Below are positions 1-64,000 of a DNA stretch of 64,000 nucleotides, one piece after another. The stretch is taken from contig NC_068998.1 of the NCBI RefSeq assembly GCF_001194135.2, positions 17,900,631 to 17,964,630 of the forward strand. The letters run 5' to 3'. Made by a program: the position numbers and the translations under genes. The stretch comes from Octopus bimaculoides (lineage: Eukaryota). Each line of letters begins with the position of its first letter. Positions within the stretch are counted from its first letter, which is position 1. The notes under the pieces were generated by a model. That model ran no database searches and had not been told where the DNA came from. It saw only the letters and a list, made by a program, of their open reading frames with translations.

Positions 1-429
1 TTAAATTTTCATGCATGAATTAATGATCCCTCCACAAATCAGAGGCAAGGATGGAGCCTGTATATTGCTTCATGTAGGATTTTCTCTCTCACCTTTGGCA
101 TTTTTTTTTTCCAAGTAAAATTATAGTTTCATCTGCTTTTCTCATGTTTACATTTCCACAGAACTATTTTTTTTCCTTACTTCATTTCTCTGGCGTGCCA
201 AATTAAGAGTTGTGTAATCTGTTCCTCAAGACATGTTTAATAAAGAATGGTAGGAAGAATTAATTTCCTTATGATAACATTTATATACAGGACAATCCAT
301 AGCAAATGTTGATTGTTACCTTTAAAAAGATTAGGATTAACTTTTTTACACAAGATACAAGGGAAAAAACCTAGATACCCCTCCATTAAAAGAGTCAGGT
401 TTTATTCAAGTAAATATTTCGTGTGTGTG

Positions 430-464
<35 letters not shown>

Positions 465-701
465 AAGAGAGAGAGACAGAGACTGGACTTCATTCCCAGA
501 CACTTTTTCAGCCTGAAAATGTTTGTAACATCTGCAGTAGGGTCTCTTTGTCCAAAGCCAGACTTGCTGGTTGTATGAAATCTTATGACAGCATTTTCTA
601 ATTGAAAAGAATGGCCTCTTGTAACGAAGTGGTAATCACCATGTATGTATGTATGTATGTATGTATGTATGTATGTATGTATGTATGTATGNNNNNNNNN
701 N

Positions 702-743
<42 letters not shown>

Positions 744-3060
744 GTTTATTTTGTCTCTGATTATTCAGACTAGAGCAGTAGTAATAATAAATTAGTGTGT
801 TATGTATTTTTTAAACAATATTAATTACTAAAGTGTGGTTTCTGCCTGTATTGTTTTTGATCCTGTAAACAAAAACTTGGTTATGATTTATTTGCTTTAA
901 TGTTGTTCTGATTAAAAAAAGCATTAATGCCTTTCTTTTAAAAAAGGCAAATTTGCCTTTTGCTGCTTTATTTCTGTTAGGATCAATGTCTCTATATTAA
1001 TCAATGATATGTTATTAGAGGGTATCTATATGATGCTATAATTAATTAATCAGTAAATGGAAATCCTCATTAAATAGCATCATTAATGTTGTTTGGTAAT
1101 GCATGAATACAAATCTTTTTTTTCCTTTTTCTTATTTAATTCCGTTTTCATGCTTGCTTAAGAAGTGGTTTTTATTAGCCTACAGATATTTAATCACAAA
1201 TTAATATTGTAATCTTGAAAAAAAAAAAGAGAAAAAAATTAATGATGATTATCATCAAGAAACTTTCTGAAGTTAAGGGATAGAAGTGAGGCCTAATTTT
1301 AGAATTTCAATAAAATTTACATTGAGCATTTTCTTTTAAAATTGGTTCTAATTTCAGCTATGCTTGTATTTTCAGCCCCCATTGTTTATGTAATTTGTGA
1401 AAATTTTTAGCTGTATTATCTATGGATTAATAATTTTAGTTGTGTATACATGTGCAGTTTTCTTGTGAATGTACCTCCCCACCAAACACACACACTCAAG
1501 GGGTGAGAAGTAAGAAAATTCTAACATTTAAAGCAGAATAAGAAAATGGCACTAAAGAGTAAATAAATAGTTAAAACTGCTTTCAGTATTTGATCTTTCA
1601 CATTGGCAAGTATGGTAGAATAGAGGTTATGCCCAGGGCATTGTCAGTAACCCAGCTTTGATAATTGTTTGAGGCCAGTTTGTTTCATTCACATTGTTAA
1701 TGCCTTTGGGAAAAGACTGAACACTACAACTAAATGTTTCTCTTCTATAAATATTTGGCTATGAGCCTATGTAAGAAATCAATATTTGTTTTTCTATGTT
1801 GGCCTTGGCTCATTTACAATTTTTTTTCCTGCTAGCTGTCTTTTTCTATTTTTGTATCTGTTTTACAATATCTGTTTAATTGAAAGTTTGCTTATTAGAA
1901 TTTGTCACCAAATATATCTAGTAAATTTTGGAAATGCATTACATTCTTATACAAAGATTATTTTATTGTAGATGTTTGTCTTTGTATTATTTATAAACTC
2001 TGTGACATTGAAAATAGCTTGGACAGTAAGAAAATCTTAATAGGGCTACACTTTTAATTTCAACAGTTTACTGTTCAAAGTTAAAATCCCATTGGTGTTC
2101 ACTTTGGTTTTAATCTCACCAGTTCTTATTTAAGCTTTCCACTCTCTATTGAGTATAAGCCATTGACAAGTTTCCTCCTCCACTGTTCTCAACTCTGAGC
2201 TGTCTTTTCCTCTCCCAGGTCTTGTTGGATTTGAATTGCTGTTGATGCTTCTGTAACTCTGTTTTTTTCCTAGATAGGGCACTGGCCCTAGGCAAACCCA
2301 TTTTTACCTCTGGGAAGAGGTTCACATTAGTCTGCCTCTATCCTTAGACCTGTCCAACATGGAAGGTCCTACCAGGAGCTTGCACTCTGTTAGCATATCT
2401 CTTAGGGTGATTGAGGCACACAAGCCACTACACCACAACAAAGACCAAACCTTGAAGTGAAATCTCAACTGATTAGTAGTATAATCTTGGGCTTGACCCA
2501 GTTGATTATATCTTACATTTACAAAAGTATTGTGTTTTGTCAAAATAGATTGATATTTATGAATACTAATGTAAATATAAAATGCTTAAATCTTGTACAA
2601 ACAATATGTTTCTTTAACTGTTGGTTCCTTAATATCTTTTCTAAATAATCTGTGGAGCTCTTAAAAAAAGTGTGCAATAAATACAAAATTTGTGTACTTT
2701 CTTCTTTGAGGCACTTGATATTAACAAATAGTTAGGTAACATGCAAAATGGTAAAAAGTTTTCATAAAGATAGCTTTGAGAAGAAAGAATTATGGATCTT
2801 AAACCATATAATGTTTTTCTGGAGTGTGGGAAAGTGAACCAGTATAAGTGAGTGTTTGTAAAGGTTGAAAAGTGCAATATGAAACGTTGATAGGGCTTGT
2901 TAGTAAGGGAAAGTTTATCAGTCAACACCATTTTATGCACAATTCAGATGTGAAGCACAATACTCCATACTCTGTAGTGGTGGTATGGTCTTAGTTACCA
3001 CTGCTCCTACCTTTTCTTGTATTTTTATGATAAATGAAGTTTTTGTTTTTTTATTTATAG

Positions 3061-3191
3061 AAACCAACCTCAGAATTGATGGCTGCCATCCAACTGGGGA
3101 TTGGTCAAAGTGTTGGTGGACTCTCGTCCAAACCAGAGCGTGATGTACTCTTACAAGATTTTGCTGTGGTTGAAAGTGTATTTTTTCCAGG
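3061..3191 (+). CDS. PIP5K1: PIP5K1 exon: [44 protein letters not shown]
   Basis: ttttatttatag acceptor, GG|gtaag donor (phase 2). Matches the conserved N-terminal kinase segment AIQLGI...KPERDVL.QDF.VVES.FFP. Confidence 0.95.
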
Positions 3192-6060
3192 GTAAGAAAT
3201 ATTTATATTTAAAATGGTTCTAATTCTAAATTATTGACTTGACAAAGGCTTTTGTAGAATTTCATCATGAAGACCAGTGTCACAATATTATATACACGTG
3301 GACTTTCTTCAAATTAATAAAATTGATTTGAATAAAAACTACACAATTTCTTGATTATTGAACATCAGAAAAGTTCATAGGCTGACCAAGATACTCTCAT
3401 GGAATGTGACCAAATGAGGTTTATTTTTCAAAATGGTCCCCCTTCTGGTTCACAAACTTCTTCGATTGGTGTTGTAGTGCTTGGATCCTATTGATGAAGC
3501 TTCCATCTTGTTGGTCAAAAAAGGCATCAACAGCAGATATGATGTCGTCATCACTGCAACACTGGTTCCCAGCCAAGTGTTTCTTCATGTTGGGGCCAAT
3601 TCAAGAGAATAAGGAGGATGATCAAGCACCGATGATCAAAGCCACAATCAGTCATGCACAGCAGCTTTGAAACCAACTTGTGTGCAGGAACATTGTCCTG
3701 ATGAAACAAGACCCATTTTGTCAGTTTTCCTGGGTATTTGGTCTTGATAGCCTTTCATAACTACCTCAGCAAGTTGGCATAGTACTCTCCATTGATGGTG
3801 TGGCCCTTTTGAAGATAGTCAATAAACATAATGCCTTTTGCATCCCCAAGAAACTGAGGACATCACCTTCCTTGCAGATGTAATGACTTCTTTTCTGCAA
3901 GTACTTGATAATACCACAATGCTAATTTTGCCCATCTTCTAGAGAAGTTGCTACTGGTTACTTTTGAAGTCTTCTTTGAAGAGTTCAATGTCAGTTTACT
4001 GGGAAAGAAACAATGCAGTTATTAAATAAGAAAAATTGAAATGAATGCATGCAAAATTTCACAGCTCTTGCATCACTCTTTCATAGTCAGCCTATGAACT
4101 TTTCAGCCCACCTTCATATGACAAACAGTTCACTGCTTGAATGAATAATCAGTTATGATAGTTCAGTAGTTTCCTCTTGATCCACACACACTTGTTTTAG
4201 GTTTTTAGTAGAGGAAACAATGATATAAATTAGCAATTTATCATAGATTGAAGAAACTAATTTTAATATTCCTTTCATCAACTTTTCTTTTGTAATCAGT
4301 ATGTTAACATGGTTGATGAATGCATTGAGCACATAACATAAATTGGCAAGTTAATTGCATATTCTTTTGTTGTGGGGAACTAAAACTGGTTGTTAGTCAT
4401 ATGCTGTTTTGCATTTAACATTCCATTCTGCCAATGTCAACTTTGCCTTGCATCTCTCCTGGTTTGATAAAATAAAGCACCAATCATATACTTGGATCAA
4501 TGTAATTGACTTATCTGCTCTCATCAAAATTGTTGGCCTTCTTTCTAAATCAGAAACCATTTAATATTCCATTTAAAAAATTTTTATTTTACAATTAGGG
4601 CTTATTTAAGTAATGTATTTTGTCAGGGTCTCAACAGTTGCTGACATTGGAGAAACCAGGATTAGAAATTCAACTTAAATGTTATGAATATTGACAACTT
4701 TTCATAATATAACTATTTTTATAATATAAAACCATTTACTTAGATGGTTTTATATTATGAAAATAGTTGTGTCCTTCTAAGAAGCTCTTTACTTGGAAAT
4801 AAGCCTTTGTGGCTTTTCTTCATTTATATGGCACACATCTTGTTGAGAACATCTCAAGGTCATTCTCGTTATACCGCAGGGTTTCTTACTTAATTGTAAC
4901 TACCGAACAGTTGTATATCTGGACTGCCAAAACTGCTCTGCTAAACTTATATTTTCTTTTCTGACAATAATAATAATACAATGTGCTGATAAAAAAACAA
5001 AAACAAAAAAAAACAACAAAAAAACTGCATTAGTAGAATTGAAGTCCAACAAGAGATTAATTAATCACTGAAACATTCAATTTCTCTGATGTTGAAATTT
5101 GAAACTGGTTTAATTTTTTCATCTGCAGAGAGGGTCACTAATGTGATGTCAGGCTTTGAACTTTTAACCCAACTTTCTCTTTGTGCCACTTTTGGCATAT
5201 GATCCAAGTCTGATGAAGATATTTTTCAAATGGAAGTTTGTGACAATGTTAGAATGTTACTGTGAAAACTGAGAAAGGGGAAACTGCAAGCAGATTCAAC
5301 CACACTCTTGAAAAATTAGAAAATGCTGTTTCACACAACATAAAAATTCAAATACTAACATGAATCTTAAGTGACCAATCTTCCTTGTTCAGCATTTGAT
5401 GACATGTTTCAAGATTTTTAAAAAGCTAAAAGTGATAGGTAACTATGTAACCTGTATTTCTAAATGAGTTTCCAGTGTTAGATTAATCAACTATTCCACT
5501 GGCACTTGTTAATAAAATAAATAGATCAATCTGATTGTATGTTAATTATGCTGCAAGACTTAATGACATTCTAGAAACAAACCAATTCTTATCCATGGTT
5601 TCTACCAGAAAATTTTTTTACCACCATCAGTAATAGTAAATATTTTATCAGACCTGATTTAGCTGTACCACACTTGAAAACTAAAAGTTTCACTTAAATA
5701 CAGGGAATATAGGGAACTTAATATTGTCATCATTCATAAGGATGTATCTCAGTTTAACCACTTTTATTTTAGTGTTAAGCACCCCTACAAAGGTTATGGG
5801 CACTGACTATCCCCTTTTGGCTAAGCTATATCACCACTATCACCACTATTCTAATGTCCACTTTTCCACATTTGCATGGGCTATACAGAGCTGGATACCT
5901 TTCCTGTTGTCAGCCCTCGTCTGTTCCCAAGCAATATTTCCCCACAACCAAACACGGTTTTCATAGAAGACTAGAAACGAAACAAAGGTCACTACTTGCA
6001 TGACAGTGACATTCTTTACAGCTATCATGTCAAGCCAAGGCAAGGAGACAGTAACGCTCG

Positions 6061-6107
<47 letters not shown>

Positions 6108-9100
6108 NNNNNNNNNNNNNNNNNNNNNNNNNNNNNNNNNNNNNNNNNNNNNNNNNNNNNNNNNNNNNNNNNNNNNNNNNNNNNNNNNNNNNNNNNNNNN
6201 NNNNNNNNNNNNNNNNNNNNNNNNNNNNNNNNNNNNNNNNNNNNNNNNNNNNNNNNNNNNNNNNNNNNNNNNNNNNNNNNNNNNNNNNNNNNNNNNNNNN
6301 NNNNNNNNNNNNNNNNNNNNNNNNNNNNNNNNNNNNNNNNNNNNNNNNNNNNNNNNNNNNNNNNNNNNNNNNNNNNNNNNNNNNNNNNNNNNNNNNNNNN
6401 NNNNNNNNNNNNNNNNNNNNNNNNNNNNNNNNNNNNNNNNNNNNNNNNNNNNNNNNNNNNNNNNNNNNNNNNNNNNNNNNNNNNNNNNNNNNNNNNNNNN
6501 NNNNNNNNNNNNNNNNNNNNNNNNNNNNNNNNNNNNNNNNNNNNNNNNNNNNNNNNNNNNNNNNNNNNNNNNNNNNNNNNNNNNNNNNNNNNNNNNNNNN
6601 NNNNNNNNNNNNNNNNNNNNNNNNNNNNNNNNNNNNNNNNNNNNNNNNNNNNNNNNNNNNNNNNNNNNNNNNNNNNNNNNNNNNNNNNNNNNNNNNNNNN
6701 NNNNNNNNNNNNNNNNNNNNNNNNNNNNNNNNNNNNNNNNNNNNNNNNNNNNNNNNNNNNNNNNNNNNNNNNNNNNNNNNNNNNNNNNNNNNNNNNNNNN
6801 NNNNNNNNNNNNNNNNNNNNNNNNNNNNNNNNNNNNNNNNNNNNNNNNNNNNNNNNNNNNNNNNNNNNNNNNNNNNNNNNNNNNNNNNNNNNNNNNNNNN
6901 NNNNNNNNNNNNNNNNNNNNNNNNNNNNNNNNNNNNNNNNNNNNNNNNNNNNNNNNNNNNNNNNNNNNNNNNNNNNNNNNNNNNNNNNNNNNNNNNNNNN
7001 NNNNNNNTGTTTCTAAGACTGTTTTATGCTAGAAATCAAAGTTTCATAAAAAAATTCCAGTTAATAGAATTATGGGAGGTAATGGGTTAAGCAGTTTGAT
7101 TGCTAATGTTATTGGTGCACTTCATAAACATAATTTAATACAACTTTTAACAGTCATGTTGCTTTAGAAAAAAAAAAAAACAAAAAAAAAAACTCTTGGC
7201 CGAGTTCCATCCACAGAGATGAATCATGGTGATTTCCCCTTATACTGTGTTTTGTGGATTCTTGTCTCACATTTTCAGTTTAATAATCCATTCTCATGAT
7301 GATTTATCTTTATCTTTCATCCTTTGCTTGTTTCAATCATTGAACTTCAGCCAACCTGGGGCACCATCTTGAAGGGTTTAGTCAAACTAATCAACCCCAG
7401 TACTTCTTTATTAAGCCTGGTACTTATTCTATCAGTTCTGTTTTGCAGAACCTCTAAATTATGGGGATGTAAACATACTAACACCAGCTGTCAGATAGTG
7501 CTGGGGACAAACACATACAGAAAGACGCACACATAGATATGTACATATACATTTCAGTTCCCATTTACCAAATCCTCACAAGTCTTTGGTTAGCCTGAGG
7601 CTATAGGAGAAGACATATACCCAAGGTGTCACATCGTGGGACTAAACCAGGAACCATGTGGTTGAGAGACAAACTTCTTACCACACAGCAAAACCTGTGA
7701 TTCATTGGATTTACAGTTTACCCCAGTGTTTCCCAACTAATTTTCCCCCAGGTCCCATTGTAACTTTCAAGAAAAATGTATGCTCCTCCAGTGATTGGTA
7801 AAAAAAACAAACTTTATTTTTAATGTTTCATAATTATATACTTTCCTTAAAGAAATCCACACTAGGGCTTAGGATACAGTAATTCCTTGGCTATCATGGG
7901 TGTGACATTCCAAACCCCCCTGTGATAGGTGAAAATCCGCGAAGTAGAAACGATACTGTATATACTGCACTATTCTTCCTTCTCATATCAATTATCAGAG
8001 GCTGGCAATCACAGAATTCATTCATCAGATTATATACATGTATCATCTTTTTAGGTTGACCCTAGCTTTGAGAAGATAAATGTTAGAGCCACCACACTGT
8101 TATATGCTGTTCACGAGGTGGTGCTAGGATTAGGTTAATGCTTCAACATTACTCAATAGACTGATCTTATACTGTGAAAATAGTTAAATGGGAGATATTT
8201 ACCTGCAATTATTGATCAAGAACTTCCTGTATGTGTACACATGATAGAAGGAACATACTCTTTTTTGCTTTCGTGGATGTTCTCTTTCCATCATAAGGCA
8301 TTGTTAAGTGTATACTGAACAGTTAAATATCTGTAGCAGTGAAATGTGATAAATCTATAAATGGTTTCATTATACTTCATTATTTATGAAACTATCCAGT
8401 TTCCTGTTAAATCCATCTGAATTAACAGCTGAATGTATAAGCATATTTTATTTCCTTGCTTCTTCTGACCACATTAATATTGAATAAAAACATAATCAGC
8501 TGCTGAAGTAATCTTACATTAAATCGTTTTTTTCCCTCGATCACTGCCTGCTTTAAATAACCAGCAAGAAATCTTTAGCTAATTAAATTGTTTATTGCTA
8601 ATATTATAAATTAATCAGAATATGAGGAGTAGAAGATATGATAAAGTATTGAATAAAATGCTGTTCAGTATTTTGATACACTTTTTACAAGTTTAAAATC
8701 CCACTGGAGTTGATTTTCTTATTCCTCCCGCTGGAGTGACAGTTAAATATAGTAGTGTTGTTATGCTAAAAATTGATTTGATTGACTAAACTTCTTCGTA
8801 TAAATCTGTTACTTTGAACCAATGTATGAAGCTAATATTATAAATTAATCAACAGCTAGGAGTTCTTAGAGTTTGATAGAATACTACAAGAGAGAATGTT
8901 ATCAGTCCCAATTCTAATTTTAAACCCTGCTAATGTTGATGTTGTCTTTCATCTTTTGGGGTTTGATATAATGTGAATAGTAATGCAGACTGTTCAATCA
9001 TAAGTATTGACAGCAAAAATTATCGTTGTGCCTAGTCAAAAGAAATCAATAATCTTGATTAATCAAGTCAAGCAGATGTGATCTACATTTCAAGGATATA

Positions 9101-12100
9101 TTTTCTTTTAGGTTCCTTTCTATAAGAATATATTAGCCATCATTCATATTTGTTCTTATAAGCTTCTGTAGTCATGTCAGCTTGATTTACCAAGATATTT
9201 CTGTCTGTGCAGGCTTTATATCCCATATCAATGTTGCACTCTCTTTTATAGCATCTTTCACAGACTTAACCAGATACCCTTTTTCTACAGTCCCCATTTT
9301 ATAACATTTGAGAGTTTTTTTGAGAAAAATAAGTTTCAATGATAAGAAACTCACTTCGCAACTATATGGGTTTGGGTTCAGTCCCATTATGTGGCACCTT
9401 GGGCAAGTGTCTTCTACCATAACTCTGTGCCAACCAGTGCCTTGTGAGTGAATTTGGTTGACAGGAACTGTATAGAAGCCCATCGTGTATGTATATATTT
9501 ATCTGTCTGTCCTTGTGTTTGTGGGTGTCCCCTCACTACATGATTATTGGTGCTGGTTTGTTTATGTCTCTGTAACCTAGTGGTTCAGCAAAAAATACTG
9601 ATAGAATAGGTACCAGATTAAAAAAAAAAAGGTACTGGTCTAATTTGTTCAACTAAAACATTCAAGGCAGTATCCCATCATGGTTACAGTCCAGTGATTA
9701 AAACAAGTAAAAAATAAAGATTAAGAATAAAGGCTTTGAGTTCAAACCAAACCTTGGGATAAATCTACATATAGGAATAAGATACCTGGTGAATGGAGAA
9801 TCAAACAATGTAGGACAAAGGTACATGAAAGATATGGTTGATAGTCTAGAAATGTTTGATTATTTCAACAGTAACTGATTTCACAAACTCAGATGAATAG
9901 TGATATACTTTCTCTGCTACTTAATGAAAATTTTTATTAGCTTGAATAGTGATTCACAAAATTTTACGACAGAACCCTTATACAATTTTCAAAAAAAAAT
10001 CACAGAACCCATGTTTAGATTTTATAGATATCTCTCATTACCCTAATTTTAGTAAGGTATTAACTCTTAAGCATTTTATCTGGCCATATCCAGGTGAAAT
10101 ATTCTACCCGTTTTTTGTTAAAACTGACCAGATCCAACCTCTCACCCTTGCCCTACAATATCATTCTAAAAATATACAAATACACCATTATGATAAGCCA
10201 TTATTTATAGTAGAATTCATGCTGAGACATGTCGTTAATAAAAACACAACAGTTAATCATTTTGAAAACGGTTGATGCCATTCTTGGGGCGCAGGGAGCT
10301 GTTTAAAAAAATATTCCTTTTTTCATCAAGCCTCAGAATTTTTCCATAAAGCCAATTTTGATAAAGACTGGACTATATTGAAAAACTAATATTGATTTCA
10401 AATTTTGGCACAAGGTCAGGAATTTCAGGGAAGGGGTTAAGTTGATTATATCAACCCCAGTAATCAACTTGTACTTATTTCATTAATCCTGAAGGATGAA
10501 AGGTAAAGTTGACCTTGGTGGAATTTGAACCCAGAACGTAAAGACAGACAAAATGCCACTAAGCATTTTGCCTGATGTGCTAATGATTCTACCAGCTCAT
10601 TGCCAAAAACTATACTGTTATTGTTAGGAATCCATTTTTGGATCTGCAAATCAGTTAAAAAAAAAAAAAAAATCATCAAATGACAGTTTTTTTGCGAAAC
10701 CTTGTGTTTTCAATTTTGCTCTCTTTTCTTTCAGTGAAGGTAGTAATCTTACACCAGCTCATCACTACAGTGATTTTCGATTCAAGACGTATGCTCCCGT
10801 AGCGTTTCGATATTTCCGTGAACTATTTGGAATCCATGCTGATGATTTCATGGTAACTATAGAATTTTTACCTGTTTGAAATTGTAGTAATCTTTCAGTG
10901 AAAACAAGTGAAGGGGTATTTTGCTCTAAATAGTTAAGCTAATGTTTTAAAAGTAATTTTAGTAGAATCTTAATAGTCATAAGATTTGTAAAGAGTAGAT
11001 TAGATTTATCACTATATAGTGTAAAAAAGAATGGAGGGGGGGGGACAACCAAAAAACAAAAACAAATTGATTCACTTAGCATAGTTGTGGCTGTTTTAGG
11101 GTGCAGGCATGGATATGTGGTTAAAAAGCTATGGTCTTGGGTTCATTCTCACTGCATGACACCTTGGGCAAGTGTCTTCTACTATAACCTGAGGACTAAA
11201 GCTTTGTGAGTTTTTTCGATAGATGGAAACTGAAAGAAGCCTGTTGTGTGTGTGTGTGTGTGTGTGTGCCCTTGTCTAGATATCACATGAAGTTTGTAAA
11301 CATGTGCCACTGTCATATAAGTAAAGTTTGTTTGTTTCCACTTTTCTATGGAAAACGTTTGGCCATGCGGAAATATTATCTTGCTTGGGAACAGGTAAGG
11401 GTTGGCATGCAGATATAGAAAATCTGCCTCAACAAATTCCCTCTTACCCATGCAAGGATGGCAAAGTGGATGATGAATGGTGACGATTGATTGATCTTCA
11501 TGAGTCTGGTATGAAAGCAACAGAATGAAAATGCCTGTTTTAAAGGCAGCTGCTTTATTGTTGTCTCACTCATCCACAGATATGATACTTCACAAAGTGA
11601 TATCTTACAGAATGTTGTATCATCTATTTTGAATGAAAGGTAATGAGTAATGTTACATAGATGTTTTAAATTAGGGAGATTAGGTATGATTTTGCTGGAG
11701 GATGTGCTTTCTTTCAATGCTAGTGCCATGTAAAAAGCACTTGTAATGGTGCCACATAAAAAGCACCTAGTACATTCTGTGGAGTGATTGGTGTTAGGAA
11801 GGGCATCCAGCCATAGAAACCAAGCTAAAACAGACTATGAAATCTGGTGTAGCCCCTGGCCTTGCCAGTTCCTGTCAAGCTGTCCAGTGTCAAGTGTCAG
11901 TGTCAAGGTGTCCTGTCAAGTGTAGAAAACATGTTGATGATGATGATATGGTGAAAATACAGCCATGTTTCTTTGGAAGACAGAAAAATGAGTTGTAATA
12001 AAGCCATCTTCATCATCATCATCATTCATTTGAGGTATTTTTTGTATTTCTGTAGGTTAGACTAATCTTAATAATTGCTACATTTTACTATTGTCTGTGA

Positions 12101-12566
12101 TCCATAGTTAAGGTATATGAGTTCCAAATTTTTTTTTTTTTGTGCATAAGATATATATGTGTGTATGGTCTGGAACATTCAGTAATGATAGAGATTTTTC
12201 ATCCTGGACAATTGAGTTTATCTGTATTATATGGTTTATATCTACTGTATTTTCTGGCATACAAGGCAAATTTTTCTAACTGAAATATACAACCCAAAAT
12301 AGGTAGGTTGATTTATACACCAAGGTGTCTTTGGAGGATGAAAGATTCCATGTGAAATGCAGCAAGATTTGGAAAGATAGTGATGGTGTTTGGATGTTTA
12401 CACTACGTGTTCATACTATATACTACACACTGACTTCTATGCCAGGAAATGCAGTAATGACAGTAGTGTAGATTTTTATATCTAGCTTTTACTATGCCAA
12501 ATTATTAAGAATGTTTGATACACATTTTATTTAACATAGCTCTAAAAAAAAAAAAACTTGTAAATG

Positions 12567-12629
<63 letters not shown>

Positions 12630-15600
12630 CATATACACCTGTCAAAGATTTCATTTTCTTTGTAGCTCTCATTGTGCACAGAACCCCTTCAGGAGCTTTG
12701 TAACCCTGGAGCTAGTGGCAGTATATTTTATATTACTGATGATGATGAATTTATCATAAAGACTGTCCAACATAAAGAGGCAGAATTTTTACAAAAATTG
12801 CTTCCAGGCTATTATCTGGTTTGTATATTATCATTAAATATTCTCTTAAATTTTATTGTTGTTTGGCATTTCATACCTACGGTATGCAGACAGTATGTCA
12901 CATGCCTGATAGTAACCCAGAATTGGCACTTGATATGCTATGTTTTCAATCCCATCTCAAATGTTTAGTTGAGTGTAGTGTTCATCATTTAGTGTTTAGT
13001 TGAGTGTGGCCTTCTGTATTTCATTCAACCTAATGCAGATGGTGACTGAAAAAAAATGGGGGGGGGCAAGACAGACATTGTGTGTGATAAGTTTTGATTC
13101 CTCAAGATTCATTTAAGGGCTTAGAGCTCTGCATCCTGTTTGGTGTGGGGTTTTTTCTCTCTGACAAGCATCTTAGCTACTCTAATTAATTTCTAGTGAA
13201 TTGAAACGGAAGCTTATTTCCAGTTTCTGTTTGGAGTTTCCTGGCTAAGTAGGTAAGGTATAGGCCTACCTACTTAAATAAGCTTGTAAGTTCAAATTTA
13301 TCGAAAGTGCAATATTGTTTTTAGACAGAATAGTTTATTCAAAGATGCTTCTTTTGAGAATATATCACATACAGATCCTCATTTACTTAATTCCATGAAA
13401 TAAACCAAGCCCTATCCTTTAAAAGCTTGGGATTTAGTAGGCGTTTTCACAATTTGCACTTACCAATGTTCTTTTGAACCAAATATACCTTATTGATTTG
13501 AGGAAGGAGAGAATTTATTCAAGACAATCTCATTTATATATCTTCCTTAATTGAACTGTTTGTAGTTTTGCCTACAGTGGAGCATCCGTTTCAGATGCTG
13601 AAAATATTTTTGGGAAAGGCATAAATGTTACAACTTCCTAATCATATTTAATACAATATAGTTATTGTTTGTTACTTTTAATTAAAAACAAAAAACAAAA
13701 AAATTATTTCACATAAACTTAATAAATATTAATAATTAATTTTTAAAATATTATTTCAGAATTTAAATCAAAATCCACGAACCCTCTTACCAAAATTTTA
13801 TGGTCTCTACTGTTACCAAGTGAGTAATTATTTAGTTATATATTACAAAAAAAACTTCCATTTAAATATCATACTCTGTATCAATATTTTCTTCTTCTTC
13901 CTTTTTCTTTTCTCTTCTCTTTCTGCTTTTTTTTTTATAGCTTGAAACATTTCCTCTGCTGTCTTCTTGGTTTGTGACCAACCAACCTCTCTGCAATTTA
14001 ATTTTGGTCACTGCCAGACAACATTTTAGTTCAACTATAAGTTATATATTTCCTGTCTCTACAGTAAAATCTAAATTCTTAATCTTATCCGTCTCAATTT
14101 CAAGCTGTAAGCACCTTGTATTTTCTCTTTTTCTCTCTTCAGTGTGCCGGTAAAAATATCCGTTTTTGTGTGATGAATAACCTGCTGCCGTCTTCCATCA
14201 AATTAACTGAAAAGTATGACTTGAAAGGTAGCACTTACAAACGGAAAGCGTCCCGGCATGAACGAGCAAAAGAAAGTCCCACATTAAAAGATCTGGATTT
14301 TTTGGACAACCATCCTGATGGCCTCACACTCGAAAAAGAAACATATGATGCTCTGATCAAGACTATACAAAGAGATTGCCGGGTTAGTTTACAATGAATT
14401 TCTTACAATGGCACATTACCACACATTTGAGATGTGGATGGATGTAGTTGATTAGATTGGCTCAGTGCTTGATAGTTGACCAAGACAGGGCTTGAACTCA
14501 GAATGTAGTATTTGAGATATTTTGTCTAGTGCTTTAACAATTGTCAATCCATTGCCCTTTAAAGGAGCATAACTAAATACAACTTGGTAGTCAGTCTGAC
14601 ACTTAACCCTTTTGATGCCAACCCTCCTGAGACCACCACTGCTCCTATCATACAAACTTCTTGTTTTAAAGTGATCTGAGTTAAAATATCCCATCAAAAT
14701 TTCATTTAATTCACATTCCAGACGCCAACTTAATAATGACAGTTATTTTACTAAATTCTTTGTTATTTCCAAATTAACTGAAACAGAGACAATATATTTC
14801 AGTAAAAATATGGTAACAAAGGGTTAAACCATTCTTGTCGCTCTGATACTCTTGGATTAGTTTAATATTGCTTTTCATCATCATCATTCGTCTGTTGTCT
14901 ATGCTGGCATGGGTTGGATGATTTGACCAGGGCTGACAAGCTGGAAGGCTGCACCAGACTCCAGTCTAATTTAGCATGGTTTCTATGGCTCGATGTCCTT
15001 CCTAATGAGTGCTTTTATTTGCCACCGATAGGTGCCATTTGTGTGCCACTGGTATCTGCCACGACTATGATTTTACTTGGTTTGACAGGTCTTCTTCTCA
15101 AGCACGACATAATGCCCCAAGTGTCAGTTATTACCTCTGTGAGGCCCAATGCTCAAAAGGAGCTCAGCCACTTTGCCTCCGTGAGGCCCAATGCTCAAAA
15201 GGAGCTCAGCCACTTTGCCACCGTGAGGCCCAATGCTCAAAAGGAGCTCAGCCACTTTGCCACCGTGAGGCCCAATGCTCAAAAGGAGCTCAGCCACTTT
15301 GCCACCGTGAGNNNNNNNNNNNNNNNNNNNNNNNNNNNNNNNNNNNNNNNNNNNNNNNNNNNNNNNNNNNNNNNNNNNNNNNNNNNNNNNNNNNNNNNNN
15401 NNNNNNNNNNNNNNNNNNNNNNNNNNNNNNNNNNNNNNNNNNNNNNNNNNNNNNNNNNNNNNNNNNNNNNNNNNNNNNNNNNNNNNNNNNNNNNNNNNNN
15501 NNNNNNNNNNNNNNNNNNNNNNNNNNNNNNNNNNNNNNNNNNNNNNNNNNNNNNNNNNNNNNNNNNNNNNNNNNNNNNNNNNNNNNNNNNNNNNNNNNNN

Positions 15601-18600
15601 NNNNNNNNNNNNNNNNNNNNNNNNNNNNNNNNNNNNNNNNNNNNNNNNNNNNNNNNNNNNNNNNNNNNNNNNNNNNNNNNNNNNNNNNNNNNNNNNNNNN
15701 NNNNNNNNNNNNNNNNNNNNNNNNNNNNNNNNNNNNNNNNNNNNNNNNNNNNNNNNNNNNNNNNNNNNNNNNNNNNNNNNNNNNNNNNNNNNNNNNNNNN
15801 NNNNNNNNNNNNNNNNNNNNNNNNNNNNNNNNNNNNNNNNNNNNNNNNNNNNNNNNNNNNNNNNNNNNNNNNNNNNNNNNNNNNNNNNNNNNNNNNNNNN
15901 NNNNNNNNNNNNNNNNNNNNNNNNNNNNNNNNNNNNNNNNNNNNNNNNNNNNNNNNNNNNNNNNNNNNNNNNNNNNNNNNNNNNNNNNNNNNNNNNNNNN
16001 NNNNNNNNNNNNNNNNNNNNNNNNNNNNNNNNNNNNNNNNNNNNNNNNNNNNNNNNNNNNNNNNNNNNNNNNNNNNNNNNNNNNNNNNNNNNNNNNNNNN
16101 NNNNNNNNNNNNNNNNNNNNNNNNNNNNNNNNNNNNNNNNNNNNNNNNNNNNNNNNNNNNNNNNNNNNNNNNNNNNNNNNNNNNNNNNNNNNNNNNNNNN
16201 NNNNNNNNNNNCCACTTTGCCACCGTGAGGCCCAATGCTCAAAAGGAGCTCAGCCACTTTGCCACCGTGAGGCCCAATGCTCAAAAGGAGCTCAGCCACT
16301 TTGCCACCGTGAGGCCCAATGCTCAAAAGGAGCTCAGCCACTTTGCTTCCGTGAGGCCCAATGCTCAAAACGTGCATTTTACATGCCGCTGGCATGGGTG
16401 CCAGTTATGTGACACCAGCATCAGCCACAACTACGATTTCACTTGGCTTAACAGGTCTTCTCAAGTACAACATATCTTCCAAGGTCTTGGTCACTAGTCA
16501 TTGCCTCTGTGAGGCCCAACGTTCAAAGATCATACTTTACTACTGTGTCTCATGTCTTCCTGGGTCTACCTTTACCACAGATTCCATCCACAGTTAGAGA
16601 TCAGTACTTCTTTATACATTTGTCCTTGTCCATACGCATGACATGACCATACCAGCGCAGTTGTCTCTCTTGCACACCACATCTGATGCCTCTTATGCCT
16701 GACTTTTCTCTCAAGGTGCTTACACTCTGTCGAACATGTACACTGACATTGCACATTCAGCGAAGCATACTACTTCACATGTCCTCGGTTGTCACATCCC
16801 ATGTTTTACTGCTGTGTAGCATAGCTATTTGCACACAGGCATCATGCAATGTAACTTTCACTCTGAGAGAGAAGCCTTTTGTTGCCAGCAGATGTAGGAG
16901 CTCTCTGAACTTTGCCCAACCTAATCTTATTTTCACACCTACACTCTTGGAACATCCAATCCCACTACTAACTTGGTCACCTAGATAATGGAAGCTATCT
17001 ACTACCTCTAGCTTACCCAGTTGATGGAGTCTATTTTCTGTACATTTTCAGTGTTTATTGTACCTGTGTATCTTCCACACACAAAAGCTATTTTCTCTGT
17101 TACCCTTTATCATCTTCTTAAACTTTATTTGCTGATTAGGATGGTAAGTTTTTTTTAAACTCTGATCTTGTGATCTTCCTGAAATAAATAACTATAAAAG
17201 TTGGTTGATGTTTCATTTTCCTTGTGGGTGATTTTTGTGTGGTACCAATAGAAATTAGCAATATTACAGAACAAAATGTCAGGCGTAAAAGTTAAAGATT
17301 TATTTATTATGCTTTCCATTCCAATTGTAATTTGTTTTTCGTTTTTACTGGGTATTATTGTTTTATTTTTTAATTTTGTTTCTTTGTTTAAGAATTTTTT
17401 CAGCTGGATATTGTTCCTCTTTCTAACCACCTAAATGTGAAGTAGAACCAAGACCTTGTAGTTTAGTTGAGCAATCTGAGGCTAGCAAAAATATGCATCT
17501 GGTCAAGGCACACAACTCCATTTCTTTCATGGCCTGCATTCTGTTTTTAACTACTTTTCTAGAGGTTGTCTTTTTTAAAAAATGTTTCTGTTTCAAGTAA
17601 AAATATGGAAAATAATTAAACTGCTATAGTCGTCATAGTTTACTCTTTCTCTCACTTTAAGTTTTAGCTAACCCCTCTGTATTGTCTTCATATTTCAAGT
17701 TCATATCCTTGGTCTTGATTTTAAAGATAGCAAGAAGTTTTATTGATGGTGATTTGGCTGTTGCATCAGCAGATTAAAATTGCTATGAAGAGTTCTCACA
17801 TGAGCTGATACAGTTGACAGATTAAGCATACAATATAGAAAATTTACAAATGTCTTCTGAATGATTGGGAACATTTTAGGAATCTTCCCGTATGTTTCCA
17901 AACATTTTTAGAAACTTTATAAAAAGAAAAAATGCTTATTTAAAAAACAAACAAACAAGCAAGTGTTTGTTTTGTTGATACAAATTGTAGAAACCTGGTT
18001 AGGTGTAGATTTCCATTTGTTGTTACCATCTTCCGTTCTTTCCAAGAAAATAAGTGCCATGAAAGCATCAGGGTATAAGCCCTTGATGGCTAAAGTTGTG
18101 TATTTGAAATACTGACTGAGTATTTGAGTAAGTTTGATTTCACATTGTATCCAGGTATCTTCCTTTCTTTACAGGTGTTAGAAAGCTTCAAGATTATGGA
18201 TTACAGTTTACTGGTTGGTATATATAATCTTGACCTCGCAGCTGCCAAGGAGAAAGAAAAAGAGAAGGCAAGCAATTACAAACTTTTAGTATTCTTAAAA
18301 ATTTTTTTTTTTTTTGTGATGATTTTTTTTTTCAGTGGCTCTGTCAGTAAAGGTACTAATTTATTGACTACAAAACAATGAAATCAAATTCTGCTACAGT
18401 CATTCTCTTGTGCTCATGGGTAAAATTACACAAGGAAAATATAATGTAAGCCAGAAAGGAAGTAGAAACAACATATTCTTTTTGCATATTGTTCTACTTT
18501 CCAGTTTTGTTTTCAGGTTTTAACTTTTTCCAGAGAGACTTATTGGTTGAAGTCAGTAAATCTGAATGTTATAATTCCTTGCTTCAGCAGCTAGGAGTGA

Positions 18601-21600
18601 ATGTCAGCTGCTGTAGCAGATTTAATACTATAGTAGCAATCAGTTTTGTTTTCTTTAATTTGACTTTTTTAAACTTAGTTTCCTTTGTGAGAATTTTTTC
18701 ATATTCAATTTTTGCTTTGTTGTACTCAGGCAGTTGATGTGAAAACTGATCCAGCTTCTCCTTTAAATGTGAATGAAGATGGACCTGGTAGAGGATGGGC
18801 AACAATTAAAGGTAAATTTCATTTATGTAGTTAGTAGAATACACTCCATTTCTAGATAACTTTATCAAAGCCTCCATCAGTTCATCATTACTATTGTTTT
18901 AATGTCCATTTTTCCATGCTGGCATGAATTAGTCTGGCATGTGACACTGCATTTCTTTGTGTGTTTTTTGATGCCCTGACACCACCTCTGTAAGACCTAT
19001 CATCCACGGGTTACACTAAACTATTTATTTTGAAACTTTCATTGGTTCTGTCATGGATGTTGTCCATTATCAATCCATGGTATTTCCTTCCAATGTAACC
19101 ATCCATATCCATATATGTTCATAAGAGTGTAATTATCTCTTATGAAGAAAACAAATACACACCCAAACCTATAAAGGGGCTCCATGTGGTCAGTTTGCCA
19201 GCTAAAAATATCCCTCAGATCACACTGCCGTCTTCAAAATAAGGTCAGTAGACACAATCATGGCTGGAAAGTTTTTGATCAAATAACTGCTCAGTCAGGG
19301 CTAACCTATGATTAAAGAACAACCATTGCACATCTAAGCCAACAAACTTTTGTGTGCAACTGCTTTCTCAATGAACTTGTAACTATCTTTTCTTATGGGC
19401 TAATATCTACAGGATCATACACAAGTTATTTTGAATCTTTGTTGATCCTTTGCATTTTTGTCTCATGTTTCACTGTTATAACTCATTACACTTCCAACAG
19501 AAACTTGAAATATGGATAAACAGACCCTTTCTTACCAACAGTGATATCATTTCATTGAACCTCAGTAACCCACTTTAATTTCTAATCATTACAACATCAT
19601 TAGTTCCACCTTGAACATTATGTCAGTTAAATAAAAAACAAAAGAATCCTACTACTTGTAGATAACCATCTAAATTTCATAATCTTCAGTTCATAGCTGA
19701 TCATGCTGCTAACCACTCTAGAGCATTTGTTGCAACTGAAAAATTTTGGTTTCCTGTATGTCTTCTTGGGATGCCTCTGTACTCAATGCTTGCTACGAGT
19801 ATATAGAATTGGGTTCCTACTTACTCAGCAAAGTCATCTTATAATGCTATTTAATTTTTGTAACATTTACTTCTTACCAGTACCTTAGTCTTAACCATTT
19901 CTTTTTTCAGCGTATTCTTGCATGCTTCAGCCTTCCACAGTTTTTCAACAATTCTCTTTGGAAACTGTGTCTTAAACCTTATCCCCTTCTGCACATTCTA
20001 ACATCTTTTGGTGTTTTTTTTTTCCTGGTTCTAAATTTCATTTTACTTATGTTAATACCAGCACTAACTGTTCCAAATTTCCTGTAATAAATTTGTCTTA
20101 CCTATAAATCTCTGAATACTTCTATTTTCATCTTAACTGGTTTTTACATTTGCTGCTGCTTCTGCCAAAATATTTTTCTATTTAAGGAAGTCTTTTATGT
20201 TGTGGAATAACTGCTTCTTTTCAGCTTGAGTTTTGTGGTTGAGGCATTTCTTTTTATTGTTATTATTTTTGTTACTGAAATATAATTTTCCTTGATTTGT
20301 TGTGACTGTCAAAACAAATGATCATTCAGCTATTTAAAGAAAAATCCATACATACATCTGAAATTCTGGTACCACATTTTCTTCCCTTTTCAGACTCTCC
20401 TCATAGAGTACATTTAACTTTGTTGACCCAGTCTTGTTTCATCATCTTCTCATTTACTTTTGTTTTCTCACTCAAGCTTAAAAAATAAAAGTTAAAGAAG
20501 ATGATGTAAATCTTAACAAGTTTTAGTGAAAATGAATTGGTACAAATTTGAAAGTGGTTATTATCTTAATGAGCATCCATGATTTTCCAGTTTAGAAAAT
20601 GTAACAATAAACATTTAACAATGAACAATAACAAAAGCAAGAATGAAAAAGAAATAATACACCATCTATACATACATTTCTAGATGTATGTGCTGTACCT
20701 ATTATTTCTTTGTTTCTTGGCAAGTCAGTGGTATGGCAGGATCTTTAGGGCATCAGACAAAAATGCTTTGCAGTATCTGTTCTGACAATGGTCTGTATTT
20801 AAATCCTGCCAAGGTTAATTTTGTCTTTTCTCCCTTTGTGGGTCAATGAAATAAAGTACCAGTCAAGTACTGGAGTCAATATAATCAACTAACCTCCTTC
20901 CTCTGAAATTGTTGGCCTTGTGCCAAAGTTTGAAACCCATCATTATTATTTGTATCCACTTATTTCTTTTAAGGATTAAGGCTGTTCATACACAAGTAAT
21001 ACTGGACCTGAATATTTGTTTGATGCTTATGTTAATAAAATAATAATAATCGTAATAATAATAATTATAATAATAAGAGCACTCAGAGAGTGCAAACCTC
21101 CGCCAAGGCAACACTAACATCCTCTCAATGATTAGCCAGAGATGATTTTTAAAATGAGAATATCTGAAATAAACTCGACTGCTCTCACAAACGAGAATGC
21201 TAAAAATTAACCCAACTATTCTCAAAAATTAAGTAAAAAAAAAACAGGAAAAATAATCCAGAATCCTTGTCTGGTACCAGATTGATCACAAAATCTAATC
21301 AGTTCATGTCAGTTACAAGGCCAAACATCTCTGAAAGTTTCATCCGAATCCTTGATATATCTTGTCCATAGACAAACAAACAAAGATGACTGAAAACAAT
21401 ACCTCCACCTTCGTTAAGGCAGAGGTAATAAATCTGCTTATCATGGCTTTCACATGCTTACTGTGCACTAAACAACCTTCACTCTGGTGTAAAATTGAAG
21501 ATGTAATCAAAACTAATCAATGTTAAACAAATAATCAATGTTATGAAGATGCATAAATGTACAAATCAAATTAGAAAAAAAAAAAAAAGTATACACATAA

Positions 21601-24600
21601 ATACAAATTTTCTGTTGTTATAAATATAGGTAATAANNNNNNNNNNNNNNNNNNNNNNNNNNNNNNNNNNNNNNNNNNNNNNNNNNNNNNNNNNNNNNNN
21701 NNNNNNNNNNNNNNNNNNNNNNNNNNNNNNNNNNNNNNNNNNNNNNNNNNNNNNNNNNNNNNNNNNNNNNNNNNNNNNNNNNNNNNNNNNNNNNNNNATA
21801 AGGAATAAAAATAGATAACAAGTCAAACTAGTTTTAATAAAATATAAATGTGTAAACTTAATTATTATGCATATTATTTGATTATACTGTTATGGTCAGT
21901 TTATGTTTTATGAAGATCCTCATTAAAATGCATTTTGCAGATTATTATACAGGTTATAAAACCATATTATCCAATGTTCATTGTAATATCACTTCCTGAA
22001 CTACAATCATATACCGGTAAAAACAACTTAGATAAATAACAAAACAATATATACAGGTAAACCAACTTAAAATTCAAAAGGTATGATGATAAAAATAATA
22101 CATAAAGTTTCCAGTTTTTACTTTGTGATGTCCATTCACCCCTAAATATATGTAGTACCATATACTGATATAAAATAAATATTTTCTATCATTTCAAAAG
22201 TGTAAATGACATGTATTTACAAAATTATTTTTCTTCTCTGAGTCTGGTGGTTAAATTATAAATGGAATTTTTTGCCTCAAACAATGTCTGCCAAGCTTCA
22301 TTTATGTTAGACAAAGCTGGAGATAAAATATAAAAAAAAAGAAAAGGAATGAAAAAAAAAAAGAAAAAGCTGATCTGCTTCGTGTTCTTATGTTTGCCTT
22401 GCTGTTCATCATCAGCGCCTGCCACAGATGACCGCGAACGCAGTCCACCAAAGGACAATGGTCTGTTGATGTCATCAAAAACTAGTCAGTCAGGTGAAAA
22501 CATCTTTTTTGTATCTTCACTGTCAGCTATATTGTCTGTTGTGACAGTATTGCCTCTACCTAAAGCAAGCATGGTTTTTTTGCCATCTTCAATTGTGAGT
22601 TTCCACTTCTCACCTGCACTTTTGACGCCTTCTGCACTAACCCAGTGAAGAGCATTTCTCTTGGACAGCTCTGCTATAATGGCTGCTTGTATGAAATTTA
22701 TTTATGGCTTTTGTTCTGTTCTGTGACTGTTTCCGCCAAGTTCTCTTTTTTACCATTCCCTTGCTCTTGGAGTCTATTCTCATTGCTATCAACCTTTTAA
22801 GCTTTCCTTCACATCCAACTATTTCCAATGCTGCAATCCATTTCTGAAGGTCATTCCTTTCTGCTTACATCTCATTGCCTGATGGCAAGTAGTCATGCTT
22901 TTTTTTTCCCCCCCATTTTTTTCTTCAAATTTATTCATTGCTATCCTTGATTGATTATAATATATCTGACAGATATAGTAACCATTAGGCCGCAATTGAA
23001 TGGTATGCGCCTGCACTTTTAGTTACCATTTTACTGCAGGTTTAACATTGCACCTTCTCTAACTAACCAACATTAATTAACTTAAACAACTGTTCATTGC
23101 TGAGTACTTTGAAGAATATGCCACTAATTGCTGGAAATCTTGCAAGTTAAATGACTTGAATTTCAGCTTTGTGGGATCACCATGCTGGTTAAGTGATCAC
23201 TGTAGAATGGTTATTGTATAACCAAATAGTATCTTTCTCTAGGTTCAATAACTACTATATCTGCAGAAATACTAATCACTATTCTATACTCAACTGGATT
23301 ATTCCTGTTGGTTTTTGTAGTCATTAACATTTTCTGCTTGTGGCTCAGTAAATAATTACCTGGTGATCTTTTTTCATGCCAATATCTTCAATGACAAGAC
23401 TAATATAATGTGAAAGTCTATTTTAGCTTGGCTGAATAGATCTTGCTAAAGTTAGTGATTACTGTACTACAGTTTGTCTGACATATACCCCCTTTGATTC
23501 TCAAACTCAACATTGCATGGGGGATAATCTTAAGCTGATATTCCACTAATAGCTGGAAATAGGCTGTTTAACAATGCATGGACAATATTTTGAAGAGTTT
23601 AGAATTTAATTCTATCTCTTTCTCTCACCTTTTTTTAACCTTCTTCCCACATATGCTTTAAACACATTCTAAAACTTCCCAAACATATTTCAATTTATTA
23701 TACTCTTTTATTGTAATATTCATGCCATCAAATCCATTTTTGGAGAGGTTGGGATGATTCTTGTTTCCTTACTTGTTTATCTGTACATGCCTATTTATTT
23801 CTCAGTTGAAACCTCTTAAATTTCCAGCATTTTAAAACTAATTTCCCACTGAAAAATATTCAAATTACTTTTGAAATAGTGTTCTGAAAAAGTAGTTTAT
23901 TGGTGCTTTGAAATTTTTTTTTTTTTCTTTTCATGACCAAAACAATAAAAATTCCCCAAAAAGTTGTGAGAAATATTTATTGAAACACAGCAACATCTGA
24001 AGTGAATACTATTTACAAAGTTGTGGTTGCAATACAACCTTCTGATATTACATAATTTTGTTGTATTGCTTAAATTTTGGAACAACCTACTGGAAATGGG
24101 GAGGTATTTGTGTTGAAAAGCATGTTCATATGATAAAAATCGCCCTTCTGAACTCCCCTGTCTTTGATTACATTTCCCATTTGATGAGCATACAAAAGAT
24201 TTTTTTTATCTAAGAGTCATTTCAACAGACAATACTGGCAAATTTTCCTACCAACTATAATGCAACTCTCATTTCATATCTTCAATCTGTAAAGTGCTTT
24301 GTTGTAATTTTCCACTGTTGATCTGTTATTTACAGTAAACCTTGCCCGCGGAAAGTCTATACGCACGCGTTTAGCACAATATTCCACTGCAATGGAAGCA
24401 ATTCAAGCAGATACCTCAGATCGGCAAGGGGAAACAGAAGACGATGTTCAGTAAGTCATATTTTGTTGTCTTTAATTTAATAATTTCTTTAAAAAAGACA
24501 TTTTTGCACAGGAAGAAGTATAAAGGTCTATTGAAGGGGACCAGTATATCATGTATCATCCTCATTGTCGTCTCCATCATCATCATCTAACATCCACTTT

Positions 24601-24785
24601 CCCATGCTTGCAAGGGTCGGACAGAATTTGTTGAGGTACATTTTTATGACTAAATGCTCTTTAGGTTGCCTTCATTCTTCTATTTCCAAGCAAAGTAGTG
24701 CTTTCCATGGCCAAACATGTTTTTCATGGAACAAGTACAATGAACCATATTGCTTTATGACAGTGATGTTGAGACAAAGACACAG

Positions 24786-24830
<45 letters not shown>

Positions 24831-25691
24831 AGGTAAAGGGTAAAGACCTCCTTCAGTCATGAATGACCATGGGATTGCACCTAGAAAGTTACCCTCTGAG
24901 GCACAAGTCTGGGCAAGCTTGTTTATGGAAGAGCAGCAGTTGCCCATGCATACCAGCCTCCCCGTCTCCATGCCACCGATGTTATCCAAGGGAAAGGCAA
25001 AAGCTGATACAGCTTGGCACCAGTGATATTGCAACTTATTTCCATAGCTGAGTGAACTGGAGCAATGTGAAATAAAGTGCCTTGCTCAAGAACACAACAC
25101 ACAGCACCGTCTGGGAATCAAACTCAGTACCTCATAATTGTGTGCCTGACACTCTAACCACTGAGCCATGCGCCTTCTTATATATTCATATATATGTATA
25201 AGATGGGCTTCTTTCAGTTTCTGTCTCTCAAATCTATTCACAAGGCTTTGGTGAGCTTGCGGCTACAGTATCAGATACTTGCCTGAGGTGCCATGCAGTG
25301 GGAAGCAAGCTTCTTGACCACACAGCCATGTCATACAGAGATGCAAGTACAATATAGCTTTATGTCAGTGATCATTTTCCTGTTGTAGTTGAAAGATTTT
25401 CTTATGCATCTTTCTGAATTTCTTATCCTATTAATAATACTGAGAAGACATCAGTTTCCTCATTAATACAGTTGTAACACCTTCGTTATAAATTTATATA
25501 CGATTTCTTATTTTTTATTTGATTCAGTCATTAGACTACAGCCATGTTGGAGCACTGCCTTGGAGAATTTTAGATGAACAAACCAACTCCAGTACTTTTC
25601 TTTTTGTTAGTTACAGCGACTTAAGTGCACGAACACCAGTTGTCAAGTGGTAGTGGGGGACTAACACAAACACAAACCTACATACATGTTC

Positions 25692-25758
<67 letters not shown>

Positions 25759-25778
25759 CATACATACATGTTCATATG

Positions 25779-25851
<73 letters not shown>

Positions 25852-28800
25852 AAACTACCTATCGCTATTAGATACAAAACTACTATCGCCATTACATACA
25901 AACTATCTTCTCATTTAAATATAAACAAGAGCGGGCGTAGCGGAAAACACATTCCTTGTCATCACGTGACTGATTATTATTCGAAGCGGCAACTTCTTCG
26001 AACCATTCCCGCCAGAACGCAAACTGACCAATCACGGCCCCNNNNNNNNNNNNNNNNNNNNNNNNNNNNNNNNNNNTACCAAGCATTCGTCTTCGCCACC
26101 AGCATCTCCAACCATAGTCAACACGACTTATTATGTACACCAATCCAAACCACCGCGGCACATCTCTCTCTTCGATTCTGTTAGGTGTTTCATATTCACC
26201 ACGATTAATAATAGACAAGAGAATTCAGCCAGCGACGAACGTCTGTCCTCAAGAGCCCAGCCCGGCATGGAAGCCAACATCACAACTAGTGATCGTCCTG
26301 CCACACACAGCCTCAACTTCTTTCACATACAGACTCTTCCAATTGTGTACTCAAGAACTGGTATAAATGCTCACGTGTTACTGACTCTTTCTATCTGCTG
26401 TAATATCTCACATACACATACATGTATCACTCACATACACTCTTTTCTTTGTATGACGGCCTGACTTTTATTGTGTTTTTATATGTCGCATTCACACTCA
26501 CACACAGACATACATCTTTAACACCATAATAAATATCTCTGTTCTTCATTTCATACGGTTGCCTTCTATCGTCTCTTCATTACTGGTATTTACGAATTCA
26601 CATGTTATCGTAGTATAACATATTTTGTATATCATCATTGATATATTATTTTGTGTTAGACCGTGTGACGCGTATAAATAAAAGGAGTCCTGTTTTTCCA
26701 TTCGTCACCATTTCTCCTTTTTTTGAGTTCGCACGGTCGTTCTTACAAACTGGTGACCCCGACATGATTTCAAACACGCAGCCCAACGTGAAAAGTTCAC
26801 ATAACTTTCCAAAAATGGTGACTAAATGCCAGTAATAGACCAACCGTTCTATCAGTCTTTTTCACTACATATATATATATATATATGGTAGCCTTCTTTC
26901 AGTTTCTACTCACAAGGCTTTAGTTGGCCGAATGCTAGAGTAGACAGTTGCCCCATGTGCCATACAGTGGGATAGAACCTGGAACTATGTAGTTGGGAAG
27001 TGAACTTCTTACTACACAGCCATGCCTGCAACTATTTCTAGAAATTATATTAATATCTAATCATTCTTCTTGATTGAAGAGATTAATATCATTTAGTGAT
27101 TGTAATTAGTACATGGTCAACATAATATTAATATAATTAGTACATTATTAATATGGGTGCAGATGTAGCTGTGTGATTGGGCAAGTGTCTTCTTTTATAT
27201 CATCAGACCGACCAAAAACTTCAGTGGACTTGGTTGACAAATTGAAAGAAGTCTGTCGCGTATATATGTGTGTATCTTTGTGCCTCCTTGTCTTGAAATC
27301 ATATGAGATAAGGGAACTTCAAGTAGTGTCATTCGTTTCCAATATTCTGTATAAATATGTTTGACCATGGAAAAATATTACCTAGCTTGGAAACAGGTGA
27401 GGGTTGGTGACAGGAAGGACATCCTGTCATAAACCATTTGCCTTAGTAAACTCTGTCTGACCCATGCAAACATGAAAAAGTGGATGTTAAAACGATGATA
27501 ATGATGATCTTGTTGCTTTTCTTCTTGGTTTGAGAGATTAACATTGTTTAGTGATTGTATTTATTTAGTACATTATTGTTATCATTTTTCTTCACTTAAA
27601 CTTTGGTATAATAATTTTAACTCGTATAGTCTGGCATGAAGAGGATTATTGAACTTTGTTTTTATTTAGAAACATTGGACATCTTTGAAATTCAGGGAAA
27701 TAGGCGTTAAATGGAATAGTGGTAGACTTTCATGCATGACTAATATGAAGTTACTTAAATTGGAGATTTTACTTTTTCTTTTTTGATCTCATTCATTGTA
27801 CATCAGCACATGTTAAAATAAGAATGTTTAATTTGAAGTATATTTGTATGTGTGGAGATATATATCATCATCATCATCGTTTAACGTCCGCTTTCCATGC
27901 TAGCATGGGTTGGACGATTTGACTGAGGACTGGTGAAACCGGATGGCAACACCAGGCTCCAGTCTAATTTGGCAGAGTTTCTACAGCTGGATGCCCTTCC
28001 TAACGCCAACCACTCAGAGAGTGTAATATATTTTTTTTTAAGGAGTTCTTTTTATCAAATGTATTATTATTGCACAGATCTTGAAATATTGTATCGTATT
28101 GCATTGCAGACTTGGAGGCATTCCTGCACGAAATAGTAAAGGAGAAAGATTATTATTATATCTTGGCTTAATCGATATTTTGCAAAGTTATCGCTTGAAG
28201 AAAAAATTGGAACATACAATGAAAGCAATAATTATTGAAGGGGTGAGTGAGATTTGTCACCTTGCAGTATACTAATATATCATTTTGAGTTGACAGCTCG
28301 TTTTGCTTATTACTGTATTCATTGTATTTATTATTATGAAAGATGCTTGTAAGGGGCATATGTTATCTGTATTGTCTCCTCACTCAGCTTTTTTCCTACT
28401 CACCATTGCATCCAAGCCTCCGGCCCATTGATGTATTCTCCACTCACTTTACCTTTTCTACCTATATCACAGTAGCCTTTGCTCCTTGGAACTGGCTGGT
28501 CTCATACCAACTAATTCATTCATCTCTCCTCCTCTCATCACCTATATTGTCTGCTTTCCTAGGCCTGGCATGAACCACTGTATCCAATCCTTTCTCATCA
28601 GAAAGTAATTTCTCTGGTATTCTTTTCTTGCTCATGTTTACTATTTTCTGCAGTCATCGAACTGTAGTAATTCATTTTGTTTAATGACTTTTTGCCATCT
28701 TCCTGGCAAGTTAATGATTCTGCGCTCATAGCACTTCTGGTCCTTATCAGTCAAAAGCTGAAGCAAGTGCTATTTCAGGTCATCATCATTATTGAAAGTT

Positions 28801-30919
28801 TTACCATTCAAAGAATTTTGCAAACTTCGAAATAAATGGTAATCTGATGGTGCAAGGTCAGGGCTATATGGTGGATGTGACATCACTTCCCAACCAAGCT
28901 CCAATGATTTTTCGTGAGTTAGCAAAGATGTGTGTGGTCTAGCGTTGTCATGGTGGAACATGATTCTTTCATGATTTGCCAATTCTGGCCATTTTTCTTT
29001 GATTGCTTCCTCCACTTTCAGCTCAAAATACACAACACATTTGTAATCCAACAAAATTGACAGCATGATCTTTTTTTGATGCAATTCAGCTTTTGATGAG
29101 GTTTGTGCTGGTTCATTATGCTTGGACCATGATCGTTTTTGATTGATGTTATCATAGACAATCCATTTTTCATCACCAGTGATGATTCGTTTCAAAAACA
29201 AAAGGTAGATTTCATTGTGTTTGAAATACATATCATAAATATTGATTTGTTGTGTTAAGTGAATCTCTTTCAATTTATGTGGAACCCAAATATCGAGCTT
29301 CTTAAGTTCAAGACATTTTAAGTGATTTTCAGTTGTTGTGTGTGATACATTTAACCTCTCTGCAATCTCTCCCACAGTTATATGATAATCAGATTCAATT
29401 ATGGCTTTGATTTGGTCATCATCAACTTCAGTAGGTCGACCAGAATGTTGGTCATCTTCGAATGAAAAATCTCCAGAACAGAATTTTAAAAATCATTTCG
29501 GACATGTGCGTTCTGTTAAGCAATCTTTGTGATGCTCAACAGCTTTCTTGCCTTTATGGAAATAAAAAAGCAAAATATGGTCAAAATGTTCATTTTTGCA
29601 CTCCATGTTAAAATTGACACTGAACTAACAGCTGTAAACAAAATTACTTGCAATTTGCTTCTAAAGTAAGCTAAAAATAACGCCTGTGAAATGTCAAAAG
29701 GAAAAAAATCATAATATTGACAAAAGTCATTCAAAAAAATCATAACTCTATTTATGAAAAACAAAATTACTTTCTTGCCTGGAATTTCCTCTCTATCATA
29801 TTCCCCAATAAATTCAGCTATGAGAACTAGATCATCAGCATATACAAGCTTCCATGGATAGCCAATCTCAAACTCCTCTATGATGACTTGTAGGGCTATG
29901 ATAAATAGGAGAAGACTGAGGTCTGAGCTTTAATGGACTCCAACCCTCATGTTAAATTCATCACTGAAGTTGTTGTTGACTTTCACTTTATACACTACAT
30001 CTTTGTATGTGGCTTGTACAGCTCTCACAAGCCATTCGTCAATGCCTTGTTTCCTTAGTAACCACCAGGTTATTGTATGTGTACTCTGTCAAATGCCTTC
30101 TCCAAGTCAATGGATGCCAGGAATGTGTTTAGTAATTTCAATCTCTATTTATTTAGCATATCCACTAGTATAAACTATTTCTATAATAGATTCCAGTTAC
30201 TTTTTCTGGACTAAACCTTTTCACTAATTTATTTATTGTTTTCTTTTTAGGACACAATATCCGTGCATCGACCTGGATTTTATTCTGAACGATTTCAAAA
30301 TTTCTTTGCTAATACTGCTTTTAAGAAAACCCAAACTCGTAAGTACCGCTTGGATCAGTAAATGTTTGTTTTTCGCTGGTGTGCCTCGACCTTATGTTGG
30401 AACTGTTGTTTATCTTCTGACAACCCAATTCTGCTTTGGTTGCTGTTGTTTTGCACAGTTCAGCAGCTTCACTGCCCTCCACCAATGCAGCACTTCCAAT
30501 CATACCTCACTACAACTGACCAATTTACTTAACAAAAAAAAAAAAAAAAAAAAAAGAGAAAGGAAAGAAAAAAGCAAAAAAAAAAACAAAACAAAAAACA
30601 AAACAGGAAACAAGTGGAACAGAAATTTTTATTTTTATAATCATTGACTTTTATACTGTAAATAACAATGTCACACCTTTGTGACCTTTGCTATTGTCAT
30701 CCATTTACCATTTTTGCAGATCAGAATCTGAAGGTTTTCATAATGATCTCGAACGATCTACAATTTTTCTACTGAGTAGAGGAAAGATAAAAACAAAACA
30801 AAACTCTAAATAGAAAGCTTCATGTGGCTGCATTTTTTTCTTATTTTCTCCCTAATCACAGTGAGTTATACAAACTATAAAAAGCAATTTGAATCTCATT
30901 CCATATTTTTTTAGAACTT

Positions 30920-30955
<36 letters not shown>

Positions 30956-31177
30956 GATTCTTTTACCTCACAATAATCTAGGTTTTTAACATTTTTAGAA
31001 TTTTAATTTTTTTAAAAATCATCTCTATCAACTTGAAAATCTGATAGAATTTTGTGAACTCTTAAGCATTTACTAATTTTCAAGGCAATTTGTTCTTGCT
31101 CTACAAAACAGAACGAAATGCATTAGTATAATGGTAACACATCTGCAGCTTTTTATTTATGTTTCTACATACATATA

Positions 31178-31239
<62 letters not shown>

Positions 31240-33584
31240 GTCTGTTTTAATATTTTAATTGATTAACATTAGCTATGTTGATATAATTAAGATATTAAGA
31301 TGTTTTATGTTTAGAGAAGGCCAGATCAGTTCTGTTATGTACACTTTCTAGCATTATCATCAAGTGAAGCTAATCTGTTATAATCTCATTATTCTACTTA
31401 TTAATTCACATGAGTCTCAGCTTCACTTTGCACTCATTTTATGTACCATCAATGACTTATTCAGACATTTAACATTAATTTATGATCCCTTTCTCCCCAC
31501 ACTTACACTTGTATATCTATAAAACATGAAACACAAAACAAAATGAAAAAAATCTGTCTGCAACCAAGTTTAGTGGTGAACACTGAACTCCTAGGTTATT
31601 TTAGACTATTTAATCAATTTATGTTCAATGATGTAATCAAAATGTACTGCTTTGAATATCACTGTTCTGTTGTAAAATGCCTGTTTAAAGACTAGCATAG
31701 ACTTCCATAACAGCTCTTAGTTAAGTCTAAGGAACTACTCTATATCTTATCTTAAATCCACCACTACTCTTAATTTATTAGAAAAAAAATTAATGACCTA
31801 CTAATAACAGGAAATTGCTTAGTACAGGATTATCAAAGTAATGACATTATGAATAAAAGTAAATTTTGTTCAGTGAAATATCAAAAATAAAATAAAATAG
31901 ATCATTCCTCTCCCACTTTTTATAAATTTCCTCTGATCATTAAATAAAACTAATTCATCTCTAAAAATAGATTAAGAAATCAAGTAATAATAAATTTGAG
32001 GACTTGGCCAATAAAACTATTTTGCTATGAGATTTCTCTTATTTTTTTTTTTTTTTGTGTATTTTATATTTGGTTTTTATTGCTGGCTAAAGTGCTTTAC
32101 TCATGGCTTATTAGATGAAACCTTGTTACCGAGATTGTATTATTGTCTTTAAGCTAGGCAGCTTTCTGTTATTGCTTTTCCTTAGGCACCACTGCTGTTT
32201 CGTGATAGCAGTTCCTGCTTGGAAAGATCTCCAGCATTTAAGAAAAAAATTTAAAACTATATTTAGATTTTTAAAAAAAAATTTTCTGGCCTGATAATAT
32301 TTTAGAATATTGTAAATGTAAAGGAAAATGCTTAATTTATTGTTAAATCATTTAAAATTGTTCACCATTTTGTTTTATTGCTCCCTTTCATCCTTTGATT
32401 CAAGGGAGTAACTCCATGAGTTTGAAAATTTATCTGATTTCTTCAAGAAAGTCAGTAAATTTGATCAGAAAAACTCGAGTGTGATGTTATGCCAAGACCC
32501 TAAAGCAGGAGGGTTTCATTCTGTTTGAACGTTTCAAATATTTGAAGCTCATTCATCTATCTCCCAGATTATTCAATTGATGATTTAATTAATGGCTAAA
32601 ATGAAATTTTATAAATTACAATATTATATTTATATTAAAGGTTGGTAGAGATGGCTGAGACAACAGAGTGCCAGAATAATTAGTAACATTTCAACTAATT
32701 AGTTTCTTTTCCCATTGTTCCAAGTTCATTATCTGCCAAAGTCAATTCTAATTTCCTTGGAATTGATAAAATAAAACATCAGTAATATATTGGAGTTGAT
32801 TTAGTTGACGATAATAAGCTGTCTCATAACCTATTGAGCTGATGGGACATAACCTAAAATTTTGTCTTCATGTAAGCTATTTAAAGATTGTGAACTTGGG
32901 AAAGCATATGTTTCTCTGAGATTGTCCCATAACAGGAATTGTATATGTTACAAGCTAACAAACATTTGTTTGGCACTTGGTACTCCTACTTATTATAGCA
33001 ATAAGTTATACGCATGCGCATACCCACATGCACACACACACACACACACACACAGTAATTATGTACAAAGAGACTGGTGTCACAAGGGCTTACGGCTTAG
33101 GTAAAAACACCACACATTAATAGTGCAGTGATGTTGATGGTATACAATCCATTAACCTTTAGCTCAGCAGTTTGATATCCACACGACTTAGCCACCCGTA
33201 ACACTCTGTCAGCTTCAACCCACAATCTCCCTTTATGAAAAATGATGGTCTTGTTTTTTAATGAAAAGGACTCAACATTCATAAATGAAATTTAGACATA
33301 AGACTGTATCAGTCTCTCCTTAAGGTGTCTCTCTTGTTTATATTTCACTTGTTAGAGAAGCTTCATTTGGATGCATTCCACTTTTATGTGTCTAATCTGT
33401 AGATCTCACACACTGATGTAAATGTATTGTTATTTCTGTTGATAAATGTCATGTCTATGTGCATAAATAGACACTTAAAGATATTTATTTTTCATTTATT
33501 ACTTTTGCTTCCCCTCCCTTTCTAGATCACTGCTGTTTGGAACTTTATATGATGTGAAAGTATTGTTCCTTTGTAATTACATAC

Positions 33585-33636
<52 letters not shown>

Positions 33637-34482
33637 TTAGATNNNNNNNNNNAAAGACTATCTTAAGGTTGAAATCATTGTATTTTCATATATATATATA
33701 TATATATATATCTTAAAAAATAGAGCTCAAAATCGATGCATTGAAGATACTTTATTGCAGCAACAATTATAATAGCAGAAACAACAACATATATATACAC
33801 GCGCACACATGCACACAAATTAATCTCCTGTATGCTAACCATTCTTGATATATGAAAATGTCTTCCTTGGTAGTCTATTCCACCTTTTTCCTGAAATGTA
33901 GGCTTATTACATTTAGCAGACGATAATCACTACACTCCATTGTTCTCATATCACTCGAGGAGGCTGACAAAGTGTTTCTTTCTCCACATGCTGTCATGAA
34001 TAAATTATGTTAAAAAAAAATTACAAAAAAAAAAAACAAAACAAAACAAAACAGAAAACTTTAAAACCTAATCTGGAAGTCAAAATTATCTATTTTTTTT
34101 TGTTTTTGTTCTTTTTTTTATTANNNNNNNNNNNNNNNNNNNNNNNNNNNNNNNNNNNNNNNNNNNNNNNNNNNNNNNNNNNNNNNNNNNNNNNNNNNNN
34201 NNNNNNNNNNNNNNNNNNNNNNNNNNNNNNNNNNNNNNNNNNNNNNNNNNNNNNNNNNNNNNNNNNNNNNNNNNNNNNNNNNNNNNNNNNNNNNNNNNNN
34301 NNNNNNNNNNNNNNNNNNNNNNNNNNNNNNNNNNNNNNNNNNNNNNNNNNNNNNNNNNNNNNNNNNNNNNNNNNNNNNNNNNNNNNNNNNNNNNNNNNNN
34401 NNNNNNNNNNNNNNNNNNNNNNNNNNNNNNNNNNNNNNNNNNNNNNNNNNNNNNNNNNNNNNNNNNNNNNNNNNNNNNNNNN

Positions 34483-34526
<44 letters not shown>

Positions 34527-37500
34527 AGAGAATCACAACTGTCTGAGTCATTAGGACGCTGGCCAGTCAAACAAAAAGGTCACTATTTGTATATATTCTG
34601 GCACTACACTGCTTGCGTAGCCAAAACACTTGACTCTCATATGTCGAATTCACTAAATGGTAGTAAGAGGCATCTATAAATGAGAGATGTTTGAAGCTTG
34701 CTATACTAAACTTGAATCCTCCATTGGAAGTAGCTTGGAGCATTAAACAAACTTGCAAAATTGACTTGCTTAAGATATGCTACATGAAAATAGAAGCCTT
34801 CAGTGGTACCCAGACAAACCAATGTGTCAATGGAACATATTATGGTTGGTTGGTTACATTCTGGTTTTATCATTTCCATTGCCATGCTTGCTAGGTTTGG
34901 ACAAAGCGCCAGATGCAAAGATAGTCACTCTATAAATGTGTGGCAATGTTATAATGTGTAGCGTTTTCACATGGACTTGACATCCCTAATTATCAGCTAT
35001 AACATAATTGATGCAGTAAGCTGTTTTATGGTGGCTTAATCTCTTAAAAATAAGTTAGCATCAATAAAATAAATGGAACTATTTCTGACTGAGCCCCAAG
35101 TCAGGCCTGATTGATCAGATACATGAAATTGCATTATATATATATATAAATGTTCGATGTGCCTTCTTTTTTAAAGTTATAGAATAAGATTTGAGACGGA
35201 TTTTGTTTGGTAGATTCTCAAGAGCCTCTCCTGTTGGCTTGATTATTATTATTATTATTATAGTGTATATTGTAGAGTAGTTTTAGCTACTAATTACAGA
35301 ATATTCATAGTAATAGCTTAAAATGTATATGTCTAATTTGTATTATATATTTTATTAGACTGCATCTTTTCTTTTACATCTGTTTTCCTTCTGTCATTGC
35401 ACTCACCTTTCTCCTCATCACATCCCATGTCTGTTACTGCACCTTTTCTACCCATGTTCAGCACTTCATCCCTTCCTTCTTTGTCGCTCTTGTCCACCAT
35501 TATTTTCCATACCTTACTGCACATTCTCTGTTCCAGCATTGTCTCATCTACACCTTCCACTTTTGCTTTTTCTTTTTACTTATTCCTCTATCTCCGCAGC
35601 CATCTTCTTACTCTTTCCATCTCTCTCTTTTTCTTGCTTGTGTATGCAAACAGACCTTTATAGGTTGGGGTTCTTGCTGCTACCAATAGATTTCTTAGTG
35701 TTACACAAGCAGTGTGACATTTCGCAATATACTTACAAGTGTTTAAATGATTTTTTACTAATCAAAATTTTTGTTTTGTTGAGACCCACAAACAACACCA
35801 ACAACAACATCATTATCATCATCATCACCATCATCCTTATTATTCTGTGATTTAATTCTATCATGGTTTGACTAGATTTGTTTGGATTTAATCCATCATT
35901 TCGAAATAGTTATATTTTGACCTCTTTTGAGACTCTGTGTTTGTATATTGGTAGCTACACCTACCTAAGGAGCTCTCTACTTAAGCACATCACTTCTGCC
36001 TTGTCTTTGTTGTTGTTGTTGTCTTAAATTCATTCTTTAAATGCTCCGATGTTAAAAATGATCATCTCTTGTTGCTTTGAATGAGTTCTTGGTAATGGAT
36101 AACAAAATATCCTGATACCTTCTTTCTTTTGCATGAGAAACCCAAATATCTTTCCATTTCTCTTACTAACAAAGCATGTCCTTGTATTAAAAGTATATCC
36201 GATATACTTTGTTCCCATCACCTTGAAGCTTCAGGTTTTCCACTTTATTCCTCTATAAGGTGCTTGCCTGACTAAAAATGTCTTTTAGCTGGAATTTTGC
36301 TGCTTGGTTTGGTTATTTGCTACATGCTTCTTGATTAAAGAATAATATTTCTTTAAAAGAGAAAGTCATATTTGCATGTTTAAGTCATGATGATGATCAT
36401 ATTAAGATACTGGAAACTGGTTATACACAATTATCTGACCAGGCACCTGGACTACAGTTCTGAATCAACTACTGCCAGTGAGTATGTCTTCAATTCTCCT
36501 AGATTTGGTTAATTTAATTGATCAGATTAATTATGGTTCTTTTGGGGTATCATCAGATCTGAGTAGTGTCTTATTTCAAAACCATTCTCTTTTGCACATA
36601 CACACACACACATATATATATATGTATGATGAGAGAATATTTCAGCTGTTTCATAATTTGAAGTGTTTCTTATTTATGGTTCAAAGAAATGGGTCTTTCC
36701 TTGGTGCTAGGAAGTTGGTTATTCAGGTAGTTATTCAGAATATTAGCAATCTCTCTCTCTCTCTTTCTGTCATAAACAGTTGCATTATGCTAGCATTAAT
36801 AATTAAGCCCTCAATTTTTTTTCCACATACACCATTCCCTTTGTACCTCACACCTAACAATTGTCTCATGCTTTTAGTTCTGTGAATTTTCTCTCTGGGA
36901 ATTATTGATTGATTGATTATTTTTTATTTCACATCAACAATAGTAATATGCTGAATATTGTTAACAATAGTAATATCTACTTACTATACTGTTAGCTGTG
37001 GCATAAGGTTCTTTGCTATAAACTATTGTAGGATGTATATCTATAACATGTGTTTTAACTGCTTGGTCAAGAAGTAATTGCATCATTTAGTAATTCTTTA
37101 TTAGCAATATATAATAAGTGATATAGTGACAATTCTTAATGTTTTCATTGTTGTCGTTGTTCCGCAGATTAGCTGTAATCCAAAAGACTTATGATGACGG
37201 CTTTCCAGTAGTGACTATCTTTTTTCAGACAGTGTATCTAGGACCACCATTAGTTAATGTCTTTTCTATTTGTTAAGACAGTATGGTGAGATTTGAGAAA
37301 GCTTTGGCTGTTTTTTGTAGCATATTGGACCAATACTTAGAGGTTCCATTGTTTTTTTTTGTTAATATTTTACTTAGGGCCATTTCATATCATTTATCAT
37401 TACCAAAATCACTGTATTTTCTGTGGTATTTCTAATTTTTTTTACTTAATTTGTATTGAGTTCTTCTTTGTTGTGTTCTGTTTATTTTTCTTCTCTGCAA

Positions 37501-38276
37501 TGCCAGTGCAAATTGTATTATTCCTGTTATTGATGATTTCTCAGCCTTGACTTTTGCCCACTTCATTATACATAATATTCATGTTGTCTGATATTGTAGA
37601 ATCTCCCCCACCCTCTCTCTACTTCTAGGACTTTAATGGGCACAAATAAGTGTTCATATACACATGCCTGTACATACACACACACATACACACATATTTG
37701 TGTACACATGTATGCTCACATGTACAGACACTGTTTGACTCAAATATAATGCCTGATCTTTCATTATTTTTCTTAAGAAAAAATTGCATGACATTATCTC
37801 TGCATAAAATACATGCCAATGTCTTCTCATCATAATCATATTTTTTTCATTATTATTATTATTATTGAGGGTATCGAGCTGGCAGAATTGCTAGCATGCT
37901 GGACAAAAGCTTGGTAGTATTTCACCCGTCGCTGTGTTCTGGGTTCAAATTTCGCTGAGGTCGACTTTGCCTTTCATCCTTTCAGGGTTGATAAAATAAG
38001 TACCAGTTGAACACTGGGGTCACTGTAATTGACTCATCCCCATCTCCCTCAAGCTGCCCTTGTGGCAAAAATTTGAAACCATTATTATTATTGACTCGTT
38101 AGAAATCATTATTATTGTCAGCATCTGTTAGGTATTAGAGTTGACATAATCAGCTCTATTTATTCTACCCACTAAAGTTATGGCCTTATGTCTTATAAGA
38201 AATTATCATCATTATTATTATTATCATAATAGCTTGGATGAACACTGTCCTCCACTTGGTTTTACTCCCAATTTGA

Positions 38277-38317
<41 letters not shown>

Positions 38318-40424
38318 CTGTGAGGGTTAGAGGTNNNNNNNNNNTATATATATATATATATTTCTGTGAGGGTTAGAGGTTGGGAAACCAACCAACTAAG
38401 GGATAGTGCCTATGCGTATCCAATATACTGCTGGTAGTGTACCCAATTATTCATACCCAAATGCTGGTTATTGCGTGGCAATCTCGCAATTGGGTGTTAT
38501 ATATGGGTGGGGGTAAAAAAATGGTTTAACCTTAATTTATGCGGCAAATAAGAAAATGGAGAGGATACAAAATGGCATACATCATCTGGTAGACATTCCA
38601 GTGTGTCTGTTTATTCCAAAGCATTAGGAAGTATTAGAAGAAAACATACATATGTAGTATCTATGTGTTACATACACATGTATTAATATTACAGAAAAGA
38701 GCAAAAGATCAGTTCCTTACAGTCGTTTCTGTTAAGAGGCAACGAAATCCTCCATGCCATCTCCATCTCTTCAATGTTCTGTAGGGATGGGCAGATAAAA
38801 TTTGGATGATGAGTGTGCCTCCAGGATTCTTCAGAGGGTCTAAGTGGTTAGGAGGGCCAATACATGTTAACTGTTTATTATATGTATTGGCCCTCCTAAC
38901 CACTTAGACCCTCTGAAGAAGCCTGGAGGCACACTCATCATCCAAACTTTATCTGCCCATTCCTACAGAATACTGAAGAGATGAAGATGGCATGGAGGAT
39001 TTCGTTGCCTCTTGGCAGAAACAGCTGTAAGGAACTAATCTTTTGCTCTTTTCTGTAATATTAATACATGTGCGTGTAACACATAGTTACTACATGAGTA
39101 TGTTTTCTTCTAATACTTTCTAATGCTTTCGAATAAACAGACACACTGGAATGTCTACCGGTTGATGAATGTCGTTTTGTATCCTTTCCATTCTCTAATT
39201 TGCCATATATATATATATATATATATAAATAAAATTTCATCTTTTTATATGTGCTTATATGTTTTTGATGTTTTGTCCTAGATGACTGCTCTTGGTTTTT
39301 AAAGGAAGGTAAAACTTCCAAAATCTGAAATATGAAAGGGAAATGAAAAAAAGAATGGAGAAATAAGTCTTAAATACTTATAATATAGCTCGAAATATAT
39401 TATGAAATAATTTTAAAATATTTCATCATGTTTAAACTTGACAAAAATGGTGAAATATGAAAGTATTTTCATGGTTCTTATTGCTTTATGTAAGCAATGT
39501 TTCTTTCAACAGTTACACTTACTATAATAGTATTATCATGACAGTGAAAGTTAGACTGGTGGGTCGAAGTGATTAAGAAGTGAATCTAAGTTTAAGATGG
39601 TGACAGGTGAGGATGTGATCACAATGTAGAAAGTGAACTGAGAGTTTTGAGCAAACGTGATATGTAAAATGAATGATAAAAGCAACATTCGTATTAAAAA
39701 TATGAATAAAAACTGGGAATTTAAAGATTTTACTCTCGTTTTAGATTGTTTGAGATTTAATGACATATATAGATATACCTATGATATAATTGTTAGATAG
39801 ATAGTTCCTAGTTTTGATTCATTATGGGTTCTTTTACATCCACTCTTTGTATTTATGTCTTATGACAAACAAATGTGAAAATTTGAAGCTTGTCTATAAT
39901 CACCCCATGGTTTAGCAAACTGAGGCACAAAAGTAAATTGCTAACAATAAGCTTTATGATGTTAAAAGACACAGGAGTTTGATTTTGTTTGCTTGACACT
40001 TATCTTAACAACGAGGTCATCTTTGCGTTTCATTTTCCAGGGGGCTGATGAAATAAGGCACCAGACAAGTACTTCCGATGGTTTCACACACACCTTCCTT
40101 TGAAATTTATGGCCTTGTATCTATTAGAAATCGATTTTAGGGATGAGGATGAAATTTACCAGTGTCATTTCCAGTTATTAAAATCTCCTGGACAAAATAT
40201 TTCCCTCTTGAAGAATGTTGTTCACTTTCAAGCTATAAGCAATGCCAATATTGCATCAGTTATAAAGAGGAGTGCCCCATCCATCTTTATGTTCTGAGTT
40301 CAAATTCTGCTGACGTTGACTTTGTCTTTCATCCTTTTGGGGGTCGACCAGTTAAGCACTGGGGTCGATGTAATTGACTTACCTCATCCTTTGAAATTGC
40401 TGGTCTTGTGCCAAAGTTTGAAAC

Positions 40425-40461
<37 letters not shown>

Positions 40462-40670
40462 GTGGCGAACTGACAGAATTGTTAACACACTGGGCAAAAT
40501 GCTTAGTGGTGTTTCATCCATCTTTATGTTCTGAGTTAAAATTCCATCAGGTTGACTTTACCGTTCATCCTTTGAGGTGGACAAAATAAGTACCAGTTAA
40601 GTTCTGTGGTTGATGTAATTAACTTAACCCCTCCCCCAAAACTTGCTGGTCTTGTGCCAAAATTTGAGAC

Positions 40671-40714
<44 letters not shown>

Positions 40715-43700
40715 GAAAAGTCCTTGTACGATTTGATTATTTGAAATTTAGACAAACTTTTCAAAAATAAAAAAAAAGGTAACATTTTTCATAGATAAAA
40801 GTATTAAAAGAGAAATATAGACAGACTTGTTTTGCTGCTGTTAATCTTCTGGGGTGGAGGAATGTCTGAAAATGTATTTTAACAAGATAAAGGGTATTAT
40901 TCTTATTATTCCCAAGCTGTAACTGAAATTTTCAAGCCTGAACTTCCGACCAATAACATCTTTGCAACAATTCCTATTGTTGATCTCCATCCCCTGAATC
41001 ATTATTTTACGGGAGATGTTTAACCCTTTAACATTTAAACCAGCGAAGTCTAGCCCAAATATGCCAGATCTAACCTCTTGCACCTACCCTAAAATGTCAT
41101 CCTAGAAATAAGCAATTGCACCATTCAAATCTTGAAGCTATAAGATAATGCACAATTTATTCAAAATGATGTCAATAAATAAACATTCCGTTTGACAGTA
41201 ATCTGAATGCTTAAAAGGTTAAATTCTTTTTCATTATTTTCTTTCTGATCTTTAATCTTGGAAATTCATATCTGATTTATGAGATCTAAAGGAGCTGTGA
41301 TGCTTCTTTCAAAATTTACTTGTTTGCTTTGCATTTGTTATATTCTAGACAGTAAAAGGGACATTAATACTTTGTAAGTTTCTTTTTTTCTTGTTCCCCA
41401 AAATAACTGTTTTAAGAATATATAGTGTTTCATTTGTATTTTAAACTGGGCATTATATTTTGAAAAAGCACTGTCTGTGTTTGAATAGCACTGTGTGTAT
41501 GTGTATTCGAATAGCACATTCTGTGTGTGTGTGTGTGTGTGTGTGTAGTGGCTGTCTGAATTATAACAATCTGTGTTTATTTAAGATTATCTCAAGATAT
41601 CAAATGATTAAATTTATTGGTGACAGCTTATTGTAATTTTTCAAAAATAAAAATGCATGTTTTACTTTATTTTATTTTTATATTATTGAACAGGTTTTGA
41701 ATGTTTTAAAACATTTTCAAAAGAAAGTGAGATTAAGTGAAACATTTAAAATATTTTGCACATGTTATCACTAACCTTAACTCTACTGATTTTAATCTAA
41801 CTTTATTGCTATAGAAGTAACTGATTTGTTACTTCAATCTGTAAAATATACTTAAGTAATTGCAATTATAACTACTCGATTTTTAATTGGTATATGCTTC
41901 CATTTATAATGATATCAGCAGATCCTCTGTGCATGCTTTCAAAGAGGTAAAATATTTGTTTTGTCATTGATAACTTGACAACAGTTTCTTTTTCCCTCTT
42001 CTTCTCTTGCTACTTGATTATGCATTTACAAAACAAAAAAAAAAAAAAAAAANNNNNNNNNNNNNNNNNNNNNNNNNNNNNNNNNNNNNNNNNNNNNNNN
42101 NNNNNNNNNNNNNNNNNNNNNNNNNNNNNNNNNNNNNNNNNNNNNNNNNNNNNNNNNNNNNNNNNNNNNNNNNNNNNNNNNNNNNNNNNNNNNNNNNNNN
42201 NNNNNNNNNNNNNNNNNNNNNNNNNNNNNNNNNNNNNNNNNNNNNNNNNNNNNNNNNNNNNNNNNNNNNNNNNNNNNNNNNNNNNNNNNNNNNNNNNNNN
42301 NNNNNNNNNNNNNNNNNNNNNNNNNNNNNNNNNNNNNNNNNNNNNNNNNNNNNNNNNNNNNNNNNNNNNNNNNNNNNNNNNNNNNNNNNNNNNNNNNNNN
42401 NNNNNNNNNNNNNNNNNNNNNNNNNNNNNNNNNNNNNNNNNNNNNNNNNNNNNNNNNNNNNNNNNNNNNNNNNNNNNNNNNNNNNNNNNNNNNNNNNNNN
42501 NNNNNNNNNNNNNNNNNNNNNNNNNNNNNNNNNNNNNNNNNNNNNNNNNNNNNNNNNNNNNNNNNNNNNNNNNNNNNNNNNNNNNNNNNNNNNNNNNNNN
42601 NNNNTATATATATATATATATTTGTATATATATATTTGTATATATATATATTGTACACAATTCAGTAGATTTACTGCTTAACAGCTCTATCACACAAACA
42701 TTAATATGTTAACTTGAAGCAACTAATACCAAATCAAATTAACCTTACTGATGCCTAATCTAGAAACCAACTGTGTAAACATGTTTATATTTAGACAAAA
42801 TAAAGTGTATAGATGTAAAAAAACAAAAATGCAACAAAAAATTAAGTATATGGAAGCAGATAAAATTTGAGTACCCAGTCCTACTTGTTCAGATTCTATC
42901 CATTATATTACCATAATTTTTTTTCATGTTTACCCATTATTCTATATTTATATATATTGCTTTGTTTAATTATAAAATATTTAGTTTAACACCTTTTAGT
43001 ACTTGATGTAAAACTTTGTATTAATATTCTCCATTGCATTGATATTTATGTTGTGGTGGATGGCAAAATTAGTATTGTTGTACAAAATGCTTTCTGTCAT
43101 TTAGTTATACTACTTTATGTTCTGAGTTCAAATCCTACCATGATTAACTTAGCCTTTCATCCTTCTGCGGGTTGATAAAGTACCAGTCAAGGACTTCGGT
43201 CGATGTAATTGACTAACTTCTTTCCTTACCGTAAATTTGGAGCTTATGCTTTTGTTAGAAATAATTATTAGTATTAGAGATCAATTTCACTGATCATCCC
43301 TCATTGGTCAATTAAATAAAGTGCCAGTTAAATATTAGAGTTGATATAATCAGCTGTTTCCCTCCTCTCAAAACTGCTGGCTTTGTGCCTAAAATTGGAA
43401 ACAATTATGTTCTGGGTTCAGTCCTGTTGTGTGGCACCCTGGGCAAGTGTCTTCTACTATAGCCTCAGGTCAACCAAAGACTTGTGCATGGATTTGATAA
43501 ACAGAAACTGAAGGAAGTCCAAATTTTTTGCTCTGTGCCTATTATTAAAAACAGTTATTTTGTGGGGGATTCAGACATGGCTGTGTGGTTAAGATGTTTG
43601 CTTCCCAAATGTAGTTCCACATCTAATCTTACTACCTGATACCTGGGCAAGTGTCTTATACTATAGCCTTGGGCTGACTAATGCCGTGTGAGTGAATTTG

Positions 43701-46700
43701 GCAGGTGAAAACTGAAAGAACCTCATCATAGATATATGTGTGTGTGTGTCTGATTGTCTCAATATTATGTGATAGTTGTAAACAGATGTCACCATTATAC
43801 AATCAGTATCATTCATTTTCAACCTTCCATGAAAATGTCTGACCATAGGGGAATATTATTTTGCTTGGAAACAGTTGGCAATAAGAAGAGCATCTTTCTA
43901 TAGAAAATCTTCCTCAACAAATTCCATTTGAACTAATTCAAGCATGGAAAAGTGGTTATTAAAGCAACTGTGATGGTAATAAATATTATTAACTAATTTC
44001 ATCATACTTTCATTATTGAGATACATTATAGTAAAATTTTTTCTTTTTAATTACTGTAAGACAGCAATATTACTTTTTAGTAATTGCCACATAATTACAG
44101 GTCCGTTAAACCATAACTTTTATTTTCCCCTTATGGTACGTTACAAAGAAAAAAAAAAAGAAAACAAAAACATATGAAGGCATTGGAGTTAGTAGTTTGT
44201 TGTAGTCTACATTGGCACTTGGCTTAGTGGTTAGAATATTCAGCTCACAATCCTTAGTTCGATTCCTTGCAGCACATTGTGTCTTTGAGCAAGGTGCTTT
44301 ATTTCACATTGCTCCAGTCCACTCACCTGGCAAAAATGAGTTTTACCTACAACTCAAAAGGCTGGCCTTTTGAATTCCGTGTCATGCTGAATTTCCCTGA
44401 GAACTACATGAAGAGTATGCATGTCTGTGGAGTGCTCTGCCGTTTGCACATTAATTTCATGAGCAGGCTGTTCTGTTGATTGGAGCAATTGGAATGCTCA
44501 TTGTCGTAACTGACAGAGTGCCAGTTACATTGGCTTATAGGATGCTGGGAAATGATGGCAGAATTAGTATATATCTGATGTATTAGATGAAATAGAGACT
44601 AATGTGCTTGTAGGTTTCAGACTTTCTAAAATCAGGTCTGTCTTGCCGAAAGTATTGTGAGTCATATTGCCCTATGAAAGACAGCTGCAGGCCATAGTAT
44701 AATCTGAAAGAAAATAACTGATTATAATTTCATCTTCACAATAATTCTCTTGGGCATTTAGACAATTAAGGGTAATGACTACTAAGAAATTTCTATTTTT
44801 AAATGTAAATTAAAAATAGAGTAGTTGATTCCCTTAGTTTTCTGATAAGTAAATATTATTCCTATATTCATTTAAGTTTCTCATGTGGTGATTCATTGCC
44901 CTGTTTGGTACAAGCCTGGTTGAAACAATGAAAGAATATTCTTGGGTCTTTCTATTTCACTTGTGATACTGTGATTGTTTTTCATCTTAAAAACATAAGT
45001 TATATAAATCTCAGATTGTATTTTGAGATGTCATTTCAATTTGGTTCTGTCATTCTCTTGCAGCCTTGAAGCATTCCCCTTCCAAAAAGAAGACTTCCAT
45101 AGCTGGCCGGCCACGTTTTCCTACAACCAGTGAACTTGCTGCTGATGCTGGACAGACCAGCAAGCAATCCGACAGAAACCAACGCACTATTAGCTTTTCA
45201 GATGAAAGTGGTAAAAAGTCTGGTAAGAGTTTGTATATCACTATTACTAACTACTATTATTTGTATTGTGATGGTGATGACTTCAATTGTTAAAACTCAT
45301 TTTCATGCATAGTTTATATGATTTCTTTCTTCCATATAGTACATGCACTCTGCAGTGTTTGGTTCATGTAAATAGACCACTAACTCTAGTTGTAAATTAA
45401 TACCTTTTTGCAGACATTTTGATGTCATTCTTGATGACTCGGAATTCCACATCTCAGTTTCAGTAGTTGGAGAGTCTTCTGAGATAGTTGACTGCAAGAT
45501 TAGCATCATATCCAGAGGGTGGATTTCTTTTTCAGCCATGTTACCATACAAAGCATTGAGCAAATCATCAATTACACAAATCCTTGTTTTTGTGTTGTGG
45601 TGTATGTATGGCCCAACCCTTTTGTTACCATATTTTCTTTGAAATACACAGTCTTTATTTTAAGTAATTTTGAAAATAATAAAGAATTTATTACAATAAC
45701 TTTGTTGTTATGAAGCTGGTGTTTGGAACATAAATTTGCATGAAATTCTGATGGAAGGTTTTAATTTAGATCATTTTAAAACAGGGAGTTTGTATCATAG
45801 AACCGGGCAGGTTGGTAAGGGTTAAAAATGACTCAGTAATGTTTGCTATCAATTCCTCTTCTGTTGCTACTGATTTTGTTTACTACTCAAGTCAGCTCTG
45901 ATTGAGTTGACATTGGATTTAAGTTATTCCAGATCTGATCATCTAATCCATTTTTTCATCAGACATAGTGTATCTAAAACTACATTCTCCAATGAGTTAA
46001 TAAGTTCTTCCCTGATCTTTTTAAAGATATGGCGTTATTTAAAGGAGATTTGACTATTATTTCTAGCAGATCAAGTCACTACATAGACACTTGTCTGTTG
46101 GCTGATATGTTGGCATTATTTCAGCTCTTTGCATTCGGTTAGTAATACATGTGATGATTCTGGTGCCTAGTTGTGTCAACCTAGGTTGATGGCCTTTCCC
46201 TTAAATAAAGATAAGTGACATAGAAAGACTTGCATGCATGGGTAACTGCTAGTCTTCCTCAAAAATCTTGTCCAGGCCTATATGTTCCTGAGCAGATGCA
46301 TGGTCAATGTTGACTGATGGAGGCCTTGTACATAGTGATGCTAACAGGATATGAATCATTAACCTTATTGTGATGGCTTACTGTGTTGTATTCATTCAGC
46401 TTTCCACAATTTCCAGCATAGGCATAACAATGTCGTAATAGTTGCACTTACAATATGCAAGTATGTACATTCACATCCTGTTTATGTTAATTGGAAATAT
46501 AAGGGTAGGGTTGTAACATTAATGAAGTCTCACACTAGTTGTCATCATCATCTTATGCTAGCATGGGTTGGATGGTTTGCCAGGAGCCAATGATCTAAAG
46601 GACTGCCCCAAACTCCAATGTCTGCTTTGGCATAATTTCTATGGCACCAACCTAACACCAACCACTTCACTGAGTGTACTGGATGCTTTCTATGTGACAC

Positions 46701-48191
46701 CGGCTCAAGTAAGGTCCCCCCAGAAACTCACAAGACAAGACCTCTCAACTTAGTGGGTGTAGTATTGAGGGAGGTAGCTTTATGCCAGGTGACAAGAGGT
46801 TAAACTGTGATAGAGGGACAGAAACAGATGCTGTAGAGGAAATACATGGCTACGCTAGTTGGAAATGGAAAGAAGATAGTGCAGAGGTGTCAGAGCATAT
46901 CCTCAAGTTACAGGAAAGTGAATATTAGAGAAATGGTCCAGAGGATTGGATAGGGTGAATGGGTACATAAGATAAGAGCATGAAAGGAGAGTGGCTGATG
47001 GATAGAAATGGAAATAGAAGTGTACCTGTTACTCCATAAACAAGAGGAGAATTTTGTTTGAATTAATTAATAGCAATATCATGCCAGTTTCTTTTAGCAA
47101 GGGTGACATATTAACTCCATACGATTGCTTTGATACAGGCTGGTATTCTTATTTTATCAGCTTAACAGGATTCTTATTGGGCTAATGTTATAAACATAAG
47201 ATCTTACTATTCAGTCACTTACTCAGCAATAATGTTGTTTAGTCCCAAGTCAATATCGATTGAATAGAATTATGATTAAAAGCTCTCCAGCTGTAACCAT
47301 CCCTTCTGTTGAAGTTTATATAGGTATGACTACAATATCTAATCTTTACTTTCCTTATTTAAGACAGCAGGGTGAGATTTTGAGTCAGATTCAATTGCTA
47401 TTTTTAGCAAGATGAGTGACTATGTAAAGGCTACCACCTCTGGCTTGTTGTTTTAAAATGCATTCATTCCTTCAATATTTTCTTCTTCATTATTGAACTT
47501 AATTTTTTTTTTTTCCTGCTGTTCACTAGCTTTGGGAGGCAGACCAGATATTGTACCTGAAAACCATGCCAGCTTATATGGTGAAAGGGATTCTTATCAT
47601 AGTGGAGAGTATACATATAACAAAGACGGCCAGAGGAAAATGAGATCTCTTGACTCTGGAAGATCTGGACTTACTGAACATGGGAAAAGGTGATTACTCT
47701 TTTCTTTTTAATTTTCTCCTTAATTGTTGTAAATTGAAGTGGCAAATGTTGGTGAATCCTGTAAATTTGTGTTTTTATTCTTTTGTGGAATTTGTTTGCA
47801 ATGTGAGATCAGACTGCAATTAATTTCGTGTTTGCTACTTCAGTAATTATTGTTGTATATACGTTGGATATGTCTGTTCATTTATTTGTTATTGATATAT
47901 TTTTAGTTAAGTGTGTTCTGATGTGTTCTTTCTCTCTTTTCCACTCTCTTCATCTTTCTTTTGCATACACAACTACACAGAAATATAAATTTATAGACTG
48001 TCCTGTAGTGTCAGTTCTACTTTGGGAAGTTAAATTAATCTATATACTGCTGCACATTTATTTATCTGTCATATTCCATGTTAGTGGTATTCAAGATTAT
48101 AAATACCCTAGTTTTGTCAGCATTGGTAGTTGGGGATCTATGTACTTTAGGCGCAAGGCCATTATCATTATTATTATCATCATCATCATCA

Positions 48192-48223
<32 letters not shown>

Positions 48224-48518
48224 TGTGTGATGATGTGAGAGAGAAAATAACATTTGATTAGATTATTACCAGTATATATTTTATTGACTTAGAAAGGATA
48301 AAATGTAAAGATGATCTTAGTGGATTTGTTAGCAACCTTCAAGTGTTGTGGAAAACAACCAATGAAAGAGAAGGTTTTTAGTATGAAGATTTTTGTTTTC
48401 TTTTTGTTGCATATTGTATGTGCTTCAGAAATCTTTCTAATTTCACCAAATTTAGGTTATTGTTGTTTTATAGCAGGTTTACTCTGATTGAGCAGACCTC
48501 TGATCAAAAGCAGTCCAG
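3061..48518 (+). CDS. PIP5K1: Type I PI4P 5-kinase (PIP5K1-like), multi-exon, 5'-partial, 3' end unresolved
   Basis: Exons 3061-3191, 10735-10852, 12666-12818, 13760-13819, 14143-14382, 18175-18267, 18730-18811, 24336-24450, 28110-28242, 30251-30338, 45064-45222, 47530-47689, 48477-48518 join in consistent phase with no stop. Translation has hallmark PIP5K motifs: AIQLGI, FKTYAP.AFRYFR, GASGS.F, IIKTV, MNNL, KYDLKGS, KDLDF, IMDYSLL, GIPA, IDILQSY, KKLEH, SV..P..Y..RF. Confidence 0.95.
3362..4118 (-). mobile_element. Internally deleted mariner element with paired TIRs
   Basis: 19-bp inverted repeat GAAAAGTTCATAGGCTGAC at 3368-3386 and its complement at 4086-4104, with TA at 4117-4118. Minus strand gives decayed transposase C-terminus ([35 protein letters not shown]). 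Confidence 0.85.
7875..9200 (-). mobile_element. Highly decayed pogo/Tigger-like DNA transposon
   Basis: Begins TA-CAGTAATTCCTTGGCTATC...GAAAATCCGCGAAGTAG, a Tigger-like terminus. Minus strand has only fragmentary DDE_1-like residues. Boundaries approximate. Confidence 0.45.
10735..10852 (+). CDS. PIP5K1: PIP5K1 exon: [39 protein letters not shown]
   Basis: cttttctttcag acceptor, ATG|gtaact donor. 118 nt, phase 2 to 0. Confidence 0.97.
11105..11500 (+). mobile_element. tRNA-derived SINE, family A (representative copy)
   Basis: Head TGTGGTTAA..GGTTCA(G/T)TC..GGCACCTTGGGCAAGTGTCTTCTACTATA, with internal (TG)n. Other copies approx: 7557-7695(-), 9335-9490(+), 25195-25330(-), 26887-27030(-), 27165-27500(+), 43405-43525(+), 43575-43985(+), 59265-59430(+), 60100-60560(+), 63475-63830(-). 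Confidence 0.85.
12666..12818 (+). CDS. PIP5K1: PIP5K1 exon: [51 protein letters not shown]
   Basis: ttctttgtag acceptor, CTG|gtttgt donor. 153 nt. G-loop GASGS and catalytic IIKTV. Confidence 0.97.
13760..13819 (+). CDS. PIP5K1: PIP5K1 exon: [20 protein letters not shown]
   Basis: tatttcag acceptor, CAA|gtgagt donor. 60 nt. Not in the ORF track because it is short. Confidence 0.96.
14143..14382 (+). CDS. PIP5K1: PIP5K1 exon: [16 protein letters not shown]...[14 protein letters not shown]...KDLDFL...IQRDCR
   Basis: ctctcttcag acceptor, CGG|gttagt donor. 240 nt. MNNL, DLKGS and KDLDF motifs. Confidence 0.97.
14607..14823. mobile_element. piggyBac-like MITE (TTAA-flanked)
   Basis: TTAA|CCCTTT...AAAGGG|TTAA. 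A related copy in opposite orientation lies at about 45617-45821. Confidence 0.7.
15139..16370. repeat. 42-bp minisatellite GTGAGGCCCAATGCTCAAAAGGAGCTCAGCCACTTTGCCACC
   Basis: Near-identical units at 15139, 15181, 15223, 15265 and at 16225, 16267, 16309, 16351, on either side of a 900-N gap. Confidence 0.95.
16590..16930 (-). mobile_element. RTE-clade LINE 3' fragment
   Basis: Minus strand reads [20 protein letters not shown]...[29 protein letters not shown], typical of the RTE ORF C-terminus. Confidence 0.85.
18175..18267 (+). CDS. PIP5K1: PIP5K1 exon: [31 protein letters not shown] (probable GC donor)
   Basis: tttctttacag acceptor and IMDYSLL catalytic motif. The 3' boundary is inferred at AAG|gcaagc (GC-AG), the phase-0 donor that fits the next exon. 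Confidence 0.85.
18730..18811 (+). CDS. PIP5K1: PIP5K1 kinase-insert exon: [27 protein letters not shown]
   Basis: tttgttgtactcag acceptor, AAAG|gtaaat donor. 82 nt, phase 0 to 1, which is needed to bring the 24336 exon into frame. Confidence 0.8.
18890..20290 (-). mobile_element. Old, fragmented RTE-like LINE
   Basis: catcatc-type tail and scattered RTE-like peptides on the minus strand. Heavily decayed, boundaries approximate. Confidence 0.4.
21075..21432 (+). mobile_element. Helentron-associated (HINE/DINE-like) non-autonomous element
   Basis: 5' AAGAGC...ACCTCCGCC subterminal motif (21096-21104) and 3' hairpin ACCTCCACCTT-cgtt-AAGGCAGAGGT (21401-21426). Family assignment is from recalled architecture only. 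Confidence 0.55.
22367..23580 (-). pseudogene. Decayed coding-like remnant of unknown origin (probably transposon-derived)
   Basis: About 109 minus-strand codons with one TGA ([47 protein letters not shown]...[19 protein letters not shown]...). Further broken peptide-like stretches upstream. Confidence 0.45.
24336..24450 (+). CDS. PIP5K1: PIP5K1 exon: [38 protein letters not shown]
   Basis: gttatttacag acceptor, CA|gtaagt donor. Contains the conserved YSTAME.IQ insert motif. Confidence 0.93.
24560..25175 (-). mobile_element. tRNA-derived SINE, family C
   Basis: Minus-strand head TGGCTCAGTGGTTAGAG..GATTCCC..TTGAGCAAGGCACTTTATTTCACATTGCTCCAGT. The same head occurs on + at about 44212-44340, with a different body. 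Confidence 0.7.
25690..25844. repeat. Compound (TATG)n/(TA)n/(TG)n microsatellite
   Basis: Seen directly. Many similar simple repeats elsewhere, e.g. 421-480, 641-740, 6068-6107, 31170-31234, 40430, 40675, 48170, 49450, 53580-53740, 55600-55900, 56500-56580, 59000-59210. Confidence 0.95.
25845..26869. mobile_element. ~1 kb TG..CA element inserted in (TA)n, containing an LTR-end/PBS junction
   Basis: Perfect 10-bp terminal inverted repeat TGTAGTGAAA / TTTCACTACA with TATA on both sides, and visibly CpG-richer than its flanks. Internal TGTAA (26399)...TTACA (26747) is followed by TGGTGACCCCGAC (26751-26763). Confidence 0.75.
27865..28025 (-). mobile_element. RTE/SINE 3'-tail repeat (CATCATCATCGTTTAACGTCCGCTTTCCATGCTAGCATGGG...)
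   Basis: Related copies approx at 11700-11950(+), 14880-15020(-), 46545-46900(-), 55380-55600(+). Confidence 0.7.
28110..28242 (+). CDS. PIP5K1: PIP5K1 exon: [45 protein letters not shown]
   Basis: gcattgcag acceptor, GGG|gtgagt donor. GGIPARN, IDILQSY and the activation-loop KKLEH. Confidence 0.97.
28660..29782 (-). mobile_element. Decayed mariner transposase
   Basis: ORF 28770-29375 has [21 protein letters not shown] and [21 protein letters not shown] mariner motifs. Central part deleted; 5' terminus abuts a LINE fragment. Confidence 0.92.
29785..30130 (-). mobile_element. RTE-like reverse transcriptase fragment
   Basis: Minus strand gives [10 protein letters not shown]...EWLVRAVQ..Y...LLFII.L...YADDLVL, with frameshifts and stops. 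Confidence 0.85.
30251..30338 (+). CDS. PIP5K1: PIP5K1 exon: [29 protein letters not shown]
   Basis: ttctttttag acceptor, C|gtaagt donor (phase 1). End of the kinase domain. Confidence 0.97.
37875..38085 (+). mobile_element. SINE family B (representative copy)
   Basis: GAGCTGGCAGAAT..GTTCAAATT..GGTCGACTTTGCCTTTCATCCTTT..GATAAAATAAGTACCAG. Other copies approx: 10385-10610(-), 20725-20940(+), 40205-40425(+), 40460-40675(+), 43070-43260(+), 49235-49445(-), 62420-62620(+), 62860-63075(+). Confidence 0.85.
38539..39208. repeat. ~670-bp palindrome (arms ~325 bp, 16-nt loop)
   Basis: 38539-38865 is the diverged reverse complement of 38882-39208; the loop is gttaactgtttattat. Confidence 0.95.
41024..41218. 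mobile_element. piggyBac-like MITE (TTAA-flanked), second family
   Basis: TTAA|CCCTTT...AAAAGG|TTAA. Confidence 0.55.
45064..45222 (+). CDS. PIP5K1: PIP5K1 tail exon: [19 protein letters not shown]...[10 protein letters not shown]
   Basis: cattctcttgcag acceptor, phase 1. PLKHSPSKK resembles the PLKPSPSKK-type segment after the vertebrate PIP5K1 kinase domain. Donors after 45210 (gtaaaa) and 45222 (gtaaga). Confidence 0.9.
47530..47689 (+). CDS. PIP5K1: PIP5K1 tail exon: [19 protein letters not shown]...GLTEHGK
   Basis: poly-T..gttcactag acceptor, AG|gtgatt donor, phase 1 to 2. GRPDIVP resembles the GRPDVLP/GRPDLLP tail motif of PIP5K1 proteins. Confidence 0.88.
48477..48518 (+). CDS. PIP5K1: Probable PIP5K1 tail exon: [14 protein letters not shown]
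   Basis: ttgttttatagcag NAGNAG acceptor, CAG|gtatga donor. 42 nt, phase 2 to 2, open in the expected frame. Confidence 0.7.
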
Positions 48519-49447
48519 GTATGAATATCTTGTTTTTTTAGAGATGTGTAGGACATCTAGGACTACATTATGTAGTGTATCTTATAAAGGTAGTAGGATG
48601 TGATGTAAGAGAAATTTAGCTGCTATTTTCTACTGGGTTAAGCAATAACATAGGGTTTCTATTGTTGGTTTGCTAAATTTAGGTTAAAATACAAGCTGTC
48701 AGTTTGTTTTTTTTTATTGATAAATTGCCCCGTTGCTTCTTTCTAGTTTATCTACCTATACTAAATAAATTACCAACTTTCTTAAACCTAAGTGAATTGC
48801 AATTTAATGAGTATAAGTAGCTTGCTGTTCTATTTTTAGTATTTTCCCATTTTGAATCACTGCACAATTGCATAAGTTTTGTGATTTATAAATCATGTTA
48901 TTGACAGAAATGTGCAACTACATAGAAAAACCTATTTCATACATTTAAAAAAAAAAAAACGAAAAATTTAAATTTAAAAATAAAAAATTCTTTTTTTTTT
49001 TTTTTTAATGCCTGCTTCAGTTTTAGTTGCATGTATAATTTTGTATTGTTTATTTTTGTGAAAAGTTCCACTTCCTGTATGACTCATTTTCTTGGATTGA
49101 TGTAAGTGTTTTTCTCACAAACTTGCTTTGAAACTCTTGCAGTCTACACTACAATTAAGTGCTTGTATTTCTCTCCTGTTTTCCCACGGCACAAGTAAAT
49201 GCAAAGATCCAGTTCAGTGGCATGATAGTGTTAATAATAATAATTCTTTCTACTGAAATTTTAAGTGGTGGTGGGGGGACTAGTTGATTACATCAACCTC
49301 AGTACTCGACTGGTACTTATTTGACCAACCCCGAAAAGATGAAAGGCAAAGTGGACCTTGGTGGAATTTGAACTCAGAACGTAAAGACAGATGAAATATC
49401 ACTAAACATTTTGTCTGGCATGTTAATGATTCTGCCAGCTCACTGCT

Positions 49448-49495
<48 letters not shown>

Positions 49496-49909
49496 GTAAT
49501 GATGATCTAAGTTCATAAGTGGGTGGCAAATATTAAGAGGTCAGGCAGCATAGTGGGGCACTTAATGTTCCAAGGGGTCATGATTTTTCTTAGAAATAAG
49601 ATATTTAAACCAAGTAGAACACTTTTATTTTTAAACATATATTCAAAAATGTCTGAATTAGCTTATCAGTAGGACATTATGTTATCTGTGAGTGGAAACG
49701 TGACTGATGAGGCACCAAGGTCCAATATAATTTCATGATATAAGTCCTTGTTTCCTTTAGTAATTTTTATAAAAAATTAATACTCTGGTCCTCATAGATG
49801 TCTAAAAAGAGGCAAATGCTTGATGGCATAGTGTAATAAGATATGGATAATAAATTATTGGGCAAAATTAGCCTCTGTTTAATTAAAATAATCTTGGTTT
49901 TTTCCTTAA

Positions 49910-49953
<44 letters not shown>

Positions 49954-51292
49954 TTTTATTTTTGCAAACATGGAGGGGACATTTGTGAAACAGCATTTGG
50001 TGAATGGGGCTACAAAAGATTAAGAATCACTGGTGTAAATAGCTATTGCTTCCTTACCATATCAAGGAACTGGCTGAGATATTCTGCGACCAATTTGCAT
50101 CCCCAGTTAGTTGTGGTTATCAAGAGTTAATTAAACATTTAAGGATCTATAAAGTTTAAATATAATATTTGGGACATTTTGGGCTCAGAGGAATGTTTAC
50201 TATTTTGTTAGCTTTCTAGGTATTATCATCCTGTCTATAAGACCAACTTTTTGAGAATTCAAGTTTTGTAACATGTAGCCCAGAGAGCTAAGATAGTTAC
50301 TTAACTGTCATATGCTCAGATCCGTATGCATTTATGTTTGTGTACATGGATAGTGTCCACTAATTTCTTATTGAATAAGCATTTTTTTAGTTAAATATAT
50401 AATTGTATATTTTCTAATTGTCTATGTTGCCAAATTATAATAGCCAAGAGACACCACAAGTTATAATTCCAATATCCTATATAATTTTGAGAATTATATA
50501 TTAGGTTGTCTGGAAAGTTCTGAGTGTTTTTTAACATGCATAAAGGGATATACTTCATGAACCATACGTTTAAAAACTTCCAACTCATCTTCAAGTTCTC
50601 TAGCAGTGATATCTACTGCCCATATATGAATTCTGAACTTTGTTGAAGAAGTTTTTCACGGGATACGGTTCTAGGAAGTAGTTATAAAAACCCTGATTTT
50701 CGGCAAACTCTCCAGTGATCGTTGGACGGCCACTCAAATCCACGACACTCACTCAAGTGATTGTTGGGTTGCTACTAAAATCCACGACACTCACCCCCTT
50801 GAGTATCGGCTAATATTTATGCCATGTTCAATAATATATATAAAGGATTTCTGGAAAATGAACCAAGCATGAAACTGAATTAAAACAAATAAAATAGTTA
50901 AATGTTATCTGCCAGATATTTTGTCTGCTGTTTAAAATACACTTAAATATCACAATGAATATACTTGTAAATATTGTACATCATCTAATTTACAAGTTAT
51001 TTGTATTGCTCACACTTCATTGTTGAATAGTTTAAACAAACAAACAAACAAAGAGTTCCAATCTGTAAAATAGTACTTCCCACAATTTATATAAGTAAAT
51101 TTGCAGCACTATTTAGCCTGTGCCAATATGTTGAATAGTGTTGAAGCCAGTAATGGATTTTTATGTTCATTAATATTGTTGTATAATAGTGTAACAAACA
51201 TATTGATGGATCTAATTCATATGAATTTAGAACATGTTTTGACTTGCTAGTTATATCAATATACCAAACCAAATGAAAAATAATCAAATGCA

Positions 51293-51331
<39 letters not shown>

Positions 51332-52489
51332 TCAGTCATTAGACTGCACACACATACACAAATATTTATGTGTGTTCGTTGACTTCAGAATATTATGCTT
51401 CTACGTTGTTTGCACTCTGAAAACATAGATCAAGAACTTTCATTGATCCACTAAGAGTAATCAAGACATTGGTTTTATCTTAGGCAGTAATAGTATTTCA
51501 CTCATTCTCAGTCATGAATGGCAAGATTTGAATCCATTACTGCTTATAATAGTGAGCTGTGCCTCTTAATGTTCATACTGTATCTCAGGTAAAAACATGC
51601 TGTAACAGAGACAAGATAGAATCTGTTGACTCCTCAGCCAGTTCAGTTGACCTACTAGCAATTATCATGAATTTGTCTCTGTTTCTAGTGTAATATTTAA
51701 CACAGTTGGGTATACTATATTCATAATAAATGTAAGAGGACATTGTCTCCTATTGTTAATTTTTTATTTTCATTTAACCTTTGATTTCTCTATCATGAAT
51801 AAACAATAAAAATGCTTTTATATATCTGCTAAAAATATTTTTATATATTTGCTAAAAAAAGTCGCTATCTCAGTGTGTCTCTTTTGAAAAAGGTCTAAGC
51901 TTTTATGACTCAGCCAGTATTGCAATCAGCTCTATACTTCATCAACCAATTGCCACTAATTACAATAAAGCATAACCATGTGATCAATGAAATATGATTT
52001 GGAAGTCTTTCAGCGAAAGAAATACTTCATCTTTGTGACTCATCCGAAATCTGAAAATAAGACCTTAGGTGTTTAAATATAGTTTGCATTACAGTAGAAT
52101 CACATCAAAAAGTTAACAGCACTTTAAATAGTTGCATTGTTTTAACTAACCTTTCACTTTTAATTAGTCAAGCCAAATAGGGAGTATTTACTGCATCATT
52201 CATCCTATTAGAAATTTGAAAATGATTTTTGGGGACTAAGAAGTTTCAAAGAACTTCTTTGTAAATCAATATCCTTGAAAATACAAGAAGGGTTAAAAAC
52301 AATCCTTTATAGTTTTGATTATGGGGATTTTACACCAGCACCCCACCTAGTTTCAGTATATGCGAGCACAAGCACAATATTGTGGATAGCTTGTAAGAAT
52401 CGATATTTGTAAACTAAATCACATTATTGTATTCATACAAACCTGAGGCATACATTCTTCATGCCTACATGTGCACAACATTTTTAGAT

Positions 52490-53120
52490 ATATACAGAGT
52501 GTACAAGGTATTTGGGAACAAAATCATATACAAGGAAAAACAAAACATCATACTGACCACTACCTTCCTTCTCCTGCATAGTCCTAGGAAAGAAGAATGA
52601 ATGGCAGACACAGGCTATTCAACTTAAGATCACCACGTATGCCATCCACTATACCCATGATGGTAAGACTCCTACCTTGGATGATACCATAGACACAGTC
52701 CCGAGGGGTGGAGGGGTCAGATCTAGAGAACTAGAAGTTATGTAATGTTGGTTCACATAGTCCTCTCAGGACTTGCCAAACATAAACTGCCTTCTCAGCA
52801 TCATGTAATATTTTTGTCTGATGTTCTTGTACACCATAGGTTGTTCATGATGTATTGGACCTTTTGGACAAACCTGGCTGTCTTGACGATATCTGACTGC
52901 TGAGAATTCTTCTTTCTGAAAATGCAACCACAGATGATACATCCCTGCTAGGGATCTTCAACTTTTCCCCTGACCCTAGACATGAACGATCTGGCTACAT
53001 TCAAGGAGTTAGTAATCTCCAAGTTGCCATGGTTGGAAGCTAGAATCATGAGCCTTTTCATTTTCCGTGTCAGAATGGAATTTACCTTATTGATATTGAT
53101 GCTGTTGATATATCTGAAAG
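52490..53120 (-). mobile_element. Decayed Tc1/mariner-superfamily remnant
   Basis: TA-TACAGAGTGT terminus. Minus strand has SLDLTP..DCVYGIIQ, resembling SPDLNPLDY.VWG. Confidence 0.4.
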
Positions 53121-53579
53121 AGAAATGAGAAAGTTAGAATTTGGCATATACTGCATGACATTACATTACATCATCTTCCATTTATGGCTTACAAGAAATT
53201 TGTTCTCAAATACTGAGTACAACCTGTACACATTCCATCATGTATGAAATTTATCCCAAGAGTAGGCAATAGAGGTGTCTCAAATTCTAAAACTTATGTG
53301 TGTGCGTGCATTCATACACACACATCAAGCTGCTATGACTTGTTGCTTATGACATTCTTTTACTCTGTGTGTGTGTGTGAAATACCCCTTGCACCTACAT
53401 CCACCCAGTTTGGCTATCATTATACATATCTGAATAAGAAAACGTGAGAAAAACTTGTATTGCTTGCTTGTAAATGTTGCATGTTGTTAAATGTAAAGTT
53501 TTTTTTTGTTTTTGATAATTTTTCTACTTAGCTTGTATCATGTATTAAGACATAATGAGAAAAAAAACACGAGTGTGTA

Positions 53580-53637
<58 letters not shown>

Positions 53638-53804
53638 TGTGTGTATGTGTGTGTATCTATATATATATAAATATTTTATATTCATAAATGTGTATATATA
53701 TTTATATATATATGTATGTATATATACACACACACACACACACAAACATATAATAATGTCCTTTTTTTTTCCGACTAATGTTACCACTCTTCCACTTTTT
53801 TTAG

Positions 53805-53862
53805 GTACCTACAAAAGCACTATGAGTTGCAAAAGCTCATTCCGGTAAAATTATATACCTAA
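53805..53862 (+). CDS. Candidate PIP5K1 downstream exon: RYLQKHYELQKLIP(|VKLYT*)
   Basis: Strong acceptor ccactttttttag. Open in phase 2. Either spliced at CCG|gtaaaa (53844) or terminal at TAA 53860-53862. No homology support. Confidence 0.4.
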
Positions 53863-54688
53863 CCCATTGATAGTAAAATACAACACGAAACAGAAAATAA
53901 AATGTACAAAAAAAAAAAAGAACAGACCTTTTTTTTTTATTTAAAAAAAATAAATTAAAGATTAATACATGTAAACAACAGTAGCTTGTTTCACTCCATC
54001 AGAGTAATACAGCTTTAACACCCTTACGTGAAATCAGAGAAGCTTTATATTTAATGTTTGTGATATGTACTGATGAAGACTTCATAACTCGTTACTGTGG
54101 TGTTTTGATTTTGAGGCTGTGCTTTATTCCTTTGCCTGCATCTCAATCTTCTCATCATGGCTGCAGTTGTTCCTTTTGTTGTTTTTTTATTCTCCAATTC
54201 CCTCCTAAATGCCTTTTTTTTTTATTTTTCAATTTTTTAAAAAACTTTTTCTTCCCTCCACATGAAATGAAAATGCATTTTCTTAGTTAAGAATCGAACT
54301 CTATTTTTTGCCCATTTTTTTTCCTTTTTTCATATGAATAAAACAGTTTTGTAAATGCCTAATTACTTTTTGTTTGTTTTTTTGTTCTATTATTATTATT
54401 ATTATTATTATTATTAGTTATATTTTGTTAAATACATGTTCTTGGGTTTTATTTATTAAACTTTCTTTGTCTGTGTAAAATTATATTAAATATATTGTCA
54501 TTGTTGGATGTATGTGTGATTGTGTGCATGTGCACTCCTGTTTGAAAAAAAATGTGTGTGCATCTTTAATCTGAATGTGAAGAGTCTAATAATGTAATTT
54601 AAGCTGAAGAGAGAGAGACACGTTTGACCAAGAGTCTCAGCACTCATTGGGGTCTCTGTATGACACAATGTTTTCCTTTTACTTGTAG

Positions 54689-54772
54689 AGGAGATGGCTG
54701 CATCTGCTCGATGGTGAATGCACCGTCTCAGGTGAATTCTTTCTCTCGCTCATCTCCTAGGACACGTAAAAG
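54689..54772 (+). CDS. Candidate PIP5K1 downstream exon: RGDGCICSMVNAPSQ(VNSFSRSSPRTRK)
   Basis: ttttccttttacttgtag acceptor. GC-richer island, open in phase 2. Donors CAG|gtgaat (54731) and AAAAG|gtagta (54772). No homology support. Confidence 0.4.
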
Positions 54773-56524
54773 GTAGTATTCTACATCATCAACGACATGC
54801 TGCACCACAGATGCACACTTACTATGCATGTCTAAATGTAATTTACAATTTGCCTCTTCCCTTCATCTATCCTTTGTTTCCACTGCTACTCGCATTACAC
54901 ATCTTTGTCTTTCTTTCACTTTCTATCTCTTTTTCTGTTTTTTTCTTTCATATTGTTTTCAAATCTCCTTCTCACCCACTGTTTACCTTTCTCCTAAGCC
55001 CTTTCTCTTTTTCTTTCACATCTCACTATTATTCTGCACTCCTCTGCACTCTGGTTTCTCTTGGCATACGGAGATGCTGGAAGGAGGAAATGCAATTTGA
55101 ATTTAGAATGTGAAAGAACATAATAAAATATCACAAGGTATTTTGTCCAATGTGCCAAAGATGTCCTCACTCACTCCTACTTACCTTGTACCTTGAGGGG
55201 CCATCTGGATGCCTCATCATCATTATTTTATCTCTTTTTAGCTCTGCCCGATCTTTCTCACCCTCTCTTCTAAATGTGAGTAGCCACATAACTCCTCTAC
55301 AGCAAGAAACCTGTTCTTCCCCCTTCTCCCATTCTTCGATCCCTCATCTTCTAGTATAAAACACCCTGTCCCCCTCAGGCTTCATAGTCTTGCAAACTGC
55401 ACGGCAACCCCACTCATGCTGGTGGCATGATACAAAGCACTTGGTACACACTGTAAAATGAGTTGACATTTGGAAGGGTGTCCAGTCATAGAAACCATGC
55501 CAAAGCAGATACTGGAGCATGATACAGTCCTTGGACGCATCAAATTTTGTTAAACCATCCAACCCATGTCAATACAGAAAATAAAAGTTAAATGATGATG
55601 ATGAAATTTCATACTCCATCTTGCTTTTATTTCTTGTGTCATGCTTTCTCTCTCATTCCACATTTCTCTCTCTTTTACTCTATATTTTCCTTATTTTTTT
55701 GTTTCTCCACATTTTCTTCATCTTACCTCTGTCTCTAATTATTCTCTTTCTCTGTGTCTCTCTGTCTGTGTGTCTCCATCTCTTTCTTTTTCTCTCTCTC
55801 TCTCTCTCCTCCTTTCTCTTCATCTCCCCCTTTCTTCTCATCTCCACCTCTCTTTCCCCTCTCTTTTTTTGCTCACCCCCCCCTTCTCCTTCACTCTCTT
55901 CTATTTTCCACTGACTTCACCCCTGCTGATCACTCCACCAACCAATTCCTTTATAAAATACAGTGGTTGTCATCCCGGCTGAAGTACTGTTGGAAAGCCA
56001 ATCAAGTAGCTTTCTGTTACTTTCCGGAGCTTTTCTTGTCTTATTTTTGTTCTCTCAAGCAAATCTGTTGCATTGCTATCAAATAGCCACTAGCAGCACT
56101 TGCATTTCAAAACGTGCACTTAACTTTTACTCTCTTATTGGCACTCTTAATTTGAATAGCTCCCACCCACCAAGATAACACATTATGCTGCTGACAACTT
56201 TTCATGCTTATTTATTTCAATAGTTACTGTTCATTTCACTTGTTCATTAGGCTCGTTATTGAATTCTATTTATTTATGTATCTATCTATTTATTTATTTA
56301 TTTATTCATTCATTCATTCATTCATTCATTTATTTACTTGTTTGTTTTTGTATGGCTACTACCATTTTCATTTTGATTTAGATTTTACTAACAGACTGTT
56401 GCTGCACTTCTTTGATCTTTGAACTAAATTTTATTAATATATACTCCTCAATATTCACCGAGTCTTGTTAAAGAAGAAATTCTACTGTTTATAATACACA
56501 CACATGCACACGCGCGCGCGCACA

Positions 56525-56563
<39 letters not shown>

Positions 56564-57906
56564 ACACACACACACACACACCATGAAGTTCATTTGGATT
56601 GTAAGTTTGTATACCATGTGAAGAAGAAGAAGAATTGATATTTTGGAGAAAAAGAAAAATTATTTGAATTATATCTCCAATATCAGATTTGTCTTCTCTC
56701 CACAACATATATAAACTTAACAAAACTCACCAACTTTACTGTATACTTTTGTCAATACAGGCCACTTCCAGTTTCTCAAACTGTTTTTTTTTTCTTCATT
56801 ATATGTTTTTGCATAATGCTTTTGTTTGCTATTTTTCCACTATTAATTAACACACTCTTATCTTTAGTTTTGTTATAAAGCTAATAATTCTATTTCTTCT
56901 TTAGATTTTCAGTTTCAACTTTTATTAAATTAATTTTTGAAATTTAATTATTTTTTTATTTTAAGAATTTTTTTCTTATTTTGCTTTATGACCTTTTAAT
57001 ATTTATATGTTTGCCTTAGTCTATAACTGATCTATATTTCTCTCTTCTCAGCCTGTCATTGGTGTCTGAAACTCACAAATACAATTTATTTATAACATTA
57101 TAATAATCTTATCTTTCTCTTCATGTTTAATTAATTTTTCTGTGCATATTTTAGCAATGTTTTTCTTCTCTTTGTTGAACAAAATGAAAAATATTAACAC
57201 TAATTATGCTTTATTTTCATTATATTTGATGCTAACTTAAGTGTTAATTTTTAAGTTAATGCATATGTATGTATATGAGTAAGTGGACAAATGAAAAAAT
57301 GGCACTCAACATGTTTGGTAAAAGTTTATTAAATATATATATATATATATATATATCTCATTTAAAAATAATTGCACATGATGAATAATTTTCACAACTG
57401 GCTCAATCTTGTCTTTTTTCCTTTTGATTCACTAGCTACAGCTTGTTTAATTGTTACTAGAAAAAAATAGGTAATGTAGAAGTAAGTGTATATTGTTCTA
57501 AAACAGTTTATTACAAAACTACCTACACAAGGTATTGGATTTGTACAGAAGGTTGAATGAAAATTGGATTTGTACAGAAGGGTGAATGAAAATGTGTAGT
57601 CTTTGGCTTTATGTGGGAATTGACACCAGATGGTGCAATTGGTCTGTTGAAGCATGCAGCACTCTAGATTGTAAGGTAAGGAAATTGTAACAAGGCAAAG
57701 TTTGAAAAGTACAAAGTAGAAAAAGATCAATAACCTTATTGAACTGCTCAGACATTGTTTCTTCATGTGTCATAAAACTTAGAAACCACATTTTTAAAAT
57801 TGCTTTTTTATTACTTTTATGTGTGAAAAATAATCTTCCTACCAGCTCATATCAAAGCGTTTCAACTAAACATATCTCATTGGCTCTTTTACAACTGATA
57901 TATATA

Positions 57907-57951
<45 letters not shown>

Positions 57952-58043
57952 TTAGGGACAAAATCCAAAATTACAGGTAAAAACTCAATTAAAATTAATT
58001 TATAAAAAATTAAAATTAAATTAAGTTTCTCACAGAGTAAAAT

Positions 58044-58273
58044 ATATATAAATATATAGTTTTAGGGAAAAGAACCAAGGTTCATGAACTCATCGATGAA
58101 AATCCACTGTCACATATAGAAAAATTAATAATTAAAAGCACAATAAATGAGTATAATATAATACCAAGTAAATATCATAAGATAAAGATAATATATGCGA
58201 CAGTGGATTTTCATCGATGAGTTCATGAACTTTGGTTCTTGGTTCTTTTCCCTAAAACTATATATTTATATAT
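58044..58273. mobile_element. Foldback/MITE-like element with ~75-bp inverted arms
   Basis: ATATATAGTTTTAGGGAAAAGAACCAAG..GTTCATGAACTCATCGATGAAAATCCACTGTC at 58044-58118 is mirrored at 58192-58273, with an AT-rich spacer. Confidence 0.85.
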
Positions 58274-59744
58274 NNNNNNNNNNNNNNNNNNNNNNNNNNN
58301 NNNNNNNNNNNNNNNNNNNNNNNNNNNNNNNNNNNNNNNNNNNNNNNNNNNNNNNNNNNNNNNNNNNNNNNNNNNNNNNNNNNNNNNNNNNNNNNNNNNN
58401 NNNNNNNNNNNNNNNNNNNNNNNNNNNNNNNNNNNNNNNNNNNNNNNNNNNNNNNNNNNNNNNNNNNNNNNNNNNNNNNNNNNNNNNNNNNNNNNNNNNN
58501 NNNNNNNNNNNNNNNNNNNNNNNNNNNNNNNNNNNNNNNNNNNNNNNNNNNNNNNNNNNNNNNNNNNNNNNNNNNNNNNNNNNNNNNNNNNNNNNNNNNN
58601 NNNNNNNNNNNNNNNNNNNNNNNNNNNNNNNNNNNNNNNNNNNNNNNNNNNNNNNNNNNNNNNNNNNNNNNNNNNNNNNNNNNNNNNNNNNNNNNNNNNN
58701 NNATATATAAAATAAACTTGAATCTTGTTAAGCAGTAGGATATATTTTTAAAATTGGTATTAAACTGAACCTTCATAGCATTTATGAACAGGGATTTTAC
58801 ATGTTTTAATATCAACCCCTTTTCCCCTTTTATGCTGGCATGTAATGGCTAAGCTAGTTTTTATTACCATATTCCATATATCTGTTTGCTAGCTGAATTC
58901 TTTCATACTCTGTTGTTAACCATTCTAATTGTTGCATGTTTACATTACTAGAATCTCTTTTCTCATAGGAAGCTGGTGGAACTGATATCCTTATGTATCC
59001 TTAATATTCAGTTTCTCTCTCTCTCTTTTATTCCTCTCTTACTTTCTTCCTTCTCTCTTTTTCCTTTAATCTCCCTTCTACTCTCTCTCTCTCTCCCCTC
59101 TATCTATCTCTGTTTCTCTCTCCTCTCTTTCTCTCTCCTCTCTTTCTCTCTCCCTCTCTCCATCTATCTCTTTCTCCCCCCCCCTCTCTCATACGCACAC
59201 ACACACACAGACTTGATCAGAAATATATCCTACTATATTTCACTCAGGTTTATCCTATATAAGTGCCCAATTATGTGGTTAAGAAGTTTGTTTTGCAGTC
59301 ATGTGGTTTTGCGTTTTATTCCACTATATGACATCTTGGGCAAGTATCTTCTACCACAGTTCACATCAACTTATGCTTTGTGGAATTTGGTAAACGAAAA
59401 TGGTGTGGAAGCTTGCCAGAAGAATTGTCACTCTTCTTGGATGCTACATATAATCTTTTGACTGATTCAACATCACCATCTGGCCTGTAGCTGCCTTGAC
59501 GAGACTGTATTCTTATAGAAGCATTGGAGCTAAGTTTTGAGTCTGAGGATCATTTCCTTCCACCTGTCTCAGAATCATGGTTGCTATCTTTCCTCTAACT
59601 AAAGTTATGAAAAAACAATACAGAATTGGCTGCTCCATTTACAGTTTGAGTTCATTGGGTTATATTTCTCGTGTATAAAGCTTTAAGAAAATGTATTCTA
59701 GAACATATCTGCTTCCTGTTTGTGCTTATGTGAACTTGTTTCAG

Positions 59745-59782
59745 GAAGAGTACATTGGAATGGTTTCTTTTTGCTTCTCCAG
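59745..59782 (+). CDS. Candidate duplicated 38-nt exon, copy A
   Basis: ttgtttcag|GAAGAGTACATTGGAATGGTTTCTTTTTGCTTCTCCAG|gtaagc. 31/38 identical to copy B. Confidence 0.5.
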
Positions 59783-60301
59783 GTAAGCACAGAGGCTAAA
59801 ATTAAAAAGGCAGGAGGAAATATTATGCAATTATCAAACATATTTGTTATGGAAGTAAAGTGAAATAGTTAAAATTGAGAATTAAAATTGGTTAATGATA
59901 CTAATTAAGCCTGCAAATAGAATTTTCTATTCTGTAACAATTAAATGACAAAAATGGAAAATCTTGTGAAGATTGGCTCATGACAGGGCCAATCAATCTA
60001 TGGTAGTATTTAGAGAAACCACTGAGAGGAAGATTGGTTGGTTTTGTGAAATGAAAACTAAGTAAAGGTGGTCCATTTTGATCAACTAATAATAATAAAC
60101 GTGGGCATAGATGTGACTCTGTGATTAAGAAGTTTTCTTCCCAATCACATGGTTTCAGTTTCAGTCCCACTACATGGCACTTTGGGCAAGTGCCTCCAAA
60201 TATAGCCCTGGATTGACCAAAACCTTGTGAGTGGATTTGGTGGACAGAAACTGAAAGAAGTCTGTGATGCACATGCAAGTGTGTGTGTATGTGTGCGTGC
60301 G

Positions 60302-60334
<33 letters not shown>

Positions 60335-60820
60335 CTTTGTTTTGATAGTGTGTCATAGTTGTAAATGGGTGTCACTGTCATATAAGCAGTGCTGTTCATT
60401 TCCAGTATTCTGTGGAAACCTGTCTCATGATGGAGGAAATATTACTTTACTTGGCAACTGTTGAGGGTTGGCCACAAGAAGGGCATCTGGCCATAGAAAA
60501 TCTGCCTCAATAAACTCTGACCCAAGCATACATGGAAAAGTGAATGTAAAATAGTGATGGAATTCAGTCTGCATAGTCACAAAAAAAAAAAAAATGTTCA
60601 ATTATGAAATAAGGGCAGTCATTTGTGAAAACTCTCACTAAATCACTACAAAGAAACTACTTGGGAAATACTGGTAAACATATTGACAGTCATACAAGAT
60701 TCACTAGCTTCAAAAGTTTTAGAAACCATAATATGAAGAAGAATGCACTGTTCCAAGTCCATCCAACCCTGCTTGCATGAAGAAAAAGGATGTGAAACCA
60801 ATAGTGATAAGATGTTTCAG

Positions 60821-60858
60821 GGAGGGTACATAGGAATGGTATTCTGTTGCTTCTCCAG
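60821..60858 (+). CDS. Candidate duplicated 38-nt exon, copy B
   Basis: gatgtttcag|GGAGGGTACATAGGAATGGTATTCTGTTGCTTCTCCAG|gtaagc. Same length and splice signals as copy A. Confidence 0.5.
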
Positions 60859-63800
60859 GTAAGCATGAAGTTAATGTTATTCATTTCTCATGAGTATTAG
60901 TTGTATAACTGACTTTTATATTAATTCTCAATTCAAAATGAAGTGAAATAGCTTCAGTTTTTTTTATGAAGGCAGTCTTTGGGGTGCTTATAGCATGAGG
61001 CGCCAAATGTAAGCCGTGTAAAATTAGTTCTGTGCAAAATCTAGCTTCTTATAAGTCACACAGTCAAATAACGGTAAGTGAACTAATTAATCAGATGAAA
61101 TGATTGATGATTGTTGTAGCAATGGTGTCTATTATTAGTCAAACTCAGATTTCAAAGAGCAGGAACAAACACCTGACGCTTCAATTATTGCAAATTCGTT
61201 GTGTTAATGAAAGGATACTCATTATGAGTACTAGACGTTTTGGCACAGCCATTTTGGGCCCTCCTATTTGGTGTTGTTGTTTCAATGCTGATTTATTTGA
61301 TATCAAGCATTTTTAATGTTTCTCTTGTTCATCCCTCACTCTCTCTAAAATGTGCTGTTGCCAAAACAGGCTCAACATTCAGTCAGCCATGCCAGATCAC
61401 CAGCACCAAAACAACTACATCCAATCATCTCATTCTGACCTTCTATAATTGCTGCTAAGAACGATTGATGAGTTTAATTTTAAGTAGAAATATTTGGTTT
61501 ATATGTACAGAAAACTGATTTTCATAGGATTCTTTTAAAAAACCTTTCTTTTTACTTTCTCCAAGTTAGTAGGGTGTGTACAAATTTTAATGTTTTTATA
61601 AAATATTTAAAAGGCAGTAGTCTACCATTCCTCCAGACAATATTATATTTCTATTGCTATATTTAATAGGAAAAACTGGAAGTCTGTTTCTGAGATATTT
61701 CCTCTTCTTTTTCTTTTCCTTTTCCCTCTCTTCAACTCTAGTTTCTAAGTCTGTTAGCTATGGTCAGCATCTCAAGTTATATTTTAAATCTTAGTTTATT
61801 CATTATCATTGTCATAACCATCCTAATCAGCATCATAGGAAGCATAGTGTTTTATATGATAGGAGCATATTTCTGGTGTACATATAGGATATTTATCCTG
61901 TATTATCTATTTTGGCAAATTATTTTCTAATGTTATGTCTTCAAGTATTCATAACCAACTTGTGGGGTGGAAGGCAATATTAATATTTTGTTTTTCAGAT
62001 TTAACAAACCGTTATAGCAATAATATGGGTTAGGTTAGGTAGAATAAAAATAATTTAACCAAAAACCAAAAATGGGAGCTGGTGGATACTTTTTGAAACA
62101 GAATATCAAATTACTAAAAGCTTCAGGAGTTAATGAATGTTAATGTTTTCAAAAGATATATAGGACTCTGAGACTTAACTACTTTTTTTTTCTGTTAAAC
62201 AGATCCATGATCAGTTATGATATAGATTTGAAACTGAAAATAATTGCTACAGATTTTTTTTGTCAATTTGAGTAATCTGATTGGAATTGTTTTGATTTTT
62301 TAGATCTGTCTGGATCTATGCCAATAATAGGAAGTATCTATTTATAACCATCATCACCATGGTTATTGTTGTTGTTAATGTTATTACTGTTGTTGTTGTT
62401 GTTGTTATTATTATTATTATGGCAAACTGGCTGAATTGTTAGCATGCCATGCAAAATGATTAGTGGCATTTTGCCTGTTTTTACATTTTGAGTTCAAATT
62501 CCTCTGAGTCAACTTTGCCTTTCATCCTTTCAGGGTCATTGAAATAAGTTCCACTTGAACAGTGGGGTCGATGTAATCAACTTATCCCCTCCCCCCAAAT
62601 TGCTGGCCTTGTGCCAAAATTATTATTATTACTATTTTTATTAAGACTATTTTTGAGCAAAACATTTCATCTCACATTGCTCTGCAATCACTTCAACACC
62701 TGACATGTGTTGCACTGTGCACCTGTTCAGGCAATGTTATTTTGATCAAGCGAGTGAGCTTAATGTGCAGCACATACATTTGATCTTTATAAACAAATCA
62801 CTTGTGCTGGTTATTCAGCAAAAGCTGATCATCCCATACTTTTGTCCATCATCAAGACAGTGAGCTGGCAGAATCGTTAGTGTTTCAGGAAGACCCCAAG
62901 AAATGCTTGACAGAATTTTTTCTGGCTCTTTCTGTTCTGAGTTTAAATTCTGTTGAGGTTGACTCTGCCTTTCATCCTTTTGGGGTCACTAAAATAAGTA
63001 TCAATTGAGCACTGGGGACAATATAAGCAATTGAATCCCTCTCATAAGAAGAAATTTTCAGGCCTTGTGCCTATAGTAGAAAGAATTATTGTTAATCATT
63101 ATTATTGTTGTTTATCTCTAAACTGCCCTGATCATAAACATTGACATTCCATAAGTTTACATAAGCTTTCATAAATACTTTGATTGAAAGCTGAAATTTT
63201 TATCAATAAAATTAAGACATTCTTGAGGGTTTAAAAAACCATGTCTTCCCTATTTAAGGGATGCACAATTATTCTCCCACCCCCCTTGTCATCTTCAGCA
63301 ACTGGATAAATACTTTTATGAAAAATGTCGAAGTTTGCTGTTTGGAGATGGATAAGTCATGTGAATCTGCCTTGATAGACATGGTAGTGGTGATGCTAAA
63401 GCTGTTGTCTTTGAAATTTTGCTTCTCCTGAAGCTAAAACATGAAGTTATATTTTTTACATCTTTTGTTTCGGTCATCAGACTGCAGCCATGCTGGGGCA
63501 CCACCTTGAAGAATTTTAGTTGAACTTATCAACCCCAGTACTTAATTTTTTGTAAAACCTGGTGCTTATTCTATCAGTTTCTTTTGCTGAATCACTAGGT
63601 TACACGGCTGTAAACATAACAACACCAGTTGTCAAGTAGTGGTGGGGGACGAACACAAAAGCACACACACATGATAGGCTTTTATCAGTTTCCATCTACC
63701 AAATCCTCTCACAAGGCTTTGGTTGTCCTGAGGCTATAGTAGAAGACACTTGCCCAAGGTGCCACACAGTGGGACTGAATCTGGAGCCATGTAGTTGGGA

Positions 63801-64000
63801 AGCAAACTTCTTACCACACAGCCATGCCTGCATCTACTTGAAGATTTTTTTTTTTTCTTGTTGAGAATTATAACAAATGTGTTGGTGTTAACTCTGATGC
63901 TATGGTGCAACATGGCAGTAATGCAGAAAACAATAAAACTACTATAAACAATGACAACAGTGGCACTTCCAACAACACTTTCAACAGTAGAAACAACAAC

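What the first reader, a model, noticed from the sequence alone, without database searches (positions are those of the whole stretch)
59745..60858. Two paralogous 38-nt candidate exons with identical splice signals (possible mutually exclusive pair or recursive splice sites)
Seen: two 38-nt segments 1,076 bp apart, 31/38 identical, each bounded by tttcag| and |gtaagc. Similarity stops at the splice signals, as expected if only exon and splice sites are under selection. Frame 0 gives EEYIGMVSFCFS vs GGYIGMVFCCFS. The phase-1 frame gives (G)RVHWNGFFLLLQ vs (G)RVHRNGILLLLQ. The phase-2 frame is open in A but hits TAG in B. Inference: 38 is not a multiple of 3, so including both would shift the frame, which favours mutually exclusive use. 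One phase-consistent path is 48518 > 53805-53844 (or 54689-54731) > A or B > 61999, ending ...FS-RFNKPL*. That would give swappable Cys-containing C-termini that could be acylation sites. Each copy also ends in a pyrimidine tract + AG|GTAAG, the signature of a recursive (ratchet) splice site.
Basis: partly seen in the sequence, partly recalled or inferred. Interest (0 to 1): 0.72.

Follow-up and report, generated by a model that had tools for sequence, protein, structure and literature searches.

The report
Duplicated cryptic splice module in PIP5K1
Two copies of a short sequence with very strong back-to-back splice signals lie in a long intron of the octopus PIP5K1 lipid-kinase gene; the copies are real and look selectively kept, but they are not protein-coding alternative exons and most resemble recursive ("ratchet") splice sites, which only RNA data can confirm.

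Summary
A (59745-59782) and B (60821-60858) are 31/38 identical. They share TGTTTCAG upstream and GTAAGCA downstream, giving a 53-nt block with 46 matches. There are only two copies in the window.

The window is Octopus bimaculoides. The + strand carries a type I PIP5K gene whose C-terminal tail exons are heavily alternatively spliced. A and B lie in the intron after the 84-nt cassette exon 54689-54772.

None of 24 annotated isoforms from four octopods contains A or B in any frame. In the annotated phase A shifts the frame and B gives a stop. The productive mRNAs skip both, so this is not a mutually exclusive coding pair.

The invariant part is a pyrimidine tract plus CAG|GTAAGCA. Its donor scores above all 14 real donors of the gene that were scored. 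B's upstream acceptor has almost no pyrimidine tract.

A second shared island (AAGTGAAATAG) lies 76/83 nt downstream, at matching positions in the two copies, with random sequence in between. This points to an old duplication with two retained islands. That anatomy matches a ratchet point, a cryptic recursive-splicing (RS) exon and a weak downstream donor.

Function is untested: I could obtain no RNA data and no orthologous DNA.

The parts
59737..59789 (+). Module A, conserved core (53 nt): TGTTTCAG + 38 nt + GTAAGCA. It contains a tandem acceptor|donor at 59782|59783.
   Evidence: 46/53 identical to module B. Pyrimidines at -20..-4 of the internal AG: 15/17. Donor score 8.2.
59745..59782 (+).
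   Evidence: Upstream acceptor has 11/17 pyrimidines. Shifts the frame in the annotated phase.
60813..60865 (+). Module B, conserved core (53 nt). Tandem acceptor|donor at 60858|60859.
   Evidence: Pyrimidine tract of the internal AG 13/17. Donor score 8.2.
60821..60858 (+).
   Evidence: Upstream acceptor has 7/17 pyrimidines, below all 16 real acceptors. TAG stop in the annotated phase.
59858..59868 (+). Second conserved island of copy A (AAGTGAAATAG). It contains a weak donor-like AAA|GTGAAA at 59860, which would close a 77-nt cryptic RS-exon (59783-59859).
60941..60951 (+). Second conserved island of copy B (AAGTGAAATAG). It contains a weak donor-like GAA|GTGAAA at 60943, which would close an 84-nt cryptic RS-exon (60859-60942).
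60103..60590 (+). SINE copy with an internal (GT)n, lying between A and B. It is 19-21% diverged from the consensus of the other window copies and serves as a rough clock.
60737..60812 (+). Probable decayed SINE 3' tail that ends where the A/B homology begins. It replaces the pyrimidine tract of B's upstream acceptor.
   Evidence: alignment score at the 99th percentile of window segments. Not significant with nhmmer.
54689..54772 (+). Annotated 84-nt cassette exon of PIP5K1 (GDGCICSMVNAPSQVNSFSRSSPRTRK). It is the last annotated exon upstream of A and B, and its donor leaves phase 2.
53805..53862 (+). Annotated alternative terminal exon (YLQKHYELQKLIPVKLYT-stop; O. sinensis isoforms X6/X7).
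49066..49101 (+). Annotated 36-nt microexon (S-STSCMTHFLGL-I). It has no similarity to A or B.
47530..47689 (+). Constitutive tail exon ending ...GLTEHGK. Its donor leaves phase 2.
58274..58702 (.). Assembly gap (429 N) in the same intron, flanked on both sides by TA-rich simple sequence.
   Evidence: It is the only place in the window where the next exon (SDMVSN...DVLD) could hide. The TA-rich flanks suggest an unresolved microsatellite instead.

Best explanation
A and B are two copies of an intronic splice-signal module. They arose by an old local duplication of at least about 135 nt inside a long intron of the Octopus bimaculoides type I PIP5K gene, on the transcribed strand. They are not coding exons.

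Each module has two conserved islands separated by about 70 nt that has decayed to random.

- Island 1 is a pyrimidine tract followed by CAG|GTAAGCA. This is an acceptor placed directly against a very strong donor.
- Island 2 lies 76-83 nt downstream and contains a weak donor-like A|GTGAAA.

This is the anatomy of a recursive splice site: a ratchet point, a short cryptic RS-exon and a weaker RS-exon donor.

Proposed mechanism (inferred, not shown):
1. The upstream exon (donor 47689, 49101 or 54772) is first joined to the AG at 59782 or 60858.
2. That junction recreates a strong donor, AAG|GTAAGC from donors 47689 and 54772 (GAT|GTAAGC from the microexon).
3. The recreated donor is then spliced to the next exon beyond the window, so nothing is left in the mRNA.

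What is shown: the paralogy, the motif strength, the island pattern, the host gene and phases, and the absence from annotated mRNAs. What is inferred: actual use by the spliceosome.
For: - Host gene and position. PF01504 PIP5K exons lie on the + strand and match O. bimaculoides isoforms exactly. The next exon (SDMVSN...) is absent from the window, so the intron runs past 64000. The gene spans 276 kb in O. vulgaris and 128 kb in Argonauta.
- The invariant part is signal, not codons. All 7 differences lie in positions 2-26 of the 38 nt. The last 12 nt (TTGCTTCTCCAG) and GTAAGCA are identical.
- Donor strength. AG|GTAAGC scores 8.2, above all 14 donors of the gene that were scored (maximum 7.3), and in the top 0.1% of 3350 GT sites.
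- Acceptor strength. The pyrimidine tract before the internal AG is 15/17 (A) and 13/17 (B), typical of real acceptors.
- Rarity of the motif. Of 343 AGGT sites on both strands, only A, B and one weak site (10094) combine donor score >=3 with a pyrimidine tract >=12/17.
- Second island at matching positions. The exact 11-mer at +76/+83 is reached by 3/3000 shuffles and 4/2733 controls. The sequence in between is random: 48.1% identical columns vs 48.2% in controls. Core 46/53 vs spacer 37/77 gives Fisher P = 6e-6.
- Rough clock. The SINE between the copies is 19-21% diverged from its consensus. If it inserted after the duplication, neutral A-B identity should be about 0.65-0.72. Observed 46/53 has P of about 0.0003-0.004.
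- Invisible in mRNA. None of 24 annotated isoforms contains A or B. Ratchet points leave no trace in mRNA, have conserved acceptor|donor motifs, poorly conserved out-of-frame RS-exons, and an RP donor stronger than the RS-exon donor (PMC8605326; 10.1101/006163).
- Consequence of the cryptic exon. Including the RS-exon would give ...R-stop (AG|G TAA), which fits a unit that must be removed (the sequence shows this directly).
Against: - There is no RNA evidence of any kind: no junction reads, lariats or sawtooth coverage.
- There is no cross-species comparison. Orthologous DNA could not be obtained because the gene ranges are too long for retrieval.
- Two ratchet points only 1,076 nt apart would be unusual. 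The shortest recursively removed segment reported in Drosophila is about 2.6 kb.
- Positions -6/-5 are C,T rather than the TT seen in 99.5% of Drosophila ratchet points. That rule may be specific to flies.
- The candidate RS-exon donor is weak (score -1.6, 83rd percentile of GT sites).
- Conservation extends 46 nt upstream of the AG, into a purine-rich stretch that no splice signal obviously needs.
- The selection argument rests on a 53-nt block, one 11-mer and a SINE clock. The clock assumes the SINE arrived after the duplication.
- The full intron length in this species is unknown beyond 9.2 kb.
Confidence: 0.4

Rival explanations
1. Neutral local duplication that is never used by the spliceosome. 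A short patch of intron that happened to contain splice-like motifs was copied nearby. The copy could be a target-site duplication (TSD) of a roughly 1-kb retroelement insertion whose tail abuts B, or a templated repair patch. Both copies are then inert pseudo-exons.
For: - A probable SINE-type 3' tail (60737-60812) ends exactly where the homology begins at B, as expected for a right-hand target-site duplication.
- The flanks show no similarity upstream, and only borderline gapped similarity in the first 100 nt downstream (P about 0.04).
- No annotated isoform uses A or B.
- Pseudo-exons are common in long introns (general knowledge).
Against: - The 11-mer at matching positions +76/+83 (about 1 in 1000 by chance) should not exist outside a 53-nt TSD or patch.
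- A 53-nt TSD is unusually long.
- The 5' part of the putative inserted element is not repeated anywhere in the window.
- The SINE nested between the copies is about 20% diverged, older than 13% A-B divergence allows under neutrality (P about 0.003).
- A random 53-nt patch would rarely carry the strongest donor in 64 kb next to a good pyrimidine tract.
- The tail assignment is not significant with nhmmer.
Confidence: 0.27
2. Unannotated frame-breaking cassette exons (poison or truncating exons). The 38-nt units 59745-59782 and/or 60821-60858 are occasionally included. A shifts the frame. B gives ...TRKR-EGT-stop. The result is a transcript targeted by nonsense-mediated decay (NMD), or a kinase lacking the distal C-terminal tail.
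For: - Each unit has TTTCAG| and |GTAAGC, and the homology includes both signals.
- 38 nt is not a multiple of 3, and B has an in-phase TAG.
- This part of the gene is a hotspot of alternative splicing: a 36-nt microexon, an 84-nt cassette and an alternative terminal exon.
- Automated annotation tends to omit NMD isoforms (general knowledge).
Against: - B's upstream acceptor has 7/17 pyrimidines, below all 16 real acceptors. A's has 11/17, at the low end.
- The differences between A and B cluster in the 5' part of the 'exon', while the pyrimidine-rich 3' end is invariant. That fits an acceptor tract better than an exon body.
- No isoform with such an ending appears among 24 annotated proteins of four species.
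Confidence: 0.2
3. One reading: a mutually exclusive pair of coding exons that gives alternative Cys-containing C-termini (...EEYIGMVSFCFS-RFNKPL vs ...GGYIGMVFCCFS-RFNKPL).
For: - The two units have equal length and are adjacent and similar, as for exon pairs born by tandem duplication.
- Frames 0 and 2 are open in both copies.
- A path through 53805-53844 and 61999 is phase-consistent.
Against: - The path requires a donor inside an annotated terminal exon and an unannotated acceptor.
- In the phase left by every annotated upstream donor, B has a stop and A shifts the frame.
- Annotated productive mRNAs skip both, which a non-3n mutually exclusive pair cannot tolerate.
- The 7 differences show no third-position bias in any frame.
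- No isoform carries these peptides.
- B's acceptor is poor.
Confidence: 0.04
4. Fragment of a dispersed, high-copy repeat of the octopus genome that happens to carry splice-like motifs.
For: - The surrounding intron is full of old SINE copies.
- B abuts a probable SINE tail.
Against: - There are only two copies in 64 kb, against at least 10 copies of the SINE.
- The block is not part of the SINE profile.
- The minus-strand ORF (open reading frame) over B has no relatives among 1.84 billion representative proteins. That test is weak.
- No exact match to the degenerate motif was found in metagenome contigs.
- Copies of a repeat would be similar throughout, not in two islands.
Confidence: 0.06

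Closest known systems
Drosophila intronic ratchet points with cryptic RS-exons (Ubx, kuz, Bx; Burnette 2005, Duff 2015, Joseph 2018/2021)
   Same: - Tandem acceptor|donor with a prominent pyrimidine tract and a strong regenerated donor.
- A short unit (here 77/84 nt) closed by a weaker donor.
- Poorly conserved body that is out of frame or contains a stop.
- Location in a long intron and no trace in annotated mRNA.
   Different: - Use is not demonstrated here.
- Two copies lie only about 1 kb apart.
- -6/-5 is CT, not TT.
- Conservation is inferred from paralogues rather than from orthologues.
- The host is a cephalopod. A full-text search returned only one paper containing both 'recursive splicing' and 'cephalopod', each once, and I did not open it.
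Vertebrate RS-exons in long neuronal genes (Sibley 2015; Blazquez 2018)
   Same: A recursive site is defined through an RS-exon, and competition between the regenerated donor and the RS-exon donor decides inclusion (as summarised in PMC8605326).
   Different: Most vertebrate RS-exons are expressed, annotated exons. Here nothing is annotated.
Mutually exclusive exon pairs born by tandem exon duplication (for example SCN alpha exons 5a/5b, SNAP25 5a/5b, C. elegans clusters)
   Same: Adjacent, equal-length, sequence-similar units with diverged flanks.
   Different: - One and only one exon must be included.
- For non-3n exons, skipping both breaks the frame (PMC6071210 abstract; PMC4165533).
- Here the productive mRNAs skip both, and one copy has an in-phase stop.
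Poison (NMD-coupled) cassette exons
   Same: A unit whose length is not a multiple of 3, or that contains a stop, flanked by good splice signals.
   Different: Inclusion has not been observed. B's acceptor is poor. No RNA-binding-protein autoregulation logic is evident for a lipid kinase.
Alternative C-terminal splice variants of mammalian PIP5K1C (PIPKI-gamma isoforms; my own knowledge, not checked here)
   Same: The host gene's C-terminal tail is diversified by cassette and alternative terminal exons. This is also seen in the octopus isoforms.
   Different: A and B are not among the annotated tail exons and encode no conserved peptide.

Membership tests
Recursive splice site (ratchet point + RS-exon) | Acceptor directly juxtaposed to a donor (YnNCAG|GTRAGT) with a prominent pyrimidine tract | tested here: met
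   TTTCTTTTTGCTTCTCCAG|GTAAGCA (A) and TATTCTGTTGCTTCTCCAG|GTAAGCA (B). Pyrimidine tract 15/17 and 13/17. Donor score 8.2, top 0.1%.
Recursive splice site (ratchet point + RS-exon) | TT at positions -6/-5 of the acceptor (99.5% of Drosophila ratchet points) | tested here: not met
   Both copies have C,T at -6,-5. The rule was described for Drosophila only.
Recursive splice site (ratchet point + RS-exon) | Short cryptic RS-exon closed by a downstream donor weaker than the regenerated donor | tested here: inconclusive
   A|GTGAAA lies at +77 (A) and +84 (B) inside a conserved 11-mer, but its donor score is only -1.6.
Recursive splice site (ratchet point + RS-exon) | Lies in a long intron of the host gene, on the transcribed strand | tested here: met
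   + strand, in the intron after 54772, which runs past 64000 (more than 9.2 kb). The gene spans 276 kb in O. vulgaris. The full intron length is unknown.
Recursive splice site (ratchet point + RS-exon) | Acceptor|donor motif much better conserved than its flanks | tested here: inconclusive
   Met between the two paralogues (46/53 vs 37/77, P = 6e-6). Orthologous sequences could not be retrieved.
Recursive splice site (ratchet point + RS-exon) | Exon-to-ratchet-point junction reads, recursive lariats and sawtooth read density in total RNA | not testable with these tools
   No RNA-seq data were available.
Mutually exclusive exon pair | Adjacent exons of the same length with sequence similarity | tested here: met
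   38 nt each, 31/38 identical, 1,038-nt spacer.
Mutually exclusive exon pair | Both copies open in the reading phase set by the flanking exons | tested here: not met
   All annotated upstream donors leave phase 2. In that phase B reads EGT-stop.
Mutually exclusive exon pair | One and only one copy is present in every productive mRNA | tested here: not met
   24 annotated isoforms of four species contain neither copy. Transcript-level data were not available.
Mutually exclusive exon pair | Functional acceptor and donor at both copies | tested here: inconclusive
   The donors are excellent. A's acceptor is at the low end (11/17 pyrimidines). B's acceptor is below all real ones (7/17).
Poison (NMD-coupled) cassette exon | Inclusion introduces a frameshift or premature stop | tested here: met
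   38 nt. A shifts the frame and B gives TAG in phase.
Poison (NMD-coupled) cassette exon | Inclusion isoform detectable and stabilised when NMD is blocked | not testable with these tools
   No RNA data.
Dispersed repeat / transposable-element fragment | Many copies in the genome, similar along their whole length | tested here: not met
   Two copies in 64 kb; the block is not part of the SINE profile; similarity is confined to two islands. A whole-genome count was not possible.
Structured non-coding RNA (snoRNA, miRNA and similar) | Match to a known family or an unusually stable, conserved fold | tested here: not met
   No Rfam match with E < 0.1 in 59000-62200. Fold z-scores are -0.06 (A) and -1.7 (B), and the two structures differ.

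The most novel reading that the evidence does not exclude
Both copies are selectively maintained recursive splice sites, each with a cryptic RS-exon, that help remove a very long intron in the alternatively spliced C-terminal region of octopus PIP5K1. This could be an early documented case of recursive splicing in a cephalopod or lophotrochozoan. A full-text search returned only one paper containing both 'recursive splicing' and 'cephalopod', each once, and I did not open it. The paralogous pair would also show how ratchet points can multiply by local duplication.
Probability: 0.3. Interest if true: 0.65.

Novelty: new member of a known kind. Interest (0 to 1): 0.4.

Why it matters
Cephalopod genes have very long introns, and how these are removed accurately is little studied. 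Recursive splicing is established in flies and vertebrates.

If these sites are used, they would extend recursive splicing to another major animal lineage. They would also give a tractable example in a gene whose C-terminal isoforms are known in mammals to direct the kinase to different cellular sites (my own knowledge).

If they are not used, the case is still a useful caution. Equal length, similarity and perfect splice consensus are not enough to call mutually exclusive exons. Phase, annotated isoforms and acceptor quality must also agree.

Tried and rejected
1. **Orthologous DNA.** The look-up of encoding contigs located the gene in O. vulgaris (276 kb) and Argonauta hians (128 kb) but returned no DNA because the ranges are too long. 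Other isoforms are not on record.
2. **Contigs through ORFs that cross A or B.** Four ORFs, on both strands, are not on record.
3. **Repeat or orthologue search by protein.** The 64-aa minus-strand ORF over B, searched against 1.84 billion representatives, gave one spurious hit to a repetitive 1820-aa protein.
4. **Metagenome scan.** An exact scan for the degenerate 39-nt motif found 0 hits. This was expected to be uninformative.
5. **Paralogy with the annotated microexon.** A and B show no similarity to the 36-nt microexon 49066-49101.
6. **Structured RNA.** No Rfam match and no conserved fold.
7. **Larger tandem duplication.** There is no residual similarity upstream, or more than 100 nt downstream.
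8. **Long target-site duplication of a retroelement.** I considered this seriously because a SINE-like tail abuts B. I marked it down because of the second island at matching positions and the age of the nested SINE. It is kept as part of the neutral rival.
9. **Next exon hidden in the N gap 58274-58702.** This is unlikely because both gap edges are TA microsatellite. If it were true, A and B would be read as G-RVHWNGFFLLLQ and G-RVHRNGILLLLQ, and would still shift the frame of every annotated downstream exon.
10. **Remaining isoforms.** 24 of the 39 members of the main isoform cluster could not be listed. The tool shows 15, and the same 15 on a second call.
Full report
**Observation**

They are 31/38 identical. 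Each is preceded by TTTCAG and followed by GTAAGC. The identical flanks are 8 nt upstream (TGTTTCAG) and 7 nt downstream (GTAAGCA), so the homologous block is 53 nt with 46 matches.

Without gaps, the next 100 nt on each side are at background level (31% and 35%). A degenerate 39-nt pattern with up to three mismatches finds only these two sites, and none in shuffles. A profile built from A and B finds no third copy in the window. The pair is therefore homologous and not a chance match. The quoted translations are correct.

**Context**

The window is a gapped draft assembly of an octopus genome. The + strand carries a type I phosphatidylinositol-4-phosphate 5-kinase gene (Pfam PF01504). The exon peptides match Octopus bimaculoides RefSeq isoforms exactly ([27 protein letters not shown]).

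Exons in the window run from 3061 to 54772. The C-terminal tail is heavily alternatively spliced:

- a constitutive exon at 47530-47689;
- a 36-nt microexon at 49066-49101;
- an alternative terminal exon at 53805-53862 (YLQKHYELQKLIPVKLYT-stop, in O. sinensis X6/X7);
- an 84-nt cassette at 54689-54772.

The next exon of all long isoforms (SDMVSNASSSP...) is not in the window. The only place it could hide is the 429-N gap at 58274-58702. Both edges of that gap are TA microsatellite, so it is probably an unresolved simple repeat. A and B therefore lie inside an intron that starts at 54773 and runs past 64000. The whole gene spans 276 kb in O. vulgaris and 128 kb in Argonauta hians.

**Test of the mutually exclusive exon reading**

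All three annotated upstream donors leave phase 2. In that phase A reads (R)KSTLEWFLFASP and leaves one extra nucleotide, while B reads (R)EGT-stop.

None of 24 annotated isoforms contains any 5-residue word of any frame of A or B. These comprise O. bimaculoides X3, X5-X8, X10 and X11, O. sinensis X2-X7, ten O. vulgaris models and Argonauta X3. The productive mRNAs therefore skip both units. For exons whose length is not a multiple of three, skipping all copies breaks the frame just as double inclusion does (PMC4165533). By definition, one and only one exon of a mutually exclusive cluster is included (PMC6071210 abstract). Both criteria fail.

- a donor at 48518;
- a donor at 53844, inside an annotated terminal exon;
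- an acceptor at 61999.

The seven differences between A and B show no third-position bias in any frame. They all lie in positions 2-26, while the last 12 nt and the donor are invariant. B's upstream acceptor has 7 pyrimidines in -20..-4. All 16 real acceptors of the gene have 10-17, and A has 11. The stretch just upstream of B looks like a decayed SINE 3' tail, though nhmmer does not support this.

**What is conserved**

The invariant core is a pyrimidine tract followed by CAG|GTAAGCA. That is an acceptor placed directly against a donor.

- The pyrimidine tract before this AG is 15/17 in A and 13/17 in B.
- With a generic 5' splice-site matrix (frequencies from my own knowledge), the donor scores 8.2. 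This is above all 14 donors of the gene that were scored (maximum 7.3) and in the top 0.1% of 3350 GT sites.
- Of 343 AGGT sites on both strands, only A, B and one weak site at 10094 combine donor score >=3 with a pyrimidine tract >=12/17.

**A second island**

The 11-mer AAGTGAAATAG occurs exactly twice in the window, 76 and 83 nt after the two AG|GT junctions (59858 and 60941). A shared exact run of this length at such similar offsets was reached in 3 of 3000 shuffles and 4 of 2733 real-sequence controls.

The 68-75 nt between the core and the 11-mer is at random level (48.1% identical columns vs 48.2% in controls). So is the 100 nt after it. Core versus spacer gives 46/53 against 37/77 (Fisher P = 6e-6), with the caveat that the core boundaries were chosen after seeing the data.

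The simplest reading is an old duplication of at least about 135 nt in which two islands were retained while the rest decayed to saturation.

A rough clock agrees. The SINE copy between A and B (60103-60590) is 19-21% diverged from a leave-one-out consensus of the other window copies. If it arrived after the duplication, neutral A-B identity should be about 0.65-0.72. Observing 46/53 then has P of about 0.0003-0.004.

**Mechanism proposed**

The layout is:

1. a tandem acceptor|donor with a strong regenerated donor;
2. a unit of about 80 nt that is poorly conserved and opens with a stop (AG|G TAA in the annotated phase);
3. a conserved element containing a weak donor-like A|GTGAAA (score -1.6).

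This matches descriptions of Drosophila ratchet points with cryptic RS-exons. Those have highly conserved acceptor|donor motifs, poorly conserved and usually out-of-frame exon bodies, and an RP donor stronger than the RS-exon donor. They lie in long introns and leave no trace in mRNA (PMC8605326 introduction; 10.1101/006163).

On this reading the upstream exon is first spliced to 59783 or 60859. The junction AAG|GTAAGC (GAT|GTAAGC from the microexon) then acts as a donor to the next exon. This explains why no annotated isoform contains A or B.

Points that do not fit:

- the two sites are only 1,076 nt apart;
- -6/-5 is CT, not the TT of fly ratchet points;
- the RS-exon donor is weak;
- conservation reaches 46 nt upstream of the AG.

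Actual use is not shown. I put this reading at 0.4.

**Rivals**

- *Neutral duplication, including a long target-site duplication of a roughly 1-kb retroelement whose tail abuts B (0.27).* It explains the sharp left boundary at B. It does not explain the second island at matching positions, the age of the nested SINE, or the exceptional motif strength.
- *Frame-breaking (poison or truncating) 38-nt cassette exons (0.2).* This fits the two splice signals and the splicing hotspot. It is weakened by B's poor acceptor and by where the differences fall.
- *Coding mutually exclusive exons (0.04).* See the test above.
- *Dispersed repeat (0.06).* There are only two copies in 64 kb, against at least 10 SINE copies. 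The block is not part of the SINE profile. The ORF over B has no relatives among 1.84 billion representative proteins, although that test has low power.
- *Structured RNA.* Excluded as far as Rfam and folding can tell.

**Limits**

I could obtain no RNA-seq, no orthologous DNA and no whole-genome copy count. The gene ranges are too long for retrieval, and ORFs over A and B are not on record. A metagenome scan was empty, as expected. Twenty-four members of the main isoform cluster could not be listed. The case for selection rests on paralogue comparison within one 64-kb window.

**Verdict**

If true, it would be a new member of a known kind in a lineage where, as far as my search went, it is little documented: one paper contains both terms, and I did not open it.

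Noticed in passing
window 30339-30362 (intron after exon 30251-30338): Reading through the donor at 30338|30339 gives ...[12 protein letters not shown]-stop. The same C-terminus ends two Logan transcript-derived proteins that are 82-87% identical (P0121, P0122; possibly from other cephalopods) and O. vulgaris isoform X11 (P0366). A short isoform that ends just after the kinase core, made by intron read-through, therefore appears conserved.
   Followed up: partly
window 48474-48518 (+): A 45-nt candidate microexon (ttttatag|CAGGTT...GTCCAG|gtatga) is open and frame-preserving in the annotated phase ([16 protein letters not shown]). It lies between exon 47530-47689 and the 36-nt microexon, and is absent from all 24 isoforms seen.
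   Followed up: partly
window 18268 (donor of exon 18175-18267): The intron after ...KEKEK appears to be a GC-AG intron (AAG|GCAAGC ... ctcag|GCAGTT). This follows from the exact protein match on both sides.
   Followed up: no
window 28773-29492 (-): A 240-aa open frame of a mariner/Tc1-type transposase (Pfam PF01359 Transposase_1, E = 1.3e-10, plus a helix-turn-helix) lies in the intron between the two last kinase-core exons. The neighbouring open frame 29519-29929 (-) has no Pfam match.
   Followed up: partly
window, at least 10 sites (e.g. 7507-7699, 9343-9528, 11131-11483, 24578-24830, 27177-27491, 43573-43963, 59274-59402, 60103-60590, 63649-63824): An old SINE family with an internal (GT)n microsatellite. 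Copies are 63-76% identical to one another and 8-33% diverged from a window consensus.
   Followed up: partly
window 10094 (+), intron between exons 3061-3193 and 10735-10852: This is the only other AG|GT site in the window that combines a fair donor (score 3.5) with a pyrimidine tract of 12/17. I did not examine it further.
   Followed up: no
window N runs (6108-7007, 15312-16211, 34124-34482, 42053-42604, 58274-58702 and others): Several assembly gaps are flanked by simple repeats: (GT)n at 6108, a 36-nt tandem repeat encoding [12 protein letters not shown] at 15312, and (TA)n at 34124, 42053 and 58274. They are probably unresolved repeats rather than missing unique sequence.
   Followed up: no
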